DNA of 55,470 nucleotides from Octopus sinensis (lineage: Eukaryota), in assembly GCF_006345805.1 (NCBI RefSeq), contig NW_021834164.1, forward strand, positions 1 through 55,470, read 5' to 3'. The position numbers and the translations under genes are program-made. Each line of letters opens with the position of its first letter. Position 1 is the stretch's first letter. Of this stretch, positions 1 through 55,470 are shown one piece after another. The notes under the pieces are model-generated. The model had not been told where the DNA came from. It saw nothing but the letters and a program-made list of their open reading frames with translations, and did no database searches.

Positions 1-500
1 GGGGACAAAGACCCGTCGGTAAATGATGTTTCATCGGATAATGAAGAGCCAGAAGAGAGTGGAGCAGAATCAGATGACGAAGGATTGTTAGAGGGTGGAG
101 AGGAATCAGAAGAGGACGGAGTCCCGGTGGATGACGCGTCGTCAGAGGACGGTGAAGACGAGTTAGTGGATGGAGAGAAGTCAGTGGATGAAGACGAGTC
201 AGAGGGTGAAGACTCAAATAATGGAGGACTATGGGTGGACGACGACGAGTCAGTGGTGGGAGACGAGTCAGTGGATGAAGGCGAGTCAGCGGATGAAGAC
301 TCAAACGATGGAGGACTATCAGTGGGTGACGACGAGTCAGTGGACGAAGAGGAGTCAGCGGATGAAGCAGATTCCGAGAGTGAAGATGAAGCAGCGACTG
401 AGAGTCTCTTACTGAATAATGGAACGTCGGTTTCTAGCGAAACGCTTGATTCTGGAAACTCAACAACCGAAGGAGAAAGCCTTGCTGTGTCCAGTTCTCG
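1..500 (+). CDS. Exon (5'-truncated by the window) of acidic/EGF-repeat gene; D/E/S-rich low-complexity region
   Basis: Frame open from nt 1 (GDKDPSVNDVSSDNEEPEES...AVSSS); ends at canonical donor CTCG|GTAAGT at 501 in phase 2; two N-glycosylation sequons (NGT, NST). Confidence 0.85.
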
Positions 501-929
501 GTAAGTTAATGCTTCATTCCACCCGGTTTCACATCGCCACTTTCCTCTTCGGGGCTTCTTGTGGTTTTTTACTTTTTTCTTATTAAATAATCGGACCGTG
601 TCTATCTTCGTGTGAATGTTTTAAGTGTTTTAGTGAAAAGAGAGGAGTTGAGCCCGTAGCTCTGTTCAGGGCCCCTGGCATATGTGGGAAGCAATGGGTG
701 AGGTGGGGCTTGGCCCTAACAATTGCAACAGAAGGGACTCAGTGTACCTGAATTACACCAGCATTTGTAGTTTTTATGTCGATCTGTTTTTACTTAGCCC
801 AGTGCATCTCTGTCAGTAGGTAGAAATGAAAACCCATAGCCTGTATATCATAACTGTATTTTTTCAAACAGTCCTCCATAGATCCCTCTTTTTCTTTAAT
901 ATATGATGAGATATTCTTTTCTACTTGAG

Positions 930-1310
930 GCACAAGGCCCGAAATTTGGAGGGAGGGGGCCAGTCGATTATATCGACCCTAGTGCGTAACTGGTACATAT
1001 TTAATCGACTCCGAAAGGAAGAAAGGCAAAGTCGACCTCGGCGTAAATTGAACTCAGAACCTAACGGCAGACGAAATACCTATTTCTTTACTACTCACAA
1101 GGAGCTAAACACAGAGAGGACAAACAAGAACAGACAAAGGGATTAAGTCGATTTTATCGACCCCAGTGTGTAACTGGCACTTAATTTATTGACCGCGAAA
1201 GGATGAAAGGCAAAGTCGACCTCGGCGGAATTTGAACTCTGAACGTAACGGCAGACGAAATACCGCTAAGCATCTCGCCCGGCGTGCTAACGTTTCTGCC
1301 AGCTCGCTTC
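930..1310 (+). mobile_element. Octopus-type SINE family A (two nested partial copies)
   Basis: Core GTCGATT(A/T)(C/T)ATCGACCC..AACTGG..GAAAGGCAAAGTCGACCTCGGCG..TTTGAACTC recurs >15 times in the window (e.g. 2645-2814 -, 5062-5262, 5565-5780, 7808-8002, 9520-9690, 10945-11285, 42940-43140, 46672-46905 -, 51305-51712). Confidence 0.85.
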
Positions 1311-1740
1311 TTTAATACGATGAGATATTGACATACGACTGGGCAGACGATCTCTCCTAAAAGTACTTGACTTGTTTTCCTGATCCTTGCATCAATATAG
1401 GGTCCGCTGTATTTAATCCTGGTTGCTGATTCTATTGGGATGTTCCACCAACTTTCTGGATATATTCTGGTTCTGTTGCGCCAATCTTCAACAAGCCAGA
1501 TTCCTGTAACGGAGCGACGAACCTGAAGGGGCCCAAATAAAACTGTTTCAAATAATAATGATAATTAGTGTGATTTCAAATTTCTGCCACAAGAGCAGCT
1601 TGGGGTGAGGTGAGGGCGAGTCGATTACATAGAGCCTAGTCTGTTATTTTCTCGACGTTGAAAGGAAGAAAGCAAAGTGCACTTTGGGGAATTCGAAATC
1701 AGAACGGAGCGACGGGTCAAATATAGCTTAAACAACCCTT

Positions 1741-2010
1741 ATTCAACATCCTTAAACAACCCTTATTCAGTGAACTTTGGAGTGGGATGGGCTTCTCGAC
1801 CAGAAGAAAATTCTAACTGGTCCCCACCTGCAAGATCATGCGCTATTTATCTTGATATGAGATCACCATGTCCCGCACATATGGTTGTGATGCATGTGCC
1901 TGGGGTACCCTTATCAGACGGGTAGTCATGATGGGTATACTGAGCTTCGTATATTTTACCACGGTGTCACTTTGATGGCATGCACTGCTCTCTCACTCAA
2001 TAATAATAAT
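1741..2010 (+). mobile_element. Retroelement 3'-end repeat family B with (AAT)n tail
   Basis: GGCCCCACCTGCAAGGTCATGTGCTGTTTATCTTGATATGAGATC...CACTGCTCTCTCACTCAATAATAAT also at ~5330-5555, ~6345-6915 and ~10560-10932, with variable 5' truncation and a fixed 3' end. Confidence 0.8.
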
Positions 2011-2069
2011 TTCTTTTTTCGCCACTAAGGGTTTACACAAAAGGGGCTGCTCATTGAAACCCCACAAAA

Positions 2070-3780
2070 ACAACGATCACTCTGACATCTAGGGTGTATG
2101 CTCTCTTCACTTCATGTGCCCTTAATGTACAGGCGCGTACTTCTAGAAAGACCATTCACTAGGGCCATTCGAGCTACATTCACCCATCTTTTAACAAAAT
2201 TGCTAGGTGGCAGCACTTCCCTCTTTACCCTCACTTTGAGATTCTGGGTAAAGAGGAAAGTGTCTGTCTTCAGCCCTTTCAGCAAGGTCCACCAGGCAAC
2301 CTCTTTCGCTATGGCCACTAGACTAAGCAAAGATGCCTGTCCCTCCCGGTTGGAAGAAAGCAGCGGGCTGATCCTTACCAATAACTTAGCTGAAATCCGA
2401 ATCCGTCCTCCAAGTGGGAGCAGTTCTTCGATGATAAGCGCCGACCCCTTTGCTAACAGCCTGCTCGAAAGTTTGATGTCTGTGTTCAGCAGCGTTATGA
2501 ACCTAGTTTTCTATTTCATCTCCCTTGTTTGGGTCCATTTTTAGCAGTGCCACCGCTCCTAGACTCACAGAATTGGGAAATAGCCTGTTCTAGTACCAGT
2601 TACGGTAGCAGTTCTGGCAGATCTGCTAGAAGGCTGTCAAACAAAGGCGGATCGTTAGCACGACGGGAGAAATGCTTAGCGGTATTTCGACTGCCGTTAC
2701 GTTGTGAGTTCAAATTCCGCCGAGGTCGACTTTGCCTTTCATCTTTTCGGGATCGATTAAATAAGTACCAGTAACACACTGGGATCGATATAATCGAATT
2801 AATCCGTTTGTCCATCCTACGTTCTGGATATCTTTACGTTCCACATATTTGCCAAAGGGATCTTGAAATACCTCACACATCTTCTCCGGTTGGAGTTCCT
2901 TGCGCCCATTTTGGTCCACCAAAGACTGAATAGTGACTTTGCTTTGACGTTGTGCGTCTGTCATTCGACCCCATTATGGGGCTTTCCTTCCCTCTTCTCT
3001 TACAGAGTGCACCTTAGATCTGACAAGGCAACCTTCGTGTTTATCTTTGAGCAAATGGTCCAGAGCTAATCTTGCAGCAAGCAGGTCAGCTGCAATGTTC
3101 TTCCAAAGCGCCATTTCGAAGTTACTGACTAAATTCCCTTCTGTTTTATCCATCTCTACCACTAATGCTTTAATAAACCTACCTAACGCCAACCATCATT
3201 TGTTGTTGACGATTAGCCCCATCAACGCCATCTTAGTTAATTGTCTAATTCGGTCTCTGTTGGATTGGCACTTTGGGAGCAACGCTTTCAGCCTCCAGTA
3301 ACCGGATCCCTGCCTTCTAAGCCTATCTAGGTTAACAACTTCTACTAACGTTAATCTACTTGCCTATAGAACCCCGTTCCTCATCAAAATACGACCTGGT
3401 TGACCCCATACAGGCTTTTACCATCCGCTTTCTATTCGCTAGACCCACACAGTCCAATTGTATCTCTAAGGCACCGTACCAGTTGCCCACTAACTCTAAA
3501 TTTCGAGGCATTCCTAGGAATACCTCTCGATGTCTGAAGATATACGGCTTCCCTGCTTCTATCGGAGTATAAACAGGTACCTGTCTGTAAGTACCCCCGT
3601 CACTACAATTCGCATCCAGGACCATCATCTCTCCTTCTGGATCCAGGAAGATAGTCCTTATGTTGAGATCCATGCCCCTACGGATCAACGCCGCCGTTCA
3701 ACCTCCGATTCCCGGTTGACATGGAGATAAATACTTCTCGTATCCCGCGAAAGATGGCAAGAAAGCATGTCGGTCGGAAA
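2070..3780 (-). mobile_element. Degenerate L1/Tx1-like non-LTR retrotransposon (APE endonuclease + linker + C-terminus, RT core missing)
   Basis: - strand ORF fragments RTIFLDPEGEMMVLD..VPVYTP..LELVGNWYGALE (APE-like), KHEGCLVRSK (Tx1-like linker), LVAIAKEVAWWT..KRWVNVARMA (C-terminus); interrupted by SINE A at ~2645-2814. Confidence 0.75.
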
Positions 3781-4635
3781 GTCTAGTTTCACTGATGGCG
3801 ATTACATCGACACTTAGTGATCTAATGTCGTTGAGTAGTGGCCTTGTTTCCAAGGCGATCGCAAGTCAGTTCTTTGTATATTCGTCTTTTTATATCTCTG
3901 GAACCCCCCACCCATTCCTTCAAGGGATTTTATTTTTATAGTGTTATATGCGTTTATATGTATATGTATATATATTTATACACACACACACACTTATATA
4001 TTCCTTCTTTCTTTTTTTCCAGGGGAATATGTCGAGTGAGATGTTATAAAACCGTGACCTACAAAAGGGCCCGAAGAAGCTGGTGCTGGTTTTTGAGACG
4101 GTGTACAAAATACCGGTAAATACGAAGCCACCTTTCCGGATTTTCTATACAGAGTAAACTTTCAATATTACGGCATCCACCGATGACAAAGTATTCATTA
4201 CCCTCGCACATTAATATCTTAATATTTCGCTTGGGCATAGCGAAAATAACAATATGGTGTAGAACTCAATCTAGGTGTGATCCAGAATTCAATTGTAGAT
4301 AAGTGTAAAATGGTAAGAGAAAGCAAAGAAATGGCACCGGCAAAAACAAAGGTTATGTAACGCACTTCATTGGCTAACAGCTGTTTCTGATGTAGGTTGT
4401 GGTGGAGGATTAGTTGAGTACCAGGATATCATGCTCTAGCTTCATCAGAGCCTTCAATGTGAAAAGCACTTTATTTAGGATAATCGCATTTTCAGACTAC
4501 ACAGTCGTATATTCTGAAAGTGTAACTTGTATGTGTGTATGTATGTGTTTGTGTGGTTGTCTGAACTTACCATCATTGTGTTATATATCCTTCTGGTTAT
4601 ATATCCTTTTATTCTATCCTTCTCTCATTTAACAG

Positions 4636-4712
4636 TACAGCTTCCAGGAGAATCCTTACAACCTGTCGCAGATGCTGCAGAGGATGGACCGGCACGCCTG
4701 GAAGGTGCAGAG
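4636..4712 (+). CDS. Exon 2 of acidic/EGF gene, Cys-rich CCxGW (EMI-like C-terminal) segment
   Basis: TTTAACAG| acceptor and AG|GTAAGA donor; phase 2 continues the upstream exon to give R-TASRRILTTCRRCCRGWTGTPGRCR. Confidence 0.8.
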
Positions 4713-5521
4713 GTAAGAACATGTGTTCAGTTCTCTCCGGATGTTATGTGTAGATAAGGCCTAATATTTTCTTGATATTTTCTATTTTATATCCAAATAT
4801 GACATCCAATGGTCTCGTTTCAAATTTCCTTTTTCTTTCGTATCACAATCCTTTGAAGAAAGACATCGCTATTTCTTCCATTTTATTTTTCCTGTTTTAT
4901 ATTGTAATATATGCAAATGAGCGTCGTATCGTCCCGTCTTCTTTCCACCATATTTGATCAGATGGAGTGCATTTTGATGTATGTAATCCCTTTGCCACAG
5001 CAACTGAGCTGAGAAAGGTCTGACTTCTGTTAAAAGAACATGGTGCATCAAACTTATTCTACAATAGGCAAAAGGCCTGATATTTTGTGGTCAGGTGGGG
5101 GTCAGTCGATTACATTGAGCCTAATATTTCAATGGCGCTCATTTCATCGACTCCGAAACGATGGATTCCAACGTCGACATTGGCAGATTTTGAACTTGTT
5201 ACGACGAAATAACGCTAAGAACTTTGTCCGGCGTTTTCACGACTCTGCCAGCTCACCGCCTTAATAATAACAACCACAATGTTGATGACGATGATGACGA
5301 TGATGATGATGATGATGAGGATGGTACAAAAATTTCTAACTGGGCCCCACCTGCAAGGTCATGTGCTGTTTATCTTGATATGAGATCCCCATGTCGCACA
5401 CATATGGTTGTGATGCATGTGCCTGGTGTACCCTTGTGAGACGGGTTCTCATGAGCAGTATACTGGGCTTCGTATATTATATCCCAGTGTCACTTTGATG
5501 ACATGCACTGCTCTCTAATTC

Positions 5522-5554
<33 letters not shown>

Positions 5555-5800
5555 TTCACTAAATTTTGGAGAAGGGGACTAGTCGATTACATCGACCCCA
5601 GTGTATAACTGGTGCTTATTACATTGACCCAACCCCAAATAATGCATCTGTTTTATATACATGCAATTAAGCGCAATAAATTTGTTTTCTTGACCCTGAA
5701 AGAAAGGCGGAATTTGAACACAGAATGTAAAGACGGACAAAATGCCGCCAAACATTTTTACCGTCGTGCAAACGATTCTGCTAACGACGACGACGACCAC

Positions 5801-5848
<48 letters not shown>

Positions 5849-5898
5849 AGAATTCTGATTGTTATATATAATTGTGTTATTTCTGTTCTGCTTTCCAG

Positions 5899-6018
5899 CC
5901 GTCGGAGGAGCGTGCAGATGGAATCGGTGCGGGAGAAATGGTAGATGCGTCAGGAGAGGAACCTCTTTCACTTGTTACTGCAGACGGGGCTATTATTTCA
6001 ATAGAAGAACATGTGTTT
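5899..6018 (+). CDS. EGF-like exon, type A (Arg-rich)
   Basis: TTTCCAG| ... |GTAAGT, 120 nt, phase 1-1; [40 protein letters not shown] has six Cys in EGF spacing. The ORF track reads another frame. Confidence 0.9.
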
Positions 6019-6088
6019 GTAAGTAAAGGACAAACTGCAGCTACAAGAACAATATACACACGTATATCTATAAGCAATTGGCTGGGAG

Positions 6089-6200
<112 letters not shown>

Positions 6201-6344
6201 TAAAAATGATAATAATTATAATGATAATAGTAATAATAATAATAATAATGATGATGATGATGATGATGATAATAATAATAATAATAACAACAACAACAAC
6301 AACAATAACAATAATAATAATAATAATGATAACAATTATAATAA

Positions 6345-6857
6345 TAAATGCCCCACAGTGGCTTTCATGGTTTCTGATCTTAACTGATTCGAAGTTTTGG
6401 GCTGCAGCACATATTCTGCTCAGTACAACAGATTTGCTTGTCATTTGTTTGACCTTAACCAGTTTGAGCATGTCCCTTAGTGGCTGACGATTTGTGCATC
6501 TCTGATCATGAGCAGAAGTAGTGGGGGAGCATCATAGCCACGTGTTGAGAGGCATTCTTGGAGGTTTGGATAATTCACCTTTGGAAACATGGGTGGTTTG
6601 TTCAACATCCTTAAACAATTTATTTAGGGACGTTTTGAGCGGGATGGGCTACTCCAACTGAAGAAATTTCCAACTGGGCCCCACCTGCAAGGTCATGTGC
6701 TGTTTATCTTGAAATGAGATCATCATGTGGCACACATGTGGTTGTGAAACATGTGCCTAGTATACCCTTATCAAACGGGTAGTCATGATGGGTATACTGG
6801 GCTTCGTATATTTTACCCTAGTGTCACTTTGATGACAAGTACTGTTCTCTCTCTCTC

Positions 6858-6915
<58 letters not shown>
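6345..6915 (+). mobile_element. Longest family B copy, flanked both sides by (AAT)n
   Basis: Shares its 3' ~280 nt with the other family B copies; embedded in AAT microsatellite. Confidence 0.75.
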
Positions 6916-7074
6916 TTAATCCCTTTTACTGTAGGCAGAAGGCCTGAAATTTTAGCGGTGGGGGATAGTCGATCACATCGCTCCCCTCCCGCCACTGTTT
7001 CAGTGGTTTTTGTTTACAATCCTCCCAGCGTACCACCTGAAGAATAACACCAACCAAAACATCAATATCAATAA

Positions 7075-7471
7075 TGATGGTGGTGATGCTGCTGCTGATG
7101 ATGATGATAATTATGATGATGAAGATGATGGTGGTGATGGTTATGATGAGGATGATGATGATGATGATGGTGGTGATGATGATGATGATGATAATGATGA
7201 TGAAGATGATGGTGATGATGATGATAATGACGACGATGATGATGATGGTTATGATGAGGATGGTGATGATGATGATGATGATGATGGTGGTGATGATGAT
7301 GGTGGTGATGGTGGTGGTGATGATGATGATGACGACGATGATGATGATGGTAATGATGAGGATGTTGATGATGATGATGATAATGATGATGAAGATGATG
7401 ATGGTGGTGGTGGTGATGATGATGATGATGATGACGACGACGATGATGATGGTTATGATGAGGATGGTGAC

Positions 7472-7507
<36 letters not shown>

Positions 7508-7563
7508 TATGATGATGAAGATGATGGTGGTGATGGTTATGATGAGGATGGTGATGATGATGA
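7075..7563 (+). repeat. Compound (GAT/GGT/AAT)n trinucleotide tract
   Basis: ~490 nt of degenerate GAT repeats; source of the spurious poly-D, poly-M and poly-H ORFs. Confidence 0.95.
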
Positions 7564-7609
7564 TACATAAGTGTTACATCCATGCAATTAATTTGTTTTA
7601 CTTTTCCAG

Positions 7610-7729
7610 ACAGAAACGAGTGCAGACGGAAGTATGTGTGCGGAAGATACGGGAGATGCATCAACACCCCAGGATCCTACAGATGTTTCTGTCGTCGAGG
7701 TTCCCGTTTCAATGGGAGAACATGCGTTG
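7610..7729 (+). CDS. Calcium-binding-type EGF exon, type B (Arg-rich)
   Basis: TTTTCCAG| ... |GTAAGT, 120 nt, phase 1-1; [40 protein letters not shown] with cbEGF-like NEC and CxNTxGSYxCxC motifs. Confidence 0.9.
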
Positions 7730-8008
7730 GTAAGTGAAGCAGAATAGACAACAACAACAACAACAACACACGTTTATGTATAAGTAATAATCTTTTCTAC
7801 TCTAGACAGAAGGCCTGGAATTTTGGTGTGTGGTAAGTCGATTACGTCGACCCCACTACTCACCTGGTACTCAATTTATCGACCCCAAAACGATGGAAGG
7901 CAAAGTCGACCTCTGTGAAATTTGAACTCAGAACGTAGCGACATACGAAATACCGCAAAGATTTCGCCCCGCACGCTAACGACTCTGCCAGCTCGAGACC
8001 TTAATAAA

Positions 8009-8065
<57 letters not shown>

Positions 8066-9264
8066 TGAGACATGGCTACGGTTGCATAAAGGAAGTTTAA
8101 AATGGGAGAAATTTTTTAGTAGCAGCACGGGATCAAGTTTTAAGGACTAATTGGATAAACACCAAGATATACAAAAACCAATTAGATTCCAAATGTAGCC
8201 TATGCAAATCAAAGGAAGAAGGCATTTCTCATATAGTAATTGAATATAGCATGACGTCACAGAAAGAATTCAAGAAAATATATGACATCTTCGGTAGAGT
8301 AATCCACTGGGATTTGTGTGGACATCTAGGATTTTTAACATGCTGACAAATGGTATGAACACGAACCTGGAAAAGTATTAGAAAGTAAGAAATATAAGAT
8401 GTTGTGGGAGTTCGTCATTCAGACTGACAGTAATAGAAGCTAGAAGGCCTGATTTGGTAGCAGAAGATAAAGAGAATAGAAAGTGCCAGATAACCGACTT
8501 TACGGTCCCAAATGATGAAAACATTAATATGGGAAGTATAGAAAAAAAATGAGGCCCAATGGCCCACTGGTTAGGGCAGCGGACTCGCGGTCATAGGATC
8601 GCGGTTTCGATTCCCAGACCGGGCGTTGTGAGTGTTTATTGAGCGAAAACACCTAAAAAGCTCCACGATGCTCTGGCAGGGGATGGTGGTGATCCCTGCT
8701 GTGCTCTTTCACCACAACTTTCTCTCACTCTTACTTCCTGTTTCTGTTGTACCTGTATTTCAAGGGGCCGGCCTTGTCACTCTCAGTGTCACACTGAATT
8801 TCCCCGAGAACTACGTTAAGGGTGCACGTGTCAGTGGAGTGCTCAGCCACTTACACGTTAATTTCACGAGCAGGCTGTTCCATTGATTCGGATCAACCGG
8901 AACCATCATCGTCGTAACCAACGGAGTGCTTCCATCCATAGAAAAAATAGCAGAGTACCAGGACGTAGCCATTGAATTACCGAAACTATGGAAAGTGCGG
9001 GTAAAATGCGTCCCAGTAGTTATAGGAGCATTGGAAACTATCCCTAAAGGTCTGAACAGATGGAGAGAGGACATAGGCAGAAAACCCAGTTTCGTACAGC
9101 TCCAGAAAACAGTGTTATTATGGACAGCTAAGAAGCTTAGGAGGGATCTTGGCATCTAAGGTTACTTGCTGCAACCCAATAGGTGGGTTCTTGATATTTA
9201 AGGCGGCTTGTAGACCCCTGTTTGGGTCTTTTCTTTTCTAACAGTCTGGCTGGTTGTGTGTATA

Positions 9265-9265
<1 letters not shown>
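8066..9265 (+). mobile_element. 5'-truncated R4/Dong-like RLE non-LTR retrotransposon
   Basis: Zinc-knuckle-like DSKCSLCKSKEEGISHIVIE, IHWDLC, KWYEHEP, RRPDLV (PD..D restriction-like endonuclease) and VPVVIGAL motifs; flanked by (TAA)n on both sides; frameshifted. Confidence 0.8.
8551..8937 (+). mobile_element. tRNA-derived SINE inserted into the Dong-like element
   Basis: A-box-like TGGCCCACTGG and B-box-like GGTTTCGATTCC head; flanking direct repeat ATAGAAAAAA(AA)T at 8538-8550 and 8938-8948; LINE coding sequence resumes after it. Confidence 0.8.
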
Positions 9266-9333
<68 letters not shown>

Positions 9334-9457
9334 TAATAATGATGGTGATGATGATGATGATGATGTTGGTGTTGATGATCATAATGATGATAATGATGAT
9401 GATGATGATGTGATGATGATGATGATGATGATGATGATGTTGATGATGATGATGATG

Positions 9458-9509
<52 letters not shown>

Positions 9510-9793
9510 AATGATGATTTCCAAATTGCCACAGAGGGCAAGTAATTCTGGGTCGGGGATAAGTCGATTACATCGACCCCAGTGAACATCTGTTACTTAT
9601 TCAATCGACCCGGAAGCGATGAAAGGCAAAGTTGACGTCTGTGGTGTTTGAACTTAGAAAGAACAGACGCTGTCGAAATGACACCCGGTGTGGTAACTAT
9701 CTGTCATTATGATGATGATCATGATGATGATGATGATGATGAAAGAATTCTGATTGTTATATATAATTGTGTTATTTCTGTTCTGCTTTCCAG

Positions 9794-9913
9794 CCGTCGG
9801 AGGACCGTGCAGATGGAATCGGTGCGGGAGAAATGGTAGATGCGTCAAGAGAGGAACCTCTTTCACTTGTTACTGCAGACGGGGCTATTATTTCAATAGA
9901 AGAACATGTGTTG
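9794..9913 (+). CDS. EGF-like exon, type A (near-identical duplicate of 5899-6018)
   Basis: Same splice context; [40 protein letters not shown]. Confidence 0.9.
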
Positions 9914-10000
9914 GTAAGTAAAGGACAAACAGCAGCTACAAGAACAATATACACACGTATATCTATAAGCAATTGGCTGGGAGATAATAATAATAATAAT

Positions 10001-10038
<38 letters not shown>

Positions 10039-10047
10039 TAATAATAA

Positions 10048-10078
<31 letters not shown>

Positions 10079-10380
10079 AAGAAAAAAGATAATAATAATT
10101 AATTCGCTTATTCGCCACAAGGGCTAACAAAAATCAATTATACCATAAAGGGACAAAACACAGGACTAAAGTTACAAAGTGTTTTTCCGTTTGAAAAATC
10201 CGTGTAAAAAACAGTGTAACAACGAACATATTTAATGTCACAAACTTTTGGGGGAAACGGTCTAGTCGATTACATCGACCCCAGAGTATAACTGGTGCTT
10301 ATTACATTGACCCAACCCCAAATAATGCATTTGTTTTATATACATGCAATTAAGTGCAATAAATTTGTTTTCATTTGCAG

Positions 10381-10508
10381 ATGTAAACGAGTGCAGAAGG
10401 AGGTTTCGATGCGGTAGAAACGGGAGATGCATCAACACAATAGGGTCCTACAAATGTTTGTGTAAACCAGGGTTCCGTTTCAATGGGAGAACATGTGTTC
10501 GTAGATAA
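10381..10508 (+). CDS. Terminal coding exon, cbEGF type B
   Basis: TTTCATTTGCAG| acceptor; [42 protein letters not shown] then TAA at 10506-10508. Confidence 0.88.
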
Positions 10509-10858
10509 AGCACACAACAACAACAAAACGTGTAAGTATAAGTAATTGGCTTGAATTCTTCGGGGTTTGGATAATTCACCTTTGGAATCGTGGGTGTTTC
10601 GTTCAACATCCTTAAACAACCCTTATTCAGGAAATTTTTTATAGGGATAGGCTACTCGACCAAAAGAAAATTCTAACTGGGCTCCACCATCAAGGTCAGG
10701 TGCTATTTATCTTCATATGAGGTCACCATGTCACGCACATATGGTTGTGATGCATGTGCCTGGTCTACCCTTATCAGACGGGTATTCGTGATGGGTATAC
10801 TGGGCTTCCTATATTTTACCCCAGTGTCACTTTGATGGCATGCACTGCTCTCTAACTC

Positions 10859-10918
<60 letters not shown>

Positions 10919-11290
10919 AATAATAGTAATAATCCATTCTACTATGTGAACAAGGCTTGAACTTTGTGGAGGAGGCGGTGAAGTGGATTACATAGACCCC
11001 AGTGTAGAACTAGTTCTTAATTCATCGATCCCGAAGGACGAAAGGCAAAGTTGATCTCGGCGGAATTTGAACCCAGAACATAAAAACGGTCGAATTGCCT
11101 CCAAGCATTTTGTCCGGCGTGTTAACGATTCGTCCGTACTTGACTGGTACTTATTTTATCGACCGCGGAGAGATGAAAGGAAAAGTCGACCTCGGTGGAA
11201 TTTGAAATCAGAACGTTAAATGAACGGGCAAAATATCGCCAAGCATTTTACCCGGCGTTTCAATCATTCTGCCATCTCACCGCCTTCACC

Positions 11291-11345
<55 letters not shown>

Positions 11346-13331
11346 TGGTTCTAAGTTTTGACGTTTCAGTATATCTAAAATTGTCTTTCCTTCTCAAGTA
11401 ATATGCAGGAGAGATATTATCACCACTGCTTTGACAAGATACGTATGGATCCTGAAAGAACCCACCGCACAATATTACATTAAGTAGAGTCTGTCAGAGT
11501 AGAACAGACGTAGCTGAACATCAGAAGGATCTGAAAATTCTGTTTACCAGGGAAAGGAAACAGTAACATATCCCGCCACCCCTGAACTATTCAAATAAGC
11601 GTTTCTTATCTTGACCTCCTGAACGCAAGATTATAATAAACCCTTTTGTGGGATGCTCCATTAGTATAGCGTTCGCTTCTTACATTTTTGTATATTGTTA
11701 CATATTTTTTAAATTTTTGCTTATATTTATTTATTTGTGTCTTATTTTCAGGTATCGGCTAATTTTAACGAATTTTAAAATATTCCCAGCAGGAAATATC
11801 TGTCGGTCACATTCCTAGCAAGACATCTCCCGCCTGATTTATCTCCGTATGACCTACATCGCCAGTTATTACCAGGTTATCTTCGATCAAGTTTACAGAA
11901 AAGACTATCCCCTCATCCAAATATCTCAATTATATCTTAGTACTATATTAACGTAATTTAGCTTTCTCTGATCATTATATTAATTGAATATATTAATTAA
12001 TAAATAAAAGGTTATTTTAATCAAAAAATCGTTTGGCTCTCTGACTTTTATTGAGTAACATTTCGGCGTTTGTTCTACTTTAATTTCAAACACACACACA
12101 CACACACACAAACATATATATATGTCTGTGTGTTTGTGTGTGTGAGAGAGAGAGTGAGAGAGTGTGTGTGTGTGAGTGTGACTGTCTTTTTATGTGCTTG
12201 AATGTGTTTTTATAGATATATAGAATGATGTGTACACACAGACAGAAATATTTCAGTTCCGATATGCAAGTGCATATATATATATGTATAAATTTAAAAT
12301 AATAAGGGTGAAAAATTGAATATTAATTTGAATAATATTAATTTAAAACCATGGGTCTAGCATACTGAAAAATCTGAAGATTCAGAAAAATTATGTTACA
12401 TACATCTAAGCGGGATGACCACTAAGGGGACATCCACTAAGAAAGGAATTTTCTCAAGAGAATTTGGCAAACGCCTGCTTGCTTACGTTCTGGCATTTGC
12501 TAAGTTTTCTTGAAAACCTTCCTTTCTTCGTGATAAGACCATAGCGGATTTCCTTCTAGCACAATCGATGTCCACATACTAGTCATCCCTCTTACATATA
12601 TATATATATATATATAATCAACCAAATTGTTTTGCTATTAGTGCCTTATTTTTAGTGTAACCACCTTTGAAAGACATCGACTTACCTTTAGACTGAAAAA
12701 AGGGGTTTAAATAACGGTTATCTCCCTTCCTCTGTTTGGAGTTGGTGTATAAATTAAAACTGATATCGTTTATATCCTTACAGCTAGATTTCATGTCTCC
12801 CTTACTAAAGGTAGAATAAGATTGAATGCAATCAATGTAGATAACTTTATCTGTATAAACTGCTTTAAGTAAGGCAGGGGTACAAAATTGAGCCTTGTCG
12901 TTAAAAGTGCCTACATAGGCAGAGAACTTAGAAAATCTAAATGAAATATTCTTAACTAAGTTCTTAGTGATCGCCTTAGAATGATTATTTAATTGGCTAA
13001 TATACTTAAGGTTGGTCGATTGTTTGTGGTATGGGACGTAAGAATTATTGCGTAAGTTAAGTTGGCTTTCGTTACATCATCCTAAAGACAATGCCTAAAC
13101 CCATTCTACGGAAAAAAAAACTTAACTGAAGTATTCTTAACATTTTGTACTTTTTGGTCAGAAACATTTTTGAGGTAAAGTAAACAATCAACACGATATA
13201 GACCTCTGTTGATGTTTGGGAACTGGTCTGCCATTTCAGAAAGTATATATATTCAGACCAAATCAGTTACTTGTGCTGAAGCAGATCTTCCCATCGTGAT
13301 ATCAAAACCATCGGGTGTGTCTTTATGGACC

Positions 13332-13387
<56 letters not shown>

Positions 13388-13406
13388 CACGCGCATACGT
13401 TCATGA

Positions 13407-13452
<46 letters not shown>

Positions 13453-13830
13453 TTTATATATATATATCTCAGAGGCGATTCAGTGTCACACGGGCTCATC
13501 ACAGATTTCGTACAAGACACATTTCTACTCGAAGAATTTCACGTTTTCCCGCTTTATTTCTAGCCCCAAATGGCTTATTTTTTCACATCTAACGCTATGA
13601 CTTTCTCCGTTTCTAAGTTAAGGATTACAAGAAAGCAACCCTGCAAAACACAACTGATTTTTGCGCACAAATGCACAGAATAACAGCAATCAAATTACGA
13701 CAGCAGAGTGCACAAGCAAACACCAGCGATCTGACTGTCGCTTGTAATCTTGACAAGAGATGCCAGTTTCTCTTTTACACCTTCCAGGCTCGTTCCTATT
13801 AGCCCGAGTTGCTGGATAAATTTTCGTTCC

Positions 13831-14245
13831 GGGTCTTTTCTGTTTGAACGGCAGTTTTTTAAAATAATTTCCACGTAACTAAACACTTTTAAACTTCGTA
13901 TACTGATAGAATGTGTTTATCAAACATCTTTTTCTCTTGGCTTTATTGAGAAAATTCTATAGTATGTAAGATATTTGTTGTTGTTTTTTTCTTCAATTTC
14001 TGCAATTTCAACCAATCAGTGACCTCTATTGAGGTAAAAAAACATTCTGTGCCGTATGAATATGTCCCTCGTTTAAGAAACAGATTGGGTTTATTTACAT
14101 TTCTGAAGAAAAACAGATACCCTTCCCTCACCCCTAACCCTAAAACAGATTGAAATGCAATAGATCGATACTAGGGTCATAACTATGGGTGACAATTTCA
14201 TATGCCATCGCTAGAAAAAAACTGCCGTTCAAACCGAAAAGATCC
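13831..14245. mobile_element. MITE-like element with ~30-bp terminal inverted repeats
   Basis: GG(G/A)TCTTTTC(T/G)GTTTGAACGGCAGTTTTTT at the left end, its reverse complement at the right; partial copies at 44775-45290. Confidence 0.7.
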
Positions 14246-14640
14246 TTCGTTCCTTTAAGAATATTACAGAACGGAAACTTTTCATGGATTTTAATTTAAA
14301 TATTAATCTCTCTAAAAATTTATAGTTTCAAGAAAACATTGCATTTGAATTAATTTTAATTTTTACGATTATTGATAAGAACTCGGGATGTAACTTCTGA
14401 GACCGAGTCAGGCGCGTGTGAACGATGTCGAGAGAACGTCTGCTACGAATGATATTTTGACACAGACGGTGAACGAAAATAAACCAACAGCGACCAGGCT
14501 CAATAAAAGGAGCACGAGTTATTGGCTGCAATTACATACTTGAAGTCAGTGTTGGCAGAAATGAAATCAGCTTATAAATACACGTCCACCTTATTACATT
14601 TATATTCGGGCTAAGCTCGAACAGCCCGAGTGCCGGAGTC

Positions 14641-14681
<41 letters not shown>

Positions 14682-14717
14682 TATATATATAATATATATA
14701 TATATTATATATATATA

Positions 14718-14757
<40 letters not shown>

Positions 14758-14975
14758 TATATAATCAATATAAGCAACAAGGATATCCAAAGGTAGTGTA
14801 GTATACTCGTTTCATGCTACTTCATTTAATTAAACAATGTAAGTATTACGTCAGTTTTAAAATGTAGAGCACGCTTCAGCCACATATGGACATTTTAAAT
14901 TAAATTGACAATATTCATTTTTATACTTATTCCATTTTCCAACATTACAAAGAGGGTAGATATATAGACAGAGAG

Positions 14976-15252
<277 letters not shown>

Positions 15253-16401
15253 GTGAATGGAATAAAGGATATGTAATCTTTGTAACTCTGAGCTTTTCCA
15301 CATATTGTTCGCCAGAGGCCGTTTGGTAAACGGGCTTTTACAGACTGCTTTTCGATGTCCCCATTGGCGGCGTCATACGTTTCTTACATATAAATGATAC
15401 CTAAGACAATTAACACCTTGATATCCTAATAAAAGGAAATAAATTTTGAAAAAATTTTTTTTGAAAAAAATCTCTGAACAATTTTTGCAAGGGGAAATTG
15501 CTCCCCTTGGGCGATTGGTCGGTTTTTAGAAGCAAGGGCAGGAGTTATATACCCCCCTGATTTTTGGCGAGGTTAATTTAGATAAGCAGGCCACTGACGG
15601 ACACACGAACACAGAATTATTTCAGCCGCCTGACCGGCTATTTTCAGCAGTGCTCACTATCTCGCGCCCCACGCATACACAGGCTAGCATACACACACAT
15701 GCATGTAGGTAGGTAGTGTCTCGCACCTAAATAATACACCCTGAATTCTTAAAATATTCAGAGCTTTAATTTTGGTTACACAGAATATCTTCACACCCCT
15801 TGTTTTCATTAATTCCTCACCTACTAGATTTGACCGCGGCCTGACCTTGATTTATTCCAACGGACCTTTTTGTCGGCCTCCACCAACCCCCCGATTTCAA
15901 CGTATATTGAGAAACAGTTTGCCCCAATACATGGGCTCTTAAGGAGCGTTATTGTTCGAATTGCTTGCTGCGCCTTTGTTTTGGACATCGTAATTCCTGG
16001 ATTTTCCTGAAGAGAAAGCTGCAATATGGTATCCTTATTCAATCAGAATTTGGAAAATTGTGGCCTTTGAAACATGTGTTGAATGTAATAAAAGGAATTC
16101 TGTACAATCTTCGTTCAACTCCATTTCTTCCATTCACTAATTATATTAAACTTCAATTATCCGCACCAACGCACGGTTGCAACACCCTATGGTCATAACT
16201 CCAACCGTGTTTTTTCTGCTGTGATTTTTGCTACCCAGGTATCGGTTAAACTTTTAAATAATCTGTAACAAGATAATTCATCTTTCCATTTCAACAAATA
16301 TATATATATATATATATATAATTTCGGTGCCCCAGCATGGTCACAGCTCGTGAGATGAAACTAGATAAAATAAAAATAAAATAATATATATATATATATA
16401 T

Positions 16402-17035
16402 ATGAGAGAAATGCTGGACATAACAAGCATCGGATGTGGCAGGCAAGAAAGATGTTTGCGATGGTATAGTCATGTTCTCCGGATGGATGAGAAGAGATGT
16501 GCGAAAAAGTGCCACTCCCAAACAGTTGAAGGAATCCGGGGTAGAGGTAGACCCAGGAAGACATGGAATGAGGTTATCAAGCATGACCTTCGAGCGTTGG
16601 GCCTCACAGAGGCAATGACGAAAGACCGAGACATCTGGAGATATGCTGTAACTGCGATGACCCGACAAATAACGTGAGGTTGTTTCCTGTACCAGCTTCA
16701 CATAACAGCCCCAACCCATCGGAAATACCTTGGATCGCAGGACGGCCTGCTGTGGTTACCTTGGATCGTAGGGTGACCTGCTGTGCTTGAGGAGACCTAT
16801 TGAGTCAAGTACATCAACATCAAATGGAAATTGTAGTTCTGATACCCGCGCCAATGGCACTTTCAAAACACCATCTCAACGTGACTGATGCCACCGCCGT
16901 CTTGACTGGCTTCCGTGCTGGGGGCACATAAAAAACACCATTCGATCGTGGCCGTTGCCAGCCTCCTGGCTTCCCAGACCCCGGTCGAACCGTCCAACCC
17001 ATGCTAGCATGGAAAACGGACGTTAAACGATGATG
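16402..17035 (+). mobile_element. RTE-clade LINE 3' fragment with 3' UTR and (GAT) tail
   Basis: RCLRWYSHVLRMDEKRCAKK..GRGRPRKTWNEVIKHD..DRDIWR; ends CCCATGCTAGCATGGAAAACGGACGTTAAACGATGATGAT. Confidence 0.85.
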
Positions 17036-17774
17036 ATATATATATTTATATACATATATATATATATATATACACACATACATTTCTGTGTGTATGTATG
17101 TGGTATGTATGTACGTACGTACGTATGTATGTATTATGTATGTATGTATGTACGTGTATGTGTGTATGTATGTACGTACGTAAATATGTACGTATGTATG
17201 TATGTATATATGTGTGTATGTATATATGTATTATGCATGTATTACGTATGTATGTATGTATGTATGTACGTATGTACGTCTGTATATACGTATGTATGTA
17301 CGTATGTATGTATGTATGTATGTGTGTGTGTGTGCGTGCGTGTATAGTGGCTTTGTGTGTGTGTCTGTCGTTTACGTTTATCTCCATGTGACTTAGCGGT
17401 TCGCTATAAGAGGCCAATAAAATCTACCAGACAGAAGTAAGAAATAACTTGTGTCAATTTCTTAGATTAAAATTCTTCAATGCGGTGCCCCAGCGTGGCC
17501 GCAGTCTAGTAACTGAAAAATGTGAAAAAAACTACAAAATTCCTCAGTAACACCTTAAGCTAAGGGACGTAACTCTTGTACCTCACACTGGCTTTACCTG
17601 CTAGAAATAGCAGCCAAAATGGTTTTAAGCCAGATCCCAATGCTGGATCGTCAAGAACCAAATGTAGAGCAGAGTTTCAATCCTGGGATCATCCTGATTC
17701 CAAAAAGGTAGAATATGTCTATGTAGACTGAGGGACAGGGGTCACAGGCACATGGGAATTTCGCTTTTATTAAT

Positions 17775-18430
17775 GTGGCGAGCTGGCAGAAACGTTAGCA
17801 CGCCGGGCGAAATGCTTAGCAGTATTTCGTCTGCCGTTACGTTCTGGGTTCAAATTCCGCCGAGGTCGACTTTGCCTTTCATCCTTTCGAGGCCCATTAA
17901 ATAAGTACCTGTTACGCACTGGGCTCGATATAATCGACTTAATATGTTTGTCTGTCCTTGCTTGTTCCCTCTGTGTTTAGCCCCTTGTGGGTACTAAAGA
18001 AATAGGTATTTCGTCTGCCGTTACGTTCTGAGTTCAAATTCCTTTCATCCTTTCAGGGTCGATAAATTAAGTACCAGTTACGCACTGGGCTCGATATAAT
18101 CGACTTAATCCGCTTTTCTGTCCTTGTTTGTCCCGTCTGTGTTTAGCCTCTTGTGGGCAGTAAAGAAATAGGTATTTCGTCTGCCGTTACATTCTGGTTT
18201 CAAATTCCACCGATGTCGACTTTGCCTTTCATCCTTCCGAGGTCCATAAAATATGTACCAGTTATGCACTGGGGTCGATATAAACGACTTAATCCGTTTG
18301 TCTGTCCTTGTTTGTCTCCTCTGTGTTTAGCCCCTTGTGGGTAGTAAAGAAATAGGTATTTCGTCTGCCGTTACGTTCTGAGTTCAAATTCCGCCGAGGT
18401 CGACTTTGCCTTTCATCCTTTCGGATGTTA
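17775..18430 (-). repeat. Head-to-tail tandem array of SINE A (~3.4 units)
   Basis: GTATTTCGTCTGCCGTTAC restarts at ~17822, 18007, 18172 and 18357. Confidence 0.85.
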
Positions 18431-18450
18431 TAATATAACACATTCACCGG

Positions 18451-18536
<86 letters not shown>

Positions 18537-18799
18537 TGCAAGACGCAACGAAAATTTTAGGACAATAAAAATAAGAAAAAAGTGGGAATTTTACCGGTGA
18601 GTGTTTTACATAATAAGGCACAAAACGAAAAGGATTCTCTCCAGAAACAACAGAATTATTGAACTTAAGTATTACAACAACCAAAAAATAGAAATACATT
18701 TTCTTATGCGAATATAGTGTTGCGTTGACAATTTCAATTCAAAGTTTTTATTCATTCTGCAAATCTTGTTCGTTGATCCCATGCTAAAATCGTCCTAAC

Positions 18800-19270
18800 A
18801 GACATTGGTTTGAGTTTTACCTGTAGGGGTGAAAATGATAAAATTGTCTTTGCTCCCCACTCTGGAACCCCAGGATATGTCTGTGTGAAAAACAACCCTT
18901 CTCTAATTGCAAAGCAGTAACTTTGAAAGTCTGATCTTGGTACTTATCAATGGACATCGCAAGAGACTGACGTATTGGAAATTGAAGTCGTTTGAATTCG
19001 ATGCGAATATTTGAAGGTGTTAAACTTAAGTGAGGCATAAATATATCTTCACCTTTTCCAAAGACAAAAATTATTGTGGCTTCTATGATATTTCTCGTTA
19101 ATTTCTTCACAACAATTCTTGTACCACTGCACAGCTTCGGTTGGGAAAAGGTCTGCAGAGGCATGATTGGAGCGCTCATTTTCAATCGAAGGCAACGAGG
19201 GGGAGCTCGTTGTGGATCCAGTGAGTTTAAGAACTCAACCAGATAATCGGCAATTCCCATGTCTTCAACA
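18800..19270 (-). mobile_element. Helitron PIF1-like helicase fragment
   Basis: EFLNSLDPQRAPPRCLRLK..PKLCSGTRIVVKKLTRNIIEATI..GEDIFMP..EFKRLQFPIRQSLAMSIDKYQDQT, a degenerate match to Helitron helicase C-terminal motifs. Confidence 0.85.
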
Positions 19271-19527
19271 ACAGAGTTTACAGATTTGTGGCGAACTGGC
19301 AGAATCGTTAGCACGCCGGGCGAAATGCTTTGCGGTATTTCGTTTGTCGTTACGTTGTGAGTTCGGGGACGTAAACATACCAGCATCGGTTGTCAAGCGA
19401 TGTTGGGGGGACAAACACAGACACACACATATACATATACATATACGACAGGCTTCTTTCAGTTTCCGTCTGGTCTGGGGATCGAAACCGCGAGTCCGCT
19501 GCCCTAACCACTGGGCCATTGCGTCTC

Positions 19528-19625
<98 letters not shown>

Positions 19626-19626
19626 G

Positions 19627-19658
<32 letters not shown>

Positions 19659-19660
19659 AT

Positions 19661-19693
<33 letters not shown>

Positions 19694-20212
19694 CACATAT
19701 CGTACGCTTCTTTCACTGACCATCTCTGAAACCCACAAACAGGTATTTGGTTATGGCAAAAAAAAACGGAAAAAAATCGCTCTAGGTGTCACGCAGTGGA
19801 ACTGAACCTGAAATCTCTATCACACAGTCACACCTATATCTATAAAGCTTGTCTATGTGTGTGTATAGACAGATAATTCGACTGAATGTTAAGGTGTCGG
19901 ACGATGTCAGGCAGAGAGATTATGACGTCATAAGGAAAAATTGATTTAAAATGAGTGTTAGTCATTTTCACCTCTTTTCTTCTTCTCTCTCTCTCTCTCT
20001 CTCTCTCACCCCAAACCTTTCTTCGCTCAGTCTTTCTTTTCCGTAACCCTCCCCTTCTCACTCTATCTCGCTCTCGCTCACTTTCTCTCTTTCTTTCCCC
20101 CTCTCTCTCTTTCTCTTCGTTTATGTCTGTGCTTATGTAGGCTTGTGTTGTTGCCTGCTACTTATGTAGGACCTCAGAAATGTAGGAATATACACATTTC
20201 TCGTCTTTATGC

Positions 20213-20310
<98 letters not shown>

Positions 20311-20601
20311 CTATCTATCTATCTATCTATCTATCTAATCTATCTATCTATCTATCTATCTATTTGTATATATACATATATGTGAGCGAGTAGAGAGAGA
20401 GAGAGAGTGAGAGAGTGAAAGAGAGAGAGAGAGAGAAATATAACTCTAGATACAGGTACATATAAATGCTGTCATCAGCATGGCCGTAGCTCTGGGCTGA
20501 AACTTTAACATATATATATATATATATATAATATATATAAAGATAATAATAATAATAATATAATAATGATAATAATAATAATAATAATAATGATGATGAT
20601 G

Positions 20602-20632
<31 letters not shown>

Positions 20633-20654
20633 TAATAATAATAATAACAACAAC

Positions 20655-20800
20655 ATTGAAAAATACCTTAGGAATGTGAACTCAGGTTTCAAATTCCCCC
20701 AAGACACCTGAAGAAGGCTGGAGGGTATATCAGCCGAAATGTTGTGTTAACAACAAACCAGATGAGGACAAATATCCGTCAAATGTAAATGATGTAAATA
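20655..20800 (+). mobile_element. Penelope-like element terminal fragment
   Basis: CCTGAAGAAGGC..CAGCCGAAATGTTG resembles the conserved Penelope-type pseudo-LTR end. Confidence 0.5.
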
Positions 20801-21490
20801 ATGGAGAGTACGTAGTTGATTCTAAGAAAAGTGAGCCAAGCTTGTTTAATCAAGAAGATTTGAATGATTTAGTAAAAGACCTACCATTGTCAAAGGAGAA
20901 GGCAGAAGTTTTGGGATCCAGACTACAGCAACGGAATCTCCAACAGTAAGGTGCGAAAATTTCTATTTTCCATTCTCGCCATGAAGGCTTATCTGTCTTT
21001 TTCAAGCAAGAAAATAATGCTTGTTTCTGCACTAACGTTAATGCACTTATGCAAAAACTACGACAAGTGTATGTGACTAACGAATGGAGAATGTTTAAAG
21101 ACTCGAGTAAGGTTAGCCTCGAAGCTGTGCTGTTACATAATGGTAATGAAAAACCTTCCATTCCTGTGGGTCATGCTATCGGTATGGAAGAAACTTATGA
21201 ATCGATGGAACTCATTCTGAAAGGAGTTAATTACTCAGTTCATAAGTGAAATATTTCTGGTGATTTAAAGATGATTTTCCTCCTCCTAGGACTGCAGCTG
21301 GAATACATAAAAAATATGCACTTCTTGTATTTTTGGAACAGTCGTGATGACAGCAACCATTGCACTGTAAAAGACTGCTCTAAAAGAGATGAGCGCATAA
21401 TTGGTCCCTACAATGTGCAGCATGTGCCGCTGGTAAACCCAGAAAAAATCTTCCTTCCATACCTTCACATCAAACTTGCCTTGTAAAAGC
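20800..21490 (+). mobile_element. Degenerate DNA-transposon transposase remnant (probably CMC/Chapaev3-like)
   Basis: FNQEDLNDLVKDLPLSKEKAEVLGSRLQ, EWRMFKDSSKVSLEAVLLHNGN, PLVNPEKIFLPYLHIKL; several in-frame stops. Superfamily assigned from memory of motifs. Confidence 0.6.
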
Positions 21491-22036
21491 AACGCCACAC
21501 GATGCAACTTAGCGGTTCAGCAAAAGACACCGATAGAATGAGTACTAGGCTTACAAAGAATAAGTCCTGGGGTAGATTTGCTCGACTAAAGGTGGTGCAC
21601 CAGCATGGCCGCAGTCAAACGACTGAAACAAGTGAGAGATTAAAAGAGCAAATAGTGCCAAAAGTGTATATTCTTTAATTAAGGGAGATAACTAAAAAAT
21701 AACATCTTAGTCATATAAAACCGACGTGACAGTTTCGAATTGAAACGGGCTCGTTTTTCGCTTGCGAAGGGGACACGAGCATTGGCGCACCAACAGACAC
21801 ACATACGCATGCAAGCTTTCTGCTGATACCTTTAACAAATAAACATTGACTAGCTTATATTTTACATTTAATTACACGCCACAACTATATAAAGTAATAA
21901 CAATATCTAGTACAAACCTTTGGACTTGATCAGGTGATTATTTTGTTTTAGATAGTATATATGCGTGTGTGGGTATATACACCTATATATGTATGTATTT
22001 ATGTATGTATGTACGTATGTATGTATATATATATAT

Positions 22037-24170
22037 ATGGAATTGTATCTTTGTGGTACCAGTGACGGTGGCACACAAGAAAACCACCCGAACGTGGCCG
22101 TAGCCAGTACCGCATCGACTGGCCTCCGTGCTGTGGGCACAACAAACACCATCCGATCGTGGCCGTTCGCCAGCCTCATCTGGCACCTGTGTCGGTGGCA
22201 CATAAAAACACCATCCGAAGACCCGGCGACGTAGTCAGTCCACCTGTGCATACCTTCCTTCTTATGACACTTGTGAAGACCTGTTGAGGCAAGTGTGTGA
22301 CACTTGTGAAGACCTGTTGAGGCAGAGGCAAGTGTGTGACACTTGTGAAGACCTGTTGAGGCAGAGGCAAGTGTGTGACACTTGTGAAGACCTGTTGAGG
22401 CAAGTGAAAATCAAACCAAATCAAAATAGATGAACATCAATGGAATTTGTATCTTTGTGGTACCAGTATCGGTGGCACACAAGAAAACCATCCGAACGTG
22501 GCTGTAGCCAGTACCGCATCGACTGGCCTCCGTGCTGTGGGCACATAACAAACGCCATCCGATCGTGGCCGTTCGCCAGCCTCATCTGGCACCTGTCCGA
22601 AGACCCGGCAAGACTAGTCAGGCCATAGCCCGTGGCCCCTTCCTGGGATGTAGTCAGTCCACCTGTGCATACCTTCCATCTTATGACACTTGTGAAGTCC
22701 TGTTGAGGCAAGTGCTAATCTAATCAAATCAAATGACACTTGTGAAGACCTGTTGAGGCAAGTGATAATCATAATCATAATCAAATCAAATCAAAACAAA
22801 TCAAAATAGATGAACATCAATGGAATTTGTATCTTTGTGGTACCAATGCCGGTGGCACACAAGAAAACCATCCGAACGTGGTGGTAGCCAGTACCACATC
22901 GACTGACCTCCGTGCTGTGGGCACGTAACAAACACCATCCGATCGTGGCCGTTCGCCAGCCTCATCTGGCACCTGTGTCGGTGGCACATAAAAACACCAT
23001 CCAAAGACCCGGCAAGACTAGTCAGGCCATAACCCGTGGCCCCTACCTGGGACGTAGTCAGTCCACCTGTGCATACCTTCCTTCTTATGACACTTGTGAA
23101 GACCTGTTGAGGCAAGTGAAAATCAAACCAAATCAAAATAGATGAACATCAATGGAATTTGTATCTTTATGGTACCAGTGCCGGTGGCACACAAGAAAAC
23201 CATCCGAACGTGGCTGTAGCCAGTACCGCATCGACTGGCCTCCGTGCTGTGGGCACATAACAAACGCCATCCGATCGTGGCCGTTCGCCAGCCTCATCTG
23301 GCACCTGTCCGAAGACCCGGCAAGACTAGTCAGGCCATAGCCCGTGGCCCCTTCCTGGGATGTAGTCAGTCCACCTGTGCATACCTTCCATCTTATGACA
23401 CTTGTGAAGTCCTGTTGAGGCAAGTGCTAATCTAATCAAATCAAATGACACTTGTGAAGACCTGTTGAGGCAAGTGATAATCATAATCATAATCAAATCA
23501 AATCAAAACAAATCAAAATAGATGAACATCAATGGAATTTGTATCTTTGTGGTACCAATGCCGGTGGCACACAAGAAAACCATCCGAACGTGGTGGTAGC
23601 CAGTACCACATCGACTGACCTCCGTGCTGTGGGCACGTAACAAACACCATCCGATCGTGGCCGTTCGCCAGCCTCATCTGGCACCTGTGTTGGTGGCACA
23701 TAAAAACACCATCCAAAGACCCGGCAAGACTAGTCAGGCCATAACCCGTGGCCCCTACCTGGGACGTAGTCAGTCCACCTGTGCATACCTTCCTTCTTAT
23801 GACACTTGTGAAGACCTGTTGAGGCAAGTGAAAATCAAACCAAATCAAAATAGATGAACATCAATGGAATTTGTATCTTTATGGTACCAGTGCCGGTGGC
23901 ACACAAGAAAACCATCCGAACGTGGCCGTAGCCAGTACCGCATCGACTGGCCTCCGTGCTGTGGGCACGTAACAAACACCATCCGATCGTGGCCGTTCGC
24001 CAGCCTCATCTGGCACTTGTGTCGGTGGCACATAAAAACACCATCCGAGCGTGGCCGTCTGCCAGCCTCGTCTGGCACCTGTGTCGGTGGCACATAAAAA
24101 ACACCATTTGAGCGTGGCCGTTCGCCAGCCTCGCCTGGCACCTGTGTCGGTGGCACATAAAATCACCCAC
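22037..24170 (+). repeat. Higher-order tandem repeat (380+332 = 712-bp dimer) derived from an RTE-LINE 3' region
   Basis: ATGGAATT(T)GTATCTTT monomer starts at 22037, 22440, 22820, 23152, 23532, 23864; duplicated ORF-track pairs are offset by exactly 712. Confidence 0.92.
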
Positions 24171-24335
24171 TACACTCTCGGAGTGGTTGGCGTTAGGAAG
24201 GGCATCCAGCTGTAGAAACACTGCCAGATATGACTGGCCTGGTGCAGCCTTCGGGCTCCCCAGACTCCAGTTGAACCGTCCAACCCATGCTAGCATGGAA
24301 AGCGGACGTTAAATGATGATGATGATGATGATGAT
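24170..24335 (+). mobile_element. RTE LINE 3' terminus with (GAT)n tail
   Basis: CACTACACTCTCGGAGTGGTTGGCGTTAGGAAGGGCATCCAGC...CCCATGCTAGCATGGAAAGCGGACGTTAAATGATGATG; reverse copy at ~49047-49595. Confidence 0.85.
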
Positions 24336-24499
24336 ATATATATATATATATATATATAAAGATAGATAGATATAGATATATATAATGATAGATATAGACA
24401 TATATAAAGGTATATATATATATATATTATATATAAAGATATATATATATATATATATAATATAATATATATATACATATATAATATATATATATAAAG

Positions 24500-24531
<32 letters not shown>

Positions 24532-24794
24532 TATATATAAAGATATATATACATATATATATATATATAAAGATATATATACATATACATATATATATAT
24601 AAAGATATATATACATATACATATATATATACATATACATATACATATATATAAAGATATATATACATATACATATATATATATATATATATAGATATAT
24701 ATATATATATATATATACATACATATATATATACATACATATATATATACATACATACATATATATATACATACATATATATATACATACATAC

Positions 24795-24827
<33 letters not shown>

Positions 24828-24919
24828 CATTATATATATATATATATATATACATATATATTATATATATATATATATTACATATATATATATATATGTA
24901 TATACATATATGGTTGTAT

Positions 24920-25260
24920 GCTGGGGCACCGACTTTTGTCGAGTAAATCGACCAGAGGACCTATTCTTTCTAAACCTAGTACTTATTCTATCGGTCTCCT
25001 TTGCCGAACCGCTAAGTTACAGGGACGTAAACACACCAGCATCGGTTGTGGAACTATGTTGGGCGGACAAACACAGACACAGAAACATACATATATATAT
25101 TCATATATACGACGGGCTTCCTTCTGTTTCCGTGTACAAAATCCACTGACAAAGCTTTGGTCGGTCCGAGGCTATGGTAGAAAACATTTGCCCATGGTGC
25201 CATGTAGTGGGATTGAACCTGGAATCATGTGGTTGGTAAGCGAGCTACTTCCCCTACAGA
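24920..25260 (+). mobile_element. Octopus-type SINE family C (microsatellite-interrupted)
   Basis: TAGTACTTATTCTATCGGTCTC..CCGAACCGCTAAGTTAC..AAACACACCAGCATCGGTTG..AAAGCTTTGGTCGG..GGATTGAACCTGGAATCATGTGGTTGGTAAG; other copies at ~17395-17530 -, 21500-21640 -, 41940-42200, 45040-45135, 46925-47130, 48325-48490, 50250-50610, 55065-55440. Confidence 0.8.
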
Positions 25261-25789
25261 CACTCCTGTTTGTTAACCTGACAACAAGTTGAAGGTGAGC
25301 TCTGACTGGTTGTATGCAAATGAGTTCATTAATGGGATCCGGAACACTCGTGGGAGAAAAAAGAATTTCGTGGCTGGGTCACATGAGACGATGCGACCAC
25401 CTTGGGTATGGGTGGACTGTGCTCAAACACCCACCCGTCCTATCACCCACACATATAGATACATGCAATGACGCACACTCGTAGCTATTTATGCTTTAAA
25501 AATGTTGACCATAAAACTGTGACGTTCTGAAGAAAGTGTATGAGTGTGTGTGTGTGTGCTTTCATTTCTGCTTCGCTGAATTTGTGAAAGAGCGACGGGG
25601 AACTTGTTGACATCGATGACAATTTTCGTATATTGCCTCTTTTTTTTTCCTTTTTTCAGTCATTGAATTGTGGCCATGCTGGGTTACCGCCTTGCAGGAT
25701 TTTTAGTCGAACCAATTGACCTCATTAAAGTACATTTTTTCAGCCTGGTAAGTATCCGCTCAGTTTATATATATATATACATACACAGT

Positions 25790-25960
25790 CCTTAAATCGT
25801 AGTCTTCGTTTCTGCTGGGGGCTCTCTCCATACAGAAGTTTAGAATATAGCATCTGTTTAAGGATCCTCTGATCATTAACCTAAAGAAAATGTCCAGTCC
25901 ATCATTATTCTCTGTGCTTTTATAATTTGACAAATTCAACCTCTCTTCTCTGGGCAACAT
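25790..25960 (-). mobile_element. RTE-BovB-like LINE C-terminal fragment
   Basis: A - strand frame reads QRILKQMLYSKLLYGESPQQKRRLRFKD, resembling the RTE RLPKQxLYGEL..G.R..RFKD motif. Confidence 0.55.
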
Positions 25961-27583
25961 ATTTTCCTTTTGATGCTTTTAAAATATGAAAATTTCTTTG
26001 ACAGTCATTGACCAAAACAAAACGAAGATCTTCGTCAGTAAAGGAATTTGTCTGGGGTCATCAAAGTTTGAAGTTACTCTTTTTAGTTTTATAAAGTCAC
26101 TAAAAGTCTTACGTTTTCTCAATTTATAGAAAACTAACACTTTTATAAATGAGTTTATTGCTACACATTAAATGTTAAACTAAATTTTCTCCAGCTGGTC
26201 TATATAAACAGTAACCTACAGCTTTGGACAGCTTTATTATTTTGTTGTGTATTTACATTGCATATAATGTGTGAATAGCATTTCTCCCCAGTTATCCAAG
26301 AAAAAAATCAGAAACTTATGTTATCAATTTATTTGGAATAATTTTGTACAAAGTTTGATGCAAAATAATTTTGTTGTGTCTGGGGAGAGTCATTCTCTTT
26401 TAGTGCCTTATTATTTAACACACTCAACGGTAAAATTTCGTTTTGCTTTAATAGTAATTATCAATTTCTGAATAAAGTTTATTTTTATCTAATTTAAATA
26501 TCTTGATTATTTAATTTAAAAACAATCAGGTTTGTTCACTTCTATCACAAAAGAATCCAATAAAAAGTGGAGAATACTTATGAGTCTTCCTTTCCAATTC
26601 CACAAAAGTCTGCTCGGTAGAGCTTCCTGTCACATCCTATAATGTACATAAAGGTCTCATGTGTTTTACTTATTTAATCTTGGTCTCTGCTGTAAGAACT
26701 TGAAATCTAATTTCAAATTAAAATAACATGTAATAACAGTGGAGTAATATGAAGGTAAATATTGTAGGGAAGAATTGTACTCTTCCTTTATCTGAAGTTA
26801 CTTAAAAAGAGGGAGACACTGTGGCTTTTCCACAATCACATGCAATTAAAACAACAAATGTTGTGTCATTATTTTATTATCTCACAATTTTTCAGCACAG
26901 CTATTGTTTAATTTTATTTTTTGATTTATTTTCATATGTATAATAGTGAAGTTTTATTTTTACTGACGAAAATTGCAGTCATTAGTAAATAACGAAGGTC
27001 ATAAAGTAAGAATATAAAATAAAAATTGTATATTGCACTCAAAACCCCGTGAATTTTATTCAACCACCGCCACTTTGGAGAGGCCTGTCATAAACCACAA
27101 CAGGACAAGGTGAGATATATCCTTAGATACATCATGTATTATATAGAAATACTATCTCTATAGGATATATAAAGGGAAAAGACATCAATATATATACCAG
27201 GCATTCTACTCTCAGCTAAAAATGAAGGTAGATAACTATCAATATAGGAGAAGATATTAAAGCTGTCTATATAACAATATAGGGATGGGATTAGATATAC
27301 AACAGCAACAACAATAAATGAACATTTCAAAGTTTGTCTTTATTTTAAAAGTGAATTTTTAACAAAGGAGCAAAACCAGTGATGGGATCACAATGTGATT
27401 GATATACCTGCTAGAATTAGTAGCTAAATTCACACGATATCACTGTACAGAAGGGCATATTGGACGAGGTGGTTGTGGGTTCTCTTTGGAAATAGGCATG
27501 ATGGTCCTGGCTGGAATGCGTTTGATCAAAAGACTCTGTTTGGTCAAGGTTAATCTGAAGCTAAACAACAGTTACATGGAAAT

Positions 27584-27783
27584 TCACTTTGCGTCTAATG
27601 ACAGACATTCCATCGCAGTGAAACATTCAGCTTCTTCAAGAGCTGCACTTAATGTTGCGTGTGTCCGTGTTTCTGGGTCGCAATTTCTGAACCATTCATG
27701 AAGCATCAGGTAGCCTTGTTTTACAGTGTCAATAGACTCATCATCAATTTTCAGTTCAGTTGTATCAACTCCTGAAAAGATCG
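27584..27783 (-). CDS. Terminal exon, Death domain C-terminal part
   Basis: TCTTTTGCAG| acceptor, phase 1; (A)IFSGVDTTELKIDDESIDTVKQGYLMLHEWFRNCDPETRTHATLSAALEEAECFTAMECLSLDAK-stop. Death-fold pattern ML..W....T...L..AL. Confidence 0.82.
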
Positions 27784-28295
27784 CTGCAAAAGACACAACA
27801 ATAAGAAATAAATGCAACAACATTGACAATAATATAAAACGCTGTGTACAATCTAAATTGGAATTATCAGCTTCCAACACAATAACCCAATAAATAATGG
27901 CTGCAAGAAGAACCAAACTCAAAGTCTTCTGTTTGAAGAAAGATGCTTTGTTTTAGATGTTAACTTTGGTACTTGTCCTTCATTGCAATAACCTAACAGT
28001 GAACCTAAAGAAAATGTAAAACAAATTCACTCATCTGTTTACCCTTAAACAATATATTTTAGTTCCCTCTTCCAAAAGATAATATTAAACGCCATTTCTA
28101 TTTTCTAGTTTATCCATTATTACTAACCATGCTAACCTTAGTGGATATTTTATGAAATATCAGGAATATCGTAAATAAAATTGTCATACAGGTAACCTAT
28201 CAATGGGAAATGAGGAATGTAACTTGTTCTCATTCATTCTGACAAATAAAATTGATGAGGTGAAAGTAAAATATATAGAAATCAAATATACTCAC

Positions 28296-28367
28296 CCACT
28301 TGCCACCAATCACGTCCTAACCTCTTAGCCACTCTCAGAAGATCCCTCTCCTTCAGAACTGGACTCT
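28296..28367 (-). CDS. Death domain N-terminal exon
   Basis: TATTTATTTCAG| ... |GTGAGT, 72 nt, phase 1-1; ESPVLKERDLLRVAKRLGRDWWQV matches the L..VA..LG.DW start of Death domains and joins in frame to 27783. Confidence 0.85.
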
Positions 28368-29249
28368 CTGAAATAAATATTTCCAAGTTATATAATTGAT
28401 TGTAAAACTTATTTATCTCTATAAATATTCTGTAGTTTATTGTTGTGGGACATTGTTATCAACAGTGGTTGGCTGGTGACCACTAGGGTTTTGCTCAGTA
28501 TTTTTATACTTTCCATTGTGGGACCATGTAATAGCTCAATATTTAGGCCCGCAACAAAATAGACTAACTTTCCAAAACTTTGTTTCTTTTTAACAGAGAC
28601 ATCCTACATAATCTAAAAATGTTGCAATTATTTCATTTAATTATCATTTCATGAGACTGTTTCTTCTCATAGTTCTCTCTCTCCTTTGATATATCTCTAC
28701 CAAATCTATGACATGCGACTGTCCTCTGAACTCTAGACTTCACTAACCACCATTCTCCTCATCTTCTGCTAAAGTCCAATATCATCCAATGTGGTCTCCA
28801 AAGATCTCGTCACAAATGCATGACACACCACTTCAAGTAAAATAAACATAATACCAGTTCTCTTTGCTGTTGGAAAATCTTGAATTTTATCATCCTACAT
28901 CCCAGATCACCTGGTCATTATCTGGTGCAGGGAATATTTTAAGACTCCTTAATAAAGGTGAGCAATGATCAGTTCTCCACAGATGAAACAAAAAGTGATA
29001 TCAGGTGTCCTAAAACACTGTACACTTGTACAAAATCCCATTAACTACATACAACTGGACATCTACACATTATTGCAGTGAAGACATCTGAAATGGTACA
29101 AAAGGACTGATACTCAAAAATATATAAGAAAGACGGGAATACAAAGTGCGAGCTCCAAATCTTTTATTTTCCAGAATGTTTGGCATATTTATTTCTTTTA
29201 ACCCATCTTCGTTCTGTGACGTGATCTCAATGCCTTTACTATTATTGCA

Positions 29250-30200
29250 AAATTAGGTAGTTTACCATCGTCGTAATAGTTTTTCAAGTTTCCCTTTAAA
29301 CTTCATCAGGGTTTCTCCTGCTATTTTGACCTTCACTTGTTTCTGCTGACCTTTCACAAATGACGGGCTTCATTACCCATTTGCATTGAAGCACATTCTT
29401 CACCAAGTTCCTCAGTCTACCCAGTTAATCCAGAACTATTTGCATATCCTTTTATTTGTTGTTACTATTGTTATGTAATCCATTAATGTCTTCTGGAGTG
29501 TTTTCCTTTGAGCCATTTCTTATCAATCTGTTGATTTAAGTAACATCTCCATAACAATCACAAACCAAATGACTGATTTTGTAGAAACTACAGCAATTCC
29601 CGTTTCAAAATGATACCAGTCTGCCGTGAAAGTTTTCCTCATGAACTGCATATTGAAATTGTTATAGCAGCTCCTCATCAGATCCTTAATCTTTTCTCAT
29701 ATATAAAACAGGTCCACTGCTTCCATCAACAATTTGTTTGCTAGAGAACCATAAACCAGATCAAATCACACAACATTCAATCCCTTTTATTCTTCTTTCC
29801 GTCTTGTATCACATCCTAGATTTAAGACACATGTTCCACACAGCCAGGAATGCCAGAGGATTCCAGTCTTCAAGATACTTTTAGTCCCATATTCATTATT
29901 CTGTAGATTTACAGTTGATCTCTTTGTGAATACAACCTTGTAAATCTTGTCATTTATATTCAAGGTTGAAATTAGTCTGAACTAATCAATCGGTATTTGA
30001 TTGCTGGTTTCAATGGACATTTCAAACTGTCTATGAATGGGAATCATTGCTTTTGCTTTGGATCTCCTGCATATATCCATCCAGTTCATCTTTATTGTAT
30101 TTTAGCTTTGTTCTCAGTATCTGCAAACAGAATTTCCTTGTAGAAGTTAAAGAGGAACGTTTAATTTTGTTGACAACATGATCATTTTTCTAGTGCTTTT
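29250..30200 (-). mobile_element. Degenerate reverse transcriptase fragment, R2/Hero-like
   Basis: FRLISTLNINDKIYKVVFTKR, GIPGCVEH and KIKDLMRSCYNNFNMQF..WYHFETGIA..SVIWFVIVMEMLL across shifted frames. Confidence 0.65.
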
Positions 30201-30885
30201 GGAGCAAAATTGTGCCCAAGGACTTTTTAAAGCGGTTGATGTTAGGAAAGGCACATCACCATAGAAAAGCCGGAATGTGTTCCTCATCCAATCAAGGCGG
30301 ACAGTATTTGTTAATAAGAACTGACATGGATAGGAATCATCCATCCAATCGATCGGAGCATAGACATCAGATGATAAAGGATGAGGGTCATCAGTGTCTA
30401 TCTTGGAGAGAGAGAGAGAGGACGGTTGTCTCAACATCAAACCTAATACTTTTACATGGATAAAGACAATGTTTAGGGGATGTAATGATAAATTTATTAT
30501 CAGTGAAAACAAAAAGGCAGGGTGTTCACATAAGGAACACATTTCATTGTAAATCTGTCACATTATGAGAGATATTTGCCTAAATAGCAACAACAGCAAT
30601 AACCTATCAGTAAACTTAGTAACTACATATTTTAGTCCTCCATTTCAAAATACAGTATTAATTCTATTGTCTTCTAAATTATCCATTTTCCGAACCATGC
30701 CAACCCTGTTGACTATTTTGTGATATTCCATTGTTATCAAAATATCTAATAGAATTATTATACAGCTAATATTTCAGATGTAAATTAGGAATGGATCTTG
30801 TCCTCAGTCATTCTGATAAACTACAAATGCTCAGGTGAAGGTTAAATTTATAGAAATCCATGAGGTACTGTTATTTGCTACTCAC

Positions 30886-30933
30886 CAACTAGCTGTGATG
30901 TTGTTAAGGCATCCTTCACAGAAGTTGGAGTCT
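30886..30933 (-). pseudogene. Microexon paralog with inactivated acceptor
   Basis: Homologous context, but the acceptor reads TTTCAA| instead of TTTCAG|; donor GTGAGT intact; would encode xTPTSVKDALTTSQLV. Confidence 0.6.
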
Positions 30934-32965
30934 TTGAAATGAATATTTTCAAGTTTTACGTTTTATAGTATAATTTCATTATAGTTATTGATAATCAACA
31001 CTTTATTATTGTGGGAAGGGCATACAGCTGTAAAAACTAGTTCGTAGGGATGTGGTTGTGTACCCATGTAAAAGTTATGTTTACTTTGAGGGTAAGAAGG
31101 CGTAAAATATCAGATGAGGGTACAAGATAATGCTATGAAACTTTCAGACAGACAAGTTTAAGAGAGTTAATGAATGATAGCTGATTAATTATCATGTTAA
31201 TGCAGCATATAAACACTAACTATCAATATAGATTGTATAAAATCTGTGTGAAGAACATGTGACATTTGTTACAATTAATATGGTTGTGTCTCAGCACAGT
31301 TGATATTATGGTAGTTCCATGAGAAACCATAGAAAAATGTAACCATTTCCAGTACCGAATACTAATGATGAATTCTTTTCTTGGTCAGATAACAATGACC
31401 AGGTTGCATGATCTAATTTCAACAGAACAATCAAGTCGGAAGTAAAACCAAAATGTGGAAGACTGAAAACAGTGACTCTCTTACAATTGAAATCATCTCA
31501 AAGCCAACAATTGTCAGTATAACGATGTCTATATGGACAGTAAATGTTATTCAAACATCGTAACAAGCGATAATTATATATATATATAGTTAGAAAAGAG
31601 TTGTGAGTTCAAGTCACACTGGAATCTCATACGTTCATTCCTTTCCATGTATTGCATATGCTAGCATCAATGTCTTGTTCAAATGTGAACATATGTTCTC
31701 TGTTCAATATGAATGTTATCAAAATCACTGAACCGGTTTTCTCAATCAATATTATTATACTGAGCTAATATGTTATACCAGACAGGAAACTACTGTAACA
31801 ATCGAAGACAAAGAATTATGATGAGTTACTGGAAGACAGCATCATCGTCATCATCATCATCAACATTCAAAGTTTGTTTTCCATGCTGGAATGGGTTGGA
31901 AATCTTGACAGGATCTGACAAGCCAGACAACTGCACCAGGCCCCAGATGGTTTCTTTTGCATGGTTTTCTACTGTAGGATGCTCTTATTGATGCCAACCA
32001 CCTCACAGAGTGTACGTGGCCCCTTTTTATAAAGCGCAAGTACTGGCATATTTAGCCAAAAGACATGTAAGACAAAGACCCCACAGCCGAGAGAGGGGGT
32101 ATTGCAAATTTCTCTCCTCGCATCCTGATTCTTTTGTCACCAGAGTCCCTTCTCACCTCCTGAAAATGTCATCAGCTTCAGTGAACCAAAACATCATAGA
32201 ATAGTGAGGACCGTCTAATTATATAGAATGTAACACAACTTCATTACTATTTGTGCTATAATTAAATGCTCCCAGAACACACTAGGAAGTGGTTGGTGGA
32301 AACTAGGAAAGATGACACCACAAGTTTGAAAGGAATGTTTCATATTGTTGAGAAATTGATGATCATTTCTAATGCTTGTACGACAATAAAATATACCCAG
32401 GACCCTTTATAAAGTGGTTGGGGTTAGAAAGGGTCTACCACCTTAGAAAAGCTGCAATGTTTAAGTGAGATGTTTTCCTCAACAAATGACGGTTGGCAGT
32501 AATTTCAGATACAACTGACTTGGACAGTGATGACCCACCTAGTGTATGGGAGCATGGAGAGCAGATGAGAAAGGATGAGGATGATATCATTTATTGTATT
32601 GAAACTATTAACCAGCATCTTTCTTGAAAAGACGGAGAGAAAGAGCATGAGTGAGAGAGAGAGAATGAATGAGTACAATGAGATGACAAACAGGGCGAAT
32701 ATTCTCCTTAACGGGAGAGAACGGTTTCAGGGTTTATATTTAATTTTTGTATCTTTCTTTCTGCGAGTGAATGAGTAACAGATGTTTGCATAAAGTACAT
32801 TTATTGGATATTCATGTTGTTGTAGAAGAACAGAATTTCTTTATAGCTAAGCATTCAAATGAAATGTAGCAGTGGAACCTGTTCTCGGTCATTCTATTGA
32901 CCAAAATAGCTCAGTAAAAGCTAAAATTTATAGAAATCAATTATGTAATGTCATTCTATACTCAC

Positions 32966-33016
32966 CACGTGGCTCTTCCACTGTCTGGACCTCTTTGTCT
33001 TCAAATATTGGCCTTG
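32966..33016 (-). CDS. 51-nt linker microexon
   Basis: TATTTATTTCAG| ... |GTGAGT, phase 1-1; (T)RPIFEDKEVQTVEEPR. Confidence 0.72.
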
Positions 33017-33119
33017 CTGAAATAAATATTTCCAAGATTATACTTTATAGTAAAATTTCTTTAATGAACATCGATATTTTATAATTGTGAAATATTCTTA
33101 TAACCAATAGTCAAGATTA

Positions 33120-33700
33120 ACTGTCCCAAATGCCCCCACTCTGTAGGTAATGAAGGGCTTCTCCCTAAGAGTGGAAAGCAGATTGTATGAAACCTGTGTA
33201 CAGACAGATGTACAACACAATAATGAAAGATAGGCTGTGAAGATTGAAGACATGCAAAGGGTTGGAGATAAATGAAGCCAGCATGCTCCACTGGATGTAC
33301 AACATCAGTGTTCAGGTAAGTCACAGTGGAAATGTCTTAAGAGAAAATCTGGGTATAAGAGTCATCCGATGTAGAGTTCAACAGAGAGATCTTTCATAGT
33401 ATGGTTATGTGATGCATATGGATGGGGTGATCAGCATAAAGAGATGCGGATCTCTAAATGTGGAGAGAAGCTGTGGAAGAGGAAGACTGAGGAAGACATG
33501 GGACAAAGTGGTAAGAAATGATGTTCAGATGCTGAGCTTCACACGGGAAGATAACAAAAACGACTGAGACAATCAGCAATTTTCTGTGCTTGAAAAGACC
33601 CAACTGGCTAAGTAACATCGAGGCCATCATGGCATGTCCTTTCTGTGCATACCTTCCACCCTGAACACAATCTGTCCCCTAAAAAACATCCCCAGCAACC
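33120..33700 (+). mobile_element. Degenerate RTE LINE 3' fragment
   Basis: NEASMLHWMYNISV, GRGRLRKTWDKVVRND motifs with stops. Confidence 0.8.
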
Positions 33701-34841
33701 TTGAAACCATACACTCTTTCTCCACCATGATCTCTAACAAGGTGTAAAATGTTAAGTGAGGGTACAGGATGTTCCTATGACAAAATAAGTTTACATTTCA
33801 GACATACAAATGTAAGAGAGTTAATGAATTATAGCTTATTAATTATCATGATAATTGGGTATATATGTGATACAGTAGTACTGTGCTTGACGGTGCAATA
33901 CCAGATATCAATATAGATTGTATATAATCTGAGTACAGAACGTATAACCTTCATTACTATGAATATGATTGTGTCTCAGCAAACGAAGAAAGATATAACC
34001 AAGTCCACTGCCAAATACTAATGAATAATTTATTTCCTGGTCAAATAACAATGACTATCATTCATTAAATAATTTGAATGCAACAATCAAGACCAAAGGG
34101 TGAAACACTCAGAAAACTGTGCCTCTTTTAGCATTAATATCATCTAAAATCTAACAAGTGTGAGAAAAGAATGACTATATGGATAGTAAAGTTGTTCAAA
34201 CAATGTAATAAGTGTATATTATATATAGTTACAAACAGGATTTGTGAGATCAAGTCACACAGGGAACTCATATTTAATTCCTATCTTATATTTTATGTCA
34301 ACACCAATATTTTGTTTAAATGAAAACAGATGTTCACCGTTCAATACTAAATTTAATATTTAATCAACATTAATGATCATTATACTTATAATCTTAGAGA
34401 TTTGATTTTTAATTTCTTTAATTTATAACAAAGTTGTTCTGACCTGAGACATTCAGGGTACGTACCTAAACAACCTATCATGACAGACATCTGGCTACAT
34501 AACAACAACAACAACAATAACCTATCAGAAAACTTAGGAAAGACCTTAGTAGTAAAAGAAACAAAAACTTTCTCGTTAACTCACCTGTTTACAAATAAAC
34601 AACAAAATATTTTATTTCTCTGTCCTAAAGGACATCATTAACTCTATTGTGTCTGCTTATTTATCCATTTTACAAACCACGTTAACATCGATTAAAGGAA
34701 ATTTCAGTGGAATATTTAATAGAATCATTTTAGACCTAATCTTACAAATAGAAATTAAGAACGGAACTTGTTCTCGATCAGCCTGTCAAGCAAAATCACT
34801 CAGGCGAAGATAAATGTTATAGAAATCTATAAAGTACTGTT

Positions 34842-35152
34842 GTGGAGGCACAACGGCTCAGTGGTTAGGGCAGTGGACTCGCGGTTGTAGGATCGCGTTT
34901 CGATTCCCAGACCGGACGTTGTGGGTGTTTATTGAGTGAAAACTCCTAAAGTTCCACGAGGATCCGGCCGGGGGGTTGTAGCGATCCCTGCTGTTCACTT
35001 TCTCCACAACATTCTCTCACTCTTTCTTCTGTTGGCCTGCTCGCTTAGCCAGCGAGGTGGCATCATTTGAAGGCTAAAATAATGCGAAGTGCAGTGTAGC
35101 CAGCGATGTGTAGCAACATCTGATAGCCTGGTCGGTCACAGTAATAACGGTG
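34842..35152 (+). mobile_element. tRNA-derived SINE (same head as 8551, different body)
   Basis: GGCTCAGTGGTTAGGGCAGTGGACTCGCGG..TTTCGATTCCCAGACCGG; flanking direct repeat ATAA(A/G)GTACTGTT at ~34829 and ~35153. Confidence 0.7.
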
Positions 35153-35206
35153 ATAAGGTACTGTTAATTTATAGAAATCTATAAGGTACTTTTAACTTAT
35201 ACTCAC

Positions 35207-35257
35207 TAACTGCCCCTGCCATCATCTTGGCTTCTTTCTCTTTAAAATTTGGACTCC
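35207..35257 (-). CDS. 51-nt linker microexon
   Basis: CATATCTCAG| ... |GTGAGT, phase 1-1; (G)SPNFKEKEAKMMAGAV. Confidence 0.7.
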
Positions 35258-36576
35258 CTGAGATATGTGTTTTCAAGTTTTATACTTTATAGAAAAATCT
35301 TAATAATCTATATTATTGTGAGCCATTCCTATCATAAATGAACAACCGGTGACCATTATGGTTTTGGAAGACAGATTCAACGGTGTTACCATTTAATAGG
35401 TCAATATTTAGGTGCATAACAAAATAACCTTCTAACCTTCTTAACTCTTAAATCTCTAATCTTAAATCTCCGCTGCCTATTAAGACATCCTACATAATCT
35501 AACAATGACCAACTTCGATGACCAGCTTGGTTGACATTAGAATCAAGCAGAAGATAGGAAAATGTTGGTTTGGGAAGTCTAGAGGTGAGAGAACGACGCC
35601 ATGTCATAGATCTGGCACAGATATAAGAAACGAAAGAGAAAACGGAGAGATTAACAGTGATATCAATGGAAAATTAAATGAGAAGTTGTGTTCGAATCTG
35701 ATATTTCAAAAGCTGAATCGAAGTTCCAGCAGCAGAATTGGGTATTATCACCCTTACAAGACAGAACAAAATAGCCATTCGATAAAAGTAATTTAATGAT
35801 CAATATTCCAATACAGAGTTAATATTCAATTTTGTTTTATTTACTTTCTAGAGTATATATTCAAAGCTGAGACCTTCATTGTATATAACGCAAGAGATGA
35901 TATCTCATATCAAGCAATTATTTGAGATCTTTTATAAGATGATAAACCATTATGCATTTCCGGAGAACAACTTTATAAATATCCATGTCATTTTTTACAA
36001 GTTGCCAGTATTTACACCTACACAGAACAACTGATTTAACCGTCAGACTTTCTAATGTTGGTTCTCAAACTCTCAGCTGAGATTTTATGATTAAATATCT
36101 TACTTCAGCAAAGCTTGAAATGATGTTCTTGGGAATATCTTTGTCTTTAATCATCATCTTCCCTAGATACTGATAAATCATTAATCAACTTTGATGACTC
36201 ACAATCAATTGTTAGAAATTGGTGTTTACTGATATAAAAACGGATGTACTGATATTTCAGTGAGTTACTAGTAATATTGCTGTATCATTCATTAGTCTTA
36301 TGTTGCAGCATGATTCATTAGTCTTGTGCTACAGACAGGACCCTCTTGAAATGTGAAAAGTCTTCTATTTGGATAAAGACAATGTTTTGTGGATGTAGTG
36401 AGAGATACACTATCACAGAGAAATGACACTTGGAACATCTTTCAACATTAATCTGCCAGTTTATGGCAGATCTGGGTCTACACGACAATTCTGAAGCACA
36501 TTAAATACCATATATACATATTATATATCATAAAGTCAATGAGACAAACAGACAGATTATCAAATAGTTTTCTTAC

Positions 36577-36719
36577 CAAATTCTCTCACACCACTTATTG
36601 GCTGTTGACAAGTGGGGCATGATTCACACTTAATTCTGATATAACAATCACGACATAGGGCTATATGTTCACAGTGCTTGAATTCGGAAGAGGCATACAT
36701 CACTTGACAATATGTACAT
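36577..36719 (-). CDS. RING-HC (C3HC4, MIB/IAP-type) finger exon
   Basis: TTTTGTTCCACAG| ... |GTAAGA, phase 2-1; CTYCQVMYASSEFKHCEHIALCRDCYIRIKCESCPTCQQPISGVREF gives C-x2-C-x11-C-x-H-x3-C-x2-C-x8-C-x2-C. Confidence 0.85.
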
Positions 36720-37097
36720 CTGTGGAACAAAATACAAACACATCCCGACAATAATTTTCATTTATAATAAGGATTACATTGTGTACCTGTTCAGAATAGA
36801 GAATATTACGAGACATTACAATGATGAGTAAGACTACATTAGAAAGAGATTTCTTTTAACAATTACATTCAAACAGATTTGTGTGTGTATGAACAGAGCA
36901 CACATGCAAACGCGTATATATTTAATTATACACATATTGATAAATATATGATTGACTCTGACACATGTCTAAAATCGCAAGAACACAATGGGATACATAT
37001 ATTGAAGAAATATACTTCAATTCTAGCATAGACTCCATTTCTTCTGAATAAACACATGAATGAACACAAGTTCATTTGTGTAATTACACTTTCTTAA

Positions 37098-38168
37098 CCC
37101 TTTCGTTACCAAACCGCCAAAGCCGCCCGAAAAAATTTTGGTTATGGACCAAACCACCCAAACCGCCCGAATTTACCTATTCATATTTAAATGAGAATAT
37201 CAGAGAATCTCTTTAGTACATTCGTGAAAACACGTATTATACTTCGTAAACAGTTCAACTACAGTTTTGTACAATAATCGAAGTGTAATTTTAATCCCTG
37301 AATTTGAGAGATTTTTTTCCGAAATTTGTTCCTTTGTGTTTTCAAAATTTGTAATTCTGACAAAAAATGGATACGAATTTCATTATATCAAGCAGCGAGT
37401 CAGAATTTGAAGGATTTTCTACTGAAGACCTTCATAAATCTAACTCTATGACTGAAAAAAAAAAAAGCACATGGTATTGATAATGAATCTGATGTTTCAT
37501 TTTCCGAAAGTGAAAACAGTGAATTCGAGAGCTCCGACAGCGATAAAGAAAACGATTGGCACCTGAATGGAGTGAAAATTTAAAAAACTGTTTCTTCGAT
37601 GATTTTTCTGAAGAAACTGGACCAAGCCACACAGACTTTCCCAGAGGAGTAAAGCCTTAGACTATTTCTTTCTACTTTTTCGAATGAGCCTATTTGAAAT
37701 CATTACGGCGAAAACGAACCGTTACGCTAAACGTAACAAGCGAAAGAAACGATAGTTTGTGGTTTCCCATAACCTTAAATGAAATTAAGACTATTTTGCC
37801 GTAAATATTATTAGTGTATCAGAAAGTTACCCAGAATAACAAATTCTATCGTAAAATTTTGTTGTATACCCAATTGAATATTAGCAATAAAACCATTTTC
37901 TATAGCGATGTTTGAACAAAATTTTAATAATTTTATTATTGTTGAATTTACTGTATCTACCTGCAATTAGAGTCACTTTGTGACAAAAATTATAGTATAG
38001 AATTGGTTGAGAATATTTCATTAAATTATCTTCCAAAAATCGATTAATATATTGATAATAAAAAAGTTATAGTGTTTAATGAAACCAGACTAAATTTATG
38101 ATTACGTTAGAAATAATTGAAACACATAATAAGGGGTGTATGTTGGTCAGAAATATAGTAAGAAAGGG
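37098..38168 (+). mobile_element. Internally deleted piggyBac-like DNA transposon
   Basis: TTAA at 37094-37097 and 38169-38172; ends CCCTTTCGTTAC / GTAAGAAAGGG; degenerate PGBD4-like N-terminus (acidic stretch, ALDYFLLLF..LFEIITAKTNRYAK, WFPITLNEIK). Confidence 0.85.
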
Positions 38169-39609
38169 TTAAACGTGTATAAACAAATACTTTATTGCAT
38201 CTAATATATTTAACAAGTGTTCTATACTTTGATATTTGATTTCAAATTTTATAGATAGGCAGAGAGAACACAATTGCCATGGCTTTCTTTATAGATACAC
38301 TATGTAACAAAACAAGTCATAGTTCTAAAATAGAACCATGCCTTGAAAATCATCTTTAATACATAAAAGTGTGTGTGTTTGTGTATGTGTACATAATTTG
38401 AGAACACATTTCAAATAGATGGGTTGAATGCAGTAACCGTTATATCTGTATCTGGCATTAATGTAGCAATAACCTCAAGATGATCCCAGACCAATAGAAG
38501 GTACATAATGGTCCTATCATTGAAGGACTGGAGGAAATGGTCCAACTACCGTATTGGTCATTTCAGTGCCTGACTCACGTATCTTCTCCTACGATTTTTG
38601 CCAACCAAAATCTGACCATGCACGGGGAAATTTCGGACATTTGTTCTAAAGGATATTAAACGCAAGAATCTTTACAGAAAATGAAGGATCATAACAGAAT
38701 TCCCAGCATACAAACTTGCCCCTAGTGAGAGCTGAATCCAGGCCCATTGAGAAAGTCACTGAAGCTGACAGACATGATGCAATCTTCATTCGTATGGCTG
38801 AAGCTTTCATTGATCTACAACTATTTTCTAACAACTTGTTCACTTTAACTGTGTTCCTCTAAAATATGTCCCCTACCTCCGTTGATTGGATCAAAACTCA
38901 GACTAGTTAGATTAAACCTCCTTCTCAGGTATGTGCATACGGTTTAGCCTCTGATAATGCTAAATATGAAAATAAAATTGCATATTGGTTTCATCCTTAT
39001 ATATCACCTGAGGATATGTATTGTAGCTCCTTTGTATCAAGACTCTACACAACGTGGAAAAGTGATGCGATTTGGTCTGAGGATATTGAACAATGTGCAA
39101 CAATGGGAAAACCACAGGAAGCTAAACAAGAACAATACATCCTCTTCTATGAATCATGATAGGCTTAAATCGAGATACAAATTATTGTTTATAAATGTCC
39201 ATAGTTCATGCAATAAAGTTCGTCTTTGTTTTAACTGTCACTTGAAAAGTATCAGTTCTGATCTCACAACAGTTAAACCTTGAGGCATTCCTTACACTGC
39301 AATGGTATTTTCAGCATGGCAAGCTACATTTTGCTTCACAAATATCATTTAATTACCATGGTGCGGTGTGGTAGTCTCTATTTACTCAAGGTTTTCAGAA
39401 ATTCCTTGTGAAGTTTCAAAGCAGTCGTAACAGGAGGTATTTTTTGCGACCACCCACCAAGCTACCATGTTTTTGACATTGTTGGAGCTGCATCTATGAA
39501 AGAAAAGCCACCTATGATTTCTTACTGGTTAGTTCCTTTTACCAGAGTTTGGCTTCGAAAACTTTCACGGATCCCGAAGGGAAATTGATTTCCTTGATCT
39601 TGTGTTGGA

Positions 39610-40380
39610 TTCAAACTGACCCCAATTAATCAACTCTTCCATAAGACGTAACAACACTTTGGATATGTTATTTACTCATGAAATTGTCATCAGCCTCACT
39701 ACCAAGGTCTATTTAGGTGACTCTAATCATGCGCCAATCATTTCAATCTATATCTAAAGGATAGAAAGAAGACACCAAAACCCCCAAACTTTTTGCTTGT
39801 ACTGGAACAATGCGGACTGGAACTCCTATTGCAGAGTCTTTTAGTGCCATCATTGGTTTCAAGTTTACAATTCTGGAGATGTCAATGCTAACCGTCAGCA
39901 CATCCTTAATTGATTGAGGGTCACATACTAAGCATCAATAACCATTAAACTCGTTAAAAAGCCCCATGGGAAACTATAGCAGCCCACTTCGCCACGAAAG
40001 ATCGAAGAGATGCTGAATGCGAATACTGATTACATTGAAAAGGGGATGCAAAAGAGCATCAATCCATATGAAGCACGTGACTAAAAAGGGCAGTACTTAA
40101 ATTTTAGACAACAAATGGTAACCAATGGGAATAGAGAGTCATTTTGGAAGTATGTTCAAAACATGGGGCCTCATACTCCAGTCAGCCCTTTTTGAAATCC
40201 CAACAACTCGGATTAATAAAGATTCCAAAGAATATAGTTGGGGGCTTGTTGTAGAATTCTGTGCTGGCAATTTCACTGTCGAACATCCGAATGTACCATC
40301 TTCACTGTTGCAGAGACCAAATCCCATCATATCTGCTGAATTTAATCTTGCAATTCTGTAATACCAACAGAAGCATATCT
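39610..40380 (+). mobile_element. Ancient CR1/L2-like LINE endonuclease-linker remnant
   Basis: LTQLINSSIRRNNTLDMLFT..SNHAPI and NRESFWKYVQ motifs, heavily degraded. Confidence 0.5.
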
Positions 40381-41297
40381 ACACCTCCGCTCCCTCTCTC
40401 GCTCTGATGGCCTTATTTATCTGCTCTTCTTACTGCACCAAATTTTCTACTCTTTCAAGTTGGTTTTAATTATTTTGTTGCCGCAGAATATGTGGTCTGA
40501 TCAATAGGAATCAGGACTGTAGTCATAGTGACAAAGCTAAAGCATGCAGAGTAAATCCGCTTGGCACAGATTGACCTGTGAACACTGTTGTGCATGTGCA
40601 CTAAGTTTAAACGTTCTAGCTTACTTCTACTGCCCACGGCAGTGCTTGGAAGGAAGGTGAGTAGCGTGTGATCGTTGCATTGACCACTCCATTTCCCCTT
40701 TCAATCCTTTCTGTCGAAGAGCGTAGGTTCTAAACATCAAAGACTTCCCCATTTTTTCCCGAGCGTCAAACTAATACACCTTCTTGTTGTGCCCTCACCT
40801 GTCTTCGTCTTTTGTTTACTGTAAATTTATGTGTGTGTGTGTGTTTACTTAAGGTTGGAATGTAGAACTTTTTCTTGTGAAGAGTATCGACTAGTAATTT
40901 TTAACTAAGATCTTAATACATAAGCATTACGAAAGATGTTTTATGAATACATTTGTGTACACTACACACCGAGACAAAGGCCAGGGGACTGCTAGTATAT
41001 ATTATACACACACATACATGCATACATACGCATAGCAGACTTAATAACATAGGCTAAAAGAAAAATAACAGAGGGAGGAAGCGGAGGCATTGAAATAAAC
41101 ACTGGGTTTACAATTTGAAGTTCGGAAGTGTGGAAGTTGTAAAGATAATTTATGGACAGGTCAGAAAGAAAGCTAAAACAGCAAAAGGAGTGGGAGGGAG
41201 TTACAGTTACAGACACTAAATACATGAAACTTGACTTTATCACTTTTACACACACATATTTAATTTATAGACACACATTAATTTATAGGGTACTACC

Positions 41298-41481
41298 TAA
41301 GAAGAGTGGTCCCGGTGCGCGCAATCGCGTACTAGCGCATCCGAGCTAGCTAGTCGATCTTTACTTTGTGTTTTTGTGTTTCATTTACTTTGCTAAGTAG
41401 TCGTTGTAGGATCGACTAGTCACGACTAGCTAGCGCGGATGCGCGAGTACGCGAGGGCGCGCACCAGGGCCACTCTTCTTA
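41298..41481. mobile_element. Short GC-rich MITE with ~60-bp imperfect TIRs
   Basis: TAAGAAGAGTGG..GGTGCGCGC..CGCGTACT..GCATCCG..GCTAGCTAGTCG mirrored at the right end; partial internal copy at ~45300-45370. Confidence 0.75.
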
Positions 41482-42259
41482 ATTAAATGGTATCCAGTTT
41501 CCACAGCGCAGAAATCTACCCTTGTTAAAACATATACACAAAACCCTACCATTTCAGGCTGACTTAACAGAGACCCTACTCTGTGTTACCTCCATCTCTG
41601 TCCCCCACAAAGCGGCCACACCCTTGTAAGTTTCATAACGAAAAACAAAATCATTAATTTCCTAATTGGATCACGCACATTTACGATAATTAATATCGTA
41701 TCATTAATTTATAGACACACAGACAGAGTTTAAGATGAAAGGATGTTCACTGAAGCGTTAAATGGCCCCAAATGAAATTAAAATGCCTTACCTCAGTTTA
41801 GTTTTGAACGGTAGCAACGTACCCGGGGTCCCAATTAATTTCAAATTTTCTGTTGCCGGAAGTAGATTAAAGGTCGGATAGGAGATGGCAAGTAAGTGGA
41901 GATAACTCTCGAAATATAGGCGGGGTTAGCGGTGTATTAAGTAGCTTGCGTACCATGCACATGGTTCCGGGTTCAGTCCCACTGGGTGGCACCTTGGGCG
42001 AGTGACTTCTACTGTAGCCTCGGGCGACCGAAGCCTTGTGAGTGGATCTCGTAGACGGAGACTGAAGGAAGCCCCGTCGTAAATATGTACATGTTTGGCC
42101 CGAGAAAACACTTGCCCAAGCTGCCACACAGTGGGACTGATCTCGGAACCAGGTGGTTGGTAAGCAAGCTACTTACCACTCAGCCACTCCTACGCCTACA
42201 GTCTCAAAGGCTGAAAATTATTTTAGAATTCTCTATCTTATATTTTCCTTACACGCCCC

Positions 42260-42375
<116 letters not shown>

Positions 42376-42605
42376 CTTTTAGCTGAAGGCAGAGATTTAT
42401 TGTATAGATCAAATTAAAGTATATGAAGAAGACAAGGTTTATATTTTTTATTTCAGGAAAAATTGATTCACAAATTTTGAATTTCCTTGAAATATAAAAA
42501 TCCCAAACGTTTTCTTTCTTTCAAATTTATCAACTATTTTTGAGATTCTTTAAAAACATATAAAGATTCTCTTCTTGTGAATATACTTCAAATATTTCTA
42601 GGTAA

Positions 42606-42733
42606 AGAAATAGCAGTCAAAGACAGTTTATTTCTATTTTATACAAATATAACTCCACATACATGTATATGGAGTTATATGTGGAGTTATATTTGTATAA
42701 AATAGAAATAAACGGTCTTTGACAGCTATTTCT
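42606..42733. repeat. Near-perfect hairpin, 56-bp arms
   Basis: 42606-42661 vs 42678-42733 are reverse complements with 2 mismatches. Confidence 0.9.
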
Positions 42734-43676
42734 AATTTTTTCGGTATGTGGCTAAGCAACCTGTTGCTTGCTCTTTTATATATATATAATTTTTAAAAAA
42801 AGTTCCTACCGATAATAGTTATATTTACATACCGAAATCTACCCGGGAATAAATGTTGGTTTTTTAAAATTAACAATTATTTACCCTTATATTATTAAAT
42901 ACACACACACACACACACACATATATATACATATATATTTCTTTATTGCCCACAAGGGGACAAACAAGGACAGACAAAGGGACTAAGTCGATTACATCGA
43001 CCCCAGTGCGTAACTGGTACTTTATTTATCGACCCCAAAAGGATGAAAGGCAAAGTCGACCTCGGCGGAATTTGAACTCACAACGTAACGACAGACGAAA
43101 TACGGCTACGCATTTCGCCCGGACTGCTAACGTTTCTGCCATGCATGTATAATACACACACACACACACACACGTATCTATATATACATCATACATAAGT
43201 ATGTCTGTGTGTGAATTGTGTTGTCTGTGTGTGTGTGTGTGTGTGTGTGTATGTTCATGTTACTACAATGCATAGACGTTGGCCAATAAAACCGCAACGC
43301 GCCTTTAACAACAAAATGTGTTCGGCTTTTATTGCTCACGAAATCCAAAACGATTTCAATGGGTTAATAATATACAATCAACATGCGTAGGTGTTGCCCA
43401 CCTTTTCTCTCTTCCTCTCTCTCTGTCACACCCCTACATATACACATAGCTCTTTGGACAATTAGGGTAAAACTAGGTCACAGCTTTAATTTCAGAAATT
43501 CGTGTGAGTGAAAGGGCGACAGAATATTGAGAGATAAGAATGAAAGGCAACCAACAAAGAGAAAATACAATGAGTCGCTTTATTGGCTGCCCTGAATGAC
43601 CTCCTGCTTAACATTAAATATATTCTTAAGAACTGAATACAATTTATTCATCCGCGCGAACCAGAGCCAGACTGAA

Positions 43677-43724
43677 ATGGCTTTTGGGAGTCCTACACCT
43701 GGAAATATTCTGTCTTTCGGTAAG
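43677..43724 (+). CDS. Candidate first coding exon of the ankyrin gene
   Basis: GAAATGG start context, MAFGSPTPGNILSFGK, strong donor AAG|GTAAAG; no homology evidence. Confidence 0.25.
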
Positions 43725-44204
43725 GTAAAGATTTTTCTTGTCTTATATCTTGTCATAAGATAGAGCTTACGTATCTGTGTATGGATAGGTGGATAGATGC
43801 ATGTTTATATATTATTGTTACTGTTACAATGCAACATAGAGATTCGTTACCCAGACATAAACAGACAAATTGATGAAATCACGAACGTAGATTAATTTGT
43901 ATATACACTGACATCCATGCTTTTAAATGTCTCTCTGCCTGCCTCTCTGCCTACCTCTCTGCCTACCTATCTATATCTGTCTCTATATATTCATATATCT
44001 GCCTCTCTCTCTATCTCTCTCTCTCTATCTATCTGTCTCTCTCTAACTATCTATCTATCTGTGTCTCTCTCTCTATCTATTTACATACTATTTCTCTCTC
44101 TCTCTCTCTCTCTCTACCTATCTGTCTCTCTCTCTATCTATCTGTCTCTCTCTTTCTATCTATCTATCTATCTATCTATCTGTCTGTCTCTCTGTCTATA
44201 TCTG

Positions 44205-44263
<59 letters not shown>

Positions 44264-44774
44264 GTGTCTCTCTATCTATTTACATACTATTTCTCTCTCT
44301 ATCTTTCTCTCTATCCATCTGTCTGTCTCTCTATCTATCTGTCTTTCTTTCTCTCTATCTACCTCTCTATCTATCTCGTTAACTTTCTATCTGTCTTTCT
44401 CTCTCTCTATCTCCCCCTCTCTCTATCTATTTATCTCCCTCTCTCTCTAGCTATCTATCTCCCGCTGTCTCTATCCATCTCCCCCTCTGTCTATCTCCCT
44501 CTCTCTATCTGTCTATCTCCCTCTCTCTCTATCTATCTATCTCCCCTTCTCTCTATCTATCTAACTGCCTCTCTCTCTCTTTCTCTATCTATTTATCCCC
44601 CCTCTCTCTATCTATTCAAGTCCGTCTCTCTCTAGCTATCTATCTCCCTCTCTCTCTATCCATCTCCCCCTCTCTCTATCTCCCTCTCTCTCTCTATCTG
44701 TCTATCTGTCTATCTATCTATCTCTCTATCCCTCTCTCTATCTATCTCCCTCTCTGTTTATCTATCCCCTCCCC

Positions 44775-45290
44775 ACGGAAAATGGGATTTTTTCTAGCGG
44801 TGTCAAATGAAATTGTCACCCATGATTATGACCCTAGTATCGATCTATTGCATTTCAATCTATTTTAGGGTTAGGTTTAGAGTTATGGCTAGGGTTAGGG
44901 GTGGGGGAAGGGTATCTTTTTTTCTTCAATCTGTTCTTAAACGAGGGACATATTCATACAGCACGGAATGTTAAAATTGCTGAAATTCTCGAAATTAAAG
45001 TCGAAATATCCTACAACATACAGACTTTTCTCAATAGTAGAAGACACTTGCCCAAGGTGCCACGCAATGGGACTGAACCCGGAACCATGTGGTAAGTAAG
45101 CAAGCTACTTACCACACAGCCACTCTTGCGCCTATTTATTTACATTTCTGAACAAAAAGATACCCTTCCACCCACCCCTAACCCTAAAACAGATTGAAAT
45201 GCAACAGATTGATACTAGGGTCATAATTATGGGTGACAATTTCATATGACACTGCTACAAAAAACTGCCGTTCAAACCGAAAAGATCCAA
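44775..45290. repeat. Two opposite-orientation partial copies of the 13831-14245 MITE forming an inverted repeat
   Basis: 44779-44921 mirrors 45155-45265; a SINE C fragment lies between them. Confidence 0.75.
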
Positions 45291-45889
45291 AAAATTATTT
45301 ATTTTGTGTTTTATTTACTTTTCTAGGAAGTCGTTGTAGGATCGACTAGTCACGACTAGCTAGCTAGCTAGGGAATAAAAAAATCTTTTTAGTCAATTGA
45401 TATTTTATTTAGGTTTTTAGTCGCACGACACACTTTAGAATTCTTAGTCAATTGTATAAACCTTCTTGATAAGCCATTCTATATATCTGTATTTTTATTT
45501 GCATGTATATTTTTTACCTACTGTATTTTTTTTATATACATATTCTTTTTATATGTTTAAAGGCCAGGGTAGTATTTAGATCTGATCAAATGTTTGATAA
45601 GAGACGGTGTTATGTATAAAGTTTTATTTCATGTTTCTTCTCTGATCGATGTTTCTTTATCTCTCTCTGTCTCAATTACACTTGAGCACTTCCTTTCAGC
45701 AGCCTTATAAACCCTCTTTATCTTTATAAAAAGCGGCAAAAATTATTTCTTGTCATATGTATGTGTGTGTGTATATATGCATGTGTATGTGTGTGTATAT
45801 ATATATATATGTGTGTGTGTATATATATATGTGTGTGTGTGTATATATATATATGTGTGTGTGTGTATATATATATATGTGTGTGTGTG

Positions 45890-45922
<33 letters not shown>

Positions 45923-45983
45923 ATATGTGTCTGTGTGTATATATATATGTGTGTGTGTGTATATATATATATGTGTGTGTGTG

Positions 45984-46016
<33 letters not shown>

Positions 46017-46037
46017 ATATGTGTCTGTGTGTATATA

Positions 46038-46078
<41 letters not shown>

Positions 46079-46251
46079 ATATATATATGTGTGTGTGTGT
46101 GTGTATATATATATGCGTGTATATATATATTTATGTGTGTGTGTGTGTATATATATGTGTGTGTGTATATATGTGTGTATATATATATGTGAGTGTATAT
46201 ATATATGTGTGCATATATATATTTGTGTGAGTGTGTGTGTGTGTATATAGC

Positions 46252-46316
<65 letters not shown>

Positions 46317-47132
46317 GTGAAACTGATTAATTATGAAAGTCATAAAGATATTTGCAAAACTATATAAAGTAGCCACTTGTTGATAGAGTGAATCTTAATA
46401 GTAACAAAGCAGATGAGATCAAACCAAAGACCAATACCGGAGGTTTTATTGTACAAACTCAATTTTTCATTGATTCTTTTGTTATTTTTCATTAATTAAC
46501 TATTCTTTATAGAATCAATTTGTTATTTATGTAATGTGTCTCCACCCAGCCGGGAAATGATCCACAGATTTATAGCTCAAGATGTACTGTGATCAACAGA
46601 GCACATTCCAGCATTCAGGGTTTAACTGTAACCAATCGAACTGTAATAAGCAGAGTAATGTTGCTAACCAAGGTGGCAAGCTGGCAGAATCGTTAGCACG
46701 CCGGGCGAAATGCTTAGCAGTATTTTGTCTGCCGTTACGTTCTGAGTTCAAATTTCCGCCGAGGTCGACTTTGCCTTTCATCCTTTCGGGGTCGATAAAT
46801 TAAGTACCAGTTACGCACTAGGGGTTGATGTAATCGACTTAATCCCTTTGTCTGTTCTTGTTTGTCCCCTCTATATTTAGCCCCTTGTGGGCAGTAAAAA
46901 AATAAGAGACACAGCGCAGTGACTGTTACTCTTTTACTTCTTTCTGTCATTTGACTGCGGCCATGCTGGAGCACCGCATTTAGTCGAGCAAATCGACCCC
47001 AGGACTTATTCTATCGGTCTCTTGCCAAACCACCAAGTTACGGGGACGTAAACACACCAGCATTGGTTGCCAAGCGATGTTGGGGGACAAATACAGACAT
47101 AGATACATATATACACACACATACATGCATAC

Positions 47133-47186
<54 letters not shown>

Positions 47187-47189
<3 letters not shown>

Positions 47190-48283
47190 GTAAAGAAAAA
47201 TAAGTTGGCTAGCAGCTAGCTGTTTCGCCTCATACCGAAGGAATTAGAAATGGCAGTCAAAGACCGTTTTTTCCATTTCTATAAGTGGAGATTCCAAAAA
47301 CGAAGGCCCTTGCGGCTCACATACACAAAACCGGAGTGGCAAATATACGAATTCAGTCACTTACCGTTAATAGCGAACACGGTGTTTCTGGATCACAAAC
47401 ATATAAAAAAAGGGGAGTTTGAATTCCGTCATCAGCGCTATATTTGATAGCTTTATCAAATGCCACCAGCCCTCACTTCTGACCCAGCGACATCAGATAG
47501 TGGGGGGAAGTGCGCAGATGTTAAAACCAAGTAATGACTGGGAACGTAAATTTTCCCTCCAAAATTCTGCCATGCGCGCCTTCTGGGTAATCGTAATGGA
47601 ATGAGGAATCCACATGGTAATACAATAAAAATGGTAAATAATTTTCCTGTGGTTTTTCATGTAACCAACAATTATTTACCGGTAAATTTCGGTATGTAAA
47701 TACGACAAAATAATTGTCAAGACCTTTGTAAGGTTCAGTATATAGTAAAGAAAAATAAGTTGGCTAGCAGCTAGCTGTTTCGCCTCATACCGAAGGAATT
47801 AGAAATGGCAGTCAAAGACCGTTTTTTCCATTTCTATAAGTGGAGATTCCAAAAACGAAGTGTTCGCTATTAACGGTAAGTGACTGAATTCGTATATTTG
47901 CCACTCCGGTTTTGTGTATGTGAGCCGCAAGGGCCTTCGTTTTTGGAATCTCCACTTATGGAAATGGAAAAAACGGTCTTTGACTGCCATTTCTAATTCC
48001 TTCTAATTCATTTTTATTGTATTACCATGTGGATTCCTCATTCCATTACGATTACCCAGAAGGCGCGCATGGCAGAATTTTGGAGGGAAAATTTACGTTC
48101 CCAGTCATTTACGTTCCCAGTATGAGGCGAAACAGCTAGCTGCTAGCCAACTTATTTTTCTTTACTATATACTGAACCGTACAAAGGTCTTGACAATTAT
48201 TTTGTCGTATTTACATACCGAAATTTACCGGTAAATAATTGTTGGTTACATGAAAATCCACAGGAAAATTATTTACCATTTTT

Positions 48284-48290
<7 letters not shown>
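47187..48290. repeat. Scrambled direct + inverted duplication between (TA)n tracts
   Basis: 47187-47310 repeated directly at 47743-47860; 47861-48290 consists of reverse-complemented, re-ordered blocks of 47187-47780. Confidence 0.9.
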
Positions 48291-48326
<36 letters not shown>

Positions 48327-48748
48327 GACGGGCTTCTTTCAGTTTCCGTCTGCCATATCCACTCACAAAGCTTTGGTCAGCCCGAGGCTATAGTAGAAGA
48401 CACTTGCCCAAGGTGCCATGCAGTGGGACTGAACCTGAAACCATGTGATTGGTAAGCAAGCTACCTACCACACATCCACTCCTGTGCCTTGGTTTATTAG
48501 TGTCAAGAAGAACATTCAGCTATGAATAATAATTTAGATAAACTGAAGTTTCCAATATTTTTGTTATCTTATGCAAGATTTTAGAACCATTAGCTTCTGT
48601 ATATTGTTGTTTACCTCTTTTTAGGAGTTTTTTAAAAATTGTTTTATTTTCTCTTTTGACATCTTTCATTTAAAAGACATGGACCTCATAATTTTTCTCC
48701 TCCCCTTCCAACACCATTTTTACTATTTTTTTTTCTTCTTTTCTTCGG

Positions 48749-48891
48749 GTGAACCAACGAGATAACTCCTTACACTACACCTGTAGTTCTGGTTACACAT
48801 ACATAGTTGGCCTGTTGTTAATTCACATTGGCATTAATGCCAATATTGGGGAGAAATATGGTGACACACCCTTACATTTGGCTGTTTGAAA
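48749..48891 (+). pseudogene. Ankyrin-repeat exon with lesions
   Basis: VNQRDNSLHYTCSSGYTYIVGLLLIHIGINANIGEKYGDTPLHLAV then TGA (48887-48889); donor AA|GTAAGT; long pyrimidine tract ends in TTCGG rather than AG. Confidence 0.75.
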
Positions 48892-49046
48892 GTAAGTCCC
48901 TTTCGATTCTGGAATATCCAAATCTGTTTCTTTTGCACTTTCAATAAAGTTTGTCGTATTTTTTCAATGAGTCATTCCTACCATAATCCCACCATGGGGT
49001 TGTTCTTCTTCCCTCTTTCACACTGTAATGTCACTGTAATCTACTT

Positions 49047-49595
49047 CATCATCATCGTTTAACGTCCGCTTTCCATGCTAGCATGAGTTGGACGATTTGA
49101 CTGAGGACTGACGAACCAGATCGCTGCACCAGGCTCCAATCTTGATCTGGCGGAGTTACTACAGCTGGATGCCCTTCCTAACGCCAACCACTCCGAGAGT
49201 GTAGTGGGTGTTTTTACCTTCCACTGGCACGGGGGCCAGTCAGGAACGACCTCACTCGAATCTTTTTACACATGCCACCGTTACAGGTGCCAGTAAGGCG
49301 ACGCTGGTAATGATCACACTCCAATGGTGCCCTTTAATGTGCCACCAGCACAGAGGCCAGTAAGGCGACACTGACAACGATCACACTCAGATGGTGCTCT
49401 TAGCACCCTACGAGCACGGGGCACAAGTGCCAGTAAGGCGATGCTGGTAACGATCACACTCGAATGGTGCCTTTTATGTGCCACTGACATGGAAGCCGGT
49501 TAGCCATTCTGTCAACGATCACACTCGTATGGTGCTCTTTGCACCCTACTAGCACGGATGCCAGTCATCGAATTTGATTTTGATTCTACTTTAAT
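49047..49595 (-). mobile_element. RTE LINE 3' UTR
   Basis: Reverse complement of the terminus seen at 24170-24335 and 17000-17035. Confidence 0.8.
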
Positions 49596-50457
49596 TAATC
49601 ATCACCATAGTTTTTGCCGTTGTTCTTTCTTGACTGGTCATCTCATTCTCCGTTACCTCAACGTTACAGGTTCAAACCCTTCCTTCTCTTCTGTTCATCC
49701 CATGTAAAACTGTCATCTTCTCTCTCTCTCTCTCTCTCGCTCTTGTAATTTCACATTTTCCTCTGACCCTGGGCTAAATAGAGAATCACCCCCTTTCAGT
49801 ATTTACATTTGTTTCTTTATGTTCCATGTTCAAATCTTGCCAGAGTATCTATTACCACTCTGGTGTCATTATAATCTGTACCAGTAATATCCAGGAGTTT
49901 ATGCAATAAACTGTTCTCCCTCCCCTCTCTGGTTCTTGTGTCTTATTCCTGTTGGACAAAATACCTTGTGGTATTTGTTGATGACTCTTTATGTTCTGAG
50001 TACAAATCCTCCCAAGATCGACTTGTCCTTCCATCTCTGCAAGGTTGATAAAATGCAATACCAGTCATGTAATGGGGTCCATACAATTATCTATAGCCCT
50101 TCTTTCCTCCCTAAATTTCATATTTATATAACTGTTGTTCATTGTACCATATATACATTCCTGTTTTTATTCAGGTGTGTATATATCATTTTTGTACTGT
50201 GTAGAGTGTGTAGTGAATAAATATATCTTTTTTCTTCTTTTTCTTTCTTTTTACTTGTTTCAGTCATTTTGACTGTGGCCATGCTGGAGCACCGCCTTTA
50301 ATCGAGCAACTGGACCCCGGGACTTATTCTTTGTAATCCAAGTACTTATTCTATCAGTCTCTTTTTGCCAAACCGCTAAGTTATGGGGACATAAACACAC
50401 CAGCATCAGTTGTCAAGCAATGCTAGGGGGGACAAACACAGGCACACAAACACACAC

Positions 50458-50528
<71 letters not shown>

Positions 50529-50615
50529 GGCTTCTTTCAGTTTCCGTCTACCAAATCCACTCACAAGCCATTGGTCGGCCCGGGGCTATAGCAGAAGACA
50601 TTTGCCTAAGATGCC

Positions 50616-50970
50616 TCTTTGATTGATCTGTTAAATATTAATATCATTAAGGTACCAGTGAAATAATGGGGGTTGGTTTAATCACCTGTATACTCTTTTA
50701 CTTGTTTCAGTCATTTGACTGTGGCCATGCTGGAGCACCACCTTTAGTCGAACAAATCGACTTAGTGGTTCAGCAAAAGAGACCGATAGAATAAGTACTA
50801 GGCTTACAAAGAATAAGTCCTGGGGTCGACTTGCTCGACTAAAGGTGGTGCTCCAGCATGGTCACAGTCAAATGACTGAAACAAGTAAGATAGTATACAG
50901 GTGATTAAACCTACCCTCATTATTTCACTGGTACCTTAATGATATTAATATTTAACAGATCAATCAAAGA
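50616..50970. repeat. Long fold-back palindrome including non-repeat flank and SINE C head
   Basis: Outer ~79 bp of each arm match with 2 mismatches; inverted similarity continues ~65 bp into the SINE. Confidence 0.9.
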
Positions 50971-52336
50971 CTAGAGATTGTATATAATATGCATTTGTTA
51001 ACTAACCTCGGCCAGCATCAAAGCCACCACATCATAATGTTGGCTGGAAGTTATGGAAAGAGGGAAGAAAAACGTGAAAAATACAAACATCACAATGATA
51101 GAGATAATTAATAGTTATTAGGTCTTTAGAGAAAACGAAACTGAAACCAGTAACTCCCCAATACTGGGAGAATTTGTTTTGAAGAACCACCTAATTGGGG
51201 CCCCACTATTTTTACTGCATTTTAAAATAAATACATGGCATTGGAGCAATGACGATAAATTTCATACCATGAATGCCCAGGGAGGTTCGATTTCTTTTCT
51301 ACTCTAGGCTCAAGGCCCGAAATTTTGGGGCCTGTCGAGTAGATCGACCTCAGTATGCAACTGGTACTTCATTTATCGATCCCAAGAGGATGAAAGTCAA
51401 AGTCGACCTTGGCTGAATTTGAACTCAGAACATAAAGACAGACTAAATACCGCTAAGCATTTCGCCCGGTGTGCTAACGTTTCTTATTTTTTTACTGCCC
51501 ACAAGGGGCTAAACATAGAGGGGACAAACAAGGATAGACAAAGGGATTAAGTCGATTACATCGACCCCCAGTGCATAACTGGTACTTAATTTACCAATGC
51601 CGAAAGGAAGAAAGGCTAAGTCGACCACAGCGGAATTTGAACTCAGAATGTAGTGGTAGATGAAATACCGCTAAGCATTTCGTCCAACGTGCTAATGTTT
51701 CTGCCAGCTCACCACAATAGGAGGTTCAATTTAATTTCTGAAGGGCCTCTTAAATGGAGCCCCACTTACCCCCTTCTCCTATTTTTACTTGCTCCTGTGT
51801 TTATTGATTGAATTATGACCAGCATCAGTGCTTAGCATATTTGCAGAAGCTAACCTTGAAGCTGCCTTAACATAGAAAGGGATAAAGGTAGGTTAGGCTG
51901 AAACAATTTGTTTATGAAGCCTTTATCGTGTATCTAACACAGTGCTTTTCAACCAGGGTTCCGCGGAACTTTAGGGTTCTGCCAGTACAGTCCAGGAGTT
52001 CCGCAAGAAGTTGCAAAAATGCTAAAATCGACAGTAATTTTTAATTCTCCTGTGCAGACATGTGTGCAGGAGACAATTAAATTATTGCACAGGGGTTCCT
52101 CGAGCCAGTGAAATGTTTTCTTAGGGTTCCGCTCCAGCAAAAAGGTTGAAAAGCACTGATCTAACAAATACACAGAGCAAATTATAGAAGACATCATGAA
52201 GGTTAACTTTATCGACAGACAGCAAATGTATCTGATCAGTTTGATCAAAGTATACAGTAGAAGAAAATAACGACACATTGATATTCCATCCAGATTTTCA
52301 TGTAAATTTTCATTTTCTATTTTTACTTCCACATAG

Positions 52337-52546
52337 CGTTCGGTTCAGTTGGATATTCAGAACAAAAAGAAAATGTCACCATTGCTTGAAGCCGTTTCCC
52401 TGGGTCACCTCGGAATGACACACAAGCTAATAGCCCTGGGTGCAAGCATAAATGCTGTTGATGGTGATGGTAACAGCTGTTTGCACCTTGCCGTGAAAAC
52501 AGAAGTGTTTAATTCCGAGGATGCACCCATGGATTTACTAAACGAA
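52337..52546 (+). CDS. Ankyrin-repeat exon (MIB2-like ANK gene/pseudogene)
   Basis: TTCCACATAG| ... |GTAAGT, 210 nt, phase 0-0; RSVQLDIQNKKKMSPLLEAVSLGHLGMTHKLIALGASINAVDGDGNSCLHLAVKTEVFNSEDAPMDLLNE. Confidence 0.88.
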
Positions 52547-53178
52547 GTAAGTTTTTAAATTGTTTGTGTATATATATACATGTGTGTGTGTATGTGTCTG
52601 TGTGAATTTGTGTATTTGTGAATCTTTGTAGGAGTGTGTGAGAGAGAGACAGACAGACAGACAAGCTTTGCTTGTCATGTATCAATTCTCCCCTATCAAC
52701 CCCATTCTCCATTACCATTCCGTGATCCAGTCTCCTCTTGTGACCCGAGCGTTATAATGTAACAAACAATATTCCATCTCCTTTCACTCTCAAAGATGTC
52801 GTCTCACCACGGTCGAGAGGTGACCCATCTCGGTTGTTGGCCATATAAACACAGCCATCACAATGTGACGGAGAAGTGGCCTATTTAATAGAGGAGATAT
52901 TATTTTCAATTAACAATGATGCAGGATAGAAGAGATGTCTGAGCTTTATAGTGCTGGTGCCATGGTAAATACATCCAGTCCATTCTTTGAAGAATTCTGA
53001 GTGAAACTGCTCTCTATCCTACTTCTTGTACACGACATGAATCCACTGACTGCTTGTGGACATGTCATAACATTGTTCAATGTTAGGACACTAGAGAATG
53101 AATACAATAAAGCATGGTCCTTTGTGAAGTTTTCTGTATTTAAGTTCTGTACATAGGCACACAAACACTCATGCACAC

Positions 53179-53241
<63 letters not shown>

Positions 53242-54173
53242 CACACAAGTTATGATTTTGAGTTTGAGTATATATCTTGTAAAATGCTGTTTAAAGCCCG
53301 TTCACTGTATTCGGCTATCTGATGTCAGCAACAGTATGGACTTCAATTCTACTGGACTTTTTGCTGTCATCTCATAAATAAAGAAGTTTTTTATAATTCT
53401 TATATTTTTTCAAAATTATGATAAACAAAGTACTTTTTCTGTTAATCTAAAACATATTCTCCTTCATTTTCTACAATGCTCTTCCATCTATCTGGTAGAA
53501 TTGCAAGTCGCCTCTTCCAAAATTCACTTGACCGTGATTAAAAATACTCCTCCATTACTCTTCTGACTTGACACTAATTCCTGCTTCCTTTACTTTACCG
53601 TCATCATTCAAAGATGCTTCTTGCTTAATTATGGAAACATTATTGATATGTTTGGTCATGTCTGTGTGGTATTGACTTTGTTATGTTATAGGTGTTTTTG
53701 TTTCTGATATAACTTATGTTCTTTCTTCTCATGTTGTGTTATATTTATATATACAATACTCTTTCTTATGGCCACACGGTCGCCTTTATCAAGCCAATTA
53801 TATAGATAGGTTTTTGTTGGTTTGTTCTTCCTATATTTGATTTTTCTATTGAATATATTGTGATATTTGTGATTGACAAGTAAATATTTACTCATTAATT
53901 ATCAATGAGCTTGATGTTAATCAATACGGTTTGTCCTTCTCAATGTAATGACAATATATTTAGAGGGTGTCTCAGTGTTGAAAATAAAGTAAAAACATGA
54001 AAATGGGAAATGGACTCAATTAAAGATTATATAGCAAATCAATATTTTGTAATTGCTTTAATTGGTGGATAAACAACCTATGAGTAAATTTAGATTAACT
54101 TTTGTGTAATTAGGGGCATTTGTTTTGAATCTTTGTGTAATATTGTCATCATTTTATATTTCATCATTTGTAG

Positions 54174-54348
54174 TACTGCACCGCCCTCACCCTGAAAAGA
54201 AAAGATTGCTCTCTGGTATAGTGGTTGCTAGATATCTCGCCAGCCAGGGAGCTGACTTTCACCATAAAAACAACAAAAATAACAAACCATTGGACCTCAT
54301 TAAGGACCCAAATTTGAGAAAAATATTAGAAACATTTTTACCACCACA
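54174..54348 (+). pseudogene. Last ankyrin-region exon with apparent 1-nt frameshift
   Basis: CATTTGTAG| in phase 0 reads YCTALTLKRKDCSLV-stop (TAG 54219-54221). The ankyrin-like LSGIVVARYLASQGADFHHKNNKNNKPLDLIKDPNLRKILETFLPP is in a different frame. Donor CA|GTAAGT, phase 2. Confidence 0.72.
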
Positions 54349-55261
54349 GTAAGTATTTCCTGGCAATGGAACAGATAAATGAGTACATTCTCTATTTTGT
54401 ATATAATCATATTTATATGTTTATTTCGTTTTAATTCTACGATATACATTATACTGTCGCTAGTGTTTTTGTCAAAGGCCACACAATAAACAATATGCAG
54501 TTGTTAAGAGATCAAAGAAAGAACACGATTTTGATTACATTCACATGATTCATAGTGTTGCCAGTTATACTTCACTGTCCATCACCACCTACCTCTCTTC
54601 GTTCCCTATTTTAAAGATTTGTGATCAATAGGAAAATATAGATCAAAATAATGAAGTGAATGAATTCCATTTTGAAACTGTTACTTAGAATTAAGTGGAG
54701 TTTATCTGTCTACCAACATCTTTTTCTCACTCTTCTATGTCCGAATCAGTCAATATTACGAATGATTTCGTAGAAAAATAACCTACAAACACACACCAAC
54801 AGTGTATATATTATATTTCTGCAAATACTGATGGAACATCGCCACATATCTTCATAGAGAAAAAAAATGCCAGGCAACGTAAATAATTCAAGTAACACAT
54901 ATACCATTACTAGGTGTTTTAGTCGCCTTTCACTCCCGTATTTTATAAGATTTGGCAATTTCTTTGCCATACATCTCTCTGTATTTGCTACTTAAGAAGC
55001 AGACACATTTCCCCCTCAGTGAATATACAAAACTTTCTTTGTCTGTTGAAATTCAAATATTACTCTTTTACTTGTTTCATCATTTGACTGTGGCCGTGCT
55101 GGAGCATCGCATTTAGTCGAAAAAATTCGACCCTAGAACTTATTCTTTGTAAGCCTAGTACTTATTTGCCGAACCACTAGGTTATGGCAACATAAACACA
55201 CCAACATCGGTTGTGAAGCGATGGTGGAGGGACAAACACAGACAGACAAATAAATACACAA

Positions 55262-55302
<41 letters not shown>

Positions 55303-55470
55303 TATATATATATATGTGACGTGCTTCTTTCAGTTTCTTTCTACCAAATCCACTCACTTGCCCAAATTGCCACGCAGTGGGACTGAACCCAGAACCATGT
55401 GGCTGGTAAGCAAGCTACTTACCACATCTACTCCTGCACCTATTGTTCATAGATATTGATTTTTGGTCTG

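What the first reader, a model, noticed from the sequence alone, without database searches (positions are those of the whole stretch)
27584..36719. Intact spliced RING-linker-Death domain coding unit on the minus strand, invisible to the ORF track
Joining 36719-36577, 35257-35207, 33016-32966, 28367-28296 and 27783-27584 gives one open frame: CTYC...CPTCQQPISGVREFGSPNFKEKEAKMMAGAVTRPIFEDKEVQTVEEPRESPVLKERDLLRVAKRLGRDWWQVAIFSG...LDAK. Canonical Mind bomb proteins end in RINGs and have no Death domain (established). A ubiquitin-ligase-type RING coupled to a Death fold, probably preceded by ankyrins, suggests a lineage-specific immune or apoptotic signalling adaptor-ligase (inference).
Basis: partly seen in the sequence, partly recalled or inferred. 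Interest (0 to 1): 0.72.

Follow-up and report, generated by a model that had tools for sequence, protein, structure and literature searches.

The report
Truncated octopus RING–Death-domain gene copy
The spliced RING-plus-Death-domain coding unit is real and its Death domain is genuine, but it is an already-annotated, 5'-truncated duplicate of an octopus-only family of ankyrin–RING–Death-domain proteins, so this copy is probably crippled rather than intact.

Summary
The window is an entire unplaced Octopus sinensis scaffold (VCDQ01005432.1). NCBI already annotates the locus as LOC115230672 (isoforms X1–X3), using four of the five exons; exon 2 (35257–35207) appears in no annotated isoform.

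The RING is of the IAP/MIB type (Pfam 27.1 bits against a cut-off of 27; family profile vs cIAP RINGs E 1.7e-7). The C-terminal 90 aa is a true Death domain. It fails Pfam alone (E 0.04), but the family profile hits the RIPK1 DD at 4.6e-11, and the 16 best Foldseek matches to the AlphaFold model are all DDs.

The unit belongs to a family of at least 77 protein clusters (ANK–RING–cassette linker–DD), found only in Octopus in the databases searched and mislabelled "MIB2-like".

This copy is a partial duplicate. Close homology (90–95%) to two full-length paralogue loci stops at window 39105, and no ANK exon or in-frame start precedes the RING. The annotated proteins start after the first zinc-binding CxxC. 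dN/dS is about 1.

"Intact" and "preceded by ankyrins" do not hold, and the proposed function is untested.

The parts
36577..36719 (-). RING exon (C3HC4, IAP/MIB-type zf-C3HC4_3). It is entered in phase 1 through an AG acceptor. All eight zinc ligands are encoded (CTYC...C.H..C..C...CPTC).
   Evidence: sequence and splice sites. (Pfam PF13920, 27.1 bits, cut-off 27). (the 8 ligands are invariant in 19 family members). (family profile vs cIAP2/cIAP1 RING, E 1.7e-7).
36698..36700 (-). ATG used as the start codon by all three NCBI isoforms (MYASSEF...). It lies after the first CxxC, so the annotated products lack zinc ligands C1 and C2.
   Evidence: P0001, P0002 and P0006 sequences. (CDS range 27584-36700). 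(no in-frame ATG upstream of CTYC).
35207..35257 (-). Candidate 51-nt phase-1 linker cassette (GSPNFKEKEAKMMAGAV). It is open, has AG/GT borders and is conserved in the P0030 locus, but no annotated isoform here or in the closest paralogues uses it.
   Evidence: (47% identity to the cassette used in P0007-type paralogues).
32966..33016 (-). 51-nt phase-1 linker cassette (A/T-RPIFEDKEVQTVEEPR), used in isoforms X1 and X3.
   Evidence: 100% identity to P0001, P0003 and P0109.
28296..28367 (-). Death-domain exon 1 (ESPVLKERDLLRVAKRLGRDWWQV; helix 1 and the start of helix 2). It is 72 nt, phase-1 symmetric, and is skipped in isoform X3.
27584..27783 (-). Death-domain exon 2 (AIFSGVDTTELK...LSLDAK) plus the TAA stop codon.
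26644..39105 (-). Segmental duplicate of the 3' half of an ANK-RING-DD gene. It is collinear at 90-95% DNA identity with the P0030 locus (L002 25500-35393) and the P0026 locus (L003 20892 onward). Close homology ends at 39105, downstream of where the paralogues carry their last ANK exon.
37097..38169 (.). Insertion of about 1.07 kb specific to the window, upstream of the RING exon. It is absent from both paralogue loci.
   Evidence: adjacent blocks abut in L002 at 26429-26432 and in L003 at 21824-21826.

Best explanation
The locus is a 5'-truncated segmental duplicate of a gene from an Octopus-restricted family. The family layout is ankyrin repeats, then one IAP/MIB-type RING, then a variable string of 17- or 26-residue linker cassettes, then a C-terminal Death domain.

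Shown:
- The exons, splice sites and open frame.
- The RING and Death-domain identities.
- The family, and its restriction to Octopus in the databases searched.
- The duplication breakpoint at 39105.
- The absence of ANK exons and of any start codon ahead of the RING.
- The linker exons are all phase-1 symmetric, so any combination of them stays in frame.

Inferred for the family: the Death domain docks the protein by DD-DD contacts into oligomeric death-domain signalling complexes. Its nearest solved relatives are the RIPK1, PIDD and ankyrin DDs. There the RING recruits an E2 and ubiquitinates complex members or proteins held by the ANK repeats, while the disordered, alternatively spliced linker sets the reach. 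This parallels what cIAP1/2 and vertebrate MIB2 do at RIPK1 complexes.

Inferred for this copy: translation from the annotated Met removes the first zinc-ligand pair, so the RING cannot fold. The product is at best a small DD-only protein. With dN/dS about 1, the copy is most likely a decaying, possibly still transcribed, duplicate rather than a working ligase.

The confidence given (0.6) is for the whole statement, including 'decaying rather than working'. The structural part alone (real exons, true RING and DD, Octopus-only family, 5' truncation) I hold at about 0.9.
For: - Exons and frame.
- Existing annotation.
- RING.
- Death domain, by sequence: PIDD DD is the best PDB hit for the single sequence (E 0.013). 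The shallow profile gives 1.2e-3. The 19-member profile gives RIPK1 DD 4.6e-11, PIDD 1.3e-8 and ankyrin-3 DD 2.5e-8, plus Fas, FADD, CRADD and TRADD.
- Death domain, by exhaustive search: phmmer over 1.84 billion proteins gives 52 hits. The distant ones score 27.6-156 bits on Pfam Death and include NACHT-DD, CARD-DD and ZU5-DD proteins.
- Death domain, by structure: AF2 model with pLDDT 85.8 and pTM 0.78. The top 16 Foldseek PDB matches are all DDs, with TM-scores 0.56-0.79.
- Family census: 77 clusters, all Octopus, on at least 26 O. sinensis contigs (species also).
- Truncation.
- Relaxed constraint: NG86 against the P0030 locus gives 14.5 nonsynonymous and 3.5 synonymous changes, omega 1.1.
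- Linker: disordered in the full-unit model, pLDDT below 50 at residues 47-64, with the DD at 82-91.
- Analogy to MIB2 and RIPK1: PMC5912950.
Against: - NCBI models three isoforms here, which suggests the locus is transcribed and spliced. I could not see the RNA evidence or the 5' UTR exons, so an upstream non-homologous coding exon cannot be excluded.
- Every family-invariant DD residue and all eight RING ligands are still encoded, and there is no frameshift or premature stop. That is more than expected of an old pseudogene.
- The dN/dS counts are tiny (18 substitutions). Omega about 1 could equally reflect diversifying selection, which is common in immune gene families.
- The scaffold is a small unplaced piece of a draft assembly, so a misjoin between 39 and 48 kb could mimic truncation.
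- No experiment links any family member to ubiquitination, DD complexes, immunity or apoptosis.
Confidence: 0.6

Rival explanations
1. The copy is a functional DD-only regulator. Translated from the annotated Met, with its RING disabled, it competes with full-length ANK-RING-DD paralogues or other DD proteins for death-domain assemblies. That would resemble the way CARD-only, PYD-only or short MyD88 forms damp signalling in vertebrates.
For: - All annotated isoforms keep the frame, and X1 and X2 keep the whole DD.
- The DD part has the lower dN/dS (0.64).
- All family-invariant DD residues are retained.
- Other short RING-DD or DD-only products are annotated in the family: P0008, P0012, P0019, P0111 and P0114.
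Against: - Isoform X3 skips DD helix 1.
- The dN/dS for the DD rests on 10 substitutions and is not distinguishable from 1.
- No expression or interaction data exist.
- Many short family products sit on fragmentary scaffolds and may be annotation artefacts.
Confidence: 0.25
2. The unit is an intact RING-linker-DD (or ANK-RING-DD) gene. Its start and upstream exons would be missed either because they are non-homologous or because the draft scaffold is misassembled.
For: - The acceptor at 36719 is canonical, and its phase matches the paralogues' ANK-to-RING junction (GC|A = Ala, as in P0004 and P0030).
- The first CxxC is perfectly preserved although it lies upstream of the annotated Met.
- The scaffold is unplaced and rich in repeats.
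Against: - There is no ANK-like exon on the minus strand from 36720 to 48700, even at tblastn E<=50.
- Two independent paralogue loci lose homology at the same window position, 39105.
- The annotated CDS starts at the internal Met.
- The plus-strand ANK exons belong to a different subfamily and pair with a different RING type in full-length proteins.
Confidence: 0.12
3. The C-terminal region is not a Death domain but an unrelated small helical bundle, so the 'Death' label is a chance weak match.
For: The single-sequence Pfam Death score is below threshold (14.5 against 22.6 bits, E 0.04). None of the closest paralogues carries a precomputed Death hit. Foldseek E-values are modest (0.05-0.7).
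Against: - Profile E-values are 4.6e-11 to 1e-3 against more than 30 solved DDs and nothing else in that region.
- Transitive phmmer links reach proteins that pass Pfam's Death threshold.
- A sister subfamily has precomputed PF00531.
- The 16 best structural matches are all DDs, with probability 0.77-1.0.
Confidence: 0.02
4. The gene is a true Mind bomb (MIB2) orthologue, as the database names of its relatives say.
For: NCBI names many paralogues 'E3 ubiquitin-protein ligase MIB2-like' or 'MIB1-like'. ANK repeats followed by a zf-C3HC4_3 RING resemble the C-terminal half of MIB.
Against: There is no MIB/HERC2, ZZ or REP domain in any member, including the longest ones (for P0031; precomputed Pfam lists). 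There is one RING rather than two or three. The RING is followed by a DD instead of ending the protein. The family is confined to Octopus.
Confidence: 0.02

Closest known systems
cIAP1/cIAP2 (BIRC2/3) and molluscan BIR-DD-RING IAPs (oyster 'BIRC11', PMC8917759)
   Same: - A Death-fold domain sits in the same polypeptide as a zf-C3HC4_3 RING. The family RING profile's best solved matches are the cIAP2 and cIAP1 RINGs (E 1.7e-7).
- These proteins are ligases working in death-domain signalling complexes.
- The gene families are expanded in molluscs.
   Different: - The octopus family has no BIR or UBA domain.
- The Death-fold domain here is a DD proper, not a CARD.
- It lies C-terminal to the RING, whereas in IAPs the RING ends the protein.
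- The N-terminal module is ankyrin repeats.
Mind bomb 2 (MIB2)
   Same: ANK repeats are followed by the same RING subtype. Vertebrate MIB2 binds oligomeric RIPK1 and ubiquitinates it, including on lysines in its death domain (PMC5912950), so a functional link between this RING type and DD complexes has precedent.
   Different: The octopus proteins lack the MZM and REP substrate-binding regions. They have one RING rather than two, and they carry their own DD. They are 250-560 aa long, much shorter than a MIB2 carrying MZM, REP, ANK and two RINGs (length comparison from my own knowledge, not tested). The window copy lacks even the ANK repeats.
Death domains of RIPK1, PIDD1, CRADD and ankyrin-G
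   Same: These are the closest solved relatives of the C-terminal domain by profile (E 4.6e-11 to 8e-5) and by fold (TM 0.65-0.79). The shared core includes the LG.(D/N)W motif in helices 1-2 and the helix-4 Trp.
   Different: Sequence identity is 17-30%. The host proteins are kinases, adaptors or cytoskeletal linkers, not RING ligases.
ANKDD1-type and ankyrin-type ANK + DD proteins
   Same: Ankyrin repeats are combined with a C-terminal DD. This comparison rests on my own knowledge of those architectures. Only the ankyrin-1/2/3 DDs were seen as hits here.
   Different: Those proteins have no RING between the ANK repeats and the DD. Ankyrins also carry ZU5-UPA modules.

Membership tests
Death domain (DD subfamily of the Death-fold superfamily, Pfam PF00531) | The single sequence reaches Pfam's curated Death threshold. 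| tested here: not met
   14.5 bits against a cut-off of 22.6, E 0.04. The closest paralogues also lack a precomputed PF00531 hit. The sister subfamily in Octopus does have one.
Death domain (DD subfamily of the Death-fold superfamily, Pfam PF00531) | Significant profile-level sequence similarity to experimentally solved death domains. | tested here: met
   The A2 profile gives RIPK1 DD 4.6e-11, PIDD 1.3e-8, ankyrin-3 2.5e-8, and Fas, CRADD, FADD and TRADD at 1e-5 to 2e-3. Transitive phmmer hits pass Pfam Death at 27.6-156 bits.
Death domain (DD subfamily of the Death-fold superfamily, Pfam PF00531) | Compact antiparallel helical bundle with death-domain topology, closer to DDs than to CARD, PYD or DED. 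| tested here: met
   AF2 model with pLDDT 85.8. The 16 best PDB matches are all DDs (TM 0.56-0.79), and PYD and CARD folds appear only from rank 20 with probability at or below 0.5. Caveat: this is a predicted model from a shallow alignment, and DSSP merges helices 1 and 2.
Death domain (DD subfamily of the Death-fold superfamily, Pfam PF00531) | Homotypic DD-DD oligomerisation. | not testable with these tools
   Needs binding assays.
RING-HC, zf-C3HC4_3 (IAP/MIB/MUL1 type) | Eight zinc ligands, C-x2-C...C-x-H-x2-3-C-x2-C...C-x2-C, with correct spacing. | tested here: met
It is NOT met for the annotated proteins, which start after C1 and C2.
RING-HC, zf-C3HC4_3 (IAP/MIB/MUL1 type) | Reaches Pfam's curated threshold for PF13920. 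| tested here: met
   27.1 bits against 27.0, which is marginal. P0031 scores 37.9 bits. The family profile vs cIAP RINGs gives E 1.7e-7.
RING-HC, zf-C3HC4_3 (IAP/MIB/MUL1 type) | E2-dependent ubiquitin ligase activity. | not testable with these tools
   Needs an in vitro ubiquitination assay.
Mind bomb (MIB1/MIB2) | N-terminal MZM module (MIB/HERC2 - ZZ - MIB/HERC2) and REP region. | tested here: not met
   The Pfam scan of the 545-aa member P0031 finds only ANK and one RING. No MIB_HERC2 or ZZ accession appears in any precomputed list. The MIB2 domain scheme is from PMC5912950.
Mind bomb (MIB1/MIB2) | Ankyrin repeats upstream of the RING. | tested here: not met
   Met in the full-length paralogues, but no minus-strand ANK exon exists upstream of the RING exon in this window.
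Mind bomb (MIB1/MIB2) | Two or three RINGs forming the extreme C-terminus. | tested here: not met
   There is a single RING, followed by a linker and a DD.
IAP (BIR-containing) ligases | At least one BIR domain. | tested here: not met
   No BIR hit in the window peptide or in P0031. None appears in the precomputed lists.

The most novel reading that the evidence does not exclude
Octopuses have evolved their own rapidly diversifying family of death-domain-targeted E3 ligases (ANK-RING-DD). Isoform diversity would come from alternative splicing of in-frame 17- and 26-residue linker cassettes. Truncated copies such as this one would be retained as DD-only decoys that tune innate-immune or cell-death signalling. 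That would be a lineage-specific expansion of Death-fold adaptors in a motile cephalopod, a group that Kaur et al. 2021 (PMC8195603) noted as poor in TRADD-N adaptor expansions.
Probability: 0.25. Interest if true: 0.55.

Novelty: new variant of a known kind. Interest (0 to 1): 0.38.

Why it matters
**Annotation.** Dozens of octopus proteins named "MIB2-like", "26S proteasome subunit 10-like" or "uncharacterized" are really one ANK–RING–DD family. The subfamily that includes this locus has a Death domain that standard Pfam annotation misses.

**Biology.** A RING ligase with its own death domain would be a direct way to bring ubiquitination into death-domain signalling complexes. Vertebrates achieve this indirectly, through cIAPs and MIB2. 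An octopus-restricted expansion with variable linkers is the pattern expected of an evolving immune or cell-death gene family, in an animal group whose innate immunity is poorly known.

**This window.** The message is more modest. It holds a broken copy, useful mainly as a record of how the family spreads by partial segmental duplication.

Tried and rejected
- Single-sequence Pfam and PDB searches left the Death call ambiguous. A profile of eight near-identical paralogue DDs improved it only to E 1.2e-3. The diverse 19-sequence profile was what settled it.
- A hunt for upstream ANK or start exons on the minus strand, using tblastn with 15 paralogue N-termini at E<=50 and word size 2, found only plus-strand exons. 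Eight longer paralogues gave the same result.
- A search for the 26-residue cassette (APKFEDRCVQTEATCQELGAASQAIG) in the window's introns found nothing convincing.
I used the closest full-length relative's RING-to-end region instead.
- The locus look-up for P0003 failed.
- Four literature searches found no description of the family.
- Considered and rejected: a true MIB orthologue; an IAP; a non-DD helical bundle; the plus-strand ANK exons being the missing 5' part of this gene. Those exons are on the wrong strand, belong to a different subfamily, and show only 67-78% identity where the unit itself shows 90-95%.

Full report
**What the window is.** The 55,470-bp window is the whole of an unplaced scaffold of the Octopus sinensis assembly GCA_006345805.1 (VCDQ01005432.1). 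It is AT-rich and full of microsatellites and interspersed repeats.

**Checking the observation.** I extracted the five minus-strand segments. Each is preceded by AG and followed by GT, except the last, which ends in TAA.

This is not chance. The peptide matches annotated Octopus proteins at E 1.8e-87 downward, and tblastn with paralogues lands on the same exon borders.

NCBI already annotates the locus as LOC115230672, with three isoforms:
- X1 (148 aa) uses exons 1, 3, 4 and 5.
- X2 (131 aa) uses exons 1, 4 and 5.
- X3 (124 aa) uses exons 1, 3 and 5.

Exons 2, 3 and 4 are 51, 51 and 72 nt long and all are phase-1 symmetric, so any combination stays in frame.

Exon 2 (35257–35207) is in none of the three isoforms. 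It is also absent from the products of the closest paralogues, P0030 and P0103. A near-identical copy with intact splice sites does sit in the P0030 locus, and a distantly similar cassette (47% identity) is used in another subfamily. Exon 2 is therefore plausible but unsupported.

**The RING.** The exon encodes C-x2-C-x11-C-x-H-x3-C-x2-C-x8-C-x2-C.
- It scores 27.1 bits on Pfam zf-C3HC4_3, against a cut-off of 27.
- All eight ligands are invariant across 19 diverse family members.
- The family profile's best solved RING matches are cIAP2, cIAP1 (both E 1.7e-7) and CGRRF1 (2.7e-7), followed by XIAP, livin (BIRC7), MYLIP and MUL1.

It is an IAP/MIB-type RING.

**The Death domain.** On its own the C-terminal 90 residues fail Pfam Death (14.5 bits against 22.6, E 0.04). 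Their best solved match is the PIDD death domain, at only E 0.013. Three independent lines then settle the question.

1. An exhaustive phmmer search of 1.84 billion representative proteins found 52 relatives at E<=0.001. The distant ones are sea-star NACHT–DD, ZU5–DD and multi-DD proteins, a fish CARD–DD protein, and an octopus RIPK1-like DD protein. They score 27.6–156 bits on Pfam Death over the matched region.
2. A profile of 19 diverse family members hits the RIPK1 DD at 4.6e-11, PIDD at 1.3e-8, the ankyrin-3 DD at 2.5e-8, and the Fas, CRADD, FADD and TRADD DDs at 1e-5 to 2e-3. Nothing else matches in that region.
3. An AlphaFold2 model has pLDDT 85.8 and pTM 0.78, although the five models range from 56 to 86. 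Its 16 best PDB matches are all death domains: RIPK1, RAIDD, PIDD, FADD, ankyrin-G, p84, TNFR1 and Pelle/Tube. TM-scores are 0.56–0.79, and PYD and CARD folds rank lower.

**The family.** A profile search of 5.8 billion proteins returned 77 clusters at E<=1e-5. Every one is from O. sinensis, O. vulgaris or O. bimaculoides, and they lie on at least 26 different O. sinensis contigs (species also).

Full-length members are 250–560 aa. Their layout is 3 to about 9 ankyrin repeats, one RING, 0 to about 6 linker cassettes of 17 or 26 residues, and the C-terminal DD.

Their database names include "MIB2-like", "MIB1-like", "26S proteasome non-ATPase regulatory subunit 10-like", "ankyrin repeat protein RF_0381" and "uncharacterized".
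- One sister subfamily already carries precomputed Pfam Death + RING + ANK hits.
- UniProt auto-names one member "Death domain-containing protein".

So the architecture is visible in public databases. Four full-text literature searches found no description of it.

The proteins are not Mind bomb orthologues: they have no MZM or REP regions, a single RING, and a DD after the RING (MIB2 domain scheme from PMC5912950). The nearest precedents for a Death fold joined to this RING type are cIAP1/2 (CARD–RING) and oyster BIR–DD–RING IAPs (PMC8917759). Those have the opposite domain order and carry BIR domains.

**This copy is truncated.** The reading frame enters exon 1 in phase 1 with no start codon.
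- In the unspliced sequence there is no in-frame ATG between the last stop and CTYC.
- NCBI's CDS starts at an internal Met (36700), after the first CxxC. All annotated products therefore lack zinc ligands C1 and C2, which should prevent the RING from folding.
- No ANK-like exon exists on the minus strand upstream, even at tblastn E<=50.

DNA comparison with the chromosomal locus of the full-length paralogue P0030 (L002) shows the following.
- Window 39105→26644 is collinear with L002 25500→35393 at 90–95% identity.
- The window has a 1.07-kb insertion (38169–37097) and an extra segment that carries exon 3.
- Close homology stops at 39105, which is 1.3 kb downstream of L002's last ANK exon.

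A second paralogue locus (P0026, L003) loses homology at exactly the same window position and also lacks the insertion.

The only ANK exons in the window are on the plus strand: 48743–48886, 52337–52552 and 54197–54349.
- They match L002's ANK region at only 67–78% identity.
- They belong to a different subfamily.
- They run off the scaffold end.

They are the 5' half of a neighbouring paralogue lying head-to-head with this unit, not the missing part of this gene.

**Constraint.** Against the P0030 locus, the RING and DD exons differ by 14.5 nonsynonymous and 3.5 synonymous changes. Overall omega is 1.1, with the RING at 3.7 and the DD at 0.64. Exons are 94–97% identical and the flanking non-coding DNA 90–95%. 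The counts are too small to separate relaxed constraint from diversifying selection, but there is no clear purifying signal. No frameshift or premature stop has accumulated.

**How it most likely works.** The following is inference.

For the family, the DD would dock the protein into oligomeric DD assemblies. The RING would ubiquitinate members of those assemblies or proteins held by the ANK repeats. The linker is predicted to be disordered (pLDDT below 50) and would set the reach. This parallels cIAP1/2 and MIB2 acting on RIPK1 (PMC5912950).

For this copy, the absence of ANK repeats and of the first zinc site makes a working ligase unlikely. My estimates for this copy are:
- about 0.6 that it is a decaying, possibly transcribed, partial duplicate
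- about 0.25 that it survives as a DD-only decoy
- about 0.12 that an undetected upstream exon or a misassembly hides an intact gene
- the remainder is left unassigned.

**Verdict.**
- The domain interpretation is correct and non-trivial for the Death domain.
- The ankyrin prediction fails at this locus but holds for the family.
- The functional proposal is untested.

The gene itself is already known. The family is a lineage-specific new arrangement of well-known modules that has not been described in the literature I could search.

Noticed in passing
window 48743-48886, 52337-52552, 54197-54349 (+ strand): Three ankyrin-repeat exons make up the 5' half of a second 'MIB2-like' paralogue of the P0003/P0005/P0017 type. 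It lies head-to-head with the minus-strand unit and runs off the scaffold end, so its RING and DD exons are not in the window. The first exon looks somewhat degenerate, with a 4-residue gap relative to the paralogues.
   Followed up: partly
window 18817-19386 (- strand); gene call extends to about 17584-19260: An ORF with a Pif1 helicase 2B domain (34.6 bits). It is probably a fragment of a Helitron-type transposon helicase.
   Followed up: partly
window about 22200-24200: A GC-richer block (0.49 against about 0.35) made of a tandem repeat of roughly 712 bp. ORF pairs are duplicated at 22421/23133 and 22801/23513, and the block contains inner 39-bp and 63/125-bp arrays. An (AT)n tract follows at 24334-24911.
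   Followed up: partly
window 1074-1236, 17849-18361, 42925-43076, 46747-46904, 51485-51641 and others: Many copies of a SINE-like element of about 160 bp, 80-93% identical to L002 22796-22957. In the ORF list it shows up as '...ERQSRPRRNLNSERNGRRNT...' peptides.
   Followed up: no
P0057 / P0086 (Octopus bimaculoides XP_014788728, XP_052821851): An LRR-containing adhesion GPCR (GPS + 7tm_2) carries a C-terminal Death domain related to this family's DD (Pfam Death 27.6 bits). A DD directly on a GPCR tail is an unusual architecture.
   Followed up: partly
linker region of family members (e.g. P0039, P0063, P0093, P0107, P0037): The linker between RING and DD is built from tandemly duplicated 17-residue (xPKxExKxVQTVxExx) or 26-residue (APKFEDRCVQTEATCQELGAASQAIG) cassettes. 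There are 0 to about 6 copies per isoform or paralogue. In this window each cassette is a separate phase-1 symmetric exon.
   Followed up: partly
P0109 (O. sinensis, VCDQ01006078.1) and P0011/P0012-type paralogues: Some paralogues have substitutions at RING zinc-ligand positions. In P0109, C1 is replaced by S and C3 by W. In several others, the His ligand in C-x-H is replaced by Asp. The family may therefore contain RING-dead members besides this truncated copy.
   Followed up: no
window 34776-32221: The segment carrying cassette exon 3 has no close counterpart in the P0030 locus. It shows only 70-74% similarity to the exon-2 region there, which suggests the two 51-nt cassettes arose by local duplication.
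   Followed up: partly
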